Program-made: the position numbers and the translations under genes
Origin: an uncultured Gammaproteobacteria bacterium
GTDB lineage: Bacteria > Patescibacteriota > Patescibacteriia > UBA11705 > JABHMO01
Direction of reading: 5' to 3'
Length of the DNA stretch: 64,000 nt
Assembly: GCA_964590105.1 (NCBI GenBank)
Contig: CAZPYM010000002.1
Location: forward strand, 154,697 to 218,696
Shown here: piece after piece, positions 1-64,000 of the stretch
Position numbering within the stretch: the stretch's first letter is position 1
Layout of the letters: each line of letters starts with the position of its first letter
The notes under the pieces: model-generated
The model's database searches: none
What the model was told of the DNA's origin: nothing
The model's input: only the letters and a program-made list of their open reading frames with translations

Positions 1-276
1 ACCGCGGGTGATGGTTTTATGAATTCCGAAACACCATTCTTGTCCGTCTCCGCGGCAAGGCACGACGAGAATGCGGTGCGATGCTTTGTGTTCGGTAATG
101 GAATCCTCAATTTCATAAACTGCGCAATTCTCCGGAGAAACAGCTGCGTGCGCGCCGAGAAAATCACTTAATCCCGGCAATTCAGCAGTGAGATTTTCCA
201 TTGATTGTTTAATTGATGCTGGGACCATATCCCGGTGAAGTCGGCACTGCAGTAACCCCTGAATATTAAACTCCAT
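1..276 (-). CDS. Hypothetical protein, N-terminal part (gene continues beyond the window start). Higher-GC gene with GGAGA SD and TTGACA-17-TAGGAT promoter on the minus strand.
   Basis: Manual reverse-complement translation from ATG at 276 (MEFNIQGLLQCRLHRDMVPASIKQSM...) runs without a stop to position 1. AAGGAGAAAAATG on the minus strand. No family recognised. Confidence 0.4.
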   Translation of the reverse strand, partial: MEFNIQGLLQCRLHRDMVPASIKQSMENLTAELPGLSDFLGAHAAVSPENCAVYEIEDSITEHKASHRILVVPCRGDGQEWCFGIHKTITRG

Positions 277-332
277 TTTTCTCCTTGCATTTGTTGGACT
301 GTTAAAGGAACAAAAAACAATGGAACGTTTTT

Positions 333-361
333 ATCCTATCACATAGTTTTGTTTTTGTCAA
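333..361 (-). promoter_or_regulatory. Sigma70-like promoter TTGACA-17-TAGGAT for the partial gene at 1..276.
   Basis: The minus strand reads TTGACAaaaacaaaactatgtgaTAGGAT, ~55 nt upstream of the ATG. Confidence 0.4.
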
Positions 362-497
362 AGGGTGATTAGATTGCAAACCAAAAGCCACCCTTTTTAT
401 GGATGACTTTTGTTATTCGCTTTTGCGTTGTTTCGCGTTTAGTTTGGCGCCTACCTGCCGAAATTTCAATGTAGGCAGGTCGTTCCGCGTGTTTCCT

Positions 498-2150
<1,653 letters not shown>

Positions 2151-2175
2151 TTATTTTATTTACTAATTAATAAAA

Positions 2176-2463
2176 TTATTCAACGATTGCCAGAACGTCG
2201 TCTTCTTTTAAAACTAAGTATTCCTGTTCGTCGACCTTGATTTCATTGGGAGAGTATTTTGTGAAGAGAATTTTATCTCCTTGTTTCACAGACATCGGTA
2301 ATCGAGTGCCGCTGTCAGTCAGCTTGCCAGGACCCACGGCGATTACTTCGCCTTGCTCCGGTTTTTCCTTGTTTACAGTGTCCGGAAGAATAATTCCTGA
2401 AGTTGTTTTTTCTTCTTTTGAGATCGGCTTAACGATCAGATGGTCATTGAGGGGCTTTAACAT
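2176..2463 (-). CDS. groS: Co-chaperonin GroES (10 kDa chaperonin).
   Basis: The ORF track gives 143 aa. The conserved GroES body starts at the internal Met (MLKPLNDHLIVKP...), giving ~95 aa from ATG at 2463. Confidence 0.92.
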   Translation of the reverse strand: MLKPLNDHLIVKPISKEEKTTSGIILPDTVNKEKPEQGEVIAVGPGKLTDSGTRLPMSVKQGDKILFTKYSPNEIKVDEQEYLVLKEDDVLAIVE

Positions 2464-2815
2464 ATTAAATACATGATTACTGATTTGTACTGATATGCCG
2501 ATAGAGGGCGTTGAGAGGCGGAAGAAGATAGAATGAAAAATTAGATTCGCTATCTTCCTTAGTCTTCTATATCTTCCCCAGCCCCTTCCCCCTTTCCCGT
2601 ATAGCAAGTAAAATCAACAGATCAAATATTATTATAATTATTGATTAATATTACATTAAATAATTAGCAAAAGTCAAGTGGCCTGTCAAGGGGTTGTGGC
2701 GGCGGATTTTACGAAATATTGACAAGCATATTTGGTTTTTTTGCTCGGCGGGCTGGTGGTGGGATTCATTGCTTACTTTCTCGAGGAGCAATTGGCTCCG
2801 GCGGAAAAATAATAA

Positions 2816-2847
2816 AGAGCTCGGTTAATAGACCGGCTCTTTTTTCT
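2816..2847. terminator. Bidirectional intrinsic terminator (hairpin agagctcgg-ttaatag-accggctct plus T-run).
   Basis: GC-rich stem followed by tttttt. Lies just downstream of the minus-strand gene ending at 2860. Confidence 0.55.
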
Positions 2848-2859
2848 TGAAAAGCGAAT

Positions 2860-3423
2860 TTACTTTTTTGAGGATCTGATAATGTGGCGAAGTTGGCGGC
2901 GGTAGCTGAACCGGCGCAGAGGCGGGAACAACCATTCTGCCACGGTCATGAAGATGGCGGCGAATTGTTTCAGATCCTTCCGCGGGCTGCGGCCGGCGTC
3001 AAAGTCAATTCCCTGCACTTCGAATTCGCAGGGAAGACAGGCCTTGGCAATCAACCAGACTTTGCTTTGTCTGGTTTTCTCGCAAAAGACAATTGCGCGA
3101 CTGGCTTCCTGGCTATCTGCGACCTTTGCCGCCGCTTCCAGATTTTCCCAGCTGGTGATGGTTGTGCTGATCGGAAGGTAGATGAAAGCTCGGACGCACG
3201 AGATGCTGTCAAAAATGCGGCAGAGCAATCCCCGCATTTCATCAGCTTCGGATTTTTCAGGATAATGAATGTTTGTCCTGCCGCCGCACAAAACAATCGT
3301 GTGAATCAAGCGATCTGCGATCGTTTTCGCGACAACGGTCAAATAGCTTTTGTAATTGCCGTCTTTCAAAATATCCGGCGGGACGCCGTAGCCCATGATA
3401 ATGGCAATTGTTTGTCCTTTCAT
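2860..3423 (-). CDS. DUF218 / YdcF-SanA-ElyC family protein.
   Basis: The conserved body starts at the internal Met (MKGQTIAIIMGYGVPPD...) with GGAGGAAAAAATG upstream. Motif pattern fits DUF218. Family call from memory. Confidence 0.55.
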   Translation of the reverse strand: MKGQTIAIIMGYGVPPDILKDGNYKSYLTVVAKTIADRLIHTIVLCGGRTNIHYPEKSEADEMRGLLCRIFDSISCVRAFIYLPISTTITSWENLEAAAKVADSQEASRAIVFCEKTRQSKVWLIAKACLPCEFEVQGIDFDAGRSPRKDLKQFAAIFMTVAEWLFPPLRRFSYRRQLRHIIRSSKK

Positions 3424-3448
3424 TTTTTCCTCCTCGTTCAAAGAACGA

Positions 3449-4438
3449 TTATATATCTTTACTATAATAATCAAATAATTGCAAGTGCAGGCGGAGCAGG
3501 CGCTTGGCATTTTTTCTTCCGACGCACAGATCAACCAGGATAGAGCCGGTTAATCTTTCCAAAAGCATAATTGGAAAAATAGCGTCAAAATCGTTTTGTT
3601 TTTTTACCCACGGAATTCGCCGGTAATTTTCTCGCCAGTCTTCAATCAATTCAATTGCTTGAAGAGAAGAAGTTTTGTTCGGCAGGCGGAGCAGGCAGGC
3701 CCAGATATTGAAAGTCAGATCATAATATTTTGGCCGGAATCCCCAGAATAAGTTTGACATCAAAACAAATTTTCCTTTGTTAATAAAAATATCATTGGCC
3801 GACAAATGGCCGTGGCTAAAGATTAATGGGATCTGCTCGAAATGTTTATTTAGAATTTGTTCGAACCGGCTGACTCTTTTGCCCTGAATGTTCTGCGACC
3901 AGCATTTGTTATGCTTGGAAATTTTGGTCCAGTTGTTTAGCCGCTTGATTACCGCCGCTTTTGTGCAAAGATCGTTTTTCCACCAGGCTTGGGCTACGGT
4001 TTTTGTCCTGTATTCATTGTAAAAGCGGCAGAACATCTGCTTCTGTTTTTTATCGGCCAGGGGCATTAGAAAAATGTTTTTCAGAGGGATTCTTTCTAAA
4101 ATCAAAAAGCCGAATTTGTTCTTTGTATTCCATTTTTGGCCGGCGTAAACTTTTGGCAGGCGGATTCGGCGCGATTTATTGTTTTTTTGGAATTTTTCAA
4201 AAATTGTCATTTCGTCAATCTCCGGTCGCAGGCCTTGAATTTTTAAAATAGCTGGCTTGTTTTTGTAGGTTCCCGCGAAAATAATGCTGCCGATTTTATC
4301 TTTGTCATAAATAATGCCGCGCCAGATTTCTTTTTGAATATTAAATTTAGTTTTCGGAATAATAACAGCTAGCGCACTTTGCAATTTGAGCGAAAAATCT
4401 TTTTGCGTAAAATATTTCTCTGTAATTTTATTTGACAT
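3449..4438 (-). CDS. Protein-kinase-like / aminoglycoside-phosphotransferase-fold protein.
   Basis: 329 aa. Brenner-like motif HGHLSANDIF and a downstream YYDLTF (DxxxxN-like) typical of the APH/choline-kinase fold. The catalytic Asp position reads His. Confidence 0.45.
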   Translation of the reverse strand: MSNKITEKYFTQKDFSLKLQSALAVIIPKTKFNIQKEIWRGIIYDKDKIGSIIFAGTYKNKPAILKIQGLRPEIDEMTIFEKFQKNNKSRRIRLPKVYAGQKWNTKNKFGFLILERIPLKNIFLMPLADKKQKQMFCRFYNEYRTKTVAQAWWKNDLCTKAAVIKRLNNWTKISKHNKCWSQNIQGKRVSRFEQILNKHFEQIPLIFSHGHLSANDIFINKGKFVLMSNLFWGFRPKYYDLTFNIWACLLRLPNKTSSLQAIELIEDWRENYRRIPWVKKQNDFDAIFPIMLLERLTGSILVDLCVGRKNAKRLLRLHLQLFDYYSKDI

Positions 4439-4494
4439 GAAAAATATATAGGAGAAAATAATGGAAGCGGCTAATCCGCCAATTCGCTAATTCA

Positions 4495-4899
4495 CTAATC
4501 AACCAATTCTCGCGCCTCGTTTAAAACCGCCTCCACATTCGGCGCGCAGTTTTCCGGCAGAGAATTGATGTCAAACCAATCCCATTCTTTGATGTCGGCG
4601 CCAGGCTGAATTTCATTGATTCGTTCGGCTAAATAATGGATTAAAATCACTTGAGTTTTCGGGTCGTTCGGTTTCTGAACCATCATCGGCTTTAATGGTT
4701 TAATAATTTTTAGATCAATGCCCATTTCTTCCTTTGCCTCGCGTCGGCAGGCGGTTTCAAGCGAATCAAGTTCATTATCAAAATCAAAATTTTCCACCCG
4801 GCCGCCGGGAAATTTCCAAAAATTATCACCCCCATGTTTATTCAGTAGAACTTTGTTGTTTTCAATTATTACCGGACCGGAAGCGATTATAAAGTTCAT
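4495..4899 (-). CDS. NUDIX hydrolase.
   Basis: Nudix box GGRVENFDFDNELDSLETACRREAKEEMGIDL (GX5EX7REUXEEXGU pattern). Confidence 0.8.
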   Translation of the reverse strand: MNFIIASGPVIIENNKVLLNKHGGDNFWKFPGGRVENFDFDNELDSLETACRREAKEEMGIDLKIIKPLKPMMVQKPNDPKTQVILIHYLAERINEIQPGADIKEWDWFDINSLPENCAPNVEAVLNEARELVD

Positions 4900-6206
4900 A
4901 GGGTTTTGAAATTATTATTTTTGACTAACGATAAAACGATTGCGACGAGCATTATTCCAAAATAAAAACTCCACAAGTAGTGATCAAATAGGGCTAGGCC
5001 GGCCAGGGCGGCGAGACAGGTGAGCCCGGTCAGGCGTTCGGCGGACCAGGACACGCATTTGAATAGATTAAATAAAACATAAAAAACAAACAAAAGGATC
5101 GAGGCTAAGCCGAGAATCCCAAGCTCGGCAAAAATCAGCAGATAAGTATTGTGAATTGGCTGATAGTCCCAAGCCGATTTTGTTGAATCCTGCGAATAAA
5201 GCCGGACAACATAATTTCCAGGTCCGGTTCCGGTTAGCCAGGTAGATGTTAAAATTTGTCCTGCTTCGCCGTATTGTTCAACGCGCGTAACATTTGAAAT
5301 GTTTTCTACTCGGTTGCTTGACAGCGTTCTGGTTAAAATCAGCTCGGGAAATGAAACCGTGAAAACTACAAAAATAAATAAGGCGATCAGCGCGAATTTG
5401 GCTGAAGCCTTATTTAAGACAATGTTTTTTCTGGACAAGAAAGTAAGAATGATTATGCCGACAACAAAAGATAAAATTGCAGCCCGGGATAAAGTCGTCA
5501 TTAAGCCAAGAAAGTTAACAACAAAAACCAAGCGCAGAAGATTTTGCGGTTTTTTCGTTTTGATGATTGAATACAGGCCGATGATTAAAATTAAACCGAT
5601 AACTAAAAATCCTGCTAAAATATTCGGATGGGGCAATGAGCCGAAACTTCTGAGCCACCTTAAATTTTCCAGCTGAACAACCGGCACCCCGAGCGTTTCA
5701 GGATTTTGTCCAGCCATTCCCAGCCATTTGTTGGCAAATATTTCTTGCGTCATGAATTGTTGGATGGCCAAGATGCTTTGCAAAAGACCGCCTAAAATAA
5801 TTGCCCAGGAAAATTTTTGCCAATCAAGTTTCATCGCCGCTATTATGGCGAATAGAGCCGCCGCCATAATTAAGTGGCTGAATTTATAAAATGCAAGTTG
5901 CGGGTTTAAAGCAAGAAAGCAAGAAAGCGAGACGAGTAAGAGAATTAGGACTAACAAAAACACTCGTCTTAATTGTTTTTTTGTTTTTTTGATTTCCTGA
6001 TTTTTTACCAATCGCGCGATTGCGTAAACAATCGATAAAATAAGGATTAACCCAAATAACAATTCCGTCGCATACAAACTGAAAGTGCCGTATTCCCATT
6101 TTTCTCCGTTTAAAAATCCCTGCTGGTAGATCCAGCGGGTTTGCAGTGGCAGTAGAAAAATGAAAGTGTATAATAGCCATTCTATTGTTTGTTTGAGATG
6201 TCGCAT
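4896..6206 (-). CDS. O-antigen ligase / Wzy-like polytopic membrane protein.
   Basis: 436 aa, >10 predicted TM segments, loop architecture typical of the O-antigen polymerase/ligase family. Family call is tentative. Confidence 0.5.
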   Translation of the reverse strand: MRHLKQTIEWLLYTFIFLLPLQTRWIYQQGFLNGEKWEYGTFSLYATELLFGLILILSIVYAIARLVKNQEIKKTKKQLRRVFLLVLILLLVSLSCFLALNPQLAFYKFSHLIMAAALFAIIAAMKLDWQKFSWAIILGGLLQSILAIQQFMTQEIFANKWLGMAGQNPETLGVPVVQLENLRWLRSFGSLPHPNILAGFLVIGLILIIGLYSIIKTKKPQNLLRLVFVVNFLGLMTTLSRAAILSFVVGIIILTFLSRKNIVLNKASAKFALIALFIFVVFTVSFPELILTRTLSSNRVENISNVTRVEQYGEAGQILTSTWLTGTGPGNYVVRLYSQDSTKSAWDYQPIHNTYLLIFAELGILGLASILLFVFYVLFNLFKCVSWSAERLTGLTCLAALAGLALFDHYLWSFYFGIMLVAIVLSLVKNNNFKTL

Positions 6207-6380
6207 ATTATGAATAGGGCGGAATTGCGCTGTTGTGGGGGTTCAAAATCCTGAACCTTTACAACGCGGCGCGTTTTTATGTCTTGACCTGGCCGCCTTT
6301 TCTTGTTAACATAATAAGGCTTTTGTTGTTGTTTGACAATAAATCTCTCGACTGCGCTCGAGATCTATGAGGAGGGAAAA

Positions 6381-6782
6381 ATGTTTTATGCCCAGATAGC
6401 TTTTTTTTCGGTATTCTCCCTGTTCGCCGCGTGCGGCAGTTCCGCGAACAAGTCGGAAAGCAAAAAAGACGTTGACCCGGTGTTGCGGCAAACAGCTGAT
6501 GAAGCGTCGTGCGATCGGTTTGCCGAGGGCGAAGTCAAAGTGTTGAGGCGCGCTCAGACGCTCATGTGCCTGAACAATGGCGACGCCGGTGTTGTGCTGG
6601 AGCTGGCTTCAGAGCCGAGCGAGGACAGCGGCACGAAGATTGTTTACGATCTGCCTGCGCGTGGTTCGCAAAAATTCACCTTGCCCTTTATTGACGGATT
6701 TACAGTTAATGATATTTACGCTCGCCTTGATCGCGGCGAATGGCGCAAATTGTGCCGGGGAAGTAATCCGGCCGAAGAATAA
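6381..6782 (+). CDS. Small lipoprotein with 4 Cys. High-GC cassette.
   Basis: Start at the internal Met preceded by GAGGAGGGAAAAATG. Lipobox LFAAC-G. GC visibly higher than the backbone. No family recognised. Confidence 0.55.
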   Translation: MFYAQIAFFSVFSLFAACGSSANKSESKKDVDPVLRQTADEASCDRFAEGEVKVLRRAQTLMCLNNGDAGVVLELASEPSEDSGTKIVYDLPARGSQKFTLPFIDGFTVNDIYARLDRGEWRKLCRGSNPAEE

Positions 6783-6818
6783 ACTTATAGTCGATTGATC
6801 GCAATATCCGTAATACAA

Positions 6819-6845
6819 CTTCCGAACGCATTCGGGAGTTTTTTG
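6819..6845 (+). terminator. Intrinsic terminator cttCCGAAcgcaTTCGGgagTTTTTT. Near-identical copy at 13196..13225.
   Basis: 5-6 bp GC stem plus U-run. ~30 nt nearly identical to the second copy. Confidence 0.6.
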
Positions 6846-6869
6846 TTGAATAAAGTATTTCTGCCCGGC

Positions 6870-6898
6870 TTGACAGCGCAGATTTTTTCACTTATACT
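6870..6898 (+). promoter_or_regulatory. Sigma70-type promoter TTGACA-17-TATACT upstream of the radical-SAM gene.
   Basis: TTGACA at 6870-6875, 17-nt spacer, TATACT at 6893-6898. SD GAAGGAGG 6 nt before ATG at 6962. Confidence 0.55.
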
Positions 6899-6961
6899 GT
6901 TTTATTCTGATTGCACTTTGACAAGTCGATTCATTAACCTTTGGCAGAAGGAGGATAGGCA

Positions 6962-8326
6962 ATGCCGAGGAAGCAGCAGTTTGAAGTTGACGGCGTGAGG
7001 CACGCCACTATCAATGGTCATCGCTTTCATTTGCGGTGGACTGATCCGGGGAAAGATAATTTTCTCTGGATTGACGGCAAGCAGCCGCCATTGATACTGG
7101 ATCAGACAGCGGCAGATTTTGTCGCGCATTTGATTGACGCCATGTGGCTATTTCAGACCGGCGCGGGAGACAATTCTGCCCAAGTGATTAGACATGTTGT
7201 AGACAAAATGTATGACTGCTACGGGCGATCATCGATCATTCGAAAAAAGCGGGTCACAAGGGCCAGGATTGAAGCGGATTTCCAGCGGATTTTCGGCATG
7301 CTTATGGCGGTGGCCGACAGCGGTTGTCCGTATGAATCCGGGCTTGATTCCAAGGAGATCAATTATGGCGTCTGGGCGGCGCCGGCGCGCATGGATCTGG
7401 CAGTGACGTATCGATGCAATCTGCAGTGTAGCAAATGCTATCTTGGCGAGCGTAGCTCGCCGGATATGCCATTCGAATCATGGTTGGAAGTCTACAAAAG
7501 GCTTTGGGAAATCGGCATTTCACAGGTGGTGTTCACCGGAGGGGAGCCTTTGCTTCGTCCGGACATTGTGCAGTTGGTGTCCGAGGCAGACGAATTTGTC
7601 ACCGGGCTTATCACCAATGGAACAGAGCTCGCCCGGTTGGCACAGCCGTTGCGCGACGCCAGCCTGGATTATGTCCAGGTGACGATTGAATCTGCTTTCC
7701 CAACGGTTCACGATCTGATGACACAGACGCCCGGTTCATTGATGAAGACAATGGCCGGCATCAGGGCGGCGGTTGAGTGTGGATTACAGGTGGTGACCAA
7801 TACAACTCTGACAAAAGAGAATGCTGATGGTTTTTGCCGGCTTTTGCGCCAGTTAGAAGGACTCGGCGTGAAAAATGTCGCTTGCAACACGCTCATTTGC
7901 AGCGGACGCGGCACATATCATCGCATGCAGAATGGTCTTTCTGATGCAGAATTGCTCGCCGTAATCAAGCCGGCGCTGGCTGTGGCAAGAGACCTTGGTC
8001 AGAATCTGCAGTGGTATTCGCCGACCTGTTATAATCAGGGTGTGAATCCGATTGAGCTGGGCTTTGGCGTGAAGGCGTGTTCAGCCGCAGCTCACAACAT
8101 GATGGTTGGGCCGGATGGCGAAGTGTTTCCGTGCCAGTCATGGCCGAAATCGGTTGGAAACATCTTGCTGAATAGCTGGCCGGCAATCTGGGAACATCCC
8201 ACGTGCGTGGCTTTGCGCAATCACGAAATGGCGCCCGCGGCTTGCCGCGATTGCGAGCATTTGTCCGTCTGTGGCGGAGGATGCCCGCTCGACAAGGACG
8301 CGCGTCTCGGCGAGGTGAAGTCATGA
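6962..8326 (+). CDS. Radical SAM / SPASM-domain protein with ~130 aa N-terminal (RRE-like) extension. Putative peptide/protein-modifying maturase.
   Basis: CNLQCSKC (CX3CX2C, Cys152/156/159). C-terminal Cys cluster C-X2-C-X5-C-X3-C (CRDCEHLSVCGGGC) plus upstream CNTLICSG / CYNQG / CSAAAH, typical of the SPASM twitch. Stop overlaps the next start (ATGA). Confidence 0.85.
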   Translation: MPRKQQFEVDGVRHATINGHRFHLRWTDPGKDNFLWIDGKQPPLILDQTAADFVAHLIDAMWLFQTGAGDNSAQVIRHVVDKMYDCYGRSSIIRKKRVTRARIEADFQRIFGMLMAVADSGCPYESGLDSKEINYGVWAAPARMDLAVTYRCNLQCSKCYLGERSSPDMPFESWLEVYKRLWEIGISQVVFTGGEPLLRPDIVQLVSEADEFVTGLITNGTELARLAQPLRDASLDYVQVTIESAFPTVHDLMTQTPGSLMKTMAGIRAAVECGLQVVTNTTLTKENADGFCRLLRQLEGLGVKNVACNTLICSGRGTYHRMQNGLSDAELLAVIKPALAVARDLGQNLQWYSPTCYNQGVNPIELGFGVKACSAAAHNMMVGPDGEVFPCQSWPKSVGNILLNSWPAIWEHPTCVALRNHEMAPAACRDCEHLSVCGGGCPLDKDARLGEVKS

Positions 8327-9294
8327 ACAAGAGCATACTGGCGCTGCTGGCTTTTTGCCTGGCCCTGCCTGCGACAAAAGCGTTGGCCGGCGATACCGGC
8401 ACATACGAAATTCTGGATTACAGGGTCAATCTGACGCCGCGCGCTGACGGCACGGTGGATATTGACTATTATCAGAAATGGGCAGTGACCGGCGGGCACA
8501 TTCCATGGATTACGGTCGGCCTGCCGAACAGCGATTACGAAATCAAGAAAAGTTCAGGCAATGCCGCCTCCATCAAGCCGGCCAATAGCGGCGGTTGGAG
8601 CGGTGTTCGTCTGGATCTAGACCGGGATTATCAGCCGGACGAGACATTTGAGGTGAACTTTTCCATTGTTCAGACCAAGTTGTTCTGGGCTGATGAAGAA
8701 AAGTATTACCTCGCATACACTCCGGGCTGGTATGATCAGGCTCCGGTTCATAACTTGGACGTAACGGTACGCTTTTTTGCCAAGCTGGAATCGGTCACGG
8801 CCGAGCCGGAACCAAGCAAAAATGGCGATGAAACTTTGAGCTGGCAAACTTCGCTGGGCAAGGGCCAGAAGTTCAGCTTTGAGATTTCTTTTCCAAAGGC
8901 AGTGTTTGAGCAACCGATTTCGGAAGAAAATCTGAAAGATACTGGCGGAGTCGGTTGGTTGATCATCCTCATTATCTTCATTCTGCTAGTTGTCGTTATT
9001 ATTTTCCTCGCCGCCAGCGGAGTTTTTGGCGGGGGCGGATTTGGCGGCGGGGATGATGACGACGGGTACAGCGGTGGTAGCATTTTTTACGGTGGCGGCA
9101 GCGGAGGCGGATCTGGCGGTGGCGGCCGTTCAGCCGGCGGCGGAGGTGGCTTTGGCGGACGAACCAGTTCGTGCGCCTGTGCCTGTGTATCCTGCGCCTG
9201 TGCTTGCGCTTGCGCCGGCGGCGGCGGGGCTGGTTGCGACCGCAAAGCCAAGCATCTGTGTCCTGTTTGCAATCAAACAAGGGCAGAGAGCTAG
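8323..9294 (+). CDS. DUF2207-like exported membrane protein with Gly-rich tail extended by a (Cys-Ala)n repeat and a CxxC end.
   Basis: The start overlaps the rSAM stop (ATGA). Signal peptide MNKSILALLAFCLALPATKALA. ~200 aa ectodomain resembling the DUF2207 N-domain (TYEILDYRVNLTPRADGTVDIDYY...). One TM (WLIILIIFILLVVVIIFLAA). Tail GGGGFGGGDDDDGYSGG...GGGGGFGGRTSSCACACVSCACACACAGGGGAGCDRKAKHLCPVCNQTRAES. Confidence 0.7.
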   Translation: MNKSILALLAFCLALPATKALAGDTGTYEILDYRVNLTPRADGTVDIDYYQKWAVTGGHIPWITVGLPNSDYEIKKSSGNAASIKPANSGGWSGVRLDLDRDYQPDETFEVNFSIVQTKLFWADEEKYYLAYTPGWYDQAPVHNLDVTVRFFAKLESVTAEPEPSKNGDETLSWQTSLGKGQKFSFEISFPKAVFEQPISEENLKDTGGVGWLIILIIFILLVVVIIFLAASGVFGGGGFGGGDDDDGYSGGSIFYGGGSGGGSGGGGRSAGGGGGFGGRTSSCACACVSCACACACAGGGGAGCDRKAKHLCPVCNQTRAES

Positions 9295-9367
9295 CCGGAT
9301 TACGGCTAAATAGAAAACAATTCCCTGGACCTAGTTAAGTTCAGGGAGTTTTATTTGTATGGGACAC

Positions 9368-9396
9368 TTGACAAATTATAAGTTTCTTTATATGAT
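9368..9396 (+). promoter_or_regulatory. Sigma70-type promoter TTGACA-17-TATGAT.
   Basis: Consensus hexamers with a 17-nt spacer, ~50 nt upstream of ATG 9445 (SD AAGGGAGG). Confidence 0.5.
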
Positions 9397-9444
9397 TTTA
9401 TAATTACCCGAACATTGACAACTGACAAATTAAGGGAGGGTTTA

Positions 9445-10647
9445 ATGCAAAAGCTTAGTGTTGTGCTATTGCTGATTGCGGGCGCTGTTTTTACCGGCTG
9501 CAGTGAACAGCTGGGGGCGCTCGGAGGAACGTTTGCGCGTTCTTTGCTTTTCGTGCTTCCGTTTATCGCAGTCATGATTGGCATTATTTTTGCAATGAAC
9601 AAATGGATCGTTGATAGCCGCGGCGCAACAAATGAAAGACTTTGTTCAGCTGTCGGCGTTGTTAGTTTTCCGGTTTTGTTTTTCGTAGCCTTTTACTTGT
9701 ACTGGGGCTGGAGCTGGTGGGTCATCGGCGCCGCTTTTTTGCTCGGCGGGCCAATCGGCTGGTTCAGCTATACGCTCGATGAGCTTTTGGTAGAATTTTG
9801 GGAAAATCGAGTTGTTACCCTGCCGGGACTTGTCGGGTTGATTCTTGGAGGCGCGGTGATTGTCTCGTTTTTTACCGGCATTTGGCTGGAAGGCGATATG
9901 TATGTAACGAACAAGGCCTGTTCAGCTCGGGCAGTGGTTGAAAGATATAGCGAGACCTGCACCAAGGACGATGATGGGGTTCGTAGCTGTTCCGATTCCT
10001 GGGATTACTACTATCATGTTGACCGAATTGCTGATGGTTGGCAATTGCCTTCCCTGGAAAAAGGAAGAGATTACCAGCTCGGTCGCGGTGATTATGGCCG
10101 AGAAGACCGAGTTAGATTAGAATCATATTTTCTGATTGGCGGGCAGTTTTATTCTGAAGAACAAAAGCAATGGACAGAGTTTCGTTGGCTTGTTCTGAAA
10201 AAAAAGATCCCGGTGGAGTTGAGGCAGGTGCAACACATCCGCAGCAACTTTTACGGGAATCCGGCTGAAAACGCAGGCGCTGTTAGCGAGCCGGCGCCAT
10301 TGCCGGAGAGTGTGGCGGCAAGGGTGTTGACCGGTGATGATCTGCCGCCCGGATCAACAACAATGAAAGCCATTTCAATTGTTTGGGATACGGTTAAGCT
10401 ACTTTTTTCAGAAGAAGAATATAGGGGAATATTGTATATCTTCTTATGTGTTTTTGCATTAATTGGAACGCTGGCATTTTTTGTGCCGGTAACAAGGCCT
10501 TCAGTAGCGGCATTTACGAGTTGTTTTTTCATAATCGCTCTAATTGCAGTAATGATTATTGCGGCCAGAACCGGCAGTCTTGGTTCCGGCAGACGCCGGC
10601 GTTCTTCCGGCGGCGGCGGATTTGGTGGAAGAACGTTTACGCGTTAG
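9445..10647 (+). CDS. Polytopic membrane lipoprotein with Gly-rich C-terminal tail (GGGGFGGRT). Possible paralogous partner of the DUF2207-like protein.
   Basis: Start at the internal Met (MQKLSVVLLLIAGAVFTGC lipobox) with SD AAGGGAGGGTTTAATG. Predicted 3-4 N-terminal TMs, a ~200 aa soluble domain and 2 C-terminal TMs. Ends ...RRRRSSGGGGFGGRTFTR, the same motif as the preceding protein. Confidence 0.6.
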   Translation: MQKLSVVLLLIAGAVFTGCSEQLGALGGTFARSLLFVLPFIAVMIGIIFAMNKWIVDSRGATNERLCSAVGVVSFPVLFFVAFYLYWGWSWWVIGAAFLLGGPIGWFSYTLDELLVEFWENRVVTLPGLVGLILGGAVIVSFFTGIWLEGDMYVTNKACSARAVVERYSETCTKDDDGVRSCSDSWDYYYHVDRIADGWQLPSLEKGRDYQLGRGDYGREDRVRLESYFLIGGQFYSEEQKQWTEFRWLVLKKKIPVELRQVQHIRSNFYGNPAENAGAVSEPAPLPESVAARVLTGDDLPPGSTTMKAISIVWDTVKLLFSEEEYRGILYIFLCVFALIGTLAFFVPVTRPSVAAFTSCFFIIALIAVMIIAARTGSLGSGRRRRSSGGGGFGGRTFTR

Positions 10648-10657
10648 GGAGGTGATA

Positions 10658-11230
10658 ATGCGAAAAACATGTTTTCTGTTTGTCTTTTTGGCATTGCTAT
10701 TTAATGCTTGCTCTAAGGATGAGCAGGCTGATCAGCAGATGCCGGAAGCATCAAAGTACGGAGACCAAGCGCGGGTTCTCACGGGAGAGCCGGCGTTTCC
10801 GGCGCTGGAAAAAAGTTGGATTATTGACAAAGCCAATGCGGTTTCATTAGAAGTTGAAAGGACCGCCGATGCCGTTTTGCAGTCATTGCAGGACGACGGA
10901 TTGGCTGAAGTTGTTGTGTTAATTATCACAGGGGTGAAAAAGCCCGGTGACTATGCTACTCAATACGGACGTTTTCTTCAACTGGGCAAAGCAGGGCCGG
11001 CTTCGGACGGAGGAAACAGAGGCATTGTCTGGTTGGTCAGACCGGATGCTGATGAAAAAATGACCATCTCGGTTGGTCGCGGACTGCCCGGTTTTACCTC
11101 GCAGGACTATGGCGAGATTATGGACGCCGTGGGTGATTATTGTCAGTTCAACAATTATGACAAATGCGTGCAGAGACTCGCGGAAAAGACCAGTGAGGTT
11201 TTGCGCCGGCTGCAAAAAGTCAAACCCTAA
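10658..11230 (+). CDS. TPM-domain-like (DUF477/YgcG-type) lipoprotein.
   Basis: Start at the internal Met with SD GGGAGGTGATAATG. Lipobox LFNAC. Segment GIVWLVRPDADEKMTISVGRGLPGFTSQDYGEIMDAV resembles the TPM core. Family call is tentative. Confidence 0.45.
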   Translation: MRKTCFLFVFLALLFNACSKDEQADQQMPEASKYGDQARVLTGEPAFPALEKSWIIDKANAVSLEVERTADAVLQSLQDDGLAEVVVLIITGVKKPGDYATQYGRFLQLGKAGPASDGGNRGIVWLVRPDADEKMTISVGRGLPGFTSQDYGEIMDAVGDYCQFNNYDKCVQRLAEKTSEVLRRLQKVKP

Positions 11231-11252
11231 ATGCGACAAGGAGGCAAACCGC

Positions 11253-11900
11253 ATGAAAAAGGGAACAATCATTCTTCTCGCAGTGCTCGGAGTCTTCATT
11301 CTCGGCGGTGTGTCCATGTGCAGTTCTGTGGTGGGCGTGTGGAACACGCTCAACAGCAACTACCAGGGCGTGCAGGCCGGCAAATCGCACTACGGTGCGG
11401 CGCTCGACATCGTGCCGGAAAAGATCAAGGGAGTGTGGCAGCTCTCTGATCAGTATTTGGATCACGAATCCGACACATTCAAGATGGTGGCGGCGGCTAG
11501 GAGCGGACTGCTCCAATCCATCGATGGTTTCAAAAAGGCTGAGCAGGGCGGCGCTTCTGATGCGGACATGCTGAAGAATGGCCAGGGCGTCATGGACATG
11601 TTCAACAAGTTCAAGGATGCTAGCCTGGCAGTCAATGTGCAGATCGAGGCCTATCCGCAGCTTCGTGGCGCGGAAACAACCAAGACGGCCATGCGGGCAG
11701 TCGAGGAAGGCGTCAATGAAATCAAGACGGCGCTGGACGACTGGATCGCGTCCATCAAGGTGTACAATGAGTATCGCGGCAGCGCCTGGCCATCCATTCT
11801 TGGAGGATTTATGGCCAAGTTCCCGGTCGAGATTCCCTACTACGAAGCGGAAAGGACAAAGCTCAATATCGATGAGCTGAATCCAAAAAGCAACAAGTAG
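11253..11900 (+). CDS. LemA family protein.
   Basis: Start at the internal Met (MKKGTIILLAVLGVFILGG...) with SD AAGGAGG. N-terminal TM, then WNTLNSNYQGVQAGKSHYGAALDIVPEKIKGVWQL... consistent with LemA (PF04011). Family call from memory. Confidence 0.65.
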   Translation: MKKGTIILLAVLGVFILGGVSMCSSVVGVWNTLNSNYQGVQAGKSHYGAALDIVPEKIKGVWQLSDQYLDHESDTFKMVAAARSGLLQSIDGFKKAEQGGASDADMLKNGQGVMDMFNKFKDASLAVNVQIEAYPQLRGAETTKTAMRAVEEGVNEIKTALDDWIASIKVYNEYRGSAWPSILGGFMAKFPVEIPYYEAERTKLNIDELNPKSNK

Positions 11901-11996
11901 CGCCCTCGTGCGCTAAATAAAAATATCTTCCAGAGAACGTTCTGGGAGATTTTTTGTTAGACAAAGAAGCTTAATTTGAACTAAAATCGCGCGCCA

Positions 11997-12025
11997 TTGA
12001 CATTTCTATATAATTTTGCTATAGT
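11997..12025 (+). promoter_or_regulatory. Sigma70-type promoter TTGACA-17-TATAGT.
   Basis: Consensus hexamers. SD GGAGGTGGAGACATG at 12064. Confidence 0.5.
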
Positions 12026-12063
12026 TAATTGTTGTCATTTGACAATTTAACGGAGGTGGAGAC

Positions 12064-12597
12064 ATGGTTACTCTAGCAATCATTTTCGTCGTTGGGCTGT
12101 TTGGATTGGCCGCGAGCCTTTGTTATTTGTTTTTTAGCAACAGAGTACATTCGGGCGTCAGCCTGGCGATAATTTCCTTGCTTGCTTCTCTTTTGATTCT
12201 GTTATTTGCCGGCTTTAATCTGATTAGTCAGAATCTTGATCTTAAGTCGGAGGAGGAAAGTCCGCGCGTCGAGGAAGGTGAGCCAGTTGAGCTGAATCCT
12301 TCGGGTTGCGTGCTTGAATGGAAAGATTTGCGAATCGTAGGAAACTACGGCGCGATCACGGTTGCAAATAAGTCGAATGCCGACGTTGAAGTCTGGGTGT
12401 CTGCGACCGGCATGAGCCTACAGGCAAAGCTGGAACCCAAGCGCGGCATCCGTCTTCGTTCCGGCGTGAGGTTTCCGGAAACAGACATGGCCTGGACAGT
12501 GAAGCTCTCGACCGGCGAGAGCCGAAGCTTCGACTTCTTGAATTGTTTGCCGCTTGCTTGCGATCTTCAACCAGCATATGGGCTGGAACGGGAATAG
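12064..12597 (+). CDS. Hypothetical membrane-anchored protein (2 N-terminal TMs plus ~110 aa domain).
   Basis: ORF with strong SD. High GC. No recognisable family. Confidence 0.5.
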   Translation: MVTLAIIFVVGLFGLAASLCYLFFSNRVHSGVSLAIISLLASLLILLFAGFNLISQNLDLKSEEESPRVEEGEPVELNPSGCVLEWKDLRIVGNYGAITVANKSNADVEVWVSATGMSLQAKLEPKRGIRLRSGVRFPETDMAWTVKLSTGESRSFDFLNCLPLACDLQPAYGLERE

Positions 12598-12606
12598 GAG
12601 GACAAC

Positions 12607-12900
12607 ATGGGCGAAATATTCCTGCTGTGGTTTGGCCGTTTGTGCCTGCTGTTGGTAGGGCTGGCGGTTGTCTGGTGGTTCAGGCAGTCGTGCGGAGACA
12701 TTTGGTCAAGCGTTGAAGAACGGATTCCAGTTTTGGCGCTCGGCCTTTTCGCTCTGGTGATTTGCGCGCTGACCTTTGCACCGCCTCGAATCAACTATTT
12801 GAAGTATCCGCCGGTAATCAGAGCCATGAACGCGCCGGCGCCTGATCAGATCTCACGATGTCTTGAAGGGAAAATCAACATTCCGATTTGTCGGAAATAG
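12607..12900 (+). CDS. Small hypothetical membrane protein (2 TM).
   Basis: SD ATAGGAGGACAACATG. Hydrophobic segments. High GC. Confidence 0.4.
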   Translation: MGEIFLLWFGRLCLLLVGLAVVWWFRQSCGDIWSSVEERIPVLALGLFALVICALTFAPPRINYLKYPPVIRAMNAPAPDQISRCLEGKINIPICRK

Positions 12901-12910
12901 AAGGGGGCCC

Positions 12911-13180
12911 ATGGTTTCCATGTATATTACTCTTGCGTGGTTAATGATCATTGTGACTTTGTTTTTGGCTTTGGGCGCGTGGAGCTATTGGAGTGAACCG
13001 CCCGAACCGGCAAAAGCAATTTTTTGCGGATTGCTGGCGACAGCACTCCTTCTCCTGGCTGGAGTTTTCTTTGTGCGCGCGCAGAATGAGCAGAAAAAGA
13101 TAAAGGCGGCTATGCTAGAGGTGGAAGACACCGTCATCCATGAAGACCTGCTGGACGTCAAAAGCAGGCAACTTCCATAA
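12911..13180 (+). CDS. Small hypothetical membrane protein (2 TM).
   Basis: Internal Met start preceded by AAGGGGGCCCATG. Two hydrophobic helices. Confidence 0.35.
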   Translation: MVSMYITLAWLMIIVTLFLALGAWSYWSEPPEPAKAIFCGLLATALLLLAGVFFVRAQNEQKKIKAAMLEVEDTVIHEDLLDVKSRQLP

Positions 13181-13195
13181 TTCAATGAATAAAAA

Positions 13196-13225
13196 CTTCC
13201 CGAACGCATTCGGGAGTTTTTTTTG
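13196..13225 (+). terminator. Intrinsic terminator cttCCCGAAcgcaTTCGGGagTTTTTTTT. Right-hand copy of the island boundary repeat.
   Basis: Stem-loop plus U-run. Near-identical to 6819..6845. Confidence 0.6.
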
Positions 13226-13260
13226 TTACGAATTACGAATCTGCTACGAATCTACGTATC
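13225..13260. repeat. TACGAAT heptamer array (gttacgaattacgaatctgctacgaatctacgtatc). Second copy lies upstream of nusA at 16842..16888.
   Basis: ~35-nt near-identical block at two loci 3.6 kb apart. Confidence 0.6.
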
Positions 13261-14196
13261 ACTATTAATAATAATACTTGCGGTTGAGTTCCATTTTTGA
13301 AGGATTTCCAGCCGCGTATCTTTGTCGTGGAATTTCAACACTTTGTCGTTGATAACAACGTTGGTGTTGTTTTGCTTTGCCAGTTCGCGCAAGTGACGAG
13401 GAAGAACTTTTAGCTGAAATTTTTTAGCCAGAGATTCAGCCCAAAAAAATAATTTGCAATTTAGAGCGCCTTCGGAAATTTTTTGAGTCAGTGGCCGCGC
13501 CTTGATCTGCCAGCGGGCATTTGTTTGCACGGGAAAATAATTTGGCAGATATTTTTTGGTCCAAATATTGGCCTGAAAAAAGTTGTTGATTAATTCCGGT
13601 CGGCCGCAAACCGGCACGAATTGGTTTAGCCAGTAAATAAAGTGTACGTCATTTTCATAAGCCAGCGACTGGAGATTTAAATTGTCTTCGGTAATGTAAA
13701 AGCTCAGACAGATTTTGTCTTTTTGTGATTTGACGGTCGGTCTTTGGCGGAGCAATTTCATGGCCAAAACGCAAAAAAGTCTGGCGGTCCAGATTTTATT
13801 TCTGGCGCAAATAATTGTCAGGTCGATGTCGCTGCCTTCGCGCGCGTTTTGATAAGCCAGATTATTGCAAATAAAAATTGCCCGAACATAGGGCAGTCGA
13901 TTGAGTAGCTGGATATATTTTTTTGCTTTTTTTATTTTCGCCTGGGCCAGTAAATATTTTTTCTTTCTTTCAAAAACAATATTGTCCTTGCGTTTTAAAA
14001 AATAAAATCCTTCGTTTGAGCCGAGGATTTTTTCATTAAGCAGATTATCCAGAGCGAAATTAACTTCATTTAGGGAATAATTTGTTTCCGGCTGCCAGAG
14101 ATTTTTCCATATTTCCCAGCCGGTCAGAGGAAAATCAAAAATATTAAAATACGAAATGGTTCTTAAGATTGTTTTTTCTAGGCTTCTCTCTTGCAT
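13252..14196 (-). CDS. Nucleotidyltransferase-fold hypothetical protein.
   Basis: 314 aa. GSDIDLTI motif typical of the pol-beta-like NTase fold. Confidence 0.45.
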   Translation of the reverse strand: MQERSLEKTILRTISYFNIFDFPLTGWEIWKNLWQPETNYSLNEVNFALDNLLNEKILGSNEGFYFLKRKDNIVFERKKKYLLAQAKIKKAKKYIQLLNRLPYVRAIFICNNLAYQNAREGSDIDLTIICARNKIWTARLFCVLAMKLLRQRPTVKSQKDKICLSFYITEDNLNLQSLAYENDVHFIYWLNQFVPVCGRPELINNFFQANIWTKKYLPNYFPVQTNARWQIKARPLTQKISEGALNCKLFFWAESLAKKFQLKVLPRHLRELAKQNNTNVVINDKVLKFHDKDTRLEILQKWNSTASIIINSDT

Positions 14197-14495
14197 ACGC
14201 TGGCGGCTTCTTCCATGGGCGCGCGTTCGGGCTGTTTCATCGCATGTCTGATCTGGCTGGCCTCGACATTGTCTTCCACGATGACTTTTTCTCCGGTGAT
14301 TTTTACAATTTGCTCGGGCGCGATCAGTAGTTCCGAGCTGGTGGCAAAGAATTTGCTTTTGACTACAATATATTTGGAAATGCTGTGTCCGTCAATTTCA
14401 ATTGACAGATCGCAAACCCGGCCCAATAAAATTCCACTTTGAGTTTCCACGGGAAGCTTTTTTAGCTTACTGTAGTGAAGTTGCATAGTTGCCAA
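14178..14495 (-). CDS. PRC-barrel domain protein.
   Basis: 105 aa. LLGRVCDLSIEIDGHSISKYIVVK pattern resembles the PRC barrel (YlmC/YmxH-like). Confidence 0.45.
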   Translation of the reverse strand: MATMQLHYSKLKKLPVETQSGILLGRVCDLSIEIDGHSISKYIVVKSKFFATSSELLIAPEQIVKITGEKVIVEDNVEASQIRHAMKQPERAPMEEAASVCKREA

Positions 14496-14538
14496 ATTAC
14501 CTGATTACTTAATTACCAAAGTACTCATTAATTAAGTT

Positions 14539-15372
14539 TTATTCTTTAAGTTGTTTGGGGTCGCCGTGGTCGCCGGTATTTGTGTTTTCCTTGGAGTCTG
14601 AATCTGCGGTTTGTTTCTTCTCCTCGAATTTGTTTTTCGGCGGAATAATTTCCATAGCAGCTGGCGCGTCTTTTTTGAACATGAACTTTTGCTGAATGCT
14701 GGTAAAGACAGTTGTCAAAAACCAATAAAAGGTTAAGCCGCCCGGGAGGCTCATGCCAATTAAAATTGTCATGAAGGGCATGAAGTATTGCATGCTTTTA
14801 TTCATGTTGGCCAACATTCCTTCGTCTTTTGCTCCCTTGTCTTTGATCTTTGGTTTTTTGGTGGAAAGCATCTGTGTCTGAATGTATTGAGCCGCGCCTG
14901 CCAAAATAGCCAGACCGAGACTCGGCACGGCCATATCCAGAAAACCAAAAGCGATTGGATTAATGTGCCCCGGGTTTTTTACAAATGAATAAAGCAGTTC
15001 AAAATGTTCGCTGGTCAGACCAACTCGAAAGGCGCGGTAAACAGCAATTAAAAATGGAAACTGGATCAGGAGCGGCAGGCAGGAAGATAGAGGATTGACC
15101 TTTTGCTCTTTGTAAAGCTTCATGGTTTCAGCCGCCAGTTTTTCTTTGCTGTCTTTGTACTGTTTTTTTAGGGCATCCATTTTTGGCTGGAGATCCTGAA
15201 GCGTCTTTTGCGAACGAACCGCTTGCAGACTTAGGGGCATCAAAACCAGCTTGATTAAAACTGTAAGACAGATAATAGCCAGCCCGATATCATTGCCCGG
15301 AACAATATTATAAAAATAAATCAGTAAATTGTATATTGGTTCGTAAAGAATAGTATTAAATAGTTGAATCAT
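14539..15372 (-). CDS. yidC: Membrane protein insertase YidC (short form).
   Basis: 277 aa with 5 TMs and conserved YidC/Oxa1 core motifs. C-terminal basic tail. Confidence 0.85.
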   Translation of the reverse strand: MIQLFNTILYEPIYNLLIYFYNIVPGNDIGLAIICLTVLIKLVLMPLSLQAVRSQKTLQDLQPKMDALKKQYKDSKEKLAAETMKLYKEQKVNPLSSCLPLLIQFPFLIAVYRAFRVGLTSEHFELLYSFVKNPGHINPIAFGFLDMAVPSLGLAILAGAAQYIQTQMLSTKKPKIKDKGAKDEGMLANMNKSMQYFMPFMTILIGMSLPGGLTFYWFLTTVFTSIQQKFMFKKDAPAAMEIIPPKNKFEEKKQTADSDSKENTNTGDHGDPKQLKE

Positions 15373-15431
15373 AGAAAATCTTGGTTAGCCCGCGCCTAGA
15401 AAGCACTGCGTTTTGTTTTTGTTTAAAGCTT

Positions 15432-16838
15432 TTATTCTGCAATAGGGATTTCTTCCTGCGGAGTGTCAGCTGTTTTAGCCGGTTTGGCCTTTTTTTTGGC
15501 AGGGGTTTTTTTCTTTTTCTTTGGTTTTTCCTCTTTTACTTCCTCTTCCGTCGCTTTTTGTTCCGGCTCTTCCCCAGGCAGCGCTCCTTCGATTTTTACT
15601 TCTCCTTCCGGTGTTGCTTCGGCGATTTCTGTTTCCGCTTCTAATTCTTTTATGTTAATTTTCCAGCCGGTTAGCCTCGAAGCAAGGCGGACATTTTGTC
15701 CGGCGCGTCCGATAGTCAGAGAAAGCTGATCTTGAGGAACAGTGACAATCGCGGTTTTTTCTTTTTCATCCAGTTCAACTCTGGTGATTTTTGCGGGAAG
15801 CAGGGCATTGGCCAGATATTTTACGGGATTGTCATTATATTCAATGATATCGATTTTTTCACCGCCAAGTTCATGAATGATCGTTTGTATTCTGGCGCCT
15901 CTCTGGCCAATACAAGATCCAATCGGATCAATAGACTCGTCATCAGTATGAACAGCGATCTTTGTGCGACTGCCGGCCTCCCTGGCAATTGTTTTGATGG
16001 TGATGACGCCGCTTGCAACTTCCGGAATTTCCAGTGAGAAAAGCATTTTTACAATTTCAGGATGCGCGCGCGAAACAATTATTTCTGGACCGCGGGTGGT
16101 TAGAGAAACGCTTTCAATATATACTTTGACGCGATCGCCGATTTTGTAGCGTTCAGTGCGGATTTGTTCCTGAGGTGGCAGAATGGCGGAAGTTTTGTCG
16201 AGATCAATTATAACATTGCGGCCGTCAAATTTTTGGACCATGCCCGTGACTATTAATCCTTGTTTTTCTTTGTACTCCTGATATACCACGTTTCTTTCAG
16301 CTTCACGCAGTTTCTGAATAATCACCTGCTTGGCTGTCTGCGCGGCCATGCGACCAAAGTCGCCGGGAATTTCAAGTTTAGTTTTGACAAAGTCGCCGAT
16401 TTTATAACTTTTTTTTATTTGTTTTGCGTCTGACAATTGGATCTCAGTGCGCGGATTAAAATGTCTGGCTTCCTCATCTTCGCCAAGCTCTGCCTGCTCT
16501 CGTTCTGTTTCCGCGGCGCGATCTTCTCTTATCTTTTTTAACTCTTCGGCAGTAATTTCGCCTTTGGTGATTTTTTCTTTTAATTCTTCTCTTTCCAGTT
16601 TTATTCTTTCCATCTCGGCCAATTCTTCCGGCGTCAAATCTTCCACTATTTCCTTGACGTCAAAGATTTTGATTTTATTGGTTTCCAAATCAAATTCAGC
16701 CTGAATGTTTTGTGTCTTGTCGCCAAAATCTTTTCGGAAAGCTGCAGCAAGGGCGGAGTTTATTGTTTCCAAAACAGAGTCTTCGCTAAGACCTTTTTCA
16801 GCGCAAATTTGTTTTACGACTTGCTTGATATTATCCAT
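15432..16838 (-). CDS. nusA: Transcription termination/antitermination factor NusA with Lys-rich C-terminal tail.
   Basis: 468 aa. N-terminal domain, S1 and two KH domains, then a KK-rich low-complexity C-terminus. Confidence 0.92.
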   Translation of the reverse strand: MDNIKQVVKQICAEKGLSEDSVLETINSALAAAFRKDFGDKTQNIQAEFDLETNKIKIFDVKEIVEDLTPEELAEMERIKLEREELKEKITKGEITAEELKKIREDRAAETEREQAELGEDEEARHFNPRTEIQLSDAKQIKKSYKIGDFVKTKLEIPGDFGRMAAQTAKQVIIQKLREAERNVVYQEYKEKQGLIVTGMVQKFDGRNVIIDLDKTSAILPPQEQIRTERYKIGDRVKVYIESVSLTTRGPEIIVSRAHPEIVKMLFSLEIPEVASGVITIKTIAREAGSRTKIAVHTDDESIDPIGSCIGQRGARIQTIIHELGGEKIDIIEYNDNPVKYLANALLPAKITRVELDEKEKTAIVTVPQDQLSLTIGRAGQNVRLASRLTGWKINIKELEAETEIAEATPEGEVKIEGALPGEEPEQKATEEEVKEEKPKKKKKTPAKKKAKPAKTADTPQEEIPIAE

Positions 16839-16841
16839 ATT

Positions 16842-16888
16842 GTTACGAATTACTAATCAGCTACGAATCTACGAATGGCTATGAATGT
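16842..16888. repeat. TACGAAT heptamer array immediately upstream of the nusA start codon.
   Basis: gttacgaattactaatcagctacgaatctacgaatggctatgaatg. Ends 4 nt from the nusA ATG (minus strand). Confidence 0.6.
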
Positions 16889-17148
16889 TGATAGCGATTT
16901 TGTAAAATAGTAGGTGAATTTATAATTGGTGGTTTTAAAAAAAACACTAGTTTAATTATCATAAACTAGCTTACTATGAAAGTATAGCAGGCTAATTAAA
17001 TTTTGTCCATAATGAAAGGTCTTGTCAAGCGGATTTAATTGTGTTAAAGTAGTTCTAGTTTAATAAATTAAGGGTATTCTGCGTTACGACCATTAATTTT
17101 AGCGAACTTCTATTTTGCTAGAATTACAGAATATCAACTCATTTTCAT

Positions 17149-17673
17149 ATGTCACAGCATTATGAATTAGTCTACATTGTCCCGATTAAATATTTGGACG
17201 ATGAGCTGCAAACGATTACTCAGTCAGTAAATGGACTAATTAAGAAATTTGTCGGAGAAATTGTTCTGGAAAGTTCATTGGGTCGACAACGCCTAGCCTA
17301 TCCCATTAATCAAGTTCATCAGGGCACTTACAATGTTGTTGAATTTGATATGAACGAAGAAGAGATAAAAAAGTTCAGCCGGGAACTCGGCATGGTGCCG
17401 GAAGTTTTGCGCTTTTTAATTATTTGCAAAAAGGTAAAGACTGAAAAGGAAATCAAAAAAGAAGAGCAAATTAAAGCCGGGATGAGGCGCGCCAAAGAAG
17501 AAGAGTTGGCCAAGATAGAAGAAGAAGACAAGGGCGGAATGAAAAAACTGGCCGAAGCGCCAACCCCGACTGCAGAATCAAAGCCGGAGAAAATAAAACA
17601 AGAAGCCAAAAAAACTTCCCTTGAAGAGTTGGACAAAAAATTAGACGAAATTTTGAGCGACGATATATTATAA
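17149..17673 (+). CDS. rpsF: 30S ribosomal protein S6 with charged C-terminal extension.
   Basis: MSQHYELVYIV... bS6 fold. Acidic/Lys-rich tail. Confidence 0.9.
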   Translation: MSQHYELVYIVPIKYLDDELQTITQSVNGLIKKFVGEIVLESSLGRQRLAYPINQVHQGTYNVVEFDMNEEEIKKFSRELGMVPEVLRFLIICKKVKTEKEIKKEEQIKAGMRRAKEEELAKIEEEDKGGMKKLAEAPTPTAESKPEKIKQEAKKTSLEELDKKLDEILSDDIL

Positions 17674-17678
17674 TAAAT

Positions 17679-17744
17679 AGTAAGTAGTGAGTAGTGAGTA
17701 GTAAGTAGTGAGTTAACTCACCACTCACCACTCACCATTCACCA
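17679..17744 (+). promoter_or_regulatory. Long imperfect hairpin built from tandem heptamers (AGTGAGT x5 / CTCACCA x4) between rpsF and ssb.
   Basis: ~22 of 26 positions pair. No U-run follows. Confidence 0.5.
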
Positions 17745-17750
17745 AATCAT

Positions 17751-18233
17751 ATGGATTTAAACAGAGCCATGATTATTGGGCGCCTGACTCGTGATCCGGA
17801 GGCGCGAACTACACCGCAGGGGACAGCGGTTGCCAGTTTTTCAGTAGCTACAAATTTTATCTGGGTTGATCAAAACGGCCAGCGCCAGGAAAAAGTCGAG
17901 TATCACAATGTGGTTGTTTGGCGCAAGCTGGCCGACATTTGCACTCAATATTTGCGCAAGGGAAGCAAGGTTTATCTGGACGGCCGTCTGCAAACGCGCG
18001 ATTGGGAAGGGCAGGATGGCGTCAAGAGGTATCGGACTGAAATCGTTGCTGACAACATGATCATGCTTGACCGAGCTGATGCCGGGTCTCGTCCAGCCAC
18101 TCCATTTTCAGCGCCGACAGCACCGGTTAGCGGGCCTCAGATTTCAGAGTTTCCTGGCACGGAAATTCCAGTGAGCGGTAGCGAGAGCGATAACGCAGAT
18201 GACGAAATTAAAATTGAAAACATTCCATTCTAA
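17751..18233 (+). CDS. ssb: Single-stranded DNA-binding protein.
   Basis: OB-fold N-terminus, Gly/Pro-rich linker, acidic ...DDEIKIENIPF tip. Confidence 0.9.
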   Translation: MDLNRAMIIGRLTRDPEARTTPQGTAVASFSVATNFIWVDQNGQRQEKVEYHNVVVWRKLADICTQYLRKGSKVYLDGRLQTRDWEGQDGVKRYRTEIVADNMIMLDRADAGSRPATPFSAPTAPVSGPQISEFPGTEIPVSGSESDNADDEIKIENIPF

Positions 18234-18315
18234 TTAAATTCAGGACAGGGAATTTATACCGGATAATAATACATTGATCCGGTCTGGCGGGAAGATTTTC
18301 TTTCCCCCAGTTCAA

Positions 18316-18564
18316 ATGAAATCCCGGTTCTCTGATAATATGAAACCCACTACTCAAATCAAGGAAAAGAAATGTTATTTTTGCGACAACGGAATCAAGG
18401 AAATAGATTACAAAGATGGTCAGACACTCCGGAAATTTATTTCTTCTTACGCAAAGATAATGCCACGCCGAAGAACAAGACTTTGTTCCAAGCACCAACG
18501 AAAAATCGCCATGGCCATCAAACGCGCGCGCATTATGGCGATACTTCCTTTTGTAAACCGTTAA
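18316..18564 (+). CDS. rpsR: 30S ribosomal protein S18.
   Basis: KKCYFCDNGIKEIDYKDGQTLRKFIS...RRRTRLCSKHQRKIAMAIKRARIMAILPF. The start codon is uncertain: candidates at 18274, 18316 and 18340. Confidence 0.82.
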   Translation: MKSRFSDNMKPTTQIKEKKCYFCDNGIKEIDYKDGQTLRKFISSYAKIMPRRRTRLCSKHQRKIAMAIKRARIMAILPFVNR

Positions 18565-18650
18565 AATGCTTGATTTACTGATTTATTACGTGATATTACT
18601 GATTAGATATCGCGTAGTATCAGTTAAAATCATGTAGATCAAGTTTTTTT

Positions 18651-19214
18651 ATGCTAGACATTAGTCAAATTCGCCTTGGATCTGTAGTAAAGCACGATGG
18701 TGAACCATATGTGGTTACCTTGTGTAATCAAAAACAGGTCGGACGTGGCGGATCAATCAAAACAATAAAAATTAAAAACCTGATTTCCGGAAAAGTTCTG
18801 GAAAAAACTATTCAGGGCAATGAAAAAATGGCTGAGGCGGACTTGTCTCGTGGCCAAGCCACTTATTTATATTCTGACGGCGGCGAGGCGCATTTCATGG
18901 ATGCGGAAAGTTTTGAGCAGTTTAGTTTAAATAAGGAGAACATCGGCGCCGGAATTAATTTTTTAAAAGACGGAACAGAAGTTACTGTTTTGACTTTTGA
19001 AAGCAGGCCCGTCGCTATTCAGGTGCCGGTAAAAGTTGAATTGCGGGTGGAATCAGCTCCGCCGGCTGTCAAAGGCGACACCGCCGGAACCGCTACGAAA
19101 ACCATTACCCTTGAAACCGGCTATGAAGTCAATGCCCCGTTATTTATAAAAGAAGGCGATATAGTGAGAATCAATACGGAAACCGGGGGGTATGTAGAGA
19201 GAGTGAAAAGTTAA
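18651..19214 (+). CDS. efp: Elongation factor P.
   Basis: 187 aa with canonical EF-P sequence over three domains. Confidence 0.93.
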   Translation: MLDISQIRLGSVVKHDGEPYVVTLCNQKQVGRGGSIKTIKIKNLISGKVLEKTIQGNEKMAEADLSRGQATYLYSDGGEAHFMDAESFEQFSLNKENIGAGINFLKDGTEVTVLTFESRPVAIQVPVKVELRVESAPPAVKGDTAGTATKTITLETGYEVNAPLFIKEGDIVRINTETGGYVERVKS

Positions 19215-19311
19215 AAGGTAAAAGTTGAAATCCGAAAGTTGAAGGTTGAAAGATTGAAGTTGAGGGTCATGACTGTAGTAATTAAAAAAAGAAGATAAAA
19301 AAACATACAAA

Positions 19312-19342
19312 AACAACGCTCTCGCTCGGAGTGTTGTTTTTT
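19312..19342. terminator. Intrinsic terminator of the AACAAC...CGGAGTGTTGTT family (copy 1).
   Basis: aacaacgctctcgctcggagtgttgtttttt. Confidence 0.6.
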
Positions 19343-19346
19343 AATC

Positions 19347-19375
19347 TTGACAAAGTTAATAACTTTTGCTATACT
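19347..19375 (+). promoter_or_regulatory. Sigma70-type promoter TTGACA-17-TATACT.
   Basis: Perfect -35, 17-nt spacer, TATACT. SD CAGGAGGAGAGAATG at 19411. Confidence 0.55.
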
Positions 19376-19410
19376 TTTTTGTTCTGCAATTGGCAAACCA
19401 GGAGGAGAGA

Positions 19411-19650
19411 ATGGCTGAAATTACGCGCTTCGGAATAGACATAGCGGTCAATACTCATTTGGATGGCACGCGCATTCATTACCTGTTTGCGCAGGTTGTG
19501 CCGCAATTGAAGACTGATGATTCCGGAAACGTTGTGCCGGAACAGATTGAAAATTTCAGAAAATCTCTCCGCGCCGCCTCGCGTGAGGCGCCGGATGAAG
19601 TCACGGCAATGAAGTGCCGAAAGTTGTTGGCGTTCTTACGCCAATTCTAA
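19411..19650 (+). CDS. Small hypothetical protein (79 aa). High-GC cassette gene.
   Basis: Internal Met start with strong SD. Flanked by two family terminators. Noticeably GC-richer than neighbours. Confidence 0.45.
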   Translation: MAEITRFGIDIAVNTHLDGTRIHYLFAQVVPQLKTDDSGNVVPEQIENFRKSLRAASREAPDEVTAMKCRKLLAFLRQF

Positions 19651-19658
19651 AACCAATC

Positions 19659-19692
19659 AAAACAACACCCGCGCACGGAGTGTTGTTTTTTT
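19659..19692. terminator. Intrinsic terminator of the AACAAC...CGGAGTGTTGTT family (copy 2).
   Basis: aacaacacccgcgcacggagtgttgttttttt. Confidence 0.6.
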
Positions 19693-19695
19693 GTT

Positions 19696-20892
19696 TTATA
19701 TCACCTGATTCTTGCGAAGAATTGATAAAATGATTATTCCGGACGCAAGAGTTGTAAACGCTAAAACTGTCAGAGCCTCGCCAAGTGTATAAATATCGGC
19801 AATCCAGCCAATGACCGGGATGATTATCGCATACAACAATCTGCCGATAAAACTTTCTGCGGATAAAATAGTCGCTCTTATACCAGAGGTTGTCAGTTGG
19901 TTTATATAATCCGTCACGACTGCGTTTTTGAATCCCCTGACAAATTGCTGAATAAAACAGAACGAAAAACTGAAAAGAAAAACAAAATTGCTCATCAAGA
20001 AGTAACTTCCCGCGACAAGAAATATCAACATGGCCAGAGAATACTTTTGGCCAAGTTTCGCCTCAATTCTGTGCGCGTACTTTGATGAAAAAGCGGCGAC
20101 GATCTGGAATCCCGCGAAGACAAAACCAAAGTAAGCAATATCTAATCCTGAAAACTTGAAATACGGCTGATATAGCCACAAAGCTGATTGGTTGAACGCA
20201 TAAATAATTCCGGAATAGATAATGATCCACCTCAATTTTTTGTTTTCCGTAAGCGTGACTTTTATTACTTTTAATAATTCCCTGGCGTAACCTCGGTCAA
20301 AAATCAGTTTATGTCTTTTGGGTTCCTGCATTGAAAAGGTTAATGGAATCATTAGGGCAAAAAACGGGATTGAAGCATAAAGCGTGTATCTTAAATCTAT
20401 TTTTGCAATAAAACCACCGAGAACGCTTGATAATGCCAAGGCAATCATTCCGTAAAAAAGCGCATTACCCCATATCTTTTTGTAATTTTTTTCTTGGCCG
20501 AGATCTTGCAGGGTATCATAAACAAAGGCGGAGGCTGTTCCCGAGGTAAAAGAAACAGTCAAGGCAAAAAATATTTCCGCAATTAGAAATTGGAAAAAGT
20601 TGTGCCCGAGACTGTAGATGGCGATAGCGATCAAACCGGTTGCCGCCGCGATAATTAGAGTTTTTTTTCTGCCATAAACGTCGGCGAAATAGCCCGTTGG
20701 AATTTCAAGAATTACCGCGCAAATTGCAAAAATTGATTGCAAAATCATTACTTCTGTCAGAGACAAGCCGTTTTCCTGCCAGAATAGAACCATTATGGGT
20801 ACAGAAAAAAACATTCCCGCTAGAACCTTGTGCAAGTAAAATTTCCAAATGTTATTTTGCAGTTTATTTTTCTTTGCTTCCGGGTTATTCAT
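19696..20892 (-). CDS. MFS transporter.
   Basis: 12-TM pattern with a typical MFS loop motif between TM2 and TM3. A start at the internal Met (MNNPEAKK) avoids overlap with the downstream gene. Confidence 0.75.
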   Translation of the reverse strand: MNNPEAKKNKLQNNIWKFYLHKVLAGMFFSVPIMVLFWQENGLSLTEVMILQSIFAICAVILEIPTGYFADVYGRKKTLIIAAATGLIAIAIYSLGHNFFQFLIAEIFFALTVSFTSGTASAFVYDTLQDLGQEKNYKKIWGNALFYGMIALALSSVLGGFIAKIDLRYTLYASIPFFALMIPLTFSMQEPKRHKLIFDRGYARELLKVIKVTLTENKKLRWIIIYSGIIYAFNQSALWLYQPYFKFSGLDIAYFGFVFAGFQIVAAFSSKYAHRIEAKLGQKYSLAMLIFLVAGSYFLMSNFVFLFSFSFCFIQQFVRGFKNAVVTDYINQLTTSGIRATILSAESFIGRLLYAIIIPVIGWIADIYTLGEALTVLAFTTLASGIIILSILRKNQVI

Positions 20893-21415
20893 AAAGTGCA
20901 ATTTCTTTTTTAATTTGCTCAGCAATAATTTCAGGATTGTCATGTGAAAAAACAGTTATATCGCCAAGCCCTTTGTAGCTGTGAAATCGTTGAGTGAATT
21001 TTATTTTTTCCTTGTCTTCCGCTAGGCCGAAGCCTCTTGAAAGTTGTCTTTTGATCACAATCCGGAGACTTTCATCAAGAGACTCAGATGGTAGGAGCAA
21101 GATTGAAAAACCTGACTCTTTTAAGGTTTGTCTATGTTTTGAGGTTAATTTGTCAAGACCCTCATGGACTAAAAATCCGGAGGATAGAGCGAAAACAAAA
21201 TTTTTATAATTTTCGCTTAGAACCTTGTAAAATAGTTGAGAATTCTCAACGCAATATTTTTCATAACCATTATTATTTATGAAGGTGCCGACATTTTCAA
21301 CGCGATTGCAAAATTCGGCATCCAGGTCAATAAAATTATAGCCCAGCAATTTCGCTAAAATTATGCCGCAGGTCGTTTTGCCGACTCCGCCGGGGCCGAT
21401 TAAGAATATTTTCAT
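20885..21415 (-). CDS. Shikimate-kinase-like P-loop NTPase.
   Basis: Start at the internal Met (MKIFLIGPGGVGKTTCGIILAKLLGYNFIDLD). Walker A and an AroK-like N-terminus. Substrate unknown. Confidence 0.55.
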   Translation of the reverse strand: MKIFLIGPGGVGKTTCGIILAKLLGYNFIDLDAEFCNRVENVGTFINNNGYEKYCVENSQLFYKVLSENYKNFVFALSSGFLVHEGLDKLTSKHRQTLKESGFSILLLPSESLDESLRIVIKRQLSRGFGLAEDKEKIKFTQRFHSYKGLGDITVFSHDNPEIIAEQIKKEIALYE

Positions 21416-21419
21416 AGAA

Positions 21420-21437
21420 AAATTACAAATTACAGAT
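21420..21437. repeat. TACAAAT/TACAGAT heptamer pair 5 nt upstream of the kinase start. 15 nt are identical to the rbfA leader.
   Basis: aaattacaaattacagat. Exact 15-mer aaattacaaattaca is also at 49199-49213. Confidence 0.55.
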
Positions 21438-21443
21438 CCCCTC

Positions 21444-21477
21444 AAAACAACACCCGCGCTCGGAGTGTTGTTTTTTG
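21444..21477. terminator. Intrinsic terminator of the AACAAC...CGGAGTGTTGTT family (copy 3).
   Basis: aacaacacccgcgctcggagtgttgtttttt. Confidence 0.6.
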
Positions 21478-21497
21478 TTGAGTATAATTCGGCGCCG

Positions 21498-22190
21498 CTA
21501 AGCCGTTACCTTTTTCATATAGGCCAACCAAAAATTTCTTTTGTAGCTTTGTCCTTTGAATCTGGTATAGCTGGTTTTTTTCAGTAGTTTGATAATTTTA
21601 AAATATTTTGAATAAAGATTAATAAAATCCTGCCCAATAAAAACTCTTTCAATTAAATGCATATCTTCATTAACGTAAGTATCAGGCTCCGGTCCGGGGT
21701 TAATTTTGAGTAATGCTTTGGCGTTTTTGTCGCCTTCTTTGCACAAAGCTTTCACAAAAAAATAGCCGTTTTCTTTTAATACTCTATGCGTCTCAGATAA
21801 ATATATATACCTCTCTTTTTCATTTAATGAATTGGAAGAGGTGACGTCGAGCGCCAGATCAAATGTTGCGTCTTCAAACGGATATTCTGATCCGATATTA
21901 TGAAGTTTATAATCGACTTTAATTTCCAGCTCTTTGGCTCGGGATATTGCAAGGCCAATTGCCGTCTGGGATATTTCCAGGCCGGCAACTTTGTTGCCCA
22001 GTTCTGCTAAATAATTGGCATTTCGGCCGGTGCCGCACCCCAGATCCAGTATTGCCAGGTTTTCCGGTTTAATGTTTTCCTGCTTTTTTAAGAATTTCAA
22101 AAAGCGCAGTACATCCTTTTGCGGATTGCCTTCTTTTGTGACCAATTGTGGTCTTTGATATTCGTTTTCCCAGGCAGCGGTTTGAGGCAT
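21498..22190 (-). CDS. Class I SAM-dependent methyltransferase.
   Basis: ILDLGCGTGRNANYL motif I. 230 aa. Confidence 0.8.
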   Translation of the reverse strand: MPQTAAWENEYQRPQLVTKEGNPQKDVLRFLKFLKKQENIKPENLAILDLGCGTGRNANYLAELGNKVAGLEISQTAIGLAISRAKELEIKVDYKLHNIGSEYPFEDATFDLALDVTSSNSLNEKERYIYLSETHRVLKENGYFFVKALCKEGDKNAKALLKINPGPEPDTYVNEDMHLIERVFIGQDFINLYSKYFKIIKLLKKTSYTRFKGQSYKRNFWLAYMKKVTA

Positions 22191-22203
22191 AAGTTATACG
22201 CTG
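22126..22203. repeat. Left copy of a 78-bp direct repeat (methyltransferase start codon plus first 25 codons).
   Basis: 75 of 78 nt identical to 24305..24382. Confidence 0.85.
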
Positions 22204-22224
22204 TTGCGTGTTGTTATAAAATAA

Positions 22225-22872
22225 TTAATTTGAAGCTTTGGCCGGGTTAACTTTTATTTCGGCAGAACCATTGCCTATTTTTTTGTAGCCTGCCGGAAAG
22301 GTATCTGTATCCAGTTCCATTCCGGTCACGCAATCAATCCCTAGCCCATAACATGAATGAGTCTTTTTCATCTCGCGTTCCAACAACTCCTGCCGGTTTC
22401 TTTCCGTATAGTGTGGCTCAATGATGGTGTCTTTAATAATTCCTAACCCCCTGCGAAGAGTACTCTTGCCCTGGCCACTTGTCGATCGAAAATGAGTAGC
22501 CAGTACCTTGCCCCCTGCCGACTCTCCAATAATATATTGGGCATTCCGGATTAACTTTACCAGTTGTGGATTTGATTGGATTTTTTTTAGTAGATTTGCG
22601 CTGTTGCTTCCACCGCTAATAAAAATTAGTGGTGATTGGGCCTTGGCAATATCTTCTGTGTTTTGAGCATTAAGGTAATCTGCGCCTTTCAGATGAATGT
22701 ACTTATTGAACCAATCTCCCCGCCATTCAATATCACTTGATTCTGTTCTCGCGAAGGGGATATGCAGAATTTGTTTTGCTTTTAACTGCAGCATCACTTC
22801 TTCAATAAGTTTGAGTAGCGGTTCCACCTGACCTCGATTTACTTCCGCTCCCCCAAAGAGAAAAATTTTCAT
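22225..22872 (-). CDS. Peptidase S51 (dipeptidase E / cyanophycinase-like) family protein.
   Basis: IGESAGG nucleophile elbow. Class-I glutamine-amidotransferase-like fold pattern. Confidence 0.6.
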   Translation of the reverse strand: MKIFLFGGAEVNRGQVEPLLKLIEEVMLQLKAKQILHIPFARTESSDIEWRGDWFNKYIHLKGADYLNAQNTEDIAKAQSPLIFISGGSNSANLLKKIQSNPQLVKLIRNAQYIIGESAGGKVLATHFRSTSGQGKSTLRRGLGIIKDTIIEPHYTERNRQELLEREMKKTHSCYGLGIDCVTGMELDTDTFPAGYKKIGNGSAEIKVNPAKASN

Positions 22873-22985
22873 GGTTTTTACTGATTATTATTATTATTGT
22901 TTTGTTACGACGCACAACTTGGTATTAGGCGAAAGTGAGCGGAACAGAGTGGAGCGAAAGCGTAGCGTCCCCTTGAGGAGCTCTT

Positions 22986-23552
22986 TCAAAATTCAGCGAT
23001 AATCCAAAAACCGCCCCTTTTTCTTTTTTGATGATATCCAATCTTCATTGATTCGAGAAGTTTATTGAGTTTTACAGCTCTGATTTTTGGTTTATCTATT
23101 TTAGGATCAACCAAAGTAATATCATCATTCTTTATTGATTGGATCAATGACAAATGACCATGACCTTGTCCGTATAAAATTCTATTGTTAATACAAACCA
23201 TTATATCATTACCTTTCTTCAAGTTATCCATAATAAATTCCTTCGAATTTTCAACTTTTTCAACAGGATAATATGTTTCTTTTAGTTTAATATTATTCTT
23301 CAAAAATAATTTATTTATTGAATATTTTTCTTTATGGGTTTGCGTTCCATATTCTTCGTCTGGATCATCTTTAACAATAGCTTTTGTGAATAAATGGGCA
23401 TTTTTTGAAGAAACAACTAAACCCAATTGATTGCCAATTTCTTCTTGTGAGCCATGATCAATTTTTCTTCTATCTAAAATCATGGTTAAGCATGCTGGAC
23501 AACAGCAATGAGGCAATTGAGTAATTGGTTTATAGGGAGGTTTCTGGTCCAT
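22986..23552 (-). CDS. Standalone C39-like (papain-fold, double-glycine-type) cysteine peptidase domain protein.
   Basis: ITQLPHCCCPACLTMIL matches the C39 Q-x4-C-G-x-ACLxMxL catalytic Cys region. GHGHLSLI ... DDITLVDP supplies His/Asp. Confidence 0.5.
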   Translation of the reverse strand: MDQKPPYKPITQLPHCCCPACLTMILDRRKIDHGSQEEIGNQLGLVVSSKNAHLFTKAIVKDDPDEEYGTQTHKEKYSINKLFLKNNIKLKETYYPVEKVENSKEFIMDNLKKGNDIMVCINNRILYGQGHGHLSLIQSIKNDDITLVDPKIDKPKIRAVKLNKLLESMKIGYHQKRKRGGFWIIAEF

Positions 23553-23710
23553 AGAATTGAATATATTAATGGAAAGTTATAAATTTTTTGATTCGTTTTC
23601 TTATTGTAATTCATAAAAAGAAAAGGTAAAAATTTGGGTGGAGTAAACGAGGAAACTTAACTAATTTACCTTGTATTAAAGTCTTTTTTCAATTTTTTTC
23701 GTCGCCGAGC

Positions 23711-23738
23711 TTGACATATTGTTGGAATCTGTTATACT
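23711..23738 (+). promoter_or_regulatory. Sigma70-type promoter TTGACA-16-TATACT.
   Basis: Consensus hexamers. SD AGGGAGGGTAAGATG at 23795. Confidence 0.5.
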
Positions 23739-23794
23739 AAAAAGTTAGCAATTGTGCTGACAACCTTGTTAACGTTGTAGCAAGGGAGGGTAAG

Positions 23795-24226
23795 ATGGCA
23801 AAAGTGTCAGTAGAACGACGCGTCGAGCAGGTTTACAACGGCAGACACTACAAGGGCTACGTAAAGGTCGCCGATAGCAAATTCGACTATGAGCTCGTGT
23901 TCGGAGTTCCGATCGACAAAATGAAGCCGGTCAAGGATGAAAACGAGGTTCGCCGTCTCTTCCAGATCACGGTGAAGCGCGGTAACGTGAACATCGAGCT
24001 TACGAAGGAGGAATACGGCTTCTTTTTCTCGATGGTCGTGGAGTTGGCGGTAAAATTCTACAACAACCCGCAAACCAGAGTGATGGGTATGCTGGTTCAG
24101 GACAGAGGTCCGATGGCTGCCTTTGGTGCTTCCTGTTCGATCTGCATGACGAATAGCGGGTTGTGCGATTTTCCGTCGGAGCTTTGCGAGATGCTGAGTG
24201 CACCGAAGTTTGGTTGTACGTTCTAA
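23795..24226 (+). CDS. Hypothetical 143 aa protein with C-terminal six-Cys segment (GASCSICMTNSGLCDFPSELCEMLSAPKFGCTF). High-GC cassette gene.
   Basis: Strong SD plus consensus promoter plus terminator. GC clearly above the backbone. Confidence 0.5.
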   Translation: MAKVSVERRVEQVYNGRHYKGYVKVADSKFDYELVFGVPIDKMKPVKDENEVRRLFQITVKRGNVNIELTKEEYGFFFSMVVELAVKFYNNPQTRVMGMLVQDRGPMAAFGASCSICMTNSGLCDFPSELCEMLSAPKFGCTF

Positions 24227-24249
24227 GCAAGGAAATACCTTGCGCCCGA

Positions 24250-24287
24250 GCCCCTTGCGAAACACGTTTTCGCTTGGGGCTTTTTTC
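24250..24287 (+). terminator. Intrinsic terminator (gccccttgcgaaacacgttttcgcttggggc plus T-run).
   Basis: Long GC stem followed by tttttt. Confidence 0.65.
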
Positions 24288-24304
24288 TTAAAAAAAGAAT
24301 TATT

Positions 24305-24382
24305 TAATTTTTTTCTTTTGCGGATTGCCTTCTTTTGTGACCAATTGGGGTCTTTGATATTCGTTTTCCCAGGCGGCGGTTT
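24305..24382. repeat. Right copy of the 78-bp direct repeat (truncated 5' end of a methyltransferase gene, minus strand).
   Basis: Encodes MPQTAAWENEYQRPQLVTKEGNPQK then runs into unrelated sequence. 3 mismatches versus 22126..22203. Confidence 0.85.
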
Positions 24383-24440
24383 GGGGCATATAAGAACATT
24401 GCAATAATTTTTTATTTTTACGGCGGCGTTTCTCTTTTCG

Positions 24441-25061
24441 CTAGTTACTCACAATTTTAAAACTATTTTCCTTGACTACTACAGCTTGATTGTCCGAAAT
24501 TTTAATTACCTTGTATTTATAGTTTTGACGGTTCTGCAGGTTTTTATCAATTTTATCTTTGAAATTTTTGTCATCATAATGGGGCAAGACAACAAAATCA
24601 ACTAGTGCCAGACCATCATAAGATTTTAATTCAGGAGCTTCTTCTTGATTATCAATGTCTTTTGCTAATTCGGTACTCGGTCCCGCCAGAAGTGTGCCGG
24701 CGCTCGAACCGATATATGTGCCCCCTTTTCCTACAAAGGAAGTTACTATTTCATCAAAACCTGATTTCCTGGTCTCTTGTAATAAATAAAAAGTATTGCC
24801 TCCTGCCACAAAAATAATATCAACACCGGTTATTTCTTTTGAAAGTTGATTCTTTGTTTTGCCTTCCAAGTTGACGTCAATGACTTTAAACCCCAAGTCA
24901 ATCAGTTTGTCTCGGTCTGCCGTTACGAACCAGTTGTCCTTCAGTACATTTCCGGCAGTTGGGATGAAAGCGACCGTTAATTTGGCAGGAGGACAATCAA
25001 GCGATTCTACAAGTTTATTCAATGTGTTTCTGGCAACGGAAGCAAGGAAAAGATTTATCAT
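24441..25061 (-). CDS. Peptidase S51 family protein (divergent paralogue of 22225..22872).
   Basis: Start at the internal Met (MINLF...). IGSSAGT nucleophile elbow. Confidence 0.6.
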   Translation of the reverse strand: MINLFLASVARNTLNKLVESLDCPPAKLTVAFIPTAGNVLKDNWFVTADRDKLIDLGFKVIDVNLEGKTKNQLSKEITGVDIIFVAGGNTFYLLQETRKSGFDEIVTSFVGKGGTYIGSSAGTLLAGPSTELAKDIDNQEEAPELKSYDGLALVDFVVLPHYDDKNFKDKIDKNLQNRQNYKYKVIKISDNQAVVVKENSFKIVSN

Positions 25062-25111
25062 AATGGTCGTACAATAGAGTATGAGATGTAAACGAATTTC
25101 GTCTAACGTTT

Positions 25112-25217
25112 CGGCATATACGATGTTGCACGGGTGTATAATAGCCGACAGGCTACACCCGTGCAATATGGGCGGAGGTTTGCGGAGGTACGGAGCAAAC
25201 CGTAGCCGTATATGCCG
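25112..25217 (-). ncRNA. Candidate structured RNA element (closing stem plus two internal hairpins) in the leader of the S51 peptidase gene.
   Basis: P1 cggcatatacg/cgtatatgccg encloses hairpin gcacgggtgta...tacacccgtgc and hairpin ggtttgc...gcaaacc. Confidence 0.3.
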
Positions 25218-25242
25218 TGTTATATGATGTGCCATTAAATTT

Positions 25243-26337
25243 TTATCTTCCTCTTATCGTTTCATTTATATTCCTTTTTTGCAAAAAACCCCAAACTTTC
25301 TCTGCATAATCCCTTTTTTGTTCAGGAGTAGCATTTTTAATGTATAAAATCCTGTTGCCGATATTTCCGTTTAAAACCATTGTAAAAAAAGCAACAAAAT
25401 CATCATGGGTTGGGTGAGTTTTTTGAATTTCACCGATTACTTTTTTATCATCTGCTGTTTGCATTTCTTCCAGTTCAAGAAGACCCTCAACCCTGTCATA
25501 AAAGCTTTCAAGGACTTTATTTTCCCCATATATTTCAGTTTCAAGCTGGTGTGTAGCTTCGGAGGCTTCTTGATCGACCGCGATGCCAGTCGTATCAAAC
25601 TCTTTGTTTCCGTTCAATGCCGCTGCTACATTGCCTAAATATTGACGGCCAACAGCTTCTTTTGCTGGCATTGCAACAAAGTGAGAAAAAGTTGTATTCA
25701 CACCGTCGGCAAAATCTGCCTCTCTTGGGGTATATTCTTTGAGGCTACATTCAGTGGATGTTTCTGTGCCTTGATATCCTTCTAATGCTGTCCTTGGGAA
25801 TGTAAAAAAGAGATTATTGTTAGCGTCAAAATATGCCAGTGTGTCAGGCGACTGTTCTATAACTAAAAAAGCATGACCGGGCGCAGAAACAGCTACATGA
25901 TCAATCCCGTGTTCTTGTAAGAAAGTAGAGGCTATTAAAATTCTACCAGCACATTCTAGTTTCCCTTGCCTCATTGACTTAATCAATACTCCGTCCTTTG
26001 GTACATTTGGATCAGTCTGCTCCTCGTCCGAATCTCTTTTTAGTACTTTGAATAATTCGTGTGGCAGATTTTGCTGGTCAATTCCTTCAAGCTTTTTCTC
26101 AATTTGTTGGTATCGAGGCAATGATTTTGTTGCTTTTTTTAATTTTTCATTAAAATTATCTAGGTTCTCAGTTGATTCAATTTCAAGAGTATCCAAAACT
26201 GTGCTTTCAGTTTGTTTTCTTTTCTCTGGTGAGATTTCTTTTTGTACAACAGGTTGCTCAGCTTTTGGAATATCGGCAATAGGATTTTTTATTTGCTGTT
26301 CTGCTGTATCGGGATTTTTTGCATCTTCAATACCCAT
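25243..26337 (-). CDS. Hypothetical protein. Possible transglutaminase/papain-like Cys-His core.
   Basis: 364 aa. LECAGRILIAS...HVAVSAPGHAFLV...D spacing is suggestive only. Confidence 0.4.
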   Translation of the reverse strand: MGIEDAKNPDTAEQQIKNPIADIPKAEQPVVQKEISPEKRKQTESTVLDTLEIESTENLDNFNEKLKKATKSLPRYQQIEKKLEGIDQQNLPHELFKVLKRDSDEEQTDPNVPKDGVLIKSMRQGKLECAGRILIASTFLQEHGIDHVAVSAPGHAFLVIEQSPDTLAYFDANNNLFFTFPRTALEGYQGTETSTECSLKEYTPREADFADGVNTTFSHFVAMPAKEAVGRQYLGNVAAALNGNKEFDTTGIAVDQEASEATHQLETEIYGENKVLESFYDRVEGLLELEEMQTADDKKVIGEIQKTHPTHDDFVAFFTMVLNGNIGNRILYIKNATPEQKRDYAEKVWGFLQKRNINETIRGR

Positions 26338-26545
26338 ATTGATTGATTAAATCTGATAATTATATCATTTTTTGCTAAATAGAGCCATAAAAATTTAATG
26401 GCATTTCATATAACTTCTTTTATGCGAACAGGGTGAGTTCTGCGCTAAAAAAACACGTGTCCTCCGAAGCCTTGGCGAAGGGGGAATAAATAATTTGGTT
26501 ATCTTTATTCCAATAGTACCTTATGAGATTGGTTTAGTAAAGGCA

Positions 26546-26573
26546 CAAAAAAACACCCGAAAGGGTGTTTTTG
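26546..26573 (-). terminator. Intrinsic terminator downstream of recA (acacccgaaagggtgt with flanking A/T runs, bidirectional).
   Basis: Stem-loop plus T-run on both strands. Confidence 0.6.
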
Positions 26574-26593
26574 TATTGAATTAATCAAGGTTA

Positions 26594-27634
26594 TTATTGA
26601 TAAGCAGCGTTTTCTTCTTTTCTCTTTTGCGTCACCGCCGTCCAGATTTCCTTTTTTATTTTATCCATAAGCTTTGGGTTTTGCCGCAGATAGAGCTTGG
26701 CGGTTTCTCGGCCAACGCCCAGTTTTTCTTCGCCGTAAGAATATGAATTGCCGGCCTTGTCAATAATATCGTATTTCAGTCCGGTATCAATAACATCGCC
26801 GGAAATTGAAATGCCTTCATTATACATGATGTCAAATTCGCAGGCCTGAAACGGAGCGGCGACTTTGTTTTTTACCACTTTTGCCTTGACGCGGTTGCCG
26901 ATGGTGACTTCGCCTTTTTTAATCTGCGCGGCCCGGCGAACTTCAATCCTGACAGAGCTATAAAATTTGAGTGCCATGCCGCCGGTGGTTGTTTCCGGAT
27001 TGCCGAAAAATACGCCGATCTTTTGTCTAGTCTGATTGATAAATATTACTGTTGTCTTGGTTTTGCCGACAATGGCGGCCAGTTTTCGGAGCGCCTGGCT
27101 CATTAATCTGGCTTGAAGCCCCATGTGGCGGTCGCCCATTTCGCCTTCAATTTCAGCCTTTGGCGTTAAGGCGGCGACTGAATCAATTACGATTATATCC
27201 ATAGCGTTCGAGCGGACCAAAGTTTCAACTATTTCGAGCGCCTGCTCGCCGGTGTCCGGCTGGGAAATAAACATTTGATTGATGTCAATGCCGATTTTTT
27301 TGGAATAATCAGGATCAAGCGCGTGTTCGGCGTCAATAAAAGCGGCCGTACCCCCAGCTTTTTGCACTTCAGCTACAATATGCTGGGAAAGGGTTGTTTT
27401 GCCGGACGATTCTGGCCCATAGATTTCAATAATTCTACCGCGCGGCACGCCGCCGACTCCGAGCGCAATATCAAGAGAGATACTGCCGGTGGGAATAGCT
27501 TCCACGTTCATAGCTTGGGCTTCCCCCAGTCTCATAATGGCGCCGTCCCCGAATTTTTCCCTTATTTGCATAATCGCGTCTTCGGTGGCCTTGACTTTTT
27601 GGGTCTGTTCGTTTTCAGGCTGATTTTTTGACAT
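26594..27634 (-). CDS. recA: Recombinase RecA.
   Basis: 346 aa. GPESSGKTT Walker A and highly conserved RecA core. Confidence 0.97.
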
Positions 27635-27710
27635 ATTTGCTTTTCAGAAAATTAAGCATGGAACCTTTTCTGAAAAATTAATTGAGTATTGTTTTTTAGA
27701 AAAACCAGGA

Positions 27711-28409
27711 TTATTGAGCTTCTTCCGAAACAATCACTTGCCGATAGGCCACCTGTTCCTTGCTGTGTTTCTTCTGCGCTGATATTTTAATGATATTTAA
27801 ACCTTTTTGCAAATCAATGATTAGAGTGAAATTGCCCTGGTCGTCACTGAGTAGCGGGCGGTTGTTTATTTCGAGGCGCACTTCTTTTTCGGTTTGGCCT
27901 TGTATTTTTATCTGATGTTCGCTGGTAACAAAATTATCCGAAGGCGAAATGATGATCAATTCAGGCGGAGAAATTATTTTGTTCACTTCGAGGCCGATGT
28001 AGACGAAAACCGACAGGAGAATCAGGAAGATAATAAAATATTTAATGGTCCTGGGATTTAAAAATCGGTTCATTAATTGGTAAAAAGCAGATATGGTGTT
28101 TTTTTCTTTTTGTTTCTGTGTTTTGTAAAACAGATTTTTTTCTTTTTCGTACAGATCCATGACTGTGGCCGGATTGAGTCCAAGCAGATTGGCGTAGCTT
28201 TTTAAAATGTTTGCCGCATAGACATCGGCCGGCATTGATTGGTAATTATCAGCCTCCAGATAAGTCAGGTAGCGGACATTGATATTTATCATTTTGGCGG
28301 CTTTTTCTTTTGACAGTCCGATGCTATGCCGATGGTGCCGCAGTTTTTCTCCAAGGGTTTGAATGGTATTAATTTTTTTGCTGATAAATCCGGTCATAAA
28401 CAGTGGCAA
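27711..28409 (-). CDS. RodZ-like HTH (XRE) membrane protein.
   Basis: N-terminal HTH (LGEKLRHHRHSIGLSKEKAAKMININVRYLTYLE), a single TM and a C-terminal beta-rich domain. Confidence 0.55.
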   Translation of the reverse strand: MPLFMTGFISKKINTIQTLGEKLRHHRHSIGLSKEKAAKMININVRYLTYLEADNYQSMPADVYAANILKSYANLLGLNPATVMDLYEKEKNLFYKTQKQKEKNTISAFYQLMNRFLNPRTIKYFIIFLILLSVFVYIGLEVNKIISPPELIIISPSDNFVTSEHQIKIQGQTEKEVRLEINNRPLLSDDQGNFTLIIDLQKGLNIIKISAQKKHSKEQVAYRQVIVSEEAQ

Positions 28410-28446
28410 TCTATTTTATGCTTTTGTCTTTTGAAAACGCAAAGTC

Positions 28447-30891
28447 TTAATAAATTTCTTCGTCATCAGTTTGTCGAGGCGGTAAAGTTTTTTTCTTTTC
28501 CGATTCTTCGTCTTCGTTGTTATCATCATCTTCTTCGCCAAGTTCCGCTGTCTCATCTTCTTGAATATCCGCTGTTTCAGGTTCAGGTTCTTCTGTCGTA
28601 TCTTCTTGACCGGTCTCTGCTTCGTTTTCTTGTTCTTCTTCATAATCCGCCGGGGATTCGATATCATCAATTGATTCATTTTCAAAGCTGTTGTCAATTT
28701 CTTCTTCTTCGCTTTCTTCTTCATGAGTTGGTTCGTCCTCTTCTATTGCGTCATCAAAGTCAGAAGACGAGGATGATGATTTGTCGAGCAAAATATCTCG
28801 CGGTCTGGCGCCGTCCGCCGGGCCGACAATTCCCGCTTCTTCCATCAAATCAATCAGACGCGCGGCGCGCGCATAGCCGATTCTGAGTCTTCTCTGCAAT
28901 AGAGAAGCGGAAGCTTTGCCGGACTGCACTACCACTGATTTGGCTTCATTAAACAGATCATCGTCTCCGCCGCCTTTGAAATCAAAACTGGTCGGACTGC
29001 TGGGTTTGCTGGTGATTTCAACCTGATAGTCCGCTTCATTATTGCAGGCTTGTTTTAGAAAGTTCACCACGCGTTTGATTTCGTCATCGCTTACAAAAGC
29101 GCCCTGGAGACGGCGAGGTTTTGATGTTTGCGGAGTCATGAAAAGCATGTCACCCTTGCCAACGAGTTTTTCCGCTCCGGAGCTGTCCAATATTGTGCGC
29201 GAATCCATAAGGGAAGCCACGCTAAAAGCAATTCGACAGGGAATATTGGCCTTGATCAGGCCGGTGATGACATCTACTGACGGTCTTTGTGTTGCGACGA
29301 CCAGATGGATGCCAATGGCGCGAGCCATTTGAGTTAAGCGAATGATACAGCCCTCTACTTCAGCTGAAGCCGCGACCATTAAGTCCGCCAACTCGTCGAT
29401 AATAATTACGATATAAGGCATTTTTTCTTTGGCTGTCAAATTGTAGCTCGCAATATTGCGTTTCTTGTTTTTAGCAAGAATATCGAAACGTTTATCCATT
29501 TCGCTGATCGCCCAGCGCAGAGCATAGACTGTTTTTGTTACATCGGTAATGACCGGCGTCAGTAAGTGTGGGATGCCGTTGTAAATCGGGAATTCAACTC
29601 TTTTAGGATCAACAAGAATGAGCCGCATGGTGTCGGGATTGTTTTGATATAGCAAACTCATGATGATGGCGTTCAGGCAAACGCTTTTTCCGGATCCCGT
29701 GGCGCCGGCTACAAGCAAATGGGGCATTTGGCCAATGTCATCAACCCAGCATTTGCCGCTGACGTCTTTGCCAAGGGCGATAGTTAAATTGGTTTTACGA
29801 TTTTTAAATGACGGAGCTTCTAATATTTCTCTAACGCGTACAATAGCCGGTTTTTGGTTTGGAACTTCTACGCCGACCAGAGATTTGCCAGGTATCGGAG
29901 CTTCAATTCTAATCGGATGCGCGGCCATTGCCAGAGCCAGATCATTATTCAGCGCCGTGATTTTAGAAAGCTTAACTCCCTCGGCCGGCTTCAAAGTATA
30001 TTGAGTAACGGTTGGGCCGACCTGAACGGCGCCCATTTCAACTGGAATGTGAAAATTTTCCAGGGTCCGCTGAATTCTTTCCGTCCCGAGTTTTATGTCT
30101 CCGCTTGTTGGTTTTGATTTTCTGTTGTCAAGAAGACCAATCGGCAGGTCTATTTTTATTTTTGGATTGCGAATGCTGGGCGATGTTTCAGCTGATTCCT
30201 TGGATAATAATGATTTGGCAGTAAATTTTACATCCTGGACTTTTGTCTGCTTGTTATCTTCTTCATAGGTAGCTGTCTCGTTTTCATCTTCAATTTCCTC
30301 TTCTTCCTCGTCATCTTCAGGGTTTTCCGGGTTTTGATTTTTACTAAAGGGGAGTTGAAGCGCCTTGAAGACATTAGTTTTTGCAAATAGCGATTCAATG
30401 CTCGTATTGAACATTAATAGTGCGCTGGTTAATAAAAGGCCGATTAAAATAATAAGACCGGCCCAAAAACCAAGATAAAGAATCAGCGGATAGCTAATCA
30501 GGTAACCAACGATACCGCCGCCCAGCCCGCTAAAAGTTAATTCAAATGAATTATTAAAAGGAAGTTTTAAATGTAGAAGGCCGTGGATTACTAGAAAAAA
30601 TAAAATTGTTCCTATGTAATTTGAAATTGAAACATGATATTGACTTGGTCTTGCCAGAACATAACCAAGCCCAATTAAAATAAGGGGAACAATAAATCTT
30701 CCCCAGCCAAAGGCAATGCCAAAAGCCCAGTCAATATAAATTCCGGCAGTGCCCGCAACGCCCAGAAAACTCAGGACGCTGATTATTGCGACAATAAATA
30801 AAAACACGATTACAATGCCTTTTTTTGTTTCAGGGCTCAAGCTATAGTATTCAACTTCCTGATAGCGGCGCCTGTTTTTTCTTCTAGCCAT
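28447..30891 (-). CDS. ftsK: DNA translocase FtsK/SpoIIIE with ~110 aa hyper-acidic C-terminal extension after the gamma domain.
   Basis: 4-5 N-terminal TMs. Motor domain with GATGSGKS Walker A. Winged-helix gamma domain (LLQRRLRIGYARAARLID). Then an E/D-rich tail. Confidence 0.9.
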   Translation of the reverse strand: MARRKNRRRYQEVEYYSLSPETKKGIVIVFLFIVAIISVLSFLGVAGTAGIYIDWAFGIAFGWGRFIVPLILIGLGYVLARPSQYHVSISNYIGTILFFLVIHGLLHLKLPFNNSFELTFSGLGGGIVGYLISYPLILYLGFWAGLIILIGLLLTSALLMFNTSIESLFAKTNVFKALQLPFSKNQNPENPEDDEEEEEIEDENETATYEEDNKQTKVQDVKFTAKSLLSKESAETSPSIRNPKIKIDLPIGLLDNRKSKPTSGDIKLGTERIQRTLENFHIPVEMGAVQVGPTVTQYTLKPAEGVKLSKITALNNDLALAMAAHPIRIEAPIPGKSLVGVEVPNQKPAIVRVREILEAPSFKNRKTNLTIALGKDVSGKCWVDDIGQMPHLLVAGATGSGKSVCLNAIIMSLLYQNNPDTMRLILVDPKRVEFPIYNGIPHLLTPVITDVTKTVYALRWAISEMDKRFDILAKNKKRNIASYNLTAKEKMPYIVIIIDELADLMVAASAEVEGCIIRLTQMARAIGIHLVVATQRPSVDVITGLIKANIPCRIAFSVASLMDSRTILDSSGAEKLVGKGDMLFMTPQTSKPRRLQGAFVSDDEIKRVVNFLKQACNNEADYQVEITSKPSSPTSFDFKGGGDDDLFNEAKSVVVQSGKASASLLQRRLRIGYARAARLIDLMEEAGIVGPADGARPRDILLDKSSSSSSDFDDAIEEDEPTHEEESEEEEIDNSFENESIDDIESPADYEEEQENEAETGQEDTTEEPEPETADIQEDETAELGEEDDDNNEDEESEKKKTLPPRQTDDEEIY

Positions 30892-30985
30892 TTTGTTTGT
30901 TTAGAACTCAAAGACCCGAGATCTTTTGGCCTTATTGATCTTTTATTTTTATGTTTCTTCTATTCATTATTTTATCATACGGAGT

Positions 30986-31124
30986 TACAGATGTACAGAT
31001 TTTGGGGTCAGATATACAGATTTAGATCGTACAGATTGTACAGATTGAAGGTAGGCAAGGAACAAAGAAAAACTTCCAGAGCTAACCTTTATCCAACAGA
31101 TCTGTATAATCTGTATATCTGTGC
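30986..31124. repeat. Array of TACAGAT heptamers: 5 direct copies, the 10-bp palindrome ACAGATCTGT and 2 inverted copies.
   Basis: The heptamer count above, all within ~140 bp, 95-230 nt upstream of the ftsK start. Confidence 0.7.
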
Positions 31125-31136
31125 CATTTTAAAAAA

Positions 31137-31171
31137 CAAAGGGGGATGGCTCACACGGAGCCACCCCCTTT
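31137..31171. other. Strong hairpin aaagggggatggctc-acac-ggagccaccccctttg.
   Basis: 14-bp stem with one mismatch. No clear U-run. Confidence 0.4.
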
Positions 31172-31206
31172 GAAATTTAGGAGAGTTTTAGAAAAACCCC
31201 CCAAAT

Positions 31207-31406
31207 GAGTAGACAATTTTTCCGCAAGAAAGATTGAAAGATCAATTTATGTGTGCGGAAAAAGAGGAGAGAGATTCCCTCCAGGGGAATTTGTCTACTC
31301 GTTTCGAGGGTAAAAATAATTTGCAGAAAAGTGATGAGGAGGGCGTACGAGCTCATATTTGTTTATGAATTGTAGCCCAGCTTCTCTCCTCATCAGTTTT
31401 CTGCAA
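31207..31406. other. Structured AT-rich block with two long inverted-repeat pairs. MITE-like element or structured ncRNA candidate.
   Basis: Outer IR gagtagacaa(31207)/ttgtctactc(31291). Second IR ttgcagaaaagtgatgaggag(31321)/ctcctcatcagttttctgcaa(31386). Smaller hairpins inside. Confidence 0.3.
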
Positions 31407-31862
31407 ATCAGATTATTTATCAGCAAGAGGATGTAGAAGATAAATTACCGGATCGGACGGGCATAAATAAATATATAATTTAATAATTCCCTTGATCCGG
31501 CGTGTTGATGATAGAGTTGGGCCGACGATTTGGCGCGAGCCAAGCTGTTAGCCGCAATTCTTTTTCTCTCTCCTCCTACATCATTTTGCTGATAAAATGT
31601 TTATGCTTATTTTAATGAACTTAGTATTATAGCACATATTGAAAATCTTGTCAATAGGCGATGAATCGTTAGAGTGTTTATAGCTAAAATTAAACTAAAT
31701 AAAGTGTTATTGATTTATAGCAATATAAAGATAATTTGACAATTCATTTTTTTTGTATTATTCTATGTTGTGATATAGGTAATAAATTATCAAGCAGGAT
31801 TATTCCGGTTAAAATATTAGTAATTGTTTTGACCAATATAATCTTGTTTAGCTTCATTCTAT

Positions 31863-32435
31863 ATGTATTTAATACCAACTGTTATTGAAAAGTCTCATTA
31901 CGGCGAACGCGCTTATGATATATATTCACGTTTGCTGAAAGAACGAATTATTTTTATCGGCACGCCAATTGACGATCAAGTCGCCAATGCAGTAATCGCT
32001 CAACTTCTGTATTTGGAAAGTGAAGATCCGAAAAAGGACATTAAAATTTATATTAATACCCCCGGCGGATCAGTGACAGCCGGGCTCGCGATTTACGATA
32101 CAATGCAGTACATCAAGCCTGACGTGGTTACCATTTGCGTGGGCATGGCGGCGAGCATGGGATCAGTGCTTTTGACTGCCGGTGCCAAGGGCAAGCGCTA
32201 CGCCCTGCCGAATTCAAAAGTAATGATTCATCAGGTAATGGGCGGCACGCAGGGACAGGCGAGCGATATCAAAATACAAGCGGAAGAGATTTTGAAAGTA
32301 AAAGATAATTTGAATAAAATTTTAGCCAAGCATACCGGACATTCGCTCGAAAAAATTGAAAAAGATTCAGATCGCGATTATTACATGACAGCGGAAGACG
32401 CGAAAAAGTATGGCTTGATTGATAAAATAATTTAA
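31863..32435 (+). CDS. clpP: ATP-dependent Clp protease proteolytic subunit ClpP.
   Basis: 190 aa. Ser-His-Asp context ([12 protein letters not shown]). High conservation. Confidence 0.93.
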
Positions 32436-32448
32436 CTTCAGAAATAAA

Positions 32449-32483
32449 AAAAGAAAGCCGTTTGAATAAGCTTTCTTTTTTTG
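32449..32483 (+). terminator. Intrinsic terminator after clpP.
   Basis: aaagaaagccgtttgaataagctttcttttttt. Confidence 0.65.
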
Positions 32484-32659
32484 TCGGCGAATGATTCAGG
32501 CAACTGTCTTGTGCATAAACTATGGATAAGGTCTGAATAAGTTTAGCCTGGCTGGAAGTATCAAACTTTGGTATAATAATAGTAGTAGAAGAAGATGAGT
32601 GGTTATCATTATGAAGAGTGTCTGTAAATTTAGCAAAATTCAATAATTGTTGTCAGCTA

Positions 32660-32862
32660 TTGACAAAATTAATAGAGTCTGCTAAGATATATAGTCAGCT
32701 GTTATTGACTAATGTTACCGGATGGGATACATTAATATGAAAACCCCTTTTAATGGACAGACACGACAAGCATGGGATTTTTACTTTAGGTAAAATCAGG
32801 CTTCGCGCTCGATTTCGCCTGAGTAAAAATTTCTTGTCTGTCCGTTAAAGAGGGTTTTTTTA
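32660..32862 (+). ncRNA. Candidate small RNA: promoter TTGACA-17-TAAGAT (32660-32688), then a ~165-nt long imperfect hairpin ending in a U-run.
   Basis: Arms aaaaccccttttaatggacagacacgacaag / cttgtctgtccgttaaagagggttttttt with internal hairpins. Only an 18-codon ORF inside. Confidence 0.3.
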
Positions 32863-32866
32863 ATTC

Positions 32867-32900
32867 AAAAAAAACAGAGGAAATTTCTCTGTTTTTTTTA
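32867..32900. terminator. Bidirectional terminator (A-run, cagaggaaatttctctg, T-run) downstream of the VanW gene.
   Basis: Perfect 6-bp stem flanked by A8/T8. Confidence 0.6.
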
Positions 32901-32907
32901 TTGCAAT

Positions 32908-34842
32908 TTATTCCGGTTCTGTTGCCTGTTTGTCTGCTTCTTCACTATCAGCGTCAGTTGCGGCTTGTTCTTCGTTTGCCTGTTTCTCAAGTTCTAATTT
33001 TGCTTCTAATTCTTTTTGTTCGGGATCCACACCGACCAACCAAACTTCTTGCCAGGGAACATAGTGGCTGGACCAGGTAATTTTTTCCGGCTCTTGGCCT
33101 GTCTTTGTTATGTATTGATAGAAAACCGTATCAGCTCCATTGTGAGCATGTTCAGTTAGCTTTTTCTGGCCGGGCGCCAGTTCAGTGGTTTCGATTTCTT
33201 TGGCCGGGCCGGGCGTGGTGATATTAAAAATAGTCGGTTTCAAATATTTAACATTGGTGACCGAAGTTTGTCCTTCAAAGCTGACCTTGCGGCCGTCTTT
33301 TGTTCCCCAAAATTCAAACAATAAATTATTGCCCCAAATTTTGGACTGAATTAAAATGTAATTTTCAGTGTCATTGATGAATCTTACGTCCGGCCAGGGA
33401 TCGTAAACAGTGGCATCAGTTCCCGCTGGTTCGTAATAGCCGACTCGATAAGAATGATTACGTCGGGCAGTTATTTTTACTCCTGTTTGCAAGGCGGCCC
33501 GGAAAACGGTGGTGCCGATTTGACACAGCCCGCCGCCATATTCCGGAATTGTTGCATTCTTTTTTATAACTAATTCAGGTTTATAACCGCTTTGGCTGTC
33601 AACTTCGCCCAAAGTTTTCATAAGGGAAAACTCAGCGCCCGGTTCGATTAAAACACCATTCAGCGATGCGGCCCCGACGCCAATGTTGTGTATTCGGTTT
33701 TGCGGACTGCCGGAAAAATCTGACCAGCCGGAGCCGATCAGTTCTTTGATTCCGAGCTCATTGGTGCTGGCAACGGATATTTTCGGCTCAGTAATATTTA
33801 CGGTTAATTCAATCTCGTTGCTTTTTTCTTTTAATATTTTTTGTCTGGCAATTTCAAGGCTGTTTTCAATGTCAAGCGCTAGGCCTTTTTGGCTGGCTTG
33901 GAATTCAGTGACGCGGCTGTCTTTGATTTGAAGTTTGGCGTCTGCCGCCGGCTGATTAATCTTTTGCGCGATAGCCTCCATTTGGCCTCGAAGCATTTCG
34001 TCGTTTAAAATAATTGCAGGTTGTTCGTCGTCATTCAATCCAAGCCCGAGCCAGCGGGCATAATCTTCCCAGGTGACTGTCCAAGTTTCCTCTTTGTATT
34101 TAAATTTAATTTCCGGGATTAAAAGCAGGTCTTCAATAGTTGCCCTTTGCGACAGGGCCATTTCTTGGGTGATTTTTGGTTTTGCGTCACTGCGCGCTAA
34201 ATGCATTTTTGGATTTTCGAGTTTTTTGATTGAAGATTCCAGTGATTCAATTGCTTCGCTGAAATTAAATGTCTGACCAGCTTGCGGCGGAGAAAATGAT
34301 AATTCGTAAAGGTGTTGTTCCTTGTTAGTAATATTCAAAGCAATCTGTGCGTCTATGGGAAGTTTTTCCAAAATAAGAAATTCAGATTGCAGTTTTTGTC
34401 TGAGCAATGTTTTGTCGAATTGATAATCAAGCGGAATTTGTTTTTTTATAATGGGGAAAACTAATGTTTTGACGTATTTTTTTATGATTTTGTTGGCGTG
34501 GCCCTGGTTGAAAGCTTTTTCCACCAGACTGTCCAGGTTGAGGCTTAGAATTTCATTGTTCTGGTTTTCGATTTGTTTTTCTTCGTTTTCAAAATCAAAA
34601 GTAAATCCCTGACCGTAAACTTGTTTAAATTTTCCGCTGATAATATTCTGCGCCTGCGTTTTGGTCAGCCCGCCGACATAAACGTTGTCAATCATTATGC
34701 CGGGATAAATTTTGTTTTCATATTTATAAGCTAGCGCCGCCGCCGCGCCAATCAGCAGTAGGAAGATAATAAAAAAAATGGATAGGATTATGACTAACCA
34801 TTTTACAATCGGCTTGGAGGGCTTTTTGATCAGTGCTTCCAT
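32908..34842 (-). CDS. VanW family protein with N-terminal TM anchor.
   Basis: C-terminal region ...IPEYGGGLCQIGTTVFRAALQTG... typical of the VanW domain. Start taken at the internal Met to abut the upstream gene. Confidence 0.75.
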   Translation of the reverse strand: MEALIKKPSKPIVKWLVIILSIFFIIFLLLIGAAAALAYKYENKIYPGIMIDNVYVGGLTKTQAQNIISGKFKQVYGQGFTFDFENEEKQIENQNNEILSLNLDSLVEKAFNQGHANKIIKKYVKTLVFPIIKKQIPLDYQFDKTLLRQKLQSEFLILEKLPIDAQIALNITNKEQHLYELSFSPPQAGQTFNFSEAIESLESSIKKLENPKMHLARSDAKPKITQEMALSQRATIEDLLLIPEIKFKYKEETWTVTWEDYARWLGLGLNDDEQPAIILNDEMLRGQMEAIAQKINQPAADAKLQIKDSRVTEFQASQKGLALDIENSLEIARQKILKEKSNEIELTVNITEPKISVASTNELGIKELIGSGWSDFSGSPQNRIHNIGVGAASLNGVLIEPGAEFSLMKTLGEVDSQSGYKPELVIKKNATIPEYGGGLCQIGTTVFRAALQTGVKITARRNHSYRVGYYEPAGTDATVYDPWPDVRFINDTENYILIQSKIWGNNLLFEFWGTKDGRKVSFEGQTSVTNVKYLKPTIFNITTPGPAKEIETTELAPGQKKLTEHAHNGADTVFYQYITKTGQEPEKITWSSHYVPWQEVWLVGVDPEQKELEAKLELEKQANEEQAATDADSEEADKQATEPE

Positions 34843-34843
34843 A

Positions 34844-35065
34844 TTATTCGTTTTGCAGGATTTCATTGAGCACGTCCCTGGCTAACGTTTCCTGGCTTTC
34901 TGTTTTTGAACGATTCGGGAGCAAGGAAATTTCAAGAGCTTGTCCGGCCAAAGAATTTTTCGGCAACGCATTGATGGGTACGAATAATTTTTGGCTATCT
35001 TCGAAGATCAGAACGGCTTTGTCCTCTTCAATGCGATCAATTGTGGCTTGGATATTTTTTGGCAT
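34844..35065 (-). CDS. DUF3006-like small protein.
   Basis: 73 aa. IDRIEEDKAVLIFEDSQKLFVPINALPKNSLAGQALEISL matches the DUF3006 pattern. Family call from memory. Confidence 0.45.
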   Translation of the reverse strand: MPKNIQATIDRIEEDKAVLIFEDSQKLFVPINALPKNSLAGQALEISLLPNRSKTESQETLARDVLNEILQNE

Positions 35066-35087
35066 AGGTTCCGCTGTTTATTTTATT

Positions 35088-35585
35088 TTACTCAATTGTT
35101 CTGACTTTTATTTCCACTTTTTTTGCTTCCTCGCTTTTGGGCAAAGTAATTTTTAAAACGCCTTCTTTTAAAACTGCTTCAACTTCGCCGGATTTTACCG
35201 GCAGAGGCAGTATGATGCTACGGGAAAATTTTCCCCAGTAGCACTCCTGATAAAGATAATTTTTTTGCTCTGAAGTAAAGCCTTTGTGCCGCTCGCCGCG
35301 TATGGTCAGCACGTCTTTGTCAAGGCTGATATCAAGGCTGTCCGGTTGAACACCGGCCAGCGGAGTAACAACATACAGGTTGTCGGCGTCCTGAAAAATA
35401 TCAATTGACAGCTGGGCTTCTTCCGGAATGTCAATTTCCTCAGTCAGCGCCGGCGCAAAAAAATGTTCGCGCACGTTTGGATCATTGGTCGGCTTTGATT
35501 CGTGGTCGCTAAAAAATCTGTCTGACCGATAGTGATTTTCTAGCTCTTCCAGATGCTTGTGCCAATCGTGATTATTATCTTGCAT
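35088..35585 (-). CDS. Hsp20/alpha-crystallin small heat-shock protein.
   Basis: ACD core (DIFQDADNLYVVTPLAGVQPDSLDISLDKDVLTIRGERH...) plus C-terminal I-x-I-like segment. Confidence 0.85.
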   Translation of the reverse strand: MQDNNHDWHKHLEELENHYRSDRFFSDHESKPTNDPNVREHFFAPALTEEIDIPEEAQLSIDIFQDADNLYVVTPLAGVQPDSLDISLDKDVLTIRGERHKGFTSEQKNYLYQECYWGKFSRSIILPLPVKSGEVEAVLKEGVLKITLPKSEEAKKVEIKVRTIE

Positions 35586-35737
35586 ATTAATGAGGTAACG
35601 CGTTGAGATTTTTTATAATTCCAGTAAGAGAACTTTATTAACTTCGTTTATATTATATAATCATTTTTCAAAGAAAACAACTTTTCAATAAAAAAACCGC
35701 CGTAAAAATAATTATCGGACGGTTTTTTAAATAAAAA

Positions 35738-36064
35738 TTATTCAGTTGGTTCCGGTGCGCTGACGACAGGTTCCGCGCTGTGCTGGCTGGCCTTGAGAGC
35801 GTCTTTTAATGTTTTTCCGGCTTTGAATTTGACCACTTTGGTCGGTGGAATGGTGATTGATTCTGACGGTCTTTGCGGGTTGACGCCTTCTCTGCCTTTC
35901 CTGACGCGAGCGGAAAAAGTGCCGAATCCGGTTAGCGTAACTTCACCGCCGCCTTTGATCGTTTCAGTAATAGTGCTGGTCAGGCTTTCCAGCATGTCTT
36001 CTGCCTGTTTCTTTGTGACGCCGCATTTGTCTGCTAGGAGAGCGGCGAGTTCTGCTTTATTCAT
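35738..36064 (-). CDS. hup: DNA-binding protein HU with short C-terminal extension.
   Basis: MNKAELAALLADKCGVTKKQAEDMLESL...GFGTFSARVRKGREGVNPQRPSESITIPPTKVVKFKAGK. Confidence 0.9.
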   Translation of the reverse strand: MNKAELAALLADKCGVTKKQAEDMLESLTSTITETIKGGGEVTLTGFGTFSARVRKGREGVNPQRPSESITIPPTKVVKFKAGKTLKDALKASQHSAEPVVSAPEPTE

Positions 36065-36091
36065 AGGTACGTGGGTTATGTTAGATTATAT

Positions 36092-36898
36092 TTATACTTC
36101 AACGTCCAGTTTAATTCTTTCAATCTTTTGGGCCTTGCCTGTTTCTGGCTTAATTATAACAAAAACTCCGTCAACTTGGCAAGTGCCGGACTCGGGCAAT
36201 TCAAAAGCGGTCGGTAGCTGAGTGAAAAACTGCTTCACTACATTTTTCAAATCAACGCCCAGACTGGAATCTTTGTACCCGACCATGCCGGCGTCGGTAA
36301 TATAGGCGGTGCCGTTTTTTAGTATTTGTTCGTCAGCTGTTTGCACATGAGTGTGCGTGCCGATAACTGCGCTCACCTGGCCGTCAAAATATCTGGACAA
36401 GGTATTTTTTTCCGACGTGGCTTCCGCGTGAAAGTCAACAATGATGGCGCCGAATTCCTGAGTTTTGTTTTCATTCAAAATTTGTTCCAGCTTTTGAAAC
36501 GGGCAGTCAAAATTTTCTTTGAAAAAAACTCGGCCGATCAGATTAATAATCAAAATTTTGTAAACGCCAATTTCAATTATTTTGTAGCCTTCGCCCGGTA
36601 CTCCGGCCGGATAATTCGCCGGTCGGATCAAGGGAATTTTATTGGCTGACAAGATTTCATTTATTTCAGCTGAATTGGAAAAGATATGATTGCCTGAAGT
36701 AAAAAAATCAATACCCGCATGCAACATTTCCTGCAGGGTTTTTTCCGTTACTCCCTTGCCGTGCGCCAGATTTTCCGCATTGGCGATTATCAGGTCCGGC
36801 TTGTATTTTTTCTTTAGCTTGGGCAATGTTTCGGCCACAGCCTTTCGGCCGATTTTGCCGACAATGTCGCCGAGAAATAAGATTTTAATTTGAGGCAT
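36092..36898 (-). CDS. YmdB-like metallophosphoesterase (TIGR00282 family).
   Basis: Start at the internal Met (MPQIKILFLGDIVGKIGRKAV...). GNHIFS and HAEATSEK motifs. Confidence 0.78.
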   Translation of the reverse strand: MPQIKILFLGDIVGKIGRKAVAETLPKLKKKYKPDLIIANAENLAHGKGVTEKTLQEMLHAGIDFFTSGNHIFSNSAEINEILSANKIPLIRPANYPAGVPGEGYKIIEIGVYKILIINLIGRVFFKENFDCPFQKLEQILNENKTQEFGAIIVDFHAEATSEKNTLSRYFDGQVSAVIGTHTHVQTADEQILKNGTAYITDAGMVGYKDSSLGVDLKNVVKQFFTQLPTAFELPESGTCQVDGVFVIIKPETGKAQKIERIKLDVEV

Positions 36899-37025
36899 AT
36901 TTTTTCGTGCATTGATATTATATAAAATAGCTAAAAATAAAGCAATCCCTTGACAAATCTTATTCACATGGTAATTTAATTATCTGAAATCGTTTGTTTG
37001 ATGGCCCTTTGACAAGGAGGTCGCT

Positions 37026-37571
37026 ATGGCGAAAAACCAAGATGAAGATCGTGAAAAAAAGGGCTTCTGTATTTTGCCCTACATTGAAGGTCATTTCGTA
37101 CGCGACCATTGCGAGGCGAAATTAAGAATTTTCGTCGGGAACAACAAGAAAGACAGTTGTATTTTTTTTGAACTGGATGTTTGGACGGCGAAGGGTTTGT
37201 CCGCCGGGATGAGAGAGTTTTTCAAGGTGGTCTTAAATGTTGGAGAAGATAATTCTGGCCTGGTTGTCCTGTCGGCTGGCGAGGAGAACGTCGCGAAACT
37301 AGGATATCATTTCGTGATGTCCTGGCCGCCGGTGAAAGGGCGGGTGGAAATGCGAGACGTCATGACGATTGACGAGCTTCGTTATTTGGCTTGTGACGCA
37401 TTTTGCGAAATGAATGGGTTGACTGCCGCGGTTGCAGAAGATCAGGCCGCCGCTCCGCCGCTGGAAGACAATCCTTTTGCCGAGGAGGATGGTCGCTTGG
37501 CCGAGCCTCCGGATTTGCCGGCGGCGAGTTTGTCGAGAGAGGACGAGGATCGCGACTGCGATTCTCCGTGA
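37026..37571 (+). CDS. Hypothetical acidic protein. High-GC cassette gene.
   Basis: SD AAGGAGGTCGCTATG. cccTTGACAA motif twice upstream. Terminator follows. Confidence 0.45.
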   Translation: MAKNQDEDREKKGFCILPYIEGHFVRDHCEAKLRIFVGNNKKDSCIFFELDVWTAKGLSAGMREFFKVVLNVGEDNSGLVVLSAGEENVAKLGYHFVMSWPPVKGRVEMRDVMTIDELRYLACDAFCEMNGLTAAVAEDQAAAPPLEDNPFAEEDGRLAEPPDLPAASLSREDEDRDCDSP

Positions 37572-37583
37572 TTGATTCAATAG

Positions 37584-37614
37584 CGGGCGCTATCAATAGC
37601 GCCTGTTTTTTTTG
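37584..37614 (+). terminator. Intrinsic terminator (ggcgct-atcaat-agcgcc plus T8).
   Basis: Stem-loop plus long T-run. Confidence 0.6.
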
Positions 37615-37712
37615 TTTCCGAAACCAAAAGCAGCCGCTTCACCCGCGACTGCTTTTTATTTTCTTCACTATCATCAGTATATCAGTCCTGCCGTGGCGTG
37701 ATCAGTAATCAT

Positions 37713-39230
37713 TTATCTAGCGTATTCGATTACCCGATTCTCCCGAATAACCGTAACTTTAATCTCGCCGGGATATTTGAGTTCTTCTTCGATTTCTTTG
37801 GCAATATCCTGCGCCAGTTTTTCGGCCTGCATGTCTGAAATTTTACCCGGTTCCACAAACACGCGAACTTCGCGGCCGGCCTGAATGGCGTATGTCTTTT
37901 CCACGCCTTCATGACGTTTGGCAATGTTCTCCAGTTCATCCAGTCTTTGCAGATATCTTTCATAAGTATCTTTTCTGGCTCCCGGTCGCGCGCCGGAAAT
38001 GGCGTCAGCCACTTTGACAATAACTGATTCCAGAGTCGGCGGCTTGTCCTCATGATGATTCAGAATCGGTTGGATTATTTCATCAGGCAGATTAAATTTC
38101 TTGGCAATATCGCGTCCGATTTCTGGATGAGTGCCCTGAATCTCATGGTCAACAGCTTTACCAATATCGTGAAGAAAGCCCGCCTTTCTGGCCACGGCTA
38201 CATTGGCGCCAAGTTCCTGCGCCAACAGAGCGGAGAGATGCGCGACTTCAATTGAATGTTGCAAAACATTTTGGCCGTAGCTTGTTCTGTATTTCAGTCG
38301 GCCGACAATCTGCACCAGCTTTGGATCCAGGCCGGCAACGCCGACTTCGTAGCAAGCGTCTTCGCCGGCTTTTTTTATTTCTAGGGCGATTTCTTTTTTT
38401 GCTTCTTCAATAGCTTCTTCAATTCTCGCCGGATGAATGCGTCCGTCTAGAATTAATTTTTCCAGGGCGCGTTTGGCCACGTGCCTTCTGATCGGACTGA
38501 AGCCGGAAATGGTAATAACTTGCGGCGTGTCGTCAACTACAATTTCTACGCCGGTTAATTGTTCTATAGTGCGAATATTTCTTCCTTCGCGGCCGATGAT
38601 CCTGCCCTTCATTTCATCTGACGGCAGGTCAAGTACAGTAGTGGTAGCTTCAACCGCGTGATTCACTGAACAACGCTGAATAACCAGAGCCAGGCGTTTC
38701 TTGGCTTCGCGATCCAATTCAACGGAATTTTCTTCGTCCAGTTTTTTAATGCGGTTTAAGAGTACTTCTCCCATTTCTCGCTCTACATTTTCCAGGAGAA
38801 CTTTTTTGGCTTCTTCCTTATTTAAACCGGCGATTTTTTCTAATTTTTCCAACTGTTCTTTTTTAATTTGCAGAACCTGCTCTTTGATCTGTTCAATTTG
38901 CTTGCCTTTATCCTGGAGTTTAGTTGTTTTTGATTCCAGGTCTAATAATTTTTCATCAAAAAGAGTTTCTCTTTTTTCCAGCCTTGCCTGCATTGATTTT
39001 AATTCATTGCGTCGACTGGTTTCTTCTTTTTTGGCTTCATCAATGATTTCCAGCGCTTTGTCTTTGGCTGTAATCAAGATTTCTTTTTCTTTGGCTTTGG
39101 TCTCATTAATCAAGTTCTGCATCTTTGCTTCGAGCGACGCAGATTCAACCTGGGCAACTTTTTTTCTAATAAAATAGCCGATAATCAAACCGATTATCAG
39201 GCCGATTCCAATAGTGATCGGATACATCAT
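37713..39230 (-). CDS. rny: Ribonuclease Y.
   Basis: 505 aa. N-terminal TM, coiled coil, KH domain, HD domain (HDIGK). Confidence 0.92.
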   Translation of the reverse strand: MMYPITIGIGLIIGLIIGYFIRKKVAQVESASLEAKMQNLINETKAKEKEILITAKDKALEIIDEAKKEETSRRNELKSMQARLEKRETLFDEKLLDLESKTTKLQDKGKQIEQIKEQVLQIKKEQLEKLEKIAGLNKEEAKKVLLENVEREMGEVLLNRIKKLDEENSVELDREAKKRLALVIQRCSVNHAVEATTTVLDLPSDEMKGRIIGREGRNIRTIEQLTGVEIVVDDTPQVITISGFSPIRRHVAKRALEKLILDGRIHPARIEEAIEEAKKEIALEIKKAGEDACYEVGVAGLDPKLVQIVGRLKYRTSYGQNVLQHSIEVAHLSALLAQELGANVAVARKAGFLHDIGKAVDHEIQGTHPEIGRDIAKKFNLPDEIIQPILNHHEDKPPTLESVIVKVADAISGARPGARKDTYERYLQRLDELENIAKRHEGVEKTYAIQAGREVRVFVEPGKISDMQAEKLAQDIAKEIEEELKYPGEIKVTVIRENRVIEYAR

Positions 39231-39508
39231 ATTTATTCCTTGCTTTGTTTACAAGGAAGTTTTGTAGCAGAAGCGTAGTAGAAGATCAATAAAAATACCC
39301 CGTGCGTTATTCCGGAAAAACAGAAGATTGAATTGTAAGTTCCAAAATCTTCATGGAATTATATCTACCGGCAAAGGGTAGTGAAGTGGAATAGATTAAA
39401 GAAAAGCTAATTCTGGCTAAAACTTCCTATGCTTACAAAAGCAGATAGATTATTAATTATCTGTAAATCGAGTATAGCAAAGAGCCCCGCGCGTGTCAAT
39501 ATGGCAGA

Positions 39509-39537
39509 TTGACAAATATTTTATAAATTGTTAATAT
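39509..39537 (+). promoter_or_regulatory. Sigma70-type promoter TTGACA-17-TAATAT.
   Basis: Consensus -35 and spacing. SD AAAGGAGGAGAGATG at 39572. Confidence 0.5.
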
Positions 39538-39571
39538 GCAAAAAGTTTGTCAGCAACAAAAAGGAGGAGAG

Positions 39572-39874
39572 ATGGGCAAGAAAGGTAGAGACGAAGTAAT
39601 CCTTTTTATTGTTACAACTGGCGGCGCAGCTGGCATGGAAAAGGTCTGTTTCATGCTTGAATTTGATGAAGTGGAAAAACCACTGGTTCCGGTTGCCAAC
39701 GTGCATACGTATTTGAAAGGAATGGGTTACCGGCTGACCGGCCGTGCGGAAACTGAGCTGGCTATTCCGGTTGCGGCCATGATTCGACTGAAAGGAAAAG
39801 AAAAAGTAAGCAGGGAGGCGGAATTTACGCTGTCCGGTCAGGCAATCATGGAAATTTGGAAAAGACCTTCATAA
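39572..39874 (+). CDS. Hypothetical 100 aa protein. Moderately high-GC cassette gene.
   Basis: Internal Met start with strong SD. Terminator immediately downstream. Confidence 0.45.
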   Translation: MGKKGRDEVILFIVTTGGAAGMEKVCFMLEFDEVEKPLVPVANVHTYLKGMGYRLTGRAETELAIPVAAMIRLKGKEKVSREAEFTLSGQAIMEIWKRPS

Positions 39875-39879
39875 CTCAA

Positions 39880-39911
39880 AACCGACCCCGCAACAGCGGA
39901 GTCGGTTTTTC
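39880..39911. terminator. Intrinsic terminator (ccgaccccgcaacagcggagtcgg plus T-run).
   Basis: 8-bp GC stem and ttttt. Confidence 0.65.
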
Positions 39912-39924
39912 TATTTTCAGGAAG

Positions 39925-41178
39925 TTATTCTTTTGTTTCTTCTGCTTCTTTATCCTTTTTGTCTTCTTGCGCCTCTTTGTCATCCCGAGCGATCCCGCCT
40001 TTGGCGGGAGAGTCGAGGGATTCTTCAGCATCTCTATCTCCTTTAACTTCTTTATCTTCTTTTTCCGGCTTTTTGCCATCCATTGATTTGATGCTCAGTC
40101 CGAGCCGGTGTTCAGTAGGTTCAATGGAAACAATTCTGAATTTCATGGTGGTTCCTGGTACAGCAAAGCCTTCGGTAGAGTCAATTTTTTTGTCGGATAG
40201 TTCTGAAATATGCGCCAGTCCGTGAATATCTTCATCAAGTTGTACAAATAGTCCGAAGGGAGTTGCTTTCAGTATGATTCCCTCCACAACGTCGTCAACT
40301 TTGTATTTGTCGTGGATGTTTTCCCATGGATCTTTTTTCAGCTTTTTGCTTGACAAGAATATTTTTGAACCTTCGATTTTAATGATTTCTGCTTTTATCG
40401 CATCACCGACTTTAAATAGATCAGCCGGATTTTCAATTCTCTGCCAGGCTAGCTCTGAGATATGAATCAATCCTTCCAGCTTGTCGCCGAATTCCACGAA
40501 CACGCCAAAGTCAGTGACCGCAGTAATTGTTCCTTCCACTATTTCGCCTACGGAAAATTTGCCAAGCACGTCTTTTTGTGTTTCTTCCCAGGCCGCTTTT
40601 TCAGAAACAATCAGTTTTTCGTTTTCCGCATTGGCGTCTAGAACCTTGACAGGAAAACTTTGGCCGATATAGCTTTTCAATCTTTCCAAGATTTTATTCT
40701 TGTCGCCACCTTGAACGCGCGGGTAGAATTCCGGACTTAGCTGGGACACCGGCAAAAATCCGGGGACACTGTTGATCGTTACCAGGAGGCCGCCCTTATT
40801 GGCGTCAATGATTTTGGCCTGCACTGTTTCATTGCTGTCTTTTGATTTTTGTAAAGCTGACCAAGTGCGCTGATGCCCGGCGTAGCGGAAAGAGAGTTCC
40901 ATCTGGCCTTGTTCGTTTTCCAGTTCAATTACAGTGGCTTCTGTTTCGTCTCCGGATTTCAAACTGGCGAATTCATCGGATTCATTATAAAGTTCTTTGC
41001 CTCGGATAATGCCGGTAATAATTCCATTAAAATCAATTAGGACTTCTTTTTTTGAAGCAGATATAACTACGCCCTTGATAATATCGCCTTCTTTGGGCAG
41101 GGTTTTTATCGCCGCATCTTGCTCCAGTAGAGAATTCATGGGAGAAGCTGGATCTGGTTTTACAAATTTTTTAGCCAT
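39925..41178 (-). CDS. rpsA: 30S ribosomal protein S1 (four S1 domains) with charged C-terminal tail.
   Basis: Repeated S1 OB-fold motifs (GxV...G.FV.L..g..Gl.H.SE). KE/D-rich tail. Confidence 0.82.
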   Translation of the reverse strand: MAKKFVKPDPASPMNSLLEQDAAIKTLPKEGDIIKGVVISASKKEVLIDFNGIITGIIRGKELYNESDEFASLKSGDETEATVIELENEQGQMELSFRYAGHQRTWSALQKSKDSNETVQAKIIDANKGGLLVTINSVPGFLPVSQLSPEFYPRVQGGDKNKILERLKSYIGQSFPVKVLDANAENEKLIVSEKAAWEETQKDVLGKFSVGEIVEGTITAVTDFGVFVEFGDKLEGLIHISELAWQRIENPADLFKVGDAIKAEIIKIEGSKIFLSSKKLKKDPWENIHDKYKVDDVVEGIILKATPFGLFVQLDEDIHGLAHISELSDKKIDSTEGFAVPGTTMKFRIVSIEPTEHRLGLSIKSMDGKKPEKEDKEVKGDRDAEESLDSPAKGGIARDDKEAQEDKKDKEAEETKE

Positions 41179-41501
41179 TTTATTATTACTCCTTTCGTAA
41201 GTGTGGTTGCGAAGCTTTCTTTTGTAACAGCTTCCTTATAAAAAAGTCCACTCTAAGGTGGATTTTTGGTAAAATAAATTTTCCTAGATTAGAGTTATGA
41301 ATTAGATAAGATATTAAGGACTTTGATATCAATTGGTATTCTAGCTTATTAATAAATGATTGTCAAGGGTTTTACGGACGGCTTGAGCGCGGGCTGAATT
41401 GCAGGCAATCACAATTGATAAGTCAAGGGTGGCTTTTGTATTTACTTTTCTAAATAATTATGCTAAAATGTTTTTAGAAATTTACTAATATAATAAAAGA
41501 T

Positions 41502-42161
41502 ATGAACATTAGTTGGTTGGGGCATTCTTGTTTTAAAATGGAGGAAAAAATCGGTAGTCAATTGGTTACGATAATTACTGACCCTTATGATGACAGTGTC
41601 GGTTTTCGCCTGCCGAAAATGAAGGCGGACTTGGTTTCAGTCAGCCACGATCATTTTGATCATGCTAATTCGGCGGCAGTGTCGGGAATTGACAGCGCTT
41701 TGCCGATTGTAATTGACCGGCCGGGTGAATATGAAGTCAAGGGCGTGTTTGTCCAGGGCATTGGCGCTTATCATGACAAAAAACAGGGCGCAGAACGCGG
41801 TAAGTCAGTGATGTTTATGTTTGACATCGGCGGAATAAACGTCCTGCACTTGGGGGATCTTGGCACTACCCTGTCCGATCAGCAATTGGAAAAAATAGAC
41901 GATATTGATATTTTGCTGATCCCGGTCGGAGGTAATTATACGATCAATGCCAAAGAAGCGGCTGAAGTCGTGCGTCAGCTCGAGCCGCGGATTGTTATTC
42001 CAATGCACTACAAAATTCCAGGGCTTAAGATTGACATTGAGGGCGTGGAAAATTTCAAAAAAGAAATGGGTGGCAAAGCGGAAACATTAAATAAATTAAA
42101 AGTTAATAAAAAAGAATTGCCTCAAGATGAATGCCGGCTAGTACTTTTGGAAAAAACATAA
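41502..42161 (+). CDS. MBL-fold metal-dependent hydrolase (UPF0173-like).
   Basis: HDHFDH motif and conserved Asp/His downstream. Confidence 0.75.
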   Translation: MNISWLGHSCFKMEEKIGSQLVTIITDPYDDSVGFRLPKMKADLVSVSHDHFDHANSAAVSGIDSALPIVIDRPGEYEVKGVFVQGIGAYHDKKQGAERGKSVMFMFDIGGINVLHLGDLGTTLSDQQLEKIDDIDILLIPVGGNYTINAKEAAEVVRQLEPRIVIPMHYKIPGLKIDIEGVENFKKEMGGKAETLNKLKVNKKELPQDECRLVLLEKT

Positions 42162-42179
42162 ACATAAAAATAAAAATAT

Positions 42180-42554
42180 ATGAAGGAAAAAGATCCAAAT
42201 GCCAAATATTTAACTCTGTGGTTGTGCGTGATTGTTTCCGCCGGCATAATTTTTTCCGGCTGGCTGTTTTCTGTTAAGTACAATTTTAAAAAGATTAATG
42301 ACCAGATGCAGAACAATGGAGCGACTATAGAGAAAGCAACTGCCGAGATGGAAGATATGTTTGCTGGGATGAATGTGCAGCTGGAAAAAGCTTCCGAGCA
42401 ATTGAAGGAAGTTGAAAAAAACCTGGGAGAAGAGCCGGTTGAGCAGGCAATTAAACCTGCAGAGGAAATTACGGCAAGCGATGAAGTTGTTGTTCCAGCG
42501 GATCAAGATGTTACAAAAGACGAAGGCGTTGCGTTGGAGGAGCCCAAAGAATAA
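42180..42554 (+). CDS. Hypothetical membrane-anchored coiled-coil protein.
   Basis: One TM, then a charged helical region. Confidence 0.4.
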   Translation: MKEKDPNAKYLTLWLCVIVSAGIIFSGWLFSVKYNFKKINDQMQNNGATIEKATAEMEDMFAGMNVQLEKASEQLKEVEKNLGEEPVEQAIKPAEEITASDEVVVPADQDVTKDEGVALEEPKE

Positions 42555-42619
42555 TTAACAGATTATTAGCTTTACCTGTCAAATGGAGCGGGTAATTCTT
42601 GTTTACATAGACAAATAGT

Positions 42620-45130
42620 ATGAAAAAAAGTAATGAAAAAAAGAGCGAGCCAAAAGTGCCGGAGAAACCAAGAGACCAAATTGAGGATGTTTCGATTGTT
42701 GATGAAATGGAAAATAGTTATATTGACTACGCCATGTCGGTTATCGTTTCGCGTGCACTGCCTGATGTTCGCGATGGTTTGAAACCGGTTCACCGCAGAA
42801 TTCTTTATGCCATGTGGAATATCGGTTTGAAACCCAGCGCCAAATTTCGTAAATCAGCTACCGTGGTCGGTGAAGTGCTCGGCAAATATCATCCTCATGG
42901 CGATCAGGCTGTTTATGATTCTATGGCTAGAATGGCTCAGGATTTTAATATGCGCTACATGCTTGTTCACGGCCAAGGTAACTTCGGCTCAATGGACGGT
43001 GATCGCCCGGCGGCAATGCGTTATACTGAAGCCAAATTGCGAGCGATTTCCGAGGAACTTTTGATTGATTTGGAAAAAGACACAGTTAATTTTATTCCCA
43101 ATTACGACGGCACGCAAAAAGAGCCGAGCGTCCTGCCGGCCAAATTGCCTCATTTGCTTTTGAATGGCAGTGTGGGGATCGCAGTTGGTATGGCGACAAA
43201 AATTCCGCCGCATAATCTGACCGAAATTTGCGACGCGGTCTGCCATCAAATTGACAATCCTGATTGCGAGGCGGAGAGTTTGATGGAATACATCAAGGGC
43301 CCTGATTTCCCGACCGGCGGAATTATTTATGATACCGAAGAAATCAAAAGAGCGTATACCACGGGCAAAGGCAAGATCGTAATGCGCGGTAAAACTGAAA
43401 TTGTTGAAGAAAAACAAGGCCAATTTAGAATTATAATTTCAGAAATTCCTTATCAAGTAAATAAGGCTACTTTATTGGAAAAAATTGCTGAATTCGTCAA
43501 AATTAAAAGGTTGGAAGGTATAAAGGACGTGCGCGACGAGTCAAATAAAGAAGGCGTGCGCATTGTCATTGAGCTGAAGCGTGACGCTTATCCGAAAAAA
43601 GTATTGAACAGGCTGTTCAAGTTGACGCCGCTCCAAAGTAATTTTGACGTTAATATGCTGGCGCTCACAGGCGACCTCCAACCAAAGGTGATGAATTTAA
43701 AAGATATTCTGGGCTATTATTTGGAACATCGGAAGGAAGTGGTGCGACGGCGGACAGCTTTTGAATTAAGAAAAGCAGAAGAGCGGGCGCATATTTTGGA
43801 GGGATTGAAAAAAGCCATTGATAATATTGACGCCATTATTAAATTAATTAAAAAATCAAAAGACAGAGAAACCGCCAAACAAAATTTAATTAAGCAATTT
43901 AAATTTACCGAAGTGCAGGCAGTGGCGATTTTGGAAATGCGTTTGCAAAATTTGGCCAATCTCGAAAGAATAAAAATTGAAGACGAGCTAAAAGAGAAAA
44001 AACAAACAATCAAGGAGCTGAAAGAATTATTATCGTCTGAAAAGAGAATATTGGGAGTGATTAAGTCCGAGTTGATTGAGATCAAGGAAAAATTTGGTGA
44101 TGAACGCAAGACAAAAATAATAAAATCAGCGGTCGGTGAATTTTCACAAGAAGATTTAGTGCCCAATGAACCGATGTTGGTCATGGTGACGCATGATGGG
44201 TATATTAAAAGAATGCCTGTTGATACTTTCAAAGTTCAACAGCGCGGCGGCAAGGGCGTGATCGGATTGACAACAAAAGAAGAAGACGTGGTGGATCTAT
44301 TATTTAGCACCACAACTCATAATAATTTACTGTTCTTTACTTCGGTCGGCCGAGTGTTTCGCTTGAAAGCTTATGAATTGCCGATTGGCCAGAGGACAGC
44401 CAAGGGACAGGCGCTGGTAAACTTTTTGCAGCTGGGTCCTGACGAAAAAGTAACTGAGATATTGCCGATCAAAGATCAAACTGCGATGAAATATCTTTTC
44501 ATGGCAACGGAAAACGGCACGATCAAAAAAACACCGATTGAAGACTTTAATAATGTTAGGCGTTCCGGTCTGATCGCTATTAAACTTAAACCTGCCGATC
44601 GCTTGCGCTGGGTGAGTCTGACTGACGGCACAAAAGAAATAATGCTTATTTCCGCGCGTGGCCAGGCAATCAGATTTAGTGAAGAAGATGCCAGAGCAAT
44701 GGGTAGAACAGCTTCCGGTGTGAGAGGAATGAGACTCAAGCAGGGAGACAAATTGGTTGGCGTCGGCCTAATCAGTCCGGACAAAGCCAAGGAACTGCAG
44801 GTTTTAACCATTTCTGAAAATGGTTTTGGCAAACGCACTGATCTGGAGTTTTATAAAGTGCAAAATCGTGGCGGCGGCGGCATCAGAACATTGAAAGTTT
44901 CAACCAAGACAGGGAAAGTTGTTAAAGGCCTGGTAATTAATAAGGCGGAGAGCATTGAAGATGATATTTTGGTTATTTCAAATCACGGTCAAGCTATTCG
45001 CATGCCATATAAAACAATTAGCGAGCTCGGAAGAGACACGCAGGGCGTGCGCCTGATGCGATTCAAGGAAGCCGGCGACGCGGTGGCGACTTTTTCCAAA
45101 ATGATAACAGAAGCAAAAAAACGGGAATAA
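42620..45130 (+). CDS. gyrA: DNA gyrase subunit A.
   Basis: 836 aa. AMRYTEAKL active-site Tyr region, QRDR motifs, C-terminal beta-pinwheel repeats. Confidence 0.97.
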
Positions 45131-45159
45131 AGTAAGGCGGTAAAAATATAATTAGATAA

Positions 45160-45198
45160 AAAGTCAGGCGGGCCCTCGAAGGCCGCCTGACTTTTTAA
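45160..45198 (+). terminator. Intrinsic terminator after gyrA.
   Basis: agtcaggcgggccctcgaaggccgcctgactttttt. Confidence 0.75.
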
Positions 45199-45374
45199 AT
45201 TTTGCTGTTTCGGCCCCCCCGCTTTTTGATGATTTCAGGACGGCCATTTTTATCTAAAATTGCGGATTTAATTATGGCTAGATTGACAAAACTAGAAAAG
45301 TATGAAAGGATAGAACATCAATGGATGAATGTAACCTTTGATCAGGGAGGAAAAAATGGAAAAAAGCTGAAGTT

Positions 45375-45625
45375 GATGTGGCGGTGGTGGAATCAGAACT
45401 TTGAAAGTTTCAAGTAAAACAGGAAAGGTAATTCGAGGTGTTGTTGTTGATAAGGAAGAAAATAAAGATTTAGATATTTTAGTAATTTCTTAGAAAGGTC
45501 AAGTAATTAGATTACCATTCAAGAGTATTAGTGAGCTTGGTCGTGATACGCAAGGTGTGCGATTGATGAGATCTAAATAAGCTGGAGATACTGTTGTGAC
45601 TTTTTCACAAATTGTTGGCGAAGGT
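45375..45625 (+). pseudogene. Decayed duplicate of the gyrA 3' end (last ~85 codons) with in-frame stops.
   Basis: Aligns colinearly with gyrA 44868..45112. Reads ...[65 protein letters not shown]... versus gyrA ...[67 protein letters not shown]... Confidence 0.75.
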
Positions 45626-45670
45626 GATGTGAAAAGGCAGAAATTGAATTGGGTAAAAAGTAAATTAGAT

Positions 45671-45705
45671 AAAAAAAAAGAACAAGTTACTTGTTCTTTT
45701 TTTAT
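45671..45705. terminator. Bidirectional terminator (A8-agaacaagttacttgttct-T7).
   Basis: Perfect 7-bp stem flanked by A and T runs. Confidence 0.6.
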
Positions 45706-45760
45706 TTATTAAAAAGAAAGAGGCCAATCGTTTTAGATTGACCTCAATGTTGGCAGGTGG

Positions 45761-46012
45761 TTATGAGTGGAAGAGCTCCACTGTGGCAGGGCTACCAAAA
45801 CGGCTAGATAGGAAAAACTTCCAGGCCCCTTCTTCTTCCATCAGATACCCTTCACTGCGAAGGATATAAGATTTTTCCCCTTTTCTTTTTATAATCCTAA
45901 CTACACGATCAATTCTTTCGTCGGTTTCGTAAGCGAATGGCTTGATAGATGTTTTTACTTCATCGCCCAGTTTTGGAGTGTACATCAGATCTCCTTTTAA
46001 GAAGAGAACCAT
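45761..46012 (-). CDS. Hypothetical small protein.
   Basis: ORF only. Directly downstream of 46047..46877 on the same strand. Confidence 0.3.
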   Translation of the reverse strand: MVLFLKGDLMYTPKLGDEVKTSIKPFAYETDERIDRVVRIIKRKGEKSYILRSEGYLMEEEGAWKFFLSSRFGSPATVELFHS

Positions 46013-46046
46013 GCTAAATTTTCTTAACTTGGTTCAGTGTTAAATA

Positions 46047-46877
46047 CTAGAAACCGTGTTCTTTTAACCACGCCAGAACTTTTGGCGATTTTTCACTTTT
46101 TCCGCAGTCTGGCAAATCTCCGATGACTGCTTTTATTCCTGCGGCTTTAATGCAACCCTCAAGAATTTCACGCGGTACAGAACCTGTGCCTTGTGATGTA
46201 CCACTGAAGATTATTTTCCCATCTTCTTCGTGAGCATATCCACCTCCGATAATGGCGTCGTGACCCTTTCCATCCTTAAAAGATTTTGAAGCAAATTCGT
46301 CTTTTGTAAGTTCAATAGCATATTCCAAAATCGATGAATGACGAAATGCGTCCAGGATGAATAGTTTCACTTCATGCTCAGCAAAAGCCACGATAAATCT
46401 TTTCGCTGACCGTTCTTTGTGGTATCTATCCGTAAAATCAATAAAAGCTTTCTTTTTGAATACAATATCTCCTTTTCGTAATCTGTCTGCACTTTTTCTG
46501 ACCAAAGTTTTTCTTCTTAAAGATATTTCTTCTTTAATCAAGAAAAAGTGAATTTCCGTTAGTGGATCCTTGGATCCTAGAATCCTCATGTAGTCATCCG
46601 CTTTTCTCTCTGATTTTCCCCTTGATTTTTTCAGTTCAAGAAATTTATCAATTAATTTCTTTGTGGTCAATCTCGCAAAGCCAGTGTCAAAACCCCTTAG
46701 AAAGATGACCTCTTCCAGGAAGGCGGCTACTTCTTCTGTCGTTACTTCCGACAGATCTACTTCTTTTATGACTTTGATTAAGTCGTCCAAGGATAATTCC
46801 AGGACCGGGTCAGATACGTCCGGAATTTCTACTCCACGGCACCTGAGACTTGCGATCGTTTCAGATATAAATTTCAT
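46047..46877 (-). CDS. Hypothetical protein (276 aa).
   Basis: Long ORF. No family recognised. C-terminal GGGYAHEEDGKIIFSGTSQGTG Gly-rich loop. Confidence 0.45.
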   Translation of the reverse strand: MKFISETIASLRCRGVEIPDVSDPVLELSLDDLIKVIKEVDLSEVTTEEVAAFLEEVIFLRGFDTGFARLTTKKLIDKFLELKKSRGKSERKADDYMRILGSKDPLTEIHFFLIKEEISLRRKTLVRKSADRLRKGDIVFKKKAFIDFTDRYHKERSAKRFIVAFAEHEVKLFILDAFRHSSILEYAIELTKDEFASKSFKDGKGHDAIIGGGYAHEEDGKIIFSGTSQGTGSVPREILEGCIKAAGIKAVIGDLPDCGKSEKSPKVLAWLKEHGF

Positions 46878-47056
46878 AGTCGCTCCATGTCTTTTTGTTG
46901 TTAAGGATCAGATTTTTATCTTACAAGTGCATTATAACATTAAATTCTCAAATTGTCAATGATTGTGTCGTAATAATTTGACAACAATTTTTTACTTATT
47001 TATAATGTTTATATGGCTATATTTGTTTTTTTGTATAAAATATTTAACTTAATTCT

Positions 47057-47854
47057 ATGAATGATTTATTCTCAATACAAAGTTTATTAAAAGAATTCTC
47101 TTTTTCTGATTCTGAAGCAAGAATTTATTTGGCAATTTTATCTTTAGGCAAAGCTAAAGCAGCGGAAATTGCCATTAAGGCTGATTTAAATAGAACTGCA
47201 GTTTACTCAAGTTTGGAGGGATTAATACAGCGAGGTTTTGTAGCGAAGGTTGAAGTTAATAAAACTTTCCATTTTATGGCTGTTTCACCAACGGAGCTGG
47301 CTACGAAGTTCCAAAGTTTAACTGATGATTTTAAAACTGTTGTGCCTGAGCTAGAGGCTCTGAATAAAGTTGATCGTGAACGACCAATAGTAGAAATTAG
47401 CGAATCACAAATTGGTTATTATAAAGTTTACGAAGAAATTTCCAATTTGCCACAAGACGGTGTTTTTCGAGTGATAGAGGGAAAAGAATCATATTTGCAT
47501 GAGTTGGGGCTTTTGTCTGATCAACAGCTGAATAATTTTTTTAGCAAATTAATTCAAAAGAATATTAAGACGAAAGGGATTTTTACTCGTGAATCTTTGG
47601 GTATCCCTAATTTAAAATTAAATCAGGAAAACTTGGCGTTGGATAAGCAAAGAGATTGGGATATCAAGGTGTTGGATAAAGAAATTTTGCCTTTAGAAGA
47701 TTTAGCTTTGATTTATGGCAATAGAGTTTCATTTTTGTTTCCCAAGTTGTCATTAGTGGTGACTATTCGTCATCAGGCTTTAGTTGATATTTTAATCGCC
47801 ATGTTTGATTGTATTTTTTATTTTGCTGAGGCGGTTCCAGCTCCATGGAAATGA
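47057..47854 (+). CDS. TrmB-family transcriptional regulator.
   Basis: N-terminal wHTH SDSEARIYLAILSLGKAKAAEIAIKADLNRTAVYSSLEGLIQRGFV. Confidence 0.6.
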   Translation: MNDLFSIQSLLKEFSFSDSEARIYLAILSLGKAKAAEIAIKADLNRTAVYSSLEGLIQRGFVAKVEVNKTFHFMAVSPTELATKFQSLTDDFKTVVPELEALNKVDRERPIVEISESQIGYYKVYEEISNLPQDGVFRVIEGKESYLHELGLLSDQQLNNFFSKLIQKNIKTKGIFTRESLGIPNLKLNQENLALDKQRDWDIKVLDKEILPLEDLALIYGNRVSFLFPKLSLVVTIRHQALVDILIAMFDCIFYFAEAVPAPWK

Positions 47855-47901
47855 ACGTACCCAAAAACAAAGCCGGTGAGCTTTGTTTTTGGTTTGCGAA
47901 A

Positions 47902-48849
47902 CTATTGGCTAATTATCCTCCAGCTGTTTTCGGATTTTTTTAGTTTTCCTCTGATTGTAAAGCCGGCTGCTTTGGCATGTCCGCCGCCGCCAAATTTTTG
48001 CGCCAATTGAGAAACATCAATATTGTCTTTGATTGTGCGCAGGCTACATTTAATGAAGCCGTCTTCAGTCTCGCGGATAACAATAATTATGTTTGCTTCG
48101 TACAGAGTGGTTAAAAAATTAGCCATGCCCTCGAAAACTTCCGGCATGATGGCGTCTTCCTTGCTGATTATCGCGGAAACCACTTTATATTTCGAATTGA
48201 ATTGCAATTGCGAAAGGATTTTCCCCCAGACCCTGAGTGCTTCGGGGCTGTTTTTCTTCCAGGTGTTGCGAATTATTTGTTTGATATTCGCACCGTGCTG
48301 AAGTAGTTCCGAAGCCGCGGACATGGCGCTTTTGGTTGTGCCGGCATTGGTAAAGTAGGTGGTGTCGGTGATTATGCCAATGAGAAGACAGGTGCAGATT
48401 TGCTTGGTCAATGGAATGGAATTGTTTTTTAACAAACGATATACGATTTCCGCAGTGGCGCTCGCCGGTTCAACAATATTCAAATTGCCGTAATGCGGAT
48501 TTGTCTGATGATGATCAATGTTTATAATAGGTAGATAATCTTTTACTTCGATCAACTTTTCAGATAGTCCTGTTTGCGAGGTGTCGCCGCAATCCAGGCA
48601 AATCAGCAAATCAAAGTCGCGCAGATTAATGTTTTCGTTCTGATAAGTAAAGCGGGCGAGTTCTAAAAAATCGAGCATTTGTGGCACAGGATCAGGATAG
48701 TGTATTAGAACTTTTTTTTGCAGACTTTCAATATACAAAGCCAGCGCGCCGGCTGATCCCATTGTGTCGGCATCAGGATTGCGGTGGCAAAGAAGAAGTA
48801 TGTTTTTGCTTTGATTGATTTGAGAAAATAATTTTTCAGAATTGTTCAT
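47902..48849 (-). CDS. DHH/DHHA1 phosphoesterase (NrnA-like).
   Basis: LLCHRNPDADTMGS (DHH motif I-II), DHH, GGGHAKAAG (DHHA1). Confidence 0.8.
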   Translation of the reverse strand: MNNSEKLFSQINQSKNILLLCHRNPDADTMGSAGALALYIESLQKKVLIHYPDPVPQMLDFLELARFTYQNENINLRDFDLLICLDCGDTSQTGLSEKLIEVKDYLPIINIDHHQTNPHYGNLNIVEPASATAEIVYRLLKNNSIPLTKQICTCLLIGIITDTTYFTNAGTTKSAMSAASELLQHGANIKQIIRNTWKKNSPEALRVWGKILSQLQFNSKYKVVSAIISKEDAIMPEVFEGMANFLTTLYEANIIIVIRETEDGFIKCSLRTIKDNIDVSQLAQKFGGGGHAKAAGFTIRGKLKKSENSWRIISQ

Positions 48850-48854
48850 AAAAC

Positions 48855-49187
48855 TTAATTGTTCAGATCGTCCAGAGTTTGATAAATCTCGCTCGCGGTT
48901 TGTTCTGTGTCGTCCAGAACAAAGTTTAGCCTTGGCGTGAATTTGAGCTTGATTTTTTTGCCGAGAAGACCCTGAGTTTCGTGGCGGTTATTTACTAAAA
49001 ATTTTATTCCTTCCTCCGCCTTGCTAAAAGGCAGAACGCTGACAAACACTTTGGCTGTTTTTAGATCACTGCCACAGTCAAGTCTGGTGATTGTCAGGAA
49101 AAAATCAAAAGGCACTTCTAGGTTTTGAGAAATGATTTCTGCCAGCGCCTTTTGCAGCATGGAATTTACTTGGAGTATTCGGGACAT
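48855..49187 (-). CDS. rbfA: Ribosome-binding factor A.
   Basis: 110 aa. KH-like RbfA pattern (...TITRLDCGSDLKTAKVFVSVL...). Confidence 0.82.
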   Translation of the reverse strand: MSRILQVNSMLQKALAEIISQNLEVPFDFFLTITRLDCGSDLKTAKVFVSVLPFSKAEEGIKFLVNNRHETQGLLGKKIKLKFTPRLNFVLDDTEQTASEIYQTLDDLNN

Positions 49188-49195
49188 AAAAGGAA

Positions 49196-49216
49196 AACAA
49201 ATTACAAATTACAAAT
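49196..49216. repeat. TACAAAT heptamer tandem (acaaattacaaattacaaatg) 10 nt upstream of the rbfA start.
   Basis: Exact 15-mer shared with 21420-21434. Confidence 0.55.
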
Positions 49217-49331
49217 GCTCTATGTTCTATGATATATGAGTCAAGGTGTTATATTAGTTCATTATAGCAAACCTGTCAAGATTTAGAAGCGTGTTTTGTT
49301 TGGCGTAAAATAAGAGGAAGATTAATAATCA

Positions 49332-49360
49332 TTGACAAAAATATTTTTTAATGGTATGCT
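49332..49360 (+). promoter_or_regulatory. Sigma70-type promoter TTGACA-17-TATGCT.
   Basis: Consensus hexamers. SD CAAGGAGGTACACCATG at 49403. Confidence 0.55.
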
Positions 49361-49402
49361 CCCTCAGTTAGGGATTGTCCCTGTATTTCAAGGAGGTACA
49401 CC

Positions 49403-49900
49403 ATGAAGAAGGTTTATCTGTTTGTTTTCGCTCTGATACTGGTTGGTTTTTCTTCAGCTTCGGCCGGGGAGAACAAATCCTTTACCGGGTACATCCAGGT
49501 GGATGACAACTGGAAGGATGTGCGAATCCTCCGTAACGTGGCCTTCAGTCCCGACGGGACAAAGATGCGCGTTGTTGAGAGGGTGGAGACCATGCTGGTC
49601 GAATGGGTTCGTTCCGACATGGGGCGGTGGATCTTCCGGTCGGTAGTGGAGAACGGCGTCTGGTTCGACCAAATCGTGGTTGAGAAAGACAAGACTGTCT
49701 GGGCCGAGAAAATCGGCGATGGTGGCGACAAGATTTTCCGTTTCGAAGCAACGCGCGTGACGGAAGGCGTGGACAAATGCTACAACTACCGTTGCGGTGC
49801 GATCTACCAAGTCGAGGCAATTCCCTCGTCCTGCAAGTGGAATGGGCCGGGGGGGGGCTGTACGATTTCAGAAGATGACAAGAAGAGCCTTGTGAAGTAG
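49403..49900 (+). CDS. Secreted hypothetical protein (signal peptide, 4 Cys near the C-terminus). High-GC cassette gene.
   Basis: MKKVYLFVFALILVGFSSASA signal. C-terminal CYNYRCG...SCKWNGPGGGCT. GC visibly above the backbone. Confidence 0.5.
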   Translation: MKKVYLFVFALILVGFSSASAGENKSFTGYIQVDDNWKDVRILRNVAFSPDGTKMRVVERVETMLVEWVRSDMGRWIFRSVVENGVWFDQIVVEKDKTVWAEKIGDGGDKIFRFEATRVTEGVDKCYNYRCGAIYQVEAIPSSCKWNGPGGGCTISEDDKKSLVK

Positions 49901-49904
49901 TTTA

Positions 49905-49947
49905 CGACCAAGCAGGGTTGGCTCAATGAGCCGAGCCTGTTTTTTTA
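49905..49947 (+). terminator. Intrinsic terminator after the secreted-protein gene.
   Basis: ggctcaatgagcc / cagg...cctg hairpins plus T7. Confidence 0.55.
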
Positions 49948-49993
49948 ATATGAACGTTGAAAAATTTCTGCAAATGAATTATGCTGGAGAAGT

Positions 49994-51349
49994 ATGAAAA
50001 GTTTGCTTAAAAAATTTATTCCTAGGGCGGCATTGAATTTTTACCACAAATCACTGGCAATTTTGTCAGCGTTTGTTTATGGTTTTCCAAGCAACAAAAT
50101 GATTGTTGTCGGCGTTACCGGCACCAATGGAAAATCAACTACAGTTGCTTTGATCGCCAAGGTTTTGGAATCGGGCGGCGCAGGAGTGGGCGCGACTTCA
50201 ACGGTTGGTTTTAAAATTGCGGATAAAGAATGGCTGAACGATAAAAAAATGACAATGCTCGGCCGATTTCAGTTGCAAAAACTCTTGAAGAAAATGGCTC
50301 AAGCCGGATGCAAGTATGCTGTGCTTGAAGTTTCGTCAGAAGGGATTAAGCAGTATCGTCATTTGGGTATTAATTTTGATTATGCGGTTTTTACAAATTT
50401 AACGCCGGAGCACTTAGAGTCGCATGGCGGATTTGATAATTATAAGCGGGCGAAAGGGGAATTGTTTCAGCACTTAACAAAACGTAAAAAAATAATAAAA
50501 CAATCCCTCACCCCGTCCTCCGTCGTCACGCCGGATGACCCAGAAGTGAAAAAGACGGCTATTGTGAATATTGACGACAAGCACGCGGAATATTTTTTGA
50601 CATTTTCGGCGGATAAAAAAATTAAATTTTCCGTAAAAAATGAAAATGCAGATTTGATAGCGAAAAATATTCAGGTTTCAACGGCGGGTACGTCATTTGA
50701 AATTAACGATAAAAAAATAAATCTAAAACTAATCGGAGCTTTTAATGTTGAAAACGCTTTGCCGGCAATTGCGGTTGGAATTGAAGAGGGAATTGCTCTG
50801 GAAAAAATAAAACAAGGATTGGAATCTGTAAAAGTTGTTCCCGGGCGAATGGAAGCGATTGATGAAGGCCAGCCTTTCTCTGTGCTTGTTGATTATGCGC
50901 CGGAGCCGGCGTCGATGGGAAAGCTCTATGAAACGATAATTTTGATCAACCAATCAACCAATCAACCAATCAACCAAATTATCCACGTTCTTGGTTCATG
51001 CGGTGGCGGTCGGGACAAGGCGCGCCGGCCTGTTCTCGGCAAAATGGCAGGGAAAAATTCTGACATTGTAGTTGTCACAAACGAAGATCCGTATGATGAC
51101 GATCCAATGGAAATAATTGATCAGGTTGCGGCGGGGGCGCTTGAAGTCGGAAAAAAGCTAAATGAAAATTTATTTAAAATATTAGACCGCAAGCAGGCGA
51201 TTGAAAAAGCATTAAGCCTGGCAAAACAAGGTGATCTGGTTTTAGTTACCGGCAAAGGTTCTGAACAGCGCATGGCGGTGGCCGGTGGGAAATATGTGGA
51301 GTGGGATGATAGAAGTATAATTAGGGAAATTTTGTCAAGGGCAAATTAA
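49994..51349 (+). CDS. murE: Mur ligase, MurE-like UDP-N-acetylmuramoyl-tripeptide synthetase.
   Basis: VGVTGTNGKSTT P-loop, DYAPEP, LGSCGGGRD (FGcGGdRD-like). Contains an in-frame octanucleotide tandem repeat. Confidence 0.78.
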   Translation: MKSLLKKFIPRAALNFYHKSLAILSAFVYGFPSNKMIVVGVTGTNGKSTTVALIAKVLESGGAGVGATSTVGFKIADKEWLNDKKMTMLGRFQLQKLLKKMAQAGCKYAVLEVSSEGIKQYRHLGINFDYAVFTNLTPEHLESHGGFDNYKRAKGELFQHLTKRKKIIKQSLTPSSVVTPDDPEVKKTAIVNIDDKHAEYFLTFSADKKIKFSVKNENADLIAKNIQVSTAGTSFEINDKKINLKLIGAFNVENALPAIAVGIEEGIALEKIKQGLESVKVVPGRMEAIDEGQPFSVLVDYAPEPASMGKLYETIILINQSTNQPINQIIHVLGSCGGGRDKARRPVLGKMAGKNSDIVVVTNEDPYDDDPMEIIDQVAAGALEVGKKLNENLFKILDRKQAIEKALSLAKQGDLVLVTGKGSEQRMAVAGGKYVEWDDRSIIREILSRAN

Positions 51350-51599
51350 GGTAGGGGCGGCACGGTCTTGACTAATTTTACACAAGAACTTTTATCCACA
51401 CAAAAAGCTTGACAAGTGTGTGTATATTTGATAGTCTTTAGAAGACTAAGCTTCTATAACCCCTCGGGGAAACTTGACCTCGCGACCCATAGTCGGAGGA
51501 TCCGGTTTCATCAAAATAAATGTTAGAGGGATTTGCCAAACCAAACTCAAATTAATAATTACAACCCCGGCCCCATGCGGGAGGGGAAATATTTTATTT

Positions 51600-54500
51600 A
51601 TGTCAAAAAGCAACCTTGTCCGAAAGTGTTTTTCCAAATCATACGAGCTGGAAGTGCCTGATTTGATTGAGGTTCAAAAAAATTCATACAATTGGTTTTT
51701 AAAGGAAGGCCTAAATGAACTTTTGTCTGAACTTTCGCCAATCGTGGATATTTCCGACAAAGGGTTGGAATTGTTTTTCGAGGATTACTATTTGGATGAG
51801 CCAAAGTTTGACGAAAGCACTTGTAAAGAAAAAAATATTACTTACGAAGCGCCGCTACGGGTAAAAGTTAGATTGAGTAATACCAAGACCAAGAAAAAAG
51901 AAACGCAGGAAATATTTTTGGGTGATTTTCCGTTAATGACCGAGAGAGGAACGTTCATTATTAATGGTATTGAAAGAGTAATCGTATCGCAGATTATCCG
52001 TTCCGCCGGTGTTTTCTTCACTTCAAATTTTATCCGAGAAAAAAATAGAGTTTTTTATGGTGCGAAAATTATCCCAAATAGGGGCGCCTGGTTGGAATTT
52101 GAAACAGATGCCAATAATGTAATCTGGGTAAAGATCGATCGAAAAAGAAAAGTTTCAGCCACTGCTCTCTTGCGCGCTTTTGGTTTGGAAACCGACGAGC
52201 AACTGCTTAGTGCTTTTAGGGAAGTCGATAATCATCCGGATATTAAATACATCGAGGCTACTCTAGCCAAAGATGCTTCAAAAAATCAGGATGATGGATT
52301 AATAGAGGTTTATAAAAGGATTAGACCTGGCGACATGGCGACCGCTGACAATGCCAAGTCTCTTATTTTTGCCATGTTTTTTAATTTTGACCGTTATGAT
52401 TTTGGCAACGTGGGAAGATATAAACTGAACCAAAGATTTAATACTGAATATAAATTAGACGAGGAAAACCGGAAATTAAAAATGGAAGACGTGCTCAACG
52501 TAATCAAAGAAATCATTCGTTTAAATAACAGCCAGGAGTTGTCTGATGATATCGATCACCTGGGTAATCGAAGAATTCGCGCAATCGGTGAATTGATTCA
52601 AAATAAATTCCGCGTTGGTTTGGCTCGGATGGAGAGAATTGTGAAAGATAGAATGAGCACCATGGATCCGACGACGCTTACCCCTTCAAAATTAATAAAC
52701 GCGCGCCCGGTCATCGGCGTTGTCCGTGAATTTTTTATGTCTTCGCAGTTGTCGCAATTCATGGATCAGACCAATCCGTTGTCAGAGCTTGAACACAAAA
52801 GGAGAATCTCAGCCATGGGCCCCGGCGGTTTGTCGCGCGAAAGAGCTGGTTTCGAAGTGCGTGATGTGCATACTACTCACTATGGCAGAATTTGCCCGAT
52901 CGCCACGCCTGAAGGTCCGAATATCGGGCTGGTGGGGCATCTCGCGAGTTATGCCCTGGTCAATGAATATGGTTTTATTGAAACGCCTTATTTTCGGGTA
53001 AAACATAAGATATTAAAGGACATGAAAGATCCAGTTAGCGGGCAGGTTTTAAAAAAGGGAACAGAGGTTTTGGGCGGTGATCTGCAAAAGAGCGCTATTT
53101 CAGCTAATGAATTAAGAGATAATATTGAAAACTGGGTATCGAGCGACGTAGTTTATTTAAATGCTTTGAAAGAAGAAAAAACAATAACAACTTCATACAC
53201 GACTGATAGAGAAGAAAAAACTGGAATAATTTTAAAGGAAAAATTGGACGTTCGTTGTTTTGGAAAGCCAACGATTGAATCTGTTTACAAAATTGACTAC
53301 ATGGATGTGTCGTCAAACCAGATTGTGAGCGTGGCTACATCCCTGATCCCTTTTCTTGAACATGATGACGCGGTTCGCGCTCTTATGGGAACAAATATGC
53401 AACGTCAGGCAGTACCTTGCGTTAAACCAGAAGCGCCGATAGTAGGTACTGGTATGGAGGCGATTGCCGCTCGTGATTCCGGCCATTGCATTATTGCTGA
53501 TACTGAGGGCCAAATTGTCGCTTGCCAGGGAGATCGGATTGATTTTTTAACTAAAAAAGGAGAACTTAAAATATATCATTTGAATAAGTTTGTTTGTTCA
53601 AATGCTTCTACCAGCATTAATCAAAGACCAATCGTTCACGTGGGCGATAAGATAAAAAAGGGTGATGTTATGGCGGATGGCCCGGCTATTGACGGCGGTG
53701 AATTGGCGCTCGGCCAAAACGTTTTGGTGGCTTACATGGCTTGGGGCGGCTACAACTATGAGGATGCGATAATTGTTTCTGAGAATATGGTCAAGAATGA
53801 TCGTTATTCGTCAGTTCATATTGAAAATTATACTATTGATGTTCGCGATACAAAGTTGGGACCGGAAATGGTAACAGCAGACATTCCAAATATTTCAGAA
53901 GAAAAATTGAAAAATCTGGATGCTGAGGGCGTGGTCCGTGTCGGCGCCACAGTAAAGTCGGGTGACATTCTGGTCGGCAAGATTACGCCGAAAGGAGAAA
54001 CAGAATTGTCAGCTGAAGAAAAATTGCTAAAAGCAATTTTCGGCGAAAAAGCCAGAGATGTCCGCGATACTTCACTCCGCCTGGAACACGGAGAGCACGG
54101 AAAAGTTGTTGACATAAAAATCTTTTCGCAGGAAAACGGCGACAAACTGTCTCCCGGAGTGATTAAATCAATTCAGATTACAATTGCTAATTTGAGAAAA
54201 ATTCAAGTGGGAGATAAATTGGCCGGCCGTCATGGAAATAAAGGTGTGATTTCCAAGATTGTGCCAATCGAAGATATGCCATTTATGGATGACGGTACTC
54301 CGATTGATGTTATCTTAACGCCTCTTGGCATTGCTTCTCGTATGAACCTGGGTCAAGTCTTGGAAACGCATTTGGGTTTGGCGGCAAAGAAATTGGGCTA
54401 TCATGTAGCGACGCCGGTGTTAAATGGAATTTCAGAAAAAACCATTGCCGAGGAATTGGCTCGAGCTGGTTATTCAGTTGACGGAAAATTAACTTTATAT

Positions 54501-54941
54501 AACGGAAAAACAGGTGAGGCGTTTGAAAATCTGATTACGGTCGGCTACAACTATATCCTCAAATTGAATCATATGGTCGAGGACAAGATTCATCAACGTT
54601 CGATCGGTCCATATTCTCTTATTACCCAGCAGCCGCTCGGCGGCAAGGCTCAGTTCGGCGGCCAGCGTTTCGGTGAAATGGAAGTTTGGGCGCTCGAAGG
54701 ATATGGAGCTGCTCACATGCTGCAAGAAGTTTTGACCATTAAGTCAGACGATGTGCTCGGCAGGGCCAAAGCTTATGAATCAATTATCAAAGGCGAACCG
54801 ATTAAACGGCTGAATGTGCCGGAATCATTTAATGTTTTGATTAGAGAATTAAAAGGACTTTGTTTGGATGTGGAACTTTTGAAAGATGGTAAAAAGGTCA
54901 CTATTGACGATGTAGACGAAAAAGTAGAGAGCGATAAATAA
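51600..54941 (+). CDS. rpoB: DNA-directed RNA polymerase subunit beta.
   Basis: Start at the internal Met (MSKSNLVRKCFSKSYELEVPDLIEVQKNSYNWFL). Conserved beta motifs throughout (e.g. GDKLAGRHGNKGV). Confidence 0.97.
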   Translation: MSKSNLVRKCFSKSYELEVPDLIEVQKNSYNWFLKEGLNELLSELSPIVDISDKGLELFFEDYYLDEPKFDESTCKEKNITYEAPLRVKVRLSNTKTKKKETQEIFLGDFPLMTERGTFIINGIERVIVSQIIRSAGVFFTSNFIREKNRVFYGAKIIPNRGAWLEFETDANNVIWVKIDRKRKVSATALLRAFGLETDEQLLSAFREVDNHPDIKYIEATLAKDASKNQDDGLIEVYKRIRPGDMATADNAKSLIFAMFFNFDRYDFGNVGRYKLNQRFNTEYKLDEENRKLKMEDVLNVIKEIIRLNNSQELSDDIDHLGNRRIRAIGELIQNKFRVGLARMERIVKDRMSTMDPTTLTPSKLINARPVIGVVREFFMSSQLSQFMDQTNPLSELEHKRRISAMGPGGLSRERAGFEVRDVHTTHYGRICPIATPEGPNIGLVGHLASYALVNEYGFIETPYFRVKHKILKDMKDPVSGQVLKKGTEVLGGDLQKSAISANELRDNIENWVSSDVVYLNALKEEKTITTSYTTDREEKTGIILKEKLDVRCFGKPTIESVYKIDYMDVSSNQIVSVATSLIPFLEHDDAVRALMGTNMQRQAVPCVKPEAPIVGTGMEAIAARDSGHCIIADTEGQIVACQGDRIDFLTKKGELKIYHLNKFVCSNASTSINQRPIVHVGDKIKKGDVMADGPAIDGGELALGQNVLVAYMAWGGYNYEDAIIVSENMVKNDRYSSVHIENYTIDVRDTKLGPEMVTADIPNISEEKLKNLDAEGVVRVGATVKSGDILVGKITPKGETELSAEEKLLKAIFGEKARDVRDTSLRLEHGEHGKVVDIKIFSQENGDKLSPGVIKSIQITIANLRKIQVGDKLAGRHGNKGVISKIVPIEDMPFMDDGTPIDVILTPLGIASRMNLGQVLETHLGLAAKKLGYHVATPVLNGISEKTIAEELARAGYSVDGKLTLYNGKTGEAFENLITVGYNYILKLNHMVEDKIHQRSIGPYSLITQQPLGGKAQFGGQRFGEMEVWALEGYGAAHMLQEVLTIKSDDVLGRAKAYESIIKGEPIKRLNVPESFNVLIRELKGLCLDVELLKDGKKVTIDDVDEKVESDK

Positions 54942-54968
54942 TTACATTATTTAATAACAAAATAATTT

Positions 54969-57900
54969 ATGAGTTTAGAAAGCTTAAAAATAAATGACTT
55001 TGACGCCATTAAACTCAAACTAGCGTCGCCGTCAGATATTCGCTCTTGGTCGCACGGTGAAGTTGCCAGGCCGGAGACTATCAATTACCGGACGCAAAAG
55101 CCGGAAAAAGATGGACTTTTTTGCGAAAAAATATTCGGACCAAGCAAAGATTGGGAGTGTTATTGCGGCAAATATAAAAAAATTCGGTACAAAGGAATTG
55201 TTTGCGACAAATGCGGAGTGGAAGTTACCCGGGCAGTGGTCAGGCGTCAGCGCATGGGCCACATCGAACTCGCCGTGCCGGTTTCTCATATTTGGTTTTT
55301 GCGGGGTATTCCGTCAAAGATCGGCTTAGTGCTGGACTTATCAATTCAAAAATTGGAAAAAGTTATTTATTTTGCCAGTTTTATCGTCACGGACGTGAAT
55401 GAAGAATTGCGCAAACAAGAACTAGAAAACCTGCGCAAAGAATTGAAATCAAAGCAAAAATCTTTGCAGGCCCAATTGAGCCAGCAAGTGGACAATCTTG
55501 ACCAGAACAAAGAGCTCAGTTTCGGCGACAGAAAACAGGCGGTCAAGCAAGCAACAGAAGAAAATGAAAAATTACTGGATGAACTTAATCAGGATTTCAC
55601 AGAAACGGAAAAAGAGCTCAAAGAATTGAAGCCGCTGAAAATAATTTCAGAAGTTGAATATCATGATATTTCTTTAAAATACGGACATGTTTTTGAAGCG
55701 GGAATTGGCGCGGAAGCTATTAGTAAATTATTGGAAAGGGTTGACCTTGTTAAAGCGATCAGTGAATTGACGGAAGAATTAAAGGAAGATAAGGGTTCGA
55801 AAAAGAAAAAATTAATTAATCGTGTTAAGTTACTGAGGAGTTTGAAAAGGAATAATATCAAGCCGGAGCAAATGATTTTAGCGGCTTTGCCTGTAATCCC
55901 TCCGGATTTGCGGCCAATGGTACCGCTCGACGGCGGACGATATGCCACTTCGGATTTAAACGATTTATATAGAAGAGTTATTTCCCGTAATAATCGGTTA
56001 AAAAGACTTTTGGAATTAAATGCGCCGGAAGTTATTGTCAGAAATGAAAAACGAATGTTGCAGGAAGCGGTTGACGCTTTGATCGATAATTCCGCCAGAC
56101 AGAGCAAAACTACCACTGCCTCGACTGGGCAAAAAAGAAAGCTAAAATCAATTGCTGATTATTTAAAAGGTAAACGCGGACGATTTAGACAAAATCTTCT
56201 TGGTAAGAGAATCGATTATTCAGGACGAAGCGTAATTGTCATTGGTCCTGAATTGCGTTTGCACCAATGCGGTTTGCCAAAGAAAATGGCGCTGGAATTA
56301 TTCAAACCGTTTGTTATCTGCGAATTAATTAAAAAAGAATACGTGCACAATATCCGGAGCGCTAATCGTTTTATTGAGGCGGACAGACCGGAAGTGTGGG
56401 ATATTTTGGAAAATATTATCAAAGGAGCGCATGTGCTTTTGAATCGCGCCCCGACCTTGCATCGACTTGGCATTCAGGCTTTTCAGCCGATCTTGATCGA
56501 GGGGCGAGCTATTCAGCTGCATCCTCTAGTTTGCTCGGCTTTTAATGCTGACTTTGACGGTGACCAGATGGCCGTGCATGTTCCCCTGACTGAAGAAGCC
56601 AAAAAAGAAGCCCGTGAAATGATGTTGGCCAGCAAGAATTTGCTAAAACCAGCGACCGGCAACTCGATTGTTACGCCGACCATGGATATGGTTTGGGGCA
56701 CTTATCATGTTACTTCTTATACCAAGGAGCAAACGCCGGCAAAAATCTTTTGCAGTGTCAAAGAGGCAAAGCTTGCTTATGATGTGCGCAAAATTTCTAT
56801 TCGTCAAATTATAAAAGTCAGGGTAAATAAAGACGAGCTAGGCCGAAAAGTTAAGGGTGAATTTTTGGAAACATCGCTCGGTCGAATATTGTTTAATAAT
56901 TTATTGCCGGACAAGATGCCATATTACAATGAGGTGATTGATAAAAAGAAAATGGCAATAATTGTTCAGCTGGCGTTGGAATTTTACGGTTTTGATGAAA
57001 CTGCCAAAGCTTTAGATAGAATCAAGGATTTTGGCTTCAAACAATTGACTAAAGCCGGATTTTCTTGGGGCATGAATGATTTACCGACAGTCAGCGGAAA
57101 GAAAAGTTTGTTGGATCAGGGATTAAAAGAAGTTGAAGCAGTGCAAGGTCAGTATGAAGACGGGCTTCTGACCAATGATGAGCGTTACAGCAAAGTAATT
57201 GAAATTTGGACCAGGACAAAAGACGATGTGACTAAACTCAGTCAGGGAATTCTAGAACCGGATGGATCAGTTCATACGATGATCAGTTCGGGCGCTCGCG
57301 GTTCGTGGGGACAGCTTGCTCAGATGGTCGGAATGAAGGGGTTGGTAACCAATCCGGCCGGACAGATTATTGAATTACCTGTCAAAGCCAGTTTTAAAGA
57401 AGGTTTCTCAGCCTTGGAATATTACATTTCTACTCATGGAACGCGTAAGGGTTTGTCCGATACCGCCCTGCGTACAGCCAATGCCGGTTATCTGACCCGC
57501 AGACTGGTTGACGTGGCCCAAGATTTGGTGATTAGGGAAAAAGATTGCGGTGACGAAAAGGGTCGCATTATTACAAAGGAAGACAGTGATAAAATGGGCC
57601 TAAACTTTATTGAGAGAATCGTTGGCCGGCACATAATTGATTCTATAAAAGATCCTAAAACCGGAAAAGTGCTTGTCAAAAAAGGAAGTTTAATCACTGA
57701 AGAAATAGCTAGAAAATTAGAAAAAATTGATTTGGCGTCGGTAAAAATACGTTCTCTTCTGACCTGCAAATTGTCGCAGGGAGTGTGTCAAAAATGCTAT
57801 GGATTTGACCTAGCCTACAATCGTCTTGTTGAAATTGGTACAGCCGTCGGCATTATTGCCGCGCAAAGTATTGGCGAGCCTGGAACTCAGCTTACCATGA

Positions 57901-58880
57901 GAACTTTCCATACAGGTGGTGTAGCCGGAGGCGGAGATATTACTCAGGGTTTGCCGCGCGTAGAAGAAATTTTTGAAGCGCGTCCGCCAAAGAAAAAAGC
58001 CTTGATTTCCGAGGTCGCAGGCCTGGTTTCCATTGAAGAGCAGGCCAGAACTATTCAGGGTCCGAAAGGAGAAATCATTGCCAGAACTTCATTTGGTCAG
58101 CGGGTAGTTCGAATTCACCACGATGAAGTGGAAGAAGATGTCTATAGTCTAAAACCGGAATTCAAGCTGAAAGTGGCAGATGGCGAGCTAGTCAATGAAA
58201 AGGGAACGCTCTATCTTGACGCGGAAAAGCAAAAGGTCAAAGCAAAACGTTATGGCAAGATTGTGCTCACCGAAAATCAATTGAGGGTTGTGTCGGCCGC
58301 GGAACAAGTAAGAGAATACTTAATTTCTCCGGGAACAGTTTTGTGGGTAAAAGATGGCGATTTGATTGAAAAAGGAGCTCAATTGACCGAAGGCAGTCTG
58401 GATTTGAATCAGTTGCACAAGATTAGGGGCAAGAAAGCTGTGCAAGACTACATTCTAAAGGAAATTCAATATATTTATTCTTCACAGGGACAAAAGCTAA
58501 ACGACAAACATGTTGAATTAATTTCCCGGCAAATGTTTTCCCGCGTTTATGTCGAGACTTCCGGTGACACGGAATTATTGGAAGGAGAAATAGTGGAAAA
58601 ATCAGCCTTTGAAATTGCCAACAAGAATTTAAAGAAAGGCGAAAATCCGGCTAAGGGAGATGAAATATTTTTGGGAATTTCCAAGGTTTCATTGTCAACC
58701 AACAGTTTTTTGTCAGCTGCTTCTTTCCAGGAAACCGCCAAGGTGTTGATCAATGCGGCTATTACCGGCAAGATTGACAGACTGGAAGGTCTAAAAGAAA
58801 ATGTTATCATCGGCCGGCTGATTCCTGCCGGTACGGGGTACCGTCCGACAATAGAACCAGAAGAAAAGCCTACGGAATAA
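54969..58880 (+). CDS. rpoC: DNA-directed RNA polymerase subunit beta'.
   Basis: Zn-finger CYCGKYKKIRYKGIVCDKCGVEV, NADFDGDQMAVH catalytic motif. 1303 aa. Confidence 0.97.
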   Translation: MSLESLKINDFDAIKLKLASPSDIRSWSHGEVARPETINYRTQKPEKDGLFCEKIFGPSKDWECYCGKYKKIRYKGIVCDKCGVEVTRAVVRRQRMGHIELAVPVSHIWFLRGIPSKIGLVLDLSIQKLEKVIYFASFIVTDVNEELRKQELENLRKELKSKQKSLQAQLSQQVDNLDQNKELSFGDRKQAVKQATEENEKLLDELNQDFTETEKELKELKPLKIISEVEYHDISLKYGHVFEAGIGAEAISKLLERVDLVKAISELTEELKEDKGSKKKKLINRVKLLRSLKRNNIKPEQMILAALPVIPPDLRPMVPLDGGRYATSDLNDLYRRVISRNNRLKRLLELNAPEVIVRNEKRMLQEAVDALIDNSARQSKTTTASTGQKRKLKSIADYLKGKRGRFRQNLLGKRIDYSGRSVIVIGPELRLHQCGLPKKMALELFKPFVICELIKKEYVHNIRSANRFIEADRPEVWDILENIIKGAHVLLNRAPTLHRLGIQAFQPILIEGRAIQLHPLVCSAFNADFDGDQMAVHVPLTEEAKKEAREMMLASKNLLKPATGNSIVTPTMDMVWGTYHVTSYTKEQTPAKIFCSVKEAKLAYDVRKISIRQIIKVRVNKDELGRKVKGEFLETSLGRILFNNLLPDKMPYYNEVIDKKKMAIIVQLALEFYGFDETAKALDRIKDFGFKQLTKAGFSWGMNDLPTVSGKKSLLDQGLKEVEAVQGQYEDGLLTNDERYSKVIEIWTRTKDDVTKLSQGILEPDGSVHTMISSGARGSWGQLAQMVGMKGLVTNPAGQIIELPVKASFKEGFSALEYYISTHGTRKGLSDTALRTANAGYLTRRLVDVAQDLVIREKDCGDEKGRIITKEDSDKMGLNFIERIVGRHIIDSIKDPKTGKVLVKKGSLITEEIARKLEKIDLASVKIRSLLTCKLSQGVCQKCYGFDLAYNRLVEIGTAVGIIAAQSIGEPGTQLTMRTFHTGGVAGGGDITQGLPRVEEIFEARPPKKKALISEVAGLVSIEEQARTIQGPKGEIIARTSFGQRVVRIHHDEVEEDVYSLKPEFKLKVADGELVNEKGTLYLDAEKQKVKAKRYGKIVLTENQLRVVSAAEQVREYLISPGTVLWVKDGDLIEKGAQLTEGSLDLNQLHKIRGKKAVQDYILKEIQYIYSSQGQKLNDKHVELISRQMFSRVYVETSGDTELLEGEIVEKSAFEIANKNLKKGENPAKGDEIFLGISKVSLSTNSFLSAASFQETAKVLINAAITGKIDRLEGLKENVIIGRLIPAGTGYRPTIEPEEKPTE

Positions 58881-58931
58881 TGCTTGCCCGGCGGAGGTCG
58901 GGAATATTGAATATATTAATAACACTTCATT

Positions 58932-60869
58932 ATGAACAAATATGGAATAATTAAAAACCTGGTATTTTTTGTCATTATCTTTTTGTTCATTGCCAGCGTC
59001 TTCAGCTTATATAATGTTTCTGATCATGAGGTGGCGGATATTGACATTCAAAAGATGATTGAGGAAATCAATCAGGAGCAGGTACAAAAAATTTCAATCG
59101 AAGGCAGTATTTTGCAGCTGACGCTCAATGACGGCACCAAGCAAAAACTAAAAAAGGAAACTTCGGAATCGTTTTCAGAGCTGTTGAATAATTTCAAAGT
59201 TGCTGAAGACAAAATGAAAAAGTTTTCAATTGAAGTAAAGGAAGAAAGCGGCTTCAGTTATTGGATGGCGTCTTTATTGCCCTTTCTGATCCCGCTTTTG
59301 TTTATCGGCGGATTTATTTGGTATATGATGCGCCAGGTGCAGGGAGCGAACACGCGGGCAATGGGGTTTGGCCAGAGCCAGGCGAGGCAAATCAAGCCGA
59401 ACGGCAAAGATAAAGTCACCTTCAAAGATGTGGCTGGAGTAAAAGAAGCGAAAGAAGAATTAAAAGAAATTGTTGAATTTCTAATGCATCCGAAAAAATT
59501 TACTTCTCTCGGCGCCAAGATTCCCAAGGGCGTACTTCTCATGGGTGCGCCAGGCACCGGCAAAACAATGCTGGCCAAGGCTGTTGCCGGAGAAGCGGAT
59601 GTGCCATTTTTCACTATTTCCGGTTCAGAATTCGTGGAAATGTTTGTGGGCGTTGGAGCGTCAAGGGTTAGAGATTTATTCAAAAAAGCAAAAAAGAATT
59701 CTCCATGCATTATTTTTATCGATGAAATAGACGCTGTCGGACGGCAGAGAGGAACAGGACTTGGCGGATCGCATGATGAGCGCGAGCAGACGTTGAATCA
59801 GATCTTGGTTGAAATGGACGGCTTTGATCCCAATACTAATGTTATTGTAATGGCTGCGACAAACCGGCCGGATGTTCTTGATCCGGCGCTGCTCAGACCG
59901 GGCAGATTTGACCGGCGCGTAATTCTGGATTTGCCTGACATCAATGACCGAGAAGAGATTTTGAATGTGCATTCTAAGAAAAAGCCCTTGGCAAAAGAAG
60001 TGGATATTCGTCAGATAGCCGAACGCACACCCGGATTTTCCGGTGCTGACCTGGCCAACTTATTTAATGAAGCGGCGATTTTGACCGCCAGAAGAGACAA
60101 GAAAAAAATTACGCAGGATGAATTGGTTGAAAGCATTGAAAAGGTAATGCTCGGACCCGAGCGGAAGAGTCATATCTTGTCAGTTGAAGAGAAAAGGATT
60201 ACCGCGGTCCACGAAGCTGGGCATGCTCTTGTTTCTCATGTTTTGCCGCATGCGGATCCGGTGCACAAAGTTTCAATTATTTCCCGCGGACGAGCGGCCG
60301 GATATACCATGAATTTGCCGGAAAAAGAAAGGTATTTGCATCGAAAATCAGAATATATTGATAGTTTGGCAGTTTTACTGGCCGGGCATATTGCGGAAAA
60401 ACTTGAATTTGGCGAAGTGACAACTGGCGCGTCCAATGATTTGCAGCGCGCCACGGAGATAGCCCGCAGTTTAATCACCCAATTTGGCATGAGCGAAAAT
60501 TTGGCGCCGCGAGTTTACGGCGAAAAAGAAGAATTGGTTTTCCTTGGCCGCGATATCCGCGAACAGCGCAATTATTCTGAAAAAGTGGCGGAAGAAATTG
60601 ACGCCGAGATTGACGCCATGGTTCGCGTAGCCGCCAAAACAGCGGAAAAAGTCATTACGGAAAACAAGGAGAAGATGGATAAAATTGTGGCTAAACTTCT
60701 GAAAGACGAGACAATTGAAAAGAATGAATTTTTGGCTCTTATGGGAGTGAAGGTGGAAGAAGCAAAAGAAGAGAGCGGTGCTGAAAAATCCCTCGACGCT
60801 ACCGCCAAAGGCGAGATCGCTCAGGAGGATAAAGATATTAAAGAAGATAAAGAGGTGAAAGAAGTTTGA
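58932..60869 (+). CDS. ftsH: ATP-dependent zinc metalloprotease FtsH with charged C-terminal tail.
   Basis: 2 TMs, AAA module (GAPGTGKT), HEAGHA zinc motif. Confidence 0.95.
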
Positions 60870-61076
60870 AGTTGATATATTGAATGCGATAAAATAAAAA
60901 ACAGGCTGCCTTGTGGAAAGCAGCTTGTTTTTTATTGTTGATAATTAAGTGGACAACATTTTCATTGTTTTGTAAAAACGTGGTATAATTAAACAAGGTT
61001 AAGTAATGTTATTAACAGCAAGTAAAATTAATTTATTATTTTTTTAATTTTTTATTTTAATATCTAATTAGCCAAT

Positions 61077-62093
61077 ATGGAAACAATTTACCGTTTAATT
61101 TTAAGGAAGGCGCTGAAAATCAGCTGGAAAAATAAATGGCTGTGGGTGTTGGGGTTTTTCGCGGCGGTGATCGGCAATGGCAGTGTTTATGAAGCGCTAC
61201 TGCGCGGGTTTAACAATATTTCAGAGGGACGCTCGGTGTTTTATACTTTTCGTGAATATTTGGAATCAGGAATTTTCGGTATGATTTCCTGGGCAAAATT
61301 ATCAGCGCTCTGGGAAAGCGATGCCAGCGCCTTTGGTTTGGGTATCTTTACCATTTTGCTCATGATGTGCCTTCTTGCAATTTTAATTACGCTTGGCGTG
61401 ATTGGCCAGGGCGGCGTGGTCAGCGCGGTTATCAATCTGGATGAAGACAAAAAGCCGTCTATGAAATCCAGTTTTCGCGTGGGAGTCGAACGCTTTTGGC
61501 CGATTCTGGAATTAAACGTAATGACCAAAGTTGTATTGCTCGGATTTTTACTGTTCCTTGCTTACCTCGTCTCGCTCCTCACCTTTACCAGCGAAGCGGC
61601 CTACAATTTTGTCTATGTGCTTGCGTTCATAGTTTTTGTTATACTAGGCATAATAATTTATTTTTTAACGATCTACGGCACGGCCTACGTGATTTTGCGA
61701 GGCAAGGGATCCTTTGGAGCGCTTAAATCCGCTTGGCGTTTGTTTTCCAAGCACGTACTGCTGAATTTGGAAATGGGATTATTATTATTTGTGGTAAATA
61801 TAGTAGTTGCGATCCTCTTCTTTTTACTTAACTTTATGATTTTATCGCCAATCTTCGTGCTCTATTTGCTGTTTCTTTTTTCCGGGGTGAAAATCATTAC
61901 TTCAATCCTAATGTTTATAATGTTGGTGATTTTTGCGGTGACTATTTTTGCCGTAGGTTCATGGTGGAGCTCTTTTCAGCTGGGTGTCTGGGCAATCTTG
62001 TTTGAAGAATTGGAATTAAAAGGAGGCAAATCAAAAGTTCAAAGATGGTTCGAACTGGCCGGCGAAAAAATTAAAAGCAAAAAGGCTAAATAA
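61077..62093 (+). CDS. Hypothetical polytopic membrane protein (6-7 TM).
   Basis: Hydrophobicity pattern only. Confidence 0.45.
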   Translation: METIYRLILRKALKISWKNKWLWVLGFFAAVIGNGSVYEALLRGFNNISEGRSVFYTFREYLESGIFGMISWAKLSALWESDASAFGLGIFTILLMMCLLAILITLGVIGQGGVVSAVINLDEDKKPSMKSSFRVGVERFWPILELNVMTKVVLLGFLLFLAYLVSLLTFTSEAAYNFVYVLAFIVFVILGIIIYFLTIYGTAYVILRGKGSFGALKSAWRLFSKHVLLNLEMGLLLFVVNIVVAILFFLLNFMILSPIFVLYLLFLFSGVKIITSILMFIMLVIFAVTIFAVGSWWSSFQLGVWAILFEELELKGGKSKVQRWFELAGEKIKSKKAK

Positions 62094-62189
62094 AATTTCA
62101 GCACAAGCGATCCTCCACGCTTGGAGGGGGCAAAATAAAAACAAAAAAGCAGAATCGCTTGAAAAGGCGGCTCTGTTTTTTTAAAAAAG

Positions 62190-63338
62190 TTATTGCTTTT
62201 TAAGTCTGTAAATATTTCGAATAATTTTTTGATCCGGCCTGGAATATTCCCATGATTCAATGATTTTTAGGCTCCGGGGCAACAGGCCGTGAAGATCAAA
62301 TTGATATAGGCGTCCATTGATTCTAAATGTTGGAATGACCATGATAATTGTTCCGCTTGGCTTCAGAATCGTGGCCATTGATTTTATCGCCGGGCGATAA
62401 AGTTTTGTGAGTTCACTGATGATATGCAGTAGAAAACTTTCCGGCTCATGCCCTTTTAGCGGCGGGCCGAGATATGGTTCGGTGATTATAGCATCCATTG
62501 AAGCGGGTTTAATTTTTTCAACCAAATGTTCGATCGGGCAAAGCAAAATTTTCGCTCGGCTAAACGGTAAATTGTTTTCCTTGGCAATTCCGGCCAGCCA
62601 GTCAAGATTTTCTTGGGTGTCTTTGGTGGCTTTTTTGCTGGCATCTGCACCGATCACATTTTTGTGGCCAAGAAAAATCGCCTGCTGCAGAATCGTGCCC
62701 GAGCCACAAAATGGGTCAAGCAAAGATTGTTTCGGGTCTGTCCCGGCCAGATTTACCATGATTTGCGCTAGTTTGAGGGGCAGCATGCCGGAGAAATCAT
62801 CGCGCGCCGGCCGGCCGAAATCCAGTTTAGAAAAAAGTTCAAAAGGCTGAACCGCCAAAGTTTGGCCGACAAAAGTTTGATTGTCAAAACGCAGAATAGC
62901 AAGTTCAATTCCGTTTTTGCCAAGTAAATTTTTTTGTACTACCACGGAACTTAATGGTGAAATTTTGCTGGCTACAAACCTGGCTTTGGCGCCTTGATTT
63001 TTCAGCAAAGATTTTATTTGCCGGCCGATTTTGTCAACGTCAATATTTAAATTGTAGGGGCTCACTCCAAATCGGATTTTTTCTTTTGAGTCAGGAATGA
63101 ATTTAGCCAGATCAGCGGCGGACAAGCTTTTTAGTGGGCCATTGATTTTCCCTATTTTAATAGTGCCGGCTAGCTGACGAATCAGTGCGGCATGTTCAAT
63201 CGTCTGATCAATATTTAAAATTACAAAATCTACTTGTTCCGTAATTACTTGGAATTTGATATTGAGCTGTTCGAATTTTGCCTCAATTTCAGCTTTTGAC
63301 AGCTCGGGGTGATTGCCCAGGGTAAAAAAATATTGCAT
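62190..63338 (-). CDS. THUMP-domain RNA (m2G/Trm11-RlmL-like) methyltransferase.
   Basis: DPFCGSGTIL (motif I) and TEPYLG (motif IV-like) preceded by a THUMP-like N-terminal region. Confidence 0.55.
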   Translation of the reverse strand: MQYFFTLGNHPELSKAEIEAKFEQLNIKFQVITEQVDFVILNIDQTIEHAALIRQLAGTIKIGKINGPLKSLSAADLAKFIPDSKEKIRFGVSPYNLNIDVDKIGRQIKSLLKNQGAKARFVASKISPLSSVVVQKNLLGKNGIELAILRFDNQTFVGQTLAVQPFELFSKLDFGRPARDDFSGMLPLKLAQIMVNLAGTDPKQSLLDPFCGSGTILQQAIFLGHKNVIGADASKKATKDTQENLDWLAGIAKENNLPFSRAKILLCPIEHLVEKIKPASMDAIITEPYLGPPLKGHEPESFLLHIISELTKLYRPAIKSMATILKPSGTIIMVIPTFRINGRLYQFDLHGLLPRSLKIIESWEYSRPDQKIIRNIYRLKKQ

Positions 63339-63600
63339 ATATAAAAGACTGCAGAGCTATTGTGATCGGCAAACTGTTTCAGAATATCATGAGGAGAGAA
63401 ATTTCACTGAAGAACATGGTTTTTCAGCGTAATATTCCAAAGGGGTTTGTCTTTCATTAATTTACTCTGCAGCCTCCACTATTATTGTACAGAAAACAAT
63501 GAAAATGTCAATAGCAAAATGATTGTCCAATAGTTGACGTTTTGCGCGTATTTTGCTAGAATATAAGCAATCGGATGAAACAATGGATTAGCTTCGCGAT

Positions 63601-63716
63601 AGGAAAAGAAGCGAGAAGAAAGACGTGAGAAGTGAGACGTGACAGTTAAACGTATATTTTCTCTCTTTTCTTCCCCTATTTCCTTTCCTGATCCTTTATC
63701 TTCTTTATCCTTTTCG
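63601..63716 (+). promoter_or_regulatory. Purine-tract / pyrimidine-tract long hairpin in the infB leader.
   Basis: ggaaaagaagcgagaagaaagacgtgagaagtgagacg ... tctctcttttcttcccctatttcctttcctgatcctttatcttctttatcc. Confidence 0.35.
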
Positions 63717-63723
63717 ATTATTT

Positions 63724-64000
63724 ATGAATATTTCAGAACTAGCTAGAAAATTAAGAGTCAACACAGCGGATCTGCGCGACAAATTGCCGGAGCTTGGTTT
63801 TGATATTGGGCAGAAAGCTATTAAAATTGATGACAAATTAGCTTCTAGAATAGTTCGCTCTTGGTGGGAATTCCAAGATAGACAAAAACAAAAGCAAGCT
63901 TATGAGAAAATTACCACCAAAGATGAAAAAGGTCAGGTGATTATTGATAAAAAAGTTGAAATGCCTGGAGTTCTGACAGTCAAGGATTTTGCGGCGCTTC
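63724..64000 (+). CDS. infB: Translation initiation factor IF-2, N-terminal part (continues beyond the window).
   Basis: MNISELARKLRVNTADLRDKLPELGFDIGQKAIKIDDKLASRIV matches the IF2_N domain. A second IF2_N-like segment (GVLTVKDFAA) begins at the window end. Confidence 0.65.
   Translation, partial: MNISELARKLRVNTADLRDKLPELGFDIGQKAIKIDDKLASRIVRSWWEFQDRQKQKQAYEKITTKDEKGQVIIDKKVEMPGVLTVKDFAAL

Follow-up and report, generated by a model that had tools for sequence, protein, structure and literature searches.

Shine-Dalgarno-led, GC-richer genes interspersed among SD-less housekeeping operons of a CPR bacterium: candidate moron-like modules

The window, by which we mean the whole 64-kb stretch of DNA that was analysed, has a backbone base composition of 41% GC and carries groEL/ES, nusA, S6-SSB-S18, efp, recA, ftsK, clpP, rny, HU and rpoB/C among its backbone genes. 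At the efp-recA locus (19.3-19.7 kb) lies a compact unit which the first-pass annotation had described as a terminator, TTGACA-17-TATACT, CAGGAGG, a 79-aa ORF and a terminator, and the sequence does read so. The features of this unit, together with a third copy of its hairpin, are the following.

19310..19342, plus strand: hairpin T1, the efp terminator, first of three direct copies of one hairpin
19347..19375, plus strand: promoter TTGACA-17-TATACT with TG (extended -10), for the 79-aa gene
19400..19405, plus strand: Shine-Dalgarno (SD) sequence AGGAGG, 5 nt before the ATG
19411..19650, plus strand: 79-aa gene, GC.50, member of a small family of about 12 clusters
19659..19691, plus strand: hairpin T2, the terminator of the 79-aa gene, a direct repeat of T1
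21444..21476, plus strand: hairpin T3, 32/33 identical to T2; T2 and T3 bracket an MFS-SKI block

Further genes preceded by a strong SD sequence are dispersed over the window, and eight of them form an island.

1..276, minus strand: 5' part of a 176-aa SD-led gene with AAGGAG; promoter TTGACA-17-TAGGAT at 361-333
2860..3423, minus strand: 187-aa SD-led gene with GAGGAGG, GC.51
6284..6844, plus strand: unit with a 133-aa lipoprotein gene (6381-6782); TTGACC-17-TAACAT, AGGAGG at 6370, terminator 6817-6844
6820..6844 and 13198..13222, plus strand: near-identical terminators bracketing the 6.4-kb island
6845..13222, plus strand: island of eight SD-led genes with three TTGACA-17 promoters
6962..8326, plus strand: island rSAM/SPASM gene
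8323..9294, plus strand: second island gene, with the start used in the assemblies
9445..10647, plus strand: island lipoprotein gene
10658..11230, plus strand: island TPM gene
11253..11900, plus strand: island LemA gene
up to 13180, plus strand: three island membrane-protein genes
23711..24290, plus strand: unit with a 143-aa gene (23795-24226), GC.51, Cys-rich C-terminus; TTGACA-16-TATACT, GGGAGG, terminator
36950..37610, plus strand: unit with a 181-aa gene (37026-37571), between rny and ymdB; TTGACA-16-TAATTT, AGGAGG, terminator
39509..39915, plus strand: unit with a 100-aa gene (39572-39874); TTGACA-17-TAATAT, AGGAGG with 4-nt spacing, terminator 39878-39909
49332..49950, plus strand: unit with the gene of a 165-aa secreted protein (49403-49900), GC.54; TTGACA-17-TATGCT, AGGAGG, terminator

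In public data, proteins of the window are found on a contig of 594 kb. The window has 100% identical counterparts among the contigs of three independent assemblies (Logan, ENA and JGI), without variation among them, therefore the source is a real, clonal, small-genome CPR organism and an assembly chimera is ruled out. In 185,579 reference genomes the best matches of its EF-P are only 40-52% identical, and come mostly from Patescibacteria/CPR MAGs (Parcubacteria, Uhrbacteria, Doudnabacteria, Saccharibacteria and others). No tRNA genes were found in the window and an Rfam scan matched no family in it, on which ground we rejected the idea that the GC-rich units are known RNA genes.

When 1.84 billion cluster representatives were searched exhaustively with HMMER, 12 relatives of the 79-aa protein emerged, most of them about 80 aa long, and the family was seen only in small-genome, CPR-like contexts. 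Its alignment has conserved columns, and the AlphaFold model, built from 11 sequences, has a pLDDT of 97 and consists of four helices and a small hairpin; a fold search with this model returned no PDB or viral match. As far as alignment and modelling go, both the confident fold and the column conservation mark the product of the 79-aa ORF as a real protein. The suspicion that the units are artefacts, i.e. products of a chimeric assembly or spurious ORFs, has next to no probability: the assemblies are identical, the 79-aa family has the conservation pattern and the confident model of a protein, and the SD and the terminator of each unit are in register. This reading is already refuted for the window as a whole.

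To score SD pairing, the 20 nt upstream of each start were matched with the canonical anti-SD (ACCUCCUUU). This pairing is assumed, since the 3' end of the host 16S rRNA lies outside the window and the anti-SD motif was reported to be absent in about half of Parcubacteria (PMC9297842). The resulting energies are bimodal: 13 GC-richer genes (six single genes and seven genes of the island) fall between -10 and -12.5 kcal/mol, whereas the approximately 43 backbone genes lie mostly above -6 kcal/mol. Three genes complete a class of 16, namely the partial gene 1-276 (minus strand; AAGGAG, -8.3 kcal/mol), the island gene starting at 8323, and 2860-3423 (minus strand). With the assumed anti-SD, the class as a whole spans -8 to -12.5 kcal/mol; it makes up about 10 transcription units and about one quarter of the window's genes, and its members have 47-56% GC. 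The motif is GGAGG in 15 genes and AAGGAG in one, and is decayed in none. GC content of at least 0.47 was associated with a strong SD (Fisher p=2.7e-8); it must be noted that the test took the second island gene with a start at 8281, thus without an SD, while the assemblies put its start at 8323. SSB, recA and HU are high-GC genes that have no SD.

These results bear out the first-pass annotation in that the genes it listed exist, are GC-richer and have an SD. The list was nevertheless not entirely correct, the gene at 1-276 being on the minus strand and 2860-3423 having been missed; as these two units are on the minus strand, the notion that all units lie on the plus strand was rejected. GGAGG was said to stand 5-9 nt before the ATG, which is right for most genes, with the exceptions of AAGGAG at 1-276 and the 4-nt spacing at 39572; the spacing in the modules is 4-9 nt.

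The GC-richness of the class is visible in all three codon positions (GC1/2/3 of the single SD-led genes.56/.39/.60 vs..51/.34/.43 in the backbone). AAG, GAG, ACG, TCG and CCG are commoner in SD-led than in backbone genes, and in general the G-ending codons of Lys, Glu, Thr, Ser and Pro and the C-ending codons of Phe, Asn and Tyr are raised; cysteine is three times as frequent as in the backbone. Host-like codon usage had been named as an observation that would speak against two gene populations, and in the SD-led genes both codon usage and GC are non-host. High expression was considered as a cause of the GC3 shift and rejected, the pooled codon usage of groEL, efp, rpoB/C, r-protein genes, HU, SSB and recA being the same as that of the rest of the backbone.

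The backbone genes, about 43 in the window, have A/T-rich leaders without an SD, as had been claimed. Leader A+T content is 71% in the backbone vs. 53% in the SD-led genes, and G is rare in the backbone leaders. The base at -1 is U in 34 of 43 backbone genes (79%), e.g. at the starts of 498-2147 (minus strand) and of the genes at 18651 and 54969, vs. one of 13 SD-led genes, and the predicted folding energy of the -30 to +30 region is -5.5 kcal/mol in the backbone vs. -9.7 kcal/mol in the SD-led class. Judged from these sequence features, the modules follow a start pattern other than that of the backbone: GGAGG, no U at -1 and a more folded start. The tATG context is present also in nine of ten genes of the relative L087. 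U at -1 can lengthen the pairing with A37 of the initiator tRNA, aiding SD-less initiation. The combination of U at -1 with a G-poor, AU-rich leader has the look of a start signal in its own right, independent of SD. The idea that GTAATT-type repeats serve the host as another SD motif was rejected, as such repeats occur in only five of 43 leaders and the repeat unit varies between leaders. Tandem repeats of about 7 nt are found in intergenic leaders and trailers (19215-19265, 17715-17745, 21416-21440, 49190-49215), with a site-specific unit: agttgaa after efp, ctcacca before ssb, and gtaattt before SKI and before the gene at 48855. Similar short tandem repeats are found in other CPR loci.

All single-gene units have, at the sequence level, consensus matches to a promoter of their own and to an intrinsic terminator. 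The first-pass annotation had assigned TTGACA-17-TAT(A/G)NT to most of them; consensus promoters are indeed present, but the one at 6381 is weaker and the one at 23795 has a 16-nt spacer. Exact matches to TTGACA-N16-18-TANNNT number 21 in the window vs. 1.5 expected by chance, and about half of these drive backbone units (rny, clpP, rpoB, a divergent pair at 46.9 kb and others). The TGnTAnnnT form is common to both classes, and the promoters of rny and of the 79-aa gene both read tttgcTATACT. By these matches the sigma70-type promoter of the modules (TTGACA, about 17 nt, TGnTAnnnT) is that of the host itself. Modules and backbone having one promoter type in common, promoter quality cannot tell the classes apart, contrary to the earlier claim that it splits the two populations, and the promoters are native.

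CPR bacteria are commonly episymbionts, and one could imagine that the units are meant for another cell, i.e. that, in analogy to T-DNA, the episymbiont passes their DNA or mRNA to its bacterial partner, where it is expressed. All that speaks for this reading is the contrast between the universal consensus signals of the units and a host which otherwise does not use SD, and we consider it highly improbable: the same promoter type drives the host's rny, clpP and rpoB, many of the products have signal peptides, lipoprotein or membrane anchors suiting the producer's own envelope, and neither border repeats nor transfer machinery lie near the units, which are dispersed.

The history of the 79-aa gene could be followed in related species. 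A copy with 59% identity stands directly after efp in L087 (genome GC.48), and one with 43% identity upstream of recA in L088 (genome GC.32), whose contig stops before efp. RecA is 84-85% identical among the window species, L087 and L088, and EF-P 79% between the window and L087. Both copies keep the TTGACA-17-TAnAnT promoter and an SD (GAGGAG, TAAGGAG) in SD-less backbones, and have C, not U, at -1. The GC content of the gene tracks that of the host (gene/genome.50/.41 in the window,.53/.48 in L087,.33/.32 in L088). In four of five family contexts the SD energy is -7.7 kcal/mol or lower, and in the remaining one the SD is weak (-5.8 kcal/mol). In L094, a fifth context of the family, AAAGGAGG is present, but GC3 is lower than in its own backbone. 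The 79-aa gene is not an insertion between genes that are adjacent in relatives, being present there at the same locus. By these sequence comparisons the 79-aa gene is old, with promoter and SD retained through species divergence; it is a genuine gene, confined to its lineage and evolving fast, selection maintains its SD, and it is not a recent import. The recurrent acquisition that the first-pass annotation proposed for the cassettes thus does not fit this one, since copies occupy the efp-recA locus in two further species with promoter and SD kept and with GC following the host.

The island tells a different story. Its rSAM/SPASM protein, in which both the rSAM and the SPASM domain are present, has more than 2,500 relatives in a family that is mostly outside CPR; no curated NCBIfam model reaches its cut-off with this protein. 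The best relatives are 60-64% identical (range 56-64%), and belong to Desulfobacterales, Zixibacteria, Latescibacterota, Acidobacteriota and Planctomycetes, with one from Patescibacteria. A 307-348 aa protein, TPM and LemA are conserved operon partners of rSAM. This rSAM-X-TPM-LemA operon is present in three CPR genomes (the window, L175 and L181), at a different chromosomal site in each, and in all three it is SD-led and 0.07-0.12 in GC above the backbone, with a TTGACA-17 promoter at L175 and L181. In a non-CPR genome of 62% GC (L182) the composition of the operon is the host's own. In a quick NJ tree, which is star-like in shape, the CPR copies do not form a monophyletic group. The history of the operon, as read from these sequences, fits transfer across phyla. 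The GC content of the modules tracks host GC, yet in the three CPR genomes it is about 0.1 above it, an offset that is accounted for by neither simple amelioration nor portability.

An import is also compatible with the gene at 37026. In six related genomes (L097, L098, L099, L105 and L181 among them) the genes rny and ymdB lie next to each other or overlap, and in the window this pair is split by the 37026 unit, which is antisense. For the six single-gene units no Pfam or PHROG family was found, and the 133-aa and 143-aa proteins had no NCBIfam match either; the homologue search with the 165-aa protein matched only the protein itself, and no donor lineage can be named for any of the single-gene units. 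As to a phage origin, PHROG gave no hit for the units, nor did any of 50,697 phage records match.

The earlier proposal was recurrent import of small genes from a GC-richer, SD-using lineage. It agrees with the cross-phylum island operon, with its different site in each CPR genome and its non-monophyletic CPR copies, and with the 37026 gene; it does not agree with the 79-aa gene, the host-type promoters, the lack of a donor for the single-gene units and the lack of GC excess in pooled CPR loci (see below). In its strict form, this would be plain horizontal transfer, in which all units came from such a lineage and their SDs and codon usage are undecayed relics of the donor, functionless in the present host. 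Deviant GC and codon usage, the mostly non-CPR family of the island with its non-monophyletic CPR copies, the insertion into rny-ymdB, the flanking direct repeats described below and the single-gene units for which no family or homologue was found would all be expected from it. We consider plain transfer unlikely. The 79-aa gene stands at the efp-recA locus in three species with SD and promoter kept, while its protein is only 43-59% identical and its GC follows the host; the family member in L094 has GC3 below that of its host; an SD-type motif is present in 16 of 16 genes and decayed in none, which is unexpected for neutral relics; and the promoters have the host-specific TGnTAnnnT form. It is possible that "old and maintained" does not extend beyond the 79-aa unit, because shared-locus homologues were found for this one single-gene unit only; among the other five, just the 165-aa protein was searched alone.

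Direct repeats are found at the borders of several blocks. The 79-aa unit is flanked by 43-nt direct repeats of the terminator hairpin (81% identical), and a weaker repeat pattern surrounds the 79-aa gene of L087, from which the MFS-SKI block is missing. As a sequence pattern, the three copies of the 33-nt hairpin (T1, T2 and T3) suggest that one hairpin was the target of insertion more than once. A 76-bp direct repeat (22116-22191 and 24315-24390, 96% identical), which duplicates the 5' end (first 25 codons) of a methyltransferase gene, brackets a 2.1-kb mosaic block containing a Peptidase_S51 gene, a C39-like peptidase gene (30% GC) and the 143-aa unit (51% GC), so that two SD-less genes share this block with the SD-led unit. 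A 54-nt, TACGAAT-rich direct repeat (13223-13276 and 16840-16893, 83% identical) brackets the conserved nusA-yidC-PRC-314aa operon. The repeats are long, site-specific and of variable length, suggesting that they may have arisen by single-crossover integration of circular DNA or by template switching, not by a transposase; no integrase or transposase family occurs among the genes annotated for about 1-30 kb of the window. As the repeat-bracketed blocks include ordinary SD-less genes (MFS-SKI, the nusA operon), this insertion signature is not specific to the SD-led class. By this pattern it is a sign of general genome plasticity, with the efp-recA interval as an apparent hot spot.

It is of interest how general the arrangement is. 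When about 90 SD-poor CPR loci were pooled, SD-led genes were shorter but not GC-richer (p=0.4), and a lineage-wide rule that SD-led genes are GC-richer in SD-poor CPR was rejected on this basis. The pattern is strong only in some genomes (L015, L019, L091, L103, L175 and L181). One of them, L015, is a distant CPR (1.2-Mb contig, EF-P 41% identical) with the same pattern as the window: in L015 2399-8285 five small GGAGG-led genes of 54-64% GC lie within 6 kb, in an SD-less backbone of 40-46% GC. Our literature search found no description of a two-class start arrangement in CPR bacteria.

Two observations bear on whether the host ribosome has an anti-SD. GGAGG occurs 19 times inside the backbone coding sequence vs. 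32 times expected from synonymous shuffles (z=-2.7; control motifs -1.1 to +3.1), and this depletion gives a weak hint that an anti-SD is active. SD conservation in the 79-aa homologues may be taken as another hint of its presence.

A different explanation of the same observations is that the SD-led genes constitute a native translational regulon, in which the SD controls translation or mRNA stability and the genes are expressed under particular conditions. In Bacillus a strong 5' SD might protect mRNA from RNase J/Y, and by analogy the 5' SD could stabilise the mRNA here; alternatively, the anti-SD could be mostly masked, as by bS21/bS18/bS6. Such a regulon would be consistent with the conserved SD of the 79-aa homologues, with the native promoters and with the neighbours of the island operon in L175, which are SD-led and include a Clp_N protein and a KGG-repeat protein, the latter presumably of a stress-protein family. 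A precedent exists in Bacteroidia, where the anti-SD is sequestered by bS21/bS18/bS6 and rpsU is autoregulated in an SD-blind ribosome (PMC7797042, PMC13000453). The bS6 of the window (17149-17673) has 174 aa with a long, charged, Lys/Glu-rich C-terminal extension, and because bS6 helps to sequester the anti-SD in Bacteroidia, this tail may, by analogy, matter here. Still, masking and stabilisation stand here as analogies; the non-host codon usage and GC would not be required of a native class; units are patchily distributed, rare or lacking known homologues; the site of the island operon differs in each genome; and no common regulatory motif was seen beyond promoter and SD. A native regulon therefore seems rather unlikely to us.

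We lean towards the interpretation that the units are moron-like accessory modules, translated by SD pairing in an otherwise SD-independent host. Each module would be built of promoter, SD, gene and intrinsic terminator, and be placed between, often antisense to, housekeeping operons. The host ribosome would retain a usable anti-SD, on which the accessory genes depend, since their GC-richer, more structured starts presumably cannot use the SD-independent route of the backbone. The consensus signals may persist because with them a gene stays expressible wherever it lands. In that case old insertions would stand beside newer ones in this class, some of them imported from outside CPR. The products probably have surface or accessory functions, because they are small, lineage-restricted and often secreted, lipoproteins or membrane proteins. 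In a bolder version of this interpretation, which we regard as quite improbable, the clade runs two initiation systems, an SD-independent one for the core (AU-rich leader, U at -1) and an SD-led one for the accessory set with SDs under selection, possibly with a conditional regulon and with circulation among CPR and other phyla. As for the conditional regulon, the anti-SD could be unmasked in some states only, in analogy to the control exerted by bS21 in Flavobacteria.

It is instructive to compare these modules with known systems. Phage morons, reportedly autonomous promoter-gene-terminator units between prophage genes (Hendrix and colleagues), are similar in having their own sigma70-type promoter and intrinsic terminator, a deviant composition and small accessory cargo, and the 37026 unit lies, as a moron would, between genes that are adjacent in relatives (rny and ymdB). 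Unlike morons, the units stand in a bacterial chromosome among housekeeping operons (groEL, efp, recA, rny, rpoB) with no prophage, at least one of them is old and has been kept at the same locus in related species, and the contrast to the neighbouring genes reaches the mode of translation initiation, which is no part of the moron concept. With genomic islets and islands they share atypical GC and codon usage, for some units a patchy distribution, direct repeats at several block borders and a cross-phylum island operon. They differ from these in that no integrase, transposase (about 1-30 kb annotated) or tRNA target was seen, most units are single-gene and the GC of the 79-aa unit tracks the host across species. 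Integron cassettes are likewise small single-gene units ending in a hairpin, and as in integrons repeated hairpins delimit units (T1-T2-T3), but the units described here have their own promoters and SDs, are dispersed and not arrayed beside an integrase and attI, and their hairpins are plain GC stems with T runs, i.e. typical terminators. The closest parallel in translation is offered by SD-blind Bacteroidia, whose mostly SD-less genomes have a minority of strong-SD genes (PMC7797042, PMC13000453). A strong-SD minority in an SD-poor genome implies that some special set of genes still makes use of the anti-SD; in Flavobacterium johnsoniae this is one ribosomal protein gene, whereas here it would be about 16 accessory genes of deviant composition, in another phylum.

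Translation start in CPR bacteria is poorly understood, many of them having been reported without an anti-SD motif (PMC9297842). The window can be regarded as a natural experiment, in which one quarter of the genes have a consensus SD and the rest have U at -1 and unstructured, AU-rich leaders. If the host 16S rRNA keeps CCUCC, initiation would be dual-mode, and only accessory genes would take the SD route; if CCUCC is missing, some other reason must be sought for the conserved GGAGG motifs. In either case, GC and SD are an unsafe marker of recent transfer in such genomes. If the dual system is true, portable signals would let SD-led genes circulate among CPR and other phyla.

Some minor observations concern the cysteine-rich proteins. 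The proteins of the units 23795-24226 and 49403-49900 end in Cys-rich tails (e.g. GASCSICMTNSGLCDFPSELCEMLSAPKFGCTF), and might be substrates of the radical SAM/SPASM enzyme of the island. No precursor peptide of a RiPP cluster was identified. Two further loci, L091 3791-4111 and L094 4305-5018, concern the 79-aa family: its domain occurs in one genome as a fusion with a Cys-rich zinc-ribbon domain (P0010), and in L091 the zinc-ribbon domain is a separate SD-led gene of 106 aa near the 79-aa homologue. The fusion hints that the 79-aa and the zinc-ribbon small proteins may work together.

The ftsK-clpP interval contains a perfect TTGACA-17-TATAAT promoter (31654-31626, minus strand) and a strong terminator (about 31175-31135), with about 470 nt between them. 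This segment (31135-31654, minus strand) has no convincing ORF and no Rfam match; it has a long internal hairpin (31312-31417) and may be a non-coding RNA of an unknown kind. At the corresponding place in L087 there is just a 49-aa call.

Follow-up and report, generated by a model that had tools for sequence, protein, structure and literature searches.

The locus examined here lies in a window of 64,000 nt (the whole stretch of DNA that was analysed) from an uncultured Patescibacteria bacterium. An intact gene for a class I SAM-dependent methyltransferase is separated from a PepE-like S51 peptidase gene, S51b, by a block of insert-specific DNA carrying a second S51 gene (S51a), a C39_2-like cysteine peptidase gene and a GC-rich ORF, CysR, with a promoter and a terminator of its own. 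Next to the 3' end of the methyltransferase gene lies a shikimate-kinase and MFS pair, bounded by two copies of a terminator hairpin (Table 1).

Table 1. Features of the methyltransferase locus, in window coordinates
Feature	Position	Strand	Description
Terminator-hairpin repeat, copy B	19657..19691	(-)	35 nt, just past MFS stop
Shikimate-kinase + MFS pair	19696..21445		bounded by copies A and B, period 1785
Terminator-hairpin repeat, copy A	21442..21476	(-)	35 nt, just past methyltransferase stop
Intact class I SAM-dependent methyltransferase	21498..22190	(-)	230 aa; Pfam Methyltransf_25/11/31
Left repeat copy	22116..22191	(-)	1 nt upstream + ATG/codons 1-25 of intact methyltransferase
Insert-specific DNA	22192..24314	.	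2123 bp; absent from related strain; no terminal inverted repeats
S51a, peptidase S51/type-1 glutamine-amidotransferase-like	22225..22872	(-)	215 aa; Pfam PF03575 E=3e-14; GC3 0.40
C39_2-like cysteine peptidase	22986..23552	(-)	188 aa; Pfam PF13529 E=1e-5; GC 0.30, GC3 0.22
Self-contained CysR module	23711..24288	(+)	promoter + 143-aa ORF + terminator hairpin
CysR promoter, near-consensus	23711-23738	(+)	TTGACA-16-TATACT with TG
CysR ORF	23795..24226	(+)	143 aa; GC 0.51, GC3 0.68
CysR terminator hairpin	24248-24282	(+)	U-run after it; fold z=-5.0
Methyltransferase stub ORF	24300..24389	(-)	29 codons, right repeat copy
Right repeat copy	24315..24390	(-)	73/76 identical to left copy
S51b, second S51 peptidase, PepE-like	24441..25064	(-)	Pfam E=2e-39

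A 76-nt segment occurs as a direct repeat on either side of the insert; its two copies align without gaps at 73 of 76 positions and start 2199 nt apart, the identity between them ending abruptly at both edges. Read on the minus strand, each copy consists of a T, the ATG and methyltransferase codons 2-25; the right copy translates as MPQTAAWENEYQRPQLVTKEGNPQK, followed by KKIK and a stop. The initial annotation had reported a 78-bp repeat here: the repeat exists, at 76 nt, with both of the reported intervals displaced by 10 nt in opposite directions, while its three mismatches, the start codon and first 25 codons in both copies, and the stranded right-hand stub are all borne out by the ungapped alignment and the minus-strand reading. 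Looking for the 78-mer elsewhere, which it had proposed as a check for a generic repeat, returned these two copies only in the 64-kb window at up to three mismatches, and 100 dinucleotide shuffles gave none at that threshold. JGI metagenome contigs scanned with a degenerate 57-nt pattern of the repeat added one further locus, the empty site described below, and a generic multi-copy repeat is rejected on these counts. The methyltransferase family itself is conserved across Patescibacteria (1205 homologues); outside this species cluster its nearest members are at most 80% identical and lie in contexts that are all unrelated.

The content announced for the insert, namely an S51 peptidase, a C39-like peptidase and a high-GC, Cys-rich gene, was found between the copies, except that "Cys-rich" does not fit the third gene, which is GC-rich and whose family conserves just two cysteines. 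Beyond its Pfam match, S51a has weak NCBIfam matches to cyanophycinase and PepE, and its homologues are at most 67% identical and show no linkage to C39 or methyltransferase genes. The Peptidase_C39_2 match of the second gene scores 26.5 bits against a cutoff of 24. CysR has no Pfam match; its family (62 members of about 155 aa, from Patescibacteria only wherever named) is conserved over the full length, C-terminus included, and its homologues are solitary genes in unrelated contexts, never beside C39 or S51 genes in 12 genomes. The AF2 model is compact and globular (pLDDT 82, with a C-terminal strand and helix above 90), and no fold match was found for it. CysR is thus predicted to be a globular protein and no obvious peptide precursor for the C39-like peptidase. 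A RiPP or bacteriocin cluster, in which a precursor with a conserved leader and a hypervariable core would be linked to the peptidase in other genomes, is not supported in view of the full-length conservation, the compact model and the missing C39 linkage. A defence system found no match either, when PADLOC was run on the insert genes. As for structured RNA, Rfam returned nothing in the insert at the gathering threshold or at E<=1, and the GC-richer spacer between S51a and the C39-like gene folds no better than its shuffles (z=0.3). In composition the insert is a mosaic, with GC3 of 0.40, 0.22 and 0.68 across S51a, the C39-like gene and CysR, and the three genes are linked in none of the other genomes examined; judged from these comparisons, they are not a conserved cassette.

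A highly diverged S51 paralogue had been noted just outside the right copy, and S51b is indeed only 22% identical to S51a over 97 aa. A tandem duplication of a unit made of an S51 gene and the methyltransferase 5' end is rejected, the S51 genes being 22% and the repeats 96% identical. One check suggested beforehand was to look for genomes or reads in which S51b and the methyltransferase are immediate neighbours, and this arrangement occurs in two contigs about 90% identical to the window, L025 (ENA ERZ27247124 k141_491214) and L038 (JGI Ga0180732_1054662), the latter being the same sequence from an independent assembly. In both, the 3' end of S51b is followed by the same intergenic spacer and then by a complete methyltransferase gene, and the three insert genes are absent. 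They are short (1.3-1.8 kb) and stand for one related lineage only. L025 has one copy of the repeated segment, to which either copy of the window aligns, and the spacer upstream of the stub aligns with the spacer upstream of the L025 methyltransferase. On the strength of these alignments the right copy is most plausibly where the methyltransferase originally began, a 5' end since stranded, and S51b would be the ancestral upstream neighbour of that gene. The filled arrangement, for its part, is 100% identical in independent metagenome assemblies, in which L001 covers both junctions, L002-L008 the left one, and L010 and L011 the right one.

Neither an integrase nor a transposase domain is found in the three insert genes (Pfam, NCBIfam, PHROGs), no recombinase among the 28 ORFs scanned across 3.4-62 kb of the window, and no integrase in the 12.3 kb of L001. 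The insert ends show no terminal inverted repeats (best match 10, against 8.5 +/- 1.5 in shuffles), and there are no tRNA genes within the 64-kb window. Known transposases make target duplications of 2-15 bp. A transposon or IS is rejected, there being no transposase, no terminal inverted repeat and a duplication of 76 bp; an island bearing its own integrase likewise finds none in the insert, in L001 or in the scanned window ORFs. The flanking repeats, just 96% identical and coincident with a coding 5' end, are candidate att sites that by themselves look no different from recombination homology. A recA gene lies 2.2 kb away (26594..27634).

The best reading of the locus, held with a little more confidence than doubt, is a recombinase-free integration by a single crossover of RecA type, Campbell-like or with homology at one end. 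The ancestral state would have been the S51b-methyltransferase gene pair. The incoming DNA, 2123 bp of foreign or strain-variable sequence with the C39-like/S51a pair and the divergent, self-contained CysR gene, would have matched the chromosome over no more than the opening 76 bp of the methyltransferase gene. Host general recombination of RecA type would then have integrated it with no recombinase supplied by the element, either as a circularised fragment through one crossover (Campbell-type insertion-duplication) or through anchoring of the homology at one end only, two routes that would yield the same product. A single crossover would duplicate the homologous segment: the copy on the S51b side would be the old 5' end, a 29-codon stub running into the CysR terminator, and the copy on the S51a side would restore an intact methyltransferase, now downstream of the C39-like and S51a genes. 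The repeat, the stub, the relative's empty site, the lack of recombinase genes and terminal inverted repeats, and a neighbouring insertion of like architecture are directly shown; I infer the circular or one-ended intermediate, the dependence on RecA, entry by natural competence and the rewiring of methyltransferase transcription, and the recA gene nearby shows only a capacity for integration of this type. Patescibacteria keep homologous-recombination genes, and natural competence has been proposed for them (PMC12455944); in E. coli, single-crossover integration of circular molecules leaves 109-950-bp duplications of the homologous locus (PMC3240628).

Between a Campbell-type event and a target duplication, the two origins first suggested for this repeat, the evidence leans to homology-based integration, which is still unproven, since all three mismatches are synonymous and no transposase, integrase or terminal inverted repeat was found. 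The three are third-codon changes, and the stub codons at these sites are CCC, GCC and CCC. Synonymous changes make up 19-22% of the possible substitutions at the repeat, which gives P = 0.007-0.011 for the neutral decay of a dead stub. Such a pattern is expected if the copies diverged as working alleles in two strains before recombining, and, resting on three sites, it suggests that two functional alleles met by recombination. On one side the identity stops exactly at the methyltransferase start codon, as would follow from a donor in which another gene, S51a, preceded a nearly identical methyltransferase allele. The adjacent shikimate-kinase and MFS insertion, of the same architecture, adds to the support, and so does the mosaic make-up of the insert, with its three genes unlinked elsewhere.

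Several points weigh on the other side. For efficient exchange by RecA, 76 and 35 bp are close to the shortest usable homology, and one illegitimate join is still required to make the first circle or fragment with exactly nt 1-76 of the methyltransferase. A donor with S51a immediately before a nearly identical methyltransferase is absent from the contexts of the closest methyltransferase, S51a and CysR homologues, and those contexts show no linkage of CysR, C39 and S51a. Of the three mismatch sites, two have the left-copy base in the L025 outgroup allele (T, T, G), so that two changes map to the stub lineage, which neutral decay would also predict.

These last observations also fit an alternative that is unlikely, namely an insertion in situ with a long target duplication. 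Here a foreign fragment would have been taken up, through end-joining or replication template switching, at a staggered or two-ended break in the 5' region of the methyltransferase; fill-in would have doubled 76 bp, and the stub would have drifted afterwards. The final structure would be identical, two of the three changes fall on the stub, and no donor allele was found. Against it stand the mismatches, all synonymous (for a neutral stub, P about 0.01) and all AT-to-GC in the stub relative to the left copy, while the usual mutational bias runs against such changes; moreover, 76 bp far exceeds the target duplications of transposases, with neither transposase nor terminal inverted repeat in sight, and the neighbouring insertion duplicates 35 nt, hence no fixed stagger.

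The polarity might also be the reverse, which seems distinctly improbable: the repeat-flanked state would be the older, and the lineage of L025 and L038 would have lost both inserted segments by precise recombination between direct repeats. Such deletions are frequent, the structure of L025 is precisely what they would produce, and their RecA-independent form between short direct repeats is documented (PMC5426353). The stub, however, would still need a prior insertion or duplication, and only the timing would change; besides, the copies differ from each other by 4%, less than the roughly 10% by which the window differs from its relative.

Slightly less credible again is the idea that a small non-autonomous island integrated at a specific site, the 76 nt being attL and attR, with an integrase acting in trans from elsewhere in the genome or from a helper element and the island bringing a replacement 5' end for the methyltransferase. 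Integrative islands typically lie between direct repeats that make the target gene whole again, and tyrosine integrases lie beside other cassettes in related genomes (e.g. L017, L020). The lack of an integrase in the insert, in the 12.3 kb of L001 and among the scanned window ORFs argues against it, as do copies just 96% identical, the absence of the repeat from other loci in the window and the mosaic composition of unlinked genes. Lastly, an assembly artefact, or a chimera of two strains joined at the shared 76-mer, is hardly conceivable and is rejected even though several contigs stop inside or near the insert (L003, L006-L008, L010, L011), since both junctions recur, 100% identical, in independent assemblies across samples and pipelines, and the copies, differing at three positions, would not collapse in a k-mer graph.

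The surroundings also bear out the earlier view of a recently rearranged accessory locus: there is a second repeat-bounded insertion and a mobile 1.3-kb unit nearby. The former is the shikimate-kinase and MFS pair, which sits on the other side of the methyltransferase from the insert and has the same repeat-bounded architecture; its hairpin copies are identical at 34 of 35 positions, and L025 and L038 have a single hairpin and lack the pair. A shikimate kinase variant at least 90% identical (P0134) is found on a 170-kb JGI contig. Beyond S51b, an adjacent gene of 364 aa (H364) makes up a discrete mobile unit of 1.3 kb, which carries 28-nt inverted repeats and a covarying hairpin/promoter-like module. 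A 54-nt repeat pair at 13223/16840, made of TACGAAT-like heptamers, flanks the core genes NusA and YidC and is not counted as a further insertion. It is a speculative idea, and probably wrong, that this Patescibacteria lineage swaps accessory genes as small promoter-to-terminator cassettes, without dedicated recombinases, using homology at gene boundaries as handles. Handles for single-crossover integration would here include the opening 76 nt of a conserved gene as well as the 35-nt terminator hairpin, and the 7-kb stretch from EF-P to recA would be a stack of at least four acquisitions, namely the shikimate kinase with MFS, the C39-like/S51a pair, the GC-rich solitary CysR and the 1.3-kb H364 unit. 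Were this true, CysR and the H364 unit would be undescribed kinds of self-contained mobile genes.

To sum up, the locus is a genuine scar left when genes were gained by recombination, a rather ordinary event of a known kind, and since insertion-duplication scars are well known in bacterial genetics the finding is confirmatory rather than surprising. Its value lies in a clean pair of filled and empty sites that documents how genes were gained by an ultra-small, uncultured Patescibacteria/CPR bacterium with a reduced genome, in which a few dozen bases of homology and host recombination may suffice for new genes to enter and an operon to be rewired. For the evolution of CPR genomes, it offers a concrete and testable case of variation in gene content without classical mobile-element machinery. 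Greater originality may lie in the neighbouring H364 unit of 1.3 kb and the structured module that it carries.

Among known systems, integrative islands and prophages with att repeats share with the locus a flanked cargo, a replacement gene end and an empty site in a relative; here, unlike in those, there is no integrase, a 5' coding end is targeted rather than a tRNA or a 3' end, the repeats are 96% and not 100% identical, and the cargo is three unlinked small genes. In the orphan-stub arrays of Rhs, CDI and T6SS loci, too, successive acquisitions displace a gene end and the stubs share a conserved segment with the active gene (PMC5361080). What is displaced there, however, is the 3' toxin tip, accompanied by immunity genes, whereas the present stub is the 5' end of a housekeeping-type methyltransferase, and no toxin/immunity logic was detected (PADLOC had no match for the insert genes).

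Homology-facilitated illegitimate recombination (HFIR) in natural transformation, known from Acinetobacter, S. pneumoniae and P. stutzeri (summarised in PMC5361080), brings in foreign DNA with one-sided homology by uptake and host recombination and leaves orphaned gene fragments, as has been proposed for T6SS and Rhs arrays. In its classical form, the recipient DNA lying between anchor and illegitimate joint is usually lost, whereas here 76 bp are duplicated. Its illegitimate joint is placed at a donor-recipient microhomology of 3-10 nt; the right-hand joint of the insert (24314/24315) falls within an A/T run. From experimental cases of Campbell-type insertion-duplication the locus differs in the length of the homology (76 bp, and 35 bp next door), in being a natural event in an uncultured Patescibacteria genome rather than a plasmid construct, and in a circle that is postulated; what it shares with them is an insert between two direct copies of one chromosomal segment, and a target gene present afterwards as a stub plus a restored copy, with no need for a recombinase of the element's own.

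The 5' end of a class I SAM-dependent methyltransferase gene (Pfam Methyltransf_25/11/31) is present twice in the window, as two ungapped direct copies of 76 nt, identical at 73 positions and 2199 nt apart, start to start. The initial annotation had recognised the duplication itself, but with each interval displaced by 10 nt and with 75/78 identical positions instead of 73/76. At up to three mismatches the 64-kb window holds just these two copies, and none appeared in 100 dinucleotide-preserving shuffles; when the copies are aligned pairwise with their flanks, similarity ends abruptly on both sides. The inserted DNA amounts to 2123 bp (22192-24314) plus one 76-nt copy, and the three genes earlier placed between the copies, an S51 peptidase (S51a), a C39-like peptidase and a 'Cys-rich' ORF (CysR), were all located there.

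Coordinates of features at and around the duplicated methyltransferase start
Feature	Position	Strand	Remarks
Terminator hairpin copies, 35 nt	19657-19691 and 21442-21476		34/35 identical; period 1785
Third hairpin copy	19294-19342		more diverged; after EF-P
Shikimate-kinase-like and MFS genes	19696..21445		bounded by the two 35-nt hairpin copies
Methyltransferase, intact	21498..22190	minus	230 aa; headed by left repeat copy
Repeat, left copy	22116-22191	minus	one base, ATG and codons 2-25 of methyltransferase
S51a, S51 peptidase-like	22225..22872	minus	within insert
Peptidase_C39_2-like	22986..23552	minus	26.5 bits (cutoff 24)
CysR promoter	23711-23738		TTGACA-16-TATACT with TG
CysR, 143-aa ORF	23795..24226	plus	no Pfam, NCBIfam, PHROGs or PADLOC match
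CysR terminator	24248-24288		strong hairpin, then U-run; z=-5.0
Stub ORF	24300..24389	minus	right copy reads MPQTAAWENEYQRPQLVTKEGNPQK, then KKIK and stop
Repeat, right copy	24315-24390	minus	one base, ATG and codons 2-25 of methyltransferase
S51b, second S51 gene	24441..25064		just outside right copy
H364 unit	~25095-26414		discrete, ~1.3 kb
H364 hairpin module	25110-25220	minus	~115 nt long; follows the ORF
H364 inverted repeats, 28 nt	25219-25246 and 26387-26414		bracket the ORF
H364, 364-aa ORF	25243..26337	minus	beyond S51b; no family match
Direct repeat, 54 nt	13223-13276 and 16840-16893		83% identical; TACGAAT-like heptamers
Radical SAM + SPASM protein	6962..8326		13 kb from the locus

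The methyltransferase 90%-identity cluster has one other member, the protein P0121, encoded on a 1846-nt metagenome contig from a relative (L025; ENA ERZ27247124 k141_491214). Positions 1-358 of this contig correspond to window 24670-24315 (S51b 3' end, spacer and right copy; 89% identity) and positions 283-1037 to window 22191-21442 (left copy and remainder of the methyltransferase; 90%); a full-length methyltransferase comes straight after S51b, and all three insert genes are missing. A degenerate pattern covering methyltransferase codons 7-25 matched exactly one locus among the JGI metagenome contigs scanned (L038; Ga0180732_1054662), 100% identical to L025, the uninterrupted arrangement being present in two independent assemblies. 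The methyltransferase lying next to S51b is the arrangement that the initial annotation had proposed to look for, and this empty site supports its reading of a rearranged locus. The spacer upstream of the stub aligns with that upstream of the L025 methyltransferase, whereas the one preceding the intact gene shows no such alignment; hence, the stub is the original, in-place 5' end. The present 5' copy of the working gene either arrived with the insertion or was made by it.

In the ancestral arrangement the methyltransferase followed S51b after a 53-nt spacer, and the two were presumably co-transcribed. With the insert in place, transcripts of S51b would cross the stub and reach the region of the CysR terminator. 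S51a now precedes the methyltransferase by 34 nt, and the methyltransferase presumably shares transcription with the C39-like/S51a pair, starting in the divergent spacer 23553-23794.

The insert is a mosaic and no conserved cassette. GC3 is 0.40 in S51a, 0.22 in the C39-like gene and 0.68 in CysR, versus 0.39 in the methyltransferase and 0.51 in recA. S51b, previously described as a highly diverged paralogue, is indeed only 22% identical to S51a over 97 residues, and the two are therefore not recent duplicates. Homologues of S51a are common in Patescibacteria (up to 67% identical), with no linkage to C39 or methyltransferase genes in the contexts examined; the nearest methyltransferase homologues outside the species cluster reach 80% identity at most and stand in unrelated contexts. 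The donor arrangement was not found in the contexts of S51a, CysR or the nearest methyltransferase homologues. In another lineage (L012-L014), the closest methyltransferase homologue has a radical SAM/SPASM gene two genes upstream; the window, too, codes for a radical SAM + SPASM protein.

CysR forms a self-contained unit of expression, with its own terminator and a near-consensus promoter, one of the top two sigma-70-like sites over the 7.4 kb scanned. Its family comprises 62 proteins of ~155 aa, from Patescibacteria in every case where the source is named, and is conserved over its full length up to the C-terminal end LCEMLSAPKFGC; two cysteines only are conserved, the window copy, among the shortest members, having five. 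CysR stands alone in 12 genomes (L026-L037), its neighbourhoods being unrelated and S51, C39 or methyltransferase genes never adjoining it; for 7 of 9 of these genomes its GC content clearly exceeds that of the flanking sequence (e.g. 0.55 vs 0.375). In one locus (L033) two tandem CysR copies adjoin a recombinase-like ORF. The AlphaFold model (pLDDT 82, pTM 0.74) is a compact sheet-plus-helix fold whose C-terminal strand and helix are confidently packed, without a significant match in PDB or BFVD. Whole-length conservation, two conserved cysteines, solitary contexts and a compact model argue against CysR being a peptide precursor for the neighbouring C39-like peptidase.

Beyond S51b lies a further discrete unit, H364, 96% identical to copies in the loci L017, L019 and L020. 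Copies occur in L017-L024 in unrelated contexts; those of L017 and of L018 or L019 are 99.9% identical, each in a different genomic neighbourhood. Nested inverted repeats lie in the ORF ends. The protein (small family, 51 representative clusters; invariant Cys129, His155 and Asp171) is modelled confidently (pLDDT 86), and its structural matches are all weak (E 0.02-0.3), the top-ranked and several others (menin, arylamine N-acetyltransferase, PNGase, Rad4) having the transglutaminase fold. It is not recognisable as a transposase; the unit resembles a mobile gene, of a kind not yet described. The module after the ORF has a very stable predicted fold (z=-6.2 and -5.5) and no Rfam match; related sites are found in L017 (9854-9911 and 11156-11225), L018 (2170-2221), L019 (3654-3705 and 6413-6464) and L021 (11156-11208). 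Across five variants, 16 of 25 predicted pairs have compensatory changes, and the motifs CCCATATT, ATTATAC, AACATC and AACGTT are fixed; these motifs can also be read as TTGCnn-17-TATTAT, a promoter-like signal facing the downstream gene (S51b in the window). In public gene calls S51b is 264 aa long (24441..25235), and its first 57 codons overlap the module. In the 207-aa product (ATG at 25064) the Pfam S51 match starts at residue 27, profile position 29; as the shorter form agrees with this, the neighbouring unit may have led to an artefactual N-terminal extension in the annotation.

On the other side of the methyltransferase, L025 and L038 have a single hairpin and pass directly from the methyltransferase to the EF-P side, lacking the shikimate-kinase-like and MFS genes. 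These two genes form a second insertion, built like the main one. Farther away, the 54-nt direct repeat flanks a core block (a 314-aa ORF, YidC-like, NusA) and may be no insertion scar but a motif of regulatory or promoter regions.

Two adjacent blocks are each bounded by a duplicated piece of ancestral sequence. As these pieces differ in length and neither block has a recombinase, general homologous recombination over short homologies fits the evidence better than an enzyme with a fixed stagger or site. On balance, the probable explanation is that a circularised fragment underwent one crossover with the chromosome (Campbell-type), or that a topologically equivalent integration anchored by homology at one end gave the same product, the host RecA system acting on DNA that the cell had probably taken in from a related strain. 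One end of the repeat coincides exactly with the start codon, which fits a donor with a near-identical methyltransferase preceded by a different gene. The three mismatches (CCT/CCC, GCT/GCC, CCA/CCC) are all synonymous and at third positions; as the synonymous share of possible substitutions in the 25 codons is 19-22%, P = 0.007-0.011 for such an outcome had the stub decayed neutrally. This pattern would be expected if the copies had diverged as working alleles of two strains and then met by recombination.

It is unlikely, though worth considering, that DNA was captured in situ at a staggered break and that the stub then drifted. L025 carries T, T and G at the three sites and agrees with the left copy at two, which maps two changes to the stub lineage; three sites and a 10%-diverged outgroup are not enough to decide between diverged alleles and a decaying stub. 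That the relative lost both blocks by repeat-mediated deletion is improbable, and would alter the timing but not the origin of the stub. Slightly less probable still is that an integrase acting in trans inserted a non-autonomous island. Integrase or transposase domains are absent from the three insert genes, from 12 kb around the insert and from 28 ORFs scanned between 3.4 and 62 kb, the surroundings being ordinary core chromosome (NusA, YidC, S6, SSB, EF-P, RecA, FtsK, ClpP, RNase Y, S1, GyrA, Mur ligase); there are no tRNA genes in the window, no Rfam matches and no inverted repeats at the insert ends (score 10 vs 8.5 +/- 1.5 in shuffles). A 76-bp duplication is far beyond transposase target duplications. 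An assembly artefact is ruled out, to near certainty, by repeated assembly of both junctions: the whole arrangement is 100% identical in L001, an ENA contig of 12.3 kb; seven further contigs (ENA and JGI samples) contain the left junction and two more the right one.

Patescibacteria keep homologous-recombination genes, and natural competence has been proposed for them (PMC12455944). To sum up, the feature is a further instance of a familiar type of event, the insertion-duplication scar, of modest interest alone and of somewhat more as part of a stack of small-cassette gains lying between EF-P and recA of a CPR genome. Precedent exists: experiments set up to find homology-facilitated illegitimate recombination in E. 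coli mostly yielded circular molecules integrated by a single crossover, the homologous locus being duplicated over 109-950 bp (PMC3240628), and one-ended integration has been proposed for the orphaned gene fragments of T6SS and Rhs arrays (PMC5361080).

Follow-up and report, generated by a model that had tools for sequence, protein, structure and literature searches.

Within the window, by which we mean the whole 64-kb stretch of DNA analysed here, an intact gyrA gene and a convergent gene for a DHH/DHHA1 phosphoesterase are separated by 2.77 kb of DNA, at the left edge of which lies a degenerate copy of the gyrA 3' end, hereafter the ghost. The gap holds, in order, a spacer, the ghost with its UTR and terminator (term2), a minus-strand terminator, a small ORF (o83) and a 276-aa ORF (o276), both on the minus strand, promoters and a TrmB-like gene. 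The features are as follows.

42620-45130 (+): intact gyrA, 836 aa when read from its first ATG, 824 aa by gene callers, which start 12 codons later
44867-45130 (+): last 88 codons of intact gyrA, the segment aligned to the ghost in the alignments
45139-45162 (+): A-rich 3' UTR motif, copy 1, GGTAAAAATATAATTAGATAAAAA, partly conserved in the relative L172
45157-45197 (+): native gyrA terminator (term1), a 15-bp perfect stem, TAAAAAGTCAGGCGG/CCGCCTGACTTTTTA, then a T run
45198-45376 (no strand): unique non-coding spacer of 179 nt, bounded on the right by the left breakpoint of the imported piece
45377-45625 (+): the ghost, a pseudogene remnant of the 3' end of a foreign gyrA (last CTD blade); its core, 45378-45618, is 95.4% identical in nucleotides to gyrA of the relative L001
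45619-45675 (+): ghost C-terminal tail and UTR; the A-rich motif recurs here as copy 2 (45652-45675)
45673-45703 (+): AT-rich ghost terminator (term2), 14 pairs then a T run, from a terminator scan
45720-45745 (-): terminator of the o276-o83 operon, from the terminator scan
45761-46877 (-): small ORF (83 aa; called as 74 aa) and orphan 276-aa ORF, island cargo, no family
46931-47006 (both strands): two back-to-back sigma-70 promoters, predicted for o276 (-) and for the TrmB-like gene (+)
47057-47854 (+): TrmB-family HTH regulator (PF01978, 2.6e-17), AT-rich (GC3 28%), island cargo
47902-48849 (-): DHH/DHHA1 phosphoesterase gene bounding the insertion on the right; in relatives it adjoins gyrA directly

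Positions 45377-45625 (+) align in frame and without gaps with the last 81-88 codons of gyrA at ~68% nucleotide and 67% amino acid identity (E about 1e-25), which confirms the colinear copy of the last ~85 codons, with an identical core, that had been proposed from the sequence alone. By blastn, 44868-45162 and 45378-45675 are 68.75% identical over 304 columns (E=2.7e-23), close to the ~70% that the sequence-only reading had expected for 44868-45112 against 45375-45625; by tblastn, GyrA residues 755-832 match 45392-45625 with 66.7% identity over 78 aa (E=9.5e-26). Rather than being confined to a short low-complexity stretch, the similarity is colinear, is not of low complexity and spans one whole CTD blade, including the identical 15-residue core. 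The ghost starts 246 nt 3' of the gyrA stop codon, beyond the strong hairpin terminator at 45157-45197, in agreement with its earlier placement ~250 bp downstream of gyrA and after the gyrA terminator. It is interrupted, as had also been pointed out, by in-frame TAG (45491-45493) and TAA (45578-45580) codons, the codon matching the stop of intact gyrA reads AAA, and the ~750 5' codons of gyrA are missing: a tblastn search of the 64-kb window with the whole of GyrA returned no match besides gyrA itself and the ghost, and no upstream gyrA sequence in the latter. The ghost is a pseudogene, in which colinear homology to a functional gene is combined with truncation, disabling mutations and the donor-type sequence and composition described below. 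Three pipelines (Logan, ENA/megahit, JGI) assembled the same structure, 99.99-100% identical across 40047-51039, out of at least 12 independent samples, the contigs having been traced through the orphan ORF beside the ghost and the DHH gene; this recurrence shows that the structure is real and not an artefact.

The ghost has a GC content of 36% and a GC3 of 20%, against 46% and 47% for the matching segment of intact gyrA and a GC content of 42.4% for the window. Identity between the copies at the three codon positions is 73/82/39%, a pattern which shows that the AT-richness of the ghost is not drift of a local copy, and the saturated pS of 0.77, with a pN of 0.18, is the mark of two alleles whose divergence took place while both were functional.

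A survey with a single genome for each species found the relatives of the window organism to be Patescibacteria close to Candidatus Falkowbacteria; nearest of all stands L001 (GyrA 82% identical in amino acids), and the GyrA of a Cand. Falkowbacteria MAG is 77% identical to that of the window. It is also L001 that holds the nearest relative of the ghost, whose core (45378-45618) is 95.4% identical over 241 nt to the 3' end of L001 gyrA (L001 8195-8435; E=1e-108), against a background of only 68-73% nucleotide identity between window and L001 for gyrA and three flanking genes. When the window was compared with 163 non-self loci, the ghost was the sole patch to reach 85% identity or more, and it is of foreign origin. 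L001 is a low-GC genome (locus GC 31.8%; gyrA GC3 11-26% along its full length), the GC3 of window genes being 40-47% and that of intact gyrA 37-60%. The ghost thus carries the sequence of its donor together with the donor's composition: of the earlier description of an AT-drifted copy, the AT-richness stands (GC3 20%), whereas the drift gives way to an L001-type composition that was inherited.

Ghost and L001 gyrA differ by 7-8 synonymous third-position and five non-synonymous changes (R>C, S>L, Q>TAG, F>S, Q>TAA). C>T accounts for 4/5 of the latter, and both stops derive by C>T from Gln codons (CAG>TAG, CAA>TAA). The synonymous excess (dS 0.136, dN 0.028, dN/dS about 0.2) indicates that most of this divergence built up while the donor and L001 copies were functional, only ~3% following inactivation. 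With about 3% of change since inactivation, the import is recent. The match to L001 ends at 45618, ~8 codons short of the end of the gene.

Searches for the donor genome itself, made at the protein level with a repaired ghost and with the last 165 aa of L001 GyrA, gave only short gyrA fragments, the best 78-82% identical; a short-query protein search of this kind seems to favour proteins of like length. The one metagenome scan made for the donor was swamped by the conserved ELGRDTQG pattern (best match 66%) and missed the source contig itself, and viral contigs yielded no exact match to a ghost 41-mer and no relative of o276. Recurrent 97-aa and 137-aa 'GyrA C-terminal' proteins were considered as stand-alone ghosts and rejected, as they are pieces of split or frameshifted gyrA calls. 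In the locus L089 (1061-3630; Cand. Falkowbacteria GW2011_GWF2_39_8, LBXO01000018.1) gyrA is called as 687 + 137 aa, and in L091 (3008-5294) in eight pieces, which looks like the result of frameshift errors in a 1-Mb contig; split calls such as these explain the many 97-aa and 137-aa proteins of the database. We note also that L001, L003, L004, L006 and others are deposited as 'uncultured Gammaproteobacteria' (TPA assemblies). Their gene order is common with Patescibacteria/Falkowbacteria MAGs and their GyrA proteins are 69-82% identical, on which grounds the Gammaproteobacteria labels look wrong.

The intact gene is native throughout, and there is no evidence for a mosaic functional gyrA. Its composition is like that of other window genes along its full length, the ranking of eight relatives is essentially constant over nine consecutive 88-aa windows of GyrA, and in the last of these L001 (66%) again precedes L002 (61%) and the others; no discordance in composition or in the ranking of these eight relatives was found between the 3' end and the 5' part. 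The comparison of the C-terminal domain with the rest of the gene, proposed earlier as a check, accordingly gave the same ranking for the last 88 aa, and the C-terminal mosaicism suggested by the sequence-only reading has no evidence for it in composition, in relative ranking or in the L172-like UTR and terminator. With blastn, the match between L172 and the intact copy extends through the first UTR (UTR1) and term1, with a common TCAGGCG...CGCCTGA stem; L172 has its DHH gene directly after the gyrA terminator. The alignment of the ghost to L172 ends where its coding part ends. Homology through term1 with DHH next in line implies that the native gyrA unit ends at 45197 and that the DNA from 45198 on was inserted. 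The relevance to quinolone resistance that had been raised falls away as well: the fragment comprises only the last CTD blade, about 650 codons from the QRDR, whose HPHGD... motif is seen in the window GyrA translation, and the ghost has no bearing on quinolone resistance. As an observation independent of the ghost, the GyrA residue that corresponds to E. coli Ser83 (window about 42884-42920) is Gln here and in L002 and Ser in L003, a difference that may have a bearing on intrinsic susceptibility to fluoroquinolones.

The ghost lies in an insertion hot spot. In L001, L004, L006, L017, L172 and L173 the order is a lactamase_B-like gene, a small ORF (o124), gyrA and, within about 100 nt, a convergent DHH/DHHA1 gene. 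The same gyrA-DHH spot holds different, unrelated ORFs in L002 (185 aa, in a gap at 8454-9184) and in L003 (288 aa and 150 aa, in a gap at 3606-5066), and it is these differing ORFs among relatives that identify the spot as an insertion hot spot in the clade. The remnant, which the sequence-only reading had advised looking for in relatives, is particular to the window: a downstream gyrA ghost was found in 0/163 gyrA-bearing loci, all secondary matches lying within gyrA itself, on the preceding CTD blade. L001-L020 lack all three island ORFs. o276 has no homologue but itself among 5.8 billion proteins and one match, at 34% identity, among 1.8 billion representatives, its AF2 model (pLDDT 37) is unusable, and neither it nor o83 matches a family in Pfam, PHROGs or NCBIfam. 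The two promoters, at 46931-46959 (-) and 46978-47006 (+), each match the sigma-70 consensus at 12/12 positions with a 17-nt spacer and lie in intergenic DNA of 20-25% GC; matches as perfect as these are unusual. In composition o83 and o276 are not L001-like, so that an origin of ghost and cargo genes in a single event is unsupported. No integrase, transposase or relaxase was detected in the island (Pfam, PHROGs, NCBIfam), no tRNA lies at the locus and Rfam returned only sub-threshold hairpin matches. The right border (47855-47901) holds no gyrA-like repeat, the gyrA-end repeats bracketing only 45163-45377 (about 214 nt). A 15-nt repeat at 45193/47814 was considered as an att site and rejected, being a chance-level 13/15 match that lies within the TrmB coding region.

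The two copies of the A-rich UTR motif (45139-45162 and 45652-45675) agree at 21/24 nt, and the similarity of the ghost tail and UTR is about equally weak to UTR1 of the window (p about 0.01) and to the L001 UTR (p about 0.03). The 24-nt motif, taken initially as evidence of a window-type ghost tail, was downgraded in view of the comparable alignment to the L001 UTR; the ghost tail and UTR being slightly nearer to the window UTR (21/24) than to that of L001, the ghost copy could once have been joined to window-type sequence. term1 and term2 are unrelated in sequence, and term2 is probably part of the imported fragment, the right boundary of which lies between 45618 and about 45705. The left breakpoint (45377) falls inside a Gly run, GGNGGNGGNGG, joined to unrelated DNA. 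By blastn and tblastx the spacer (45198-45376) resembles no other part of the window, upstream gyrA and the region after the ghost included, and none of the fetched loci. GTGGCGG is present in the ghost as in the resident copy, and no convincing junction microhomology or homologous anchor could be identified. Immediately to the left, 21 nt 5' of the ghost and in frame with it, a GGGAGG-N6-ATG stands at 45356 and is followed by two TGA codons (M-E-K-S-*-S-*); this strong SD and its ATG (45356-45376) may be the decapitated start of another gene captured at the junction.

Taken as a whole, we consider it probable that the ghost is a short, non-functional fragment of a foreign gyrA trapped beside an untouched native gyrA at an insertion hot spot. 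The donor would have been a different low-GC lineage of Patescibacteria, of which L001 is the closest sequenced representative, and the captured piece would measure ~250-330 bp, comprising the last CTD blade and probably the UTR and terminator that belong to it (45378 to about 45705); the most economical version is one capture of ~330 bp with blade, tail, UTR and terminator. The fragment would have become fixed just 3' of the recipient's complete gyrA and native terminator, no resident part being replaced, its left end at 45377 representing an illegitimate junction with unrelated DNA. We infer as its route the uptake of short DNA followed by illegitimate or homology-facilitated illegitimate recombination, or else filler capture during break repair. 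Decay after arrival would amount to about 3% of change, including the two C>T nonsense mutations.

Two other histories had been offered by the sequence-only reading, an allelic replacement in which an incoming gyrA 3' end displaced the resident one and a tandem duplication followed by decay. From the former, the involvement of a different gyrA allele through recombination or horizontal transfer is borne out; the polarity is not, the remnant itself being foreign and the intact 3' end native. Displacement of a resident end appears less parsimonious and would survive only as a two-step scenario, in which L001-like DNA converted the 3' end of the ancestor's gyrA and a conspecific native-type end (with UTR1, term1 and the 179 nt), which was anchored in upstream gyrA and formed an illegitimate junction at the Gly run, later pushed the mosaic end downstream in the manner of orphaned Rhs/CDI/T6SS 3' ends. 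Displaced 3' ends are a documented result of homology-facilitated illegitimate recombination (PMC5361080), and the L001-like tract does stop inside the gene (45618), to be followed by a window-colinear tail and UTR (KR[QE]-stop, the 21/24 motif). Against this, the ghost UTR aligns nearly as well to the L001 UTR, term2 is unrelated to the clade-type terminator common to term1 and L172, intact gyrA has no breakpoint in composition or relative ranking, and the spacer lacks the trace of a DHH 3' end expected from a conspecific donor with the ancestral gyrA-terminator-DHH order. We regard this scenario, which requires two rare inter-lineage events instead of one, as unlikely. Local duplication of the gyrA 3' end with neutral AT-biased decay would account for adjacent, colinear copies in the same orientation, the downstream one AT-richer and with stops, and yet the substitutions pile up at third codon positions (73/82/39%; pS 0.77 between copies), the ghost is 95.4% identical to the functional gyrA of another genome, nothing like the spacer follows the second copy and the terminators are unrelated, all of which refutes this history.

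The ghost could also be read as the scar of an integrative element, Campbell-type or site-specific, that carried a gyrA 3' homologue from an earlier L001-like host, picked up for example by imprecise excision, and that has since lost its recombinase. In its favour, a unique segment stands between diverged direct repeats of the gene end (44868-45162 and 45378-45675), the 2.7-kb island next to the ghost holds strongly promoted orphan genes that are AT-richer, and a second island in the window is likewise edged by a gene-end fragment. The repeats, however, flank 214 nt only and not the island, whose right border has just the chance-level 13/15 match; an element-borne copy is expected to be fused to the working gene, which the ghost is not; and the island has no detected integrase, transposase or relaxase, no tRNA and no viral-contig match. 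In our estimation such an origin is improbable. The metagenomic source, in which an L001-like donor lineage may co-occur, raises the possibility of an assembly or binning chimera of two co-occurring populations, but an L001-like tract of just 241 nt with non-L001 sequence on both sides, recurring at 99.99-100% identity in at least 12 samples and three pipelines and bearing two nonsense mutations that are missing from the functional gene, makes a chimera highly improbable. Equally slim is the chance that the ghost is functional, either as a small GyrA-CTD-like protein made by readthrough or recoding or as a regulatory RNA. The SD and ATG in frame 21 nt upstream, the ghost's own terminator and the replacement of Gln by both internal stops, as in TAG/TAA-to-Gln recoding, speak for a function. 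On the other side, the four in-frame stops (2 TGA, TAG, TAA) comprise every kind of stop codon, TGA and TAG terminate genes of the window, nonsense mutations arise most commonly by C>T at CAG or CAA, Rfam gave no match and the unit is conserved in no other genome.

Set beside known systems, the ghost of our preferred reading, a trapped foreign fragment, is of an ordinary kind: it is a horizontally acquired pseudogene fragment, a scar of DNA uptake. In streptococci, interspecies mosaic alleles of gyrA, which are linked to fluoroquinolone resistance, and of parC arise by replacement of the QRDR part of the functional gene, and no ghost is left. The present case shares with them inter-species recombination involving gyrA sequence; it differs in that the working gyrA shows no mosaicism and in that the fragment spans a C-terminal blade only. 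Integrative elements can leave partial duplications of their target genes (tRNA, tmRNA and protein-gene 3' ends) at their borders, which the ghost, as a diverged duplicate of a gene 3' end at an island edge, resembles; unlike at such borders, no integrase was detected, the island is not enclosed by the repeats and the copy fused to the gene is not the element-type one. Short-patch double illegitimate recombination is a further related process. The trapping of foreign DNA by homology-facilitated illegitimate recombination is known from natural transformation in Acinetobacter, S. pneumoniae and P. stutzeri (PMC3240628, PMC5361080). As in those cases, short DNA of a diverged species here lies beside the homologous locus with at least one non-homologous breakpoint and no mobile-element machinery; the classical cases, in contrast, are experimental and usually pair the insertion with a deletion. 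The orphans of Rhs, CDI and T6SS loci (PMC5361080) are similarly truncated 3' ends from a different allele just 3' of an intact gene. At those loci it is the newcomer 3' end that the intact gene carries and the former resident end that is orphaned, usually in company with an immunity gene and often as part of an array (PMC5361080), whereas here the orphan is the foreigner, the intact gyrA is native and no polymorphic toxin-like 3' end is involved; the intact 3' end is not discordant, and the orphan matches the L001 type and not the window allele.

A second gene-end ghost is present in the window at 24315-24390 (-). It corresponds to 22116-22191 (-), the first 25 codons, MPQTAAWENEYQRPQLVTKEGNPQK, of a methyltransferase gene (21498-22190, -), lies 2.2 kb upstream of that gene and is 96% identical to it in nucleotides, 3/3 differences being synonymous third positions; unrelated sequence and hairpins follow directly. 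The 2.2 kb between the methyltransferase copies contain S51-like and C39-like peptidase ORFs and a stretch of 28% GC (22901-23800). This arrangement appears to match that of the gyrA ghost, namely an island edged by a scrap of a neighbouring gene from what would be another allele. Three further repeats were noted. Positions 39945-40052 and 60757-60864 (inverted) are 80% identical in nucleotides and encode a common acidic, Lys-rich C-terminal tail of ~36 aa (...EESLDSPAKGGIARDDKE... in one of the two) in an S1-domain protein gene (39925-41178, -) and a 645-aa ORF (58932-60869, +), which may be a shared module or another trace of recombination. A 35-nt intergenic hairpin, CAAAACAACACCCGCGC.CGGAGTGTTGTTTT, occurs in two copies with 97% identity (19657-19691 and 21442-21476), and a 47-nt intergenic motif, TTACGAATTAC.AATC.GCTACGAATCTACG, in two copies with 87% identity (13223-13269 and 16840-16886).

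The finding corrects a tempting misreading, in that the functional gyrA is not shown to be mosaic, and it singles out the interval between gyrA and DHH as a hot spot of insertion in the clade. The ghost provides a clean and recent trace (about 3% decay) of transfer between lineages of Patescibacteria that share about 72% nucleotide identity. The presence of two ghosts in a 64-kb window suggests that scars of this kind may be common in this genome and that foreign DNA, integrated illegitimately, may visibly shape such reduced genomes. It is a more speculative and rather doubtful proposition that gene-end fragments mark a regular route of island gain in ultra-small Patescibacteria, by which DNA taken up from ~70%-identical neighbours would integrate beside conserved housekeeping genes and leave scraps of donor gene ends where the islands meet their flanks. 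If this were true genome-wide, such ghosts would be direct, datable records of DNA donors and recipients among uncultured CPR bacteria.
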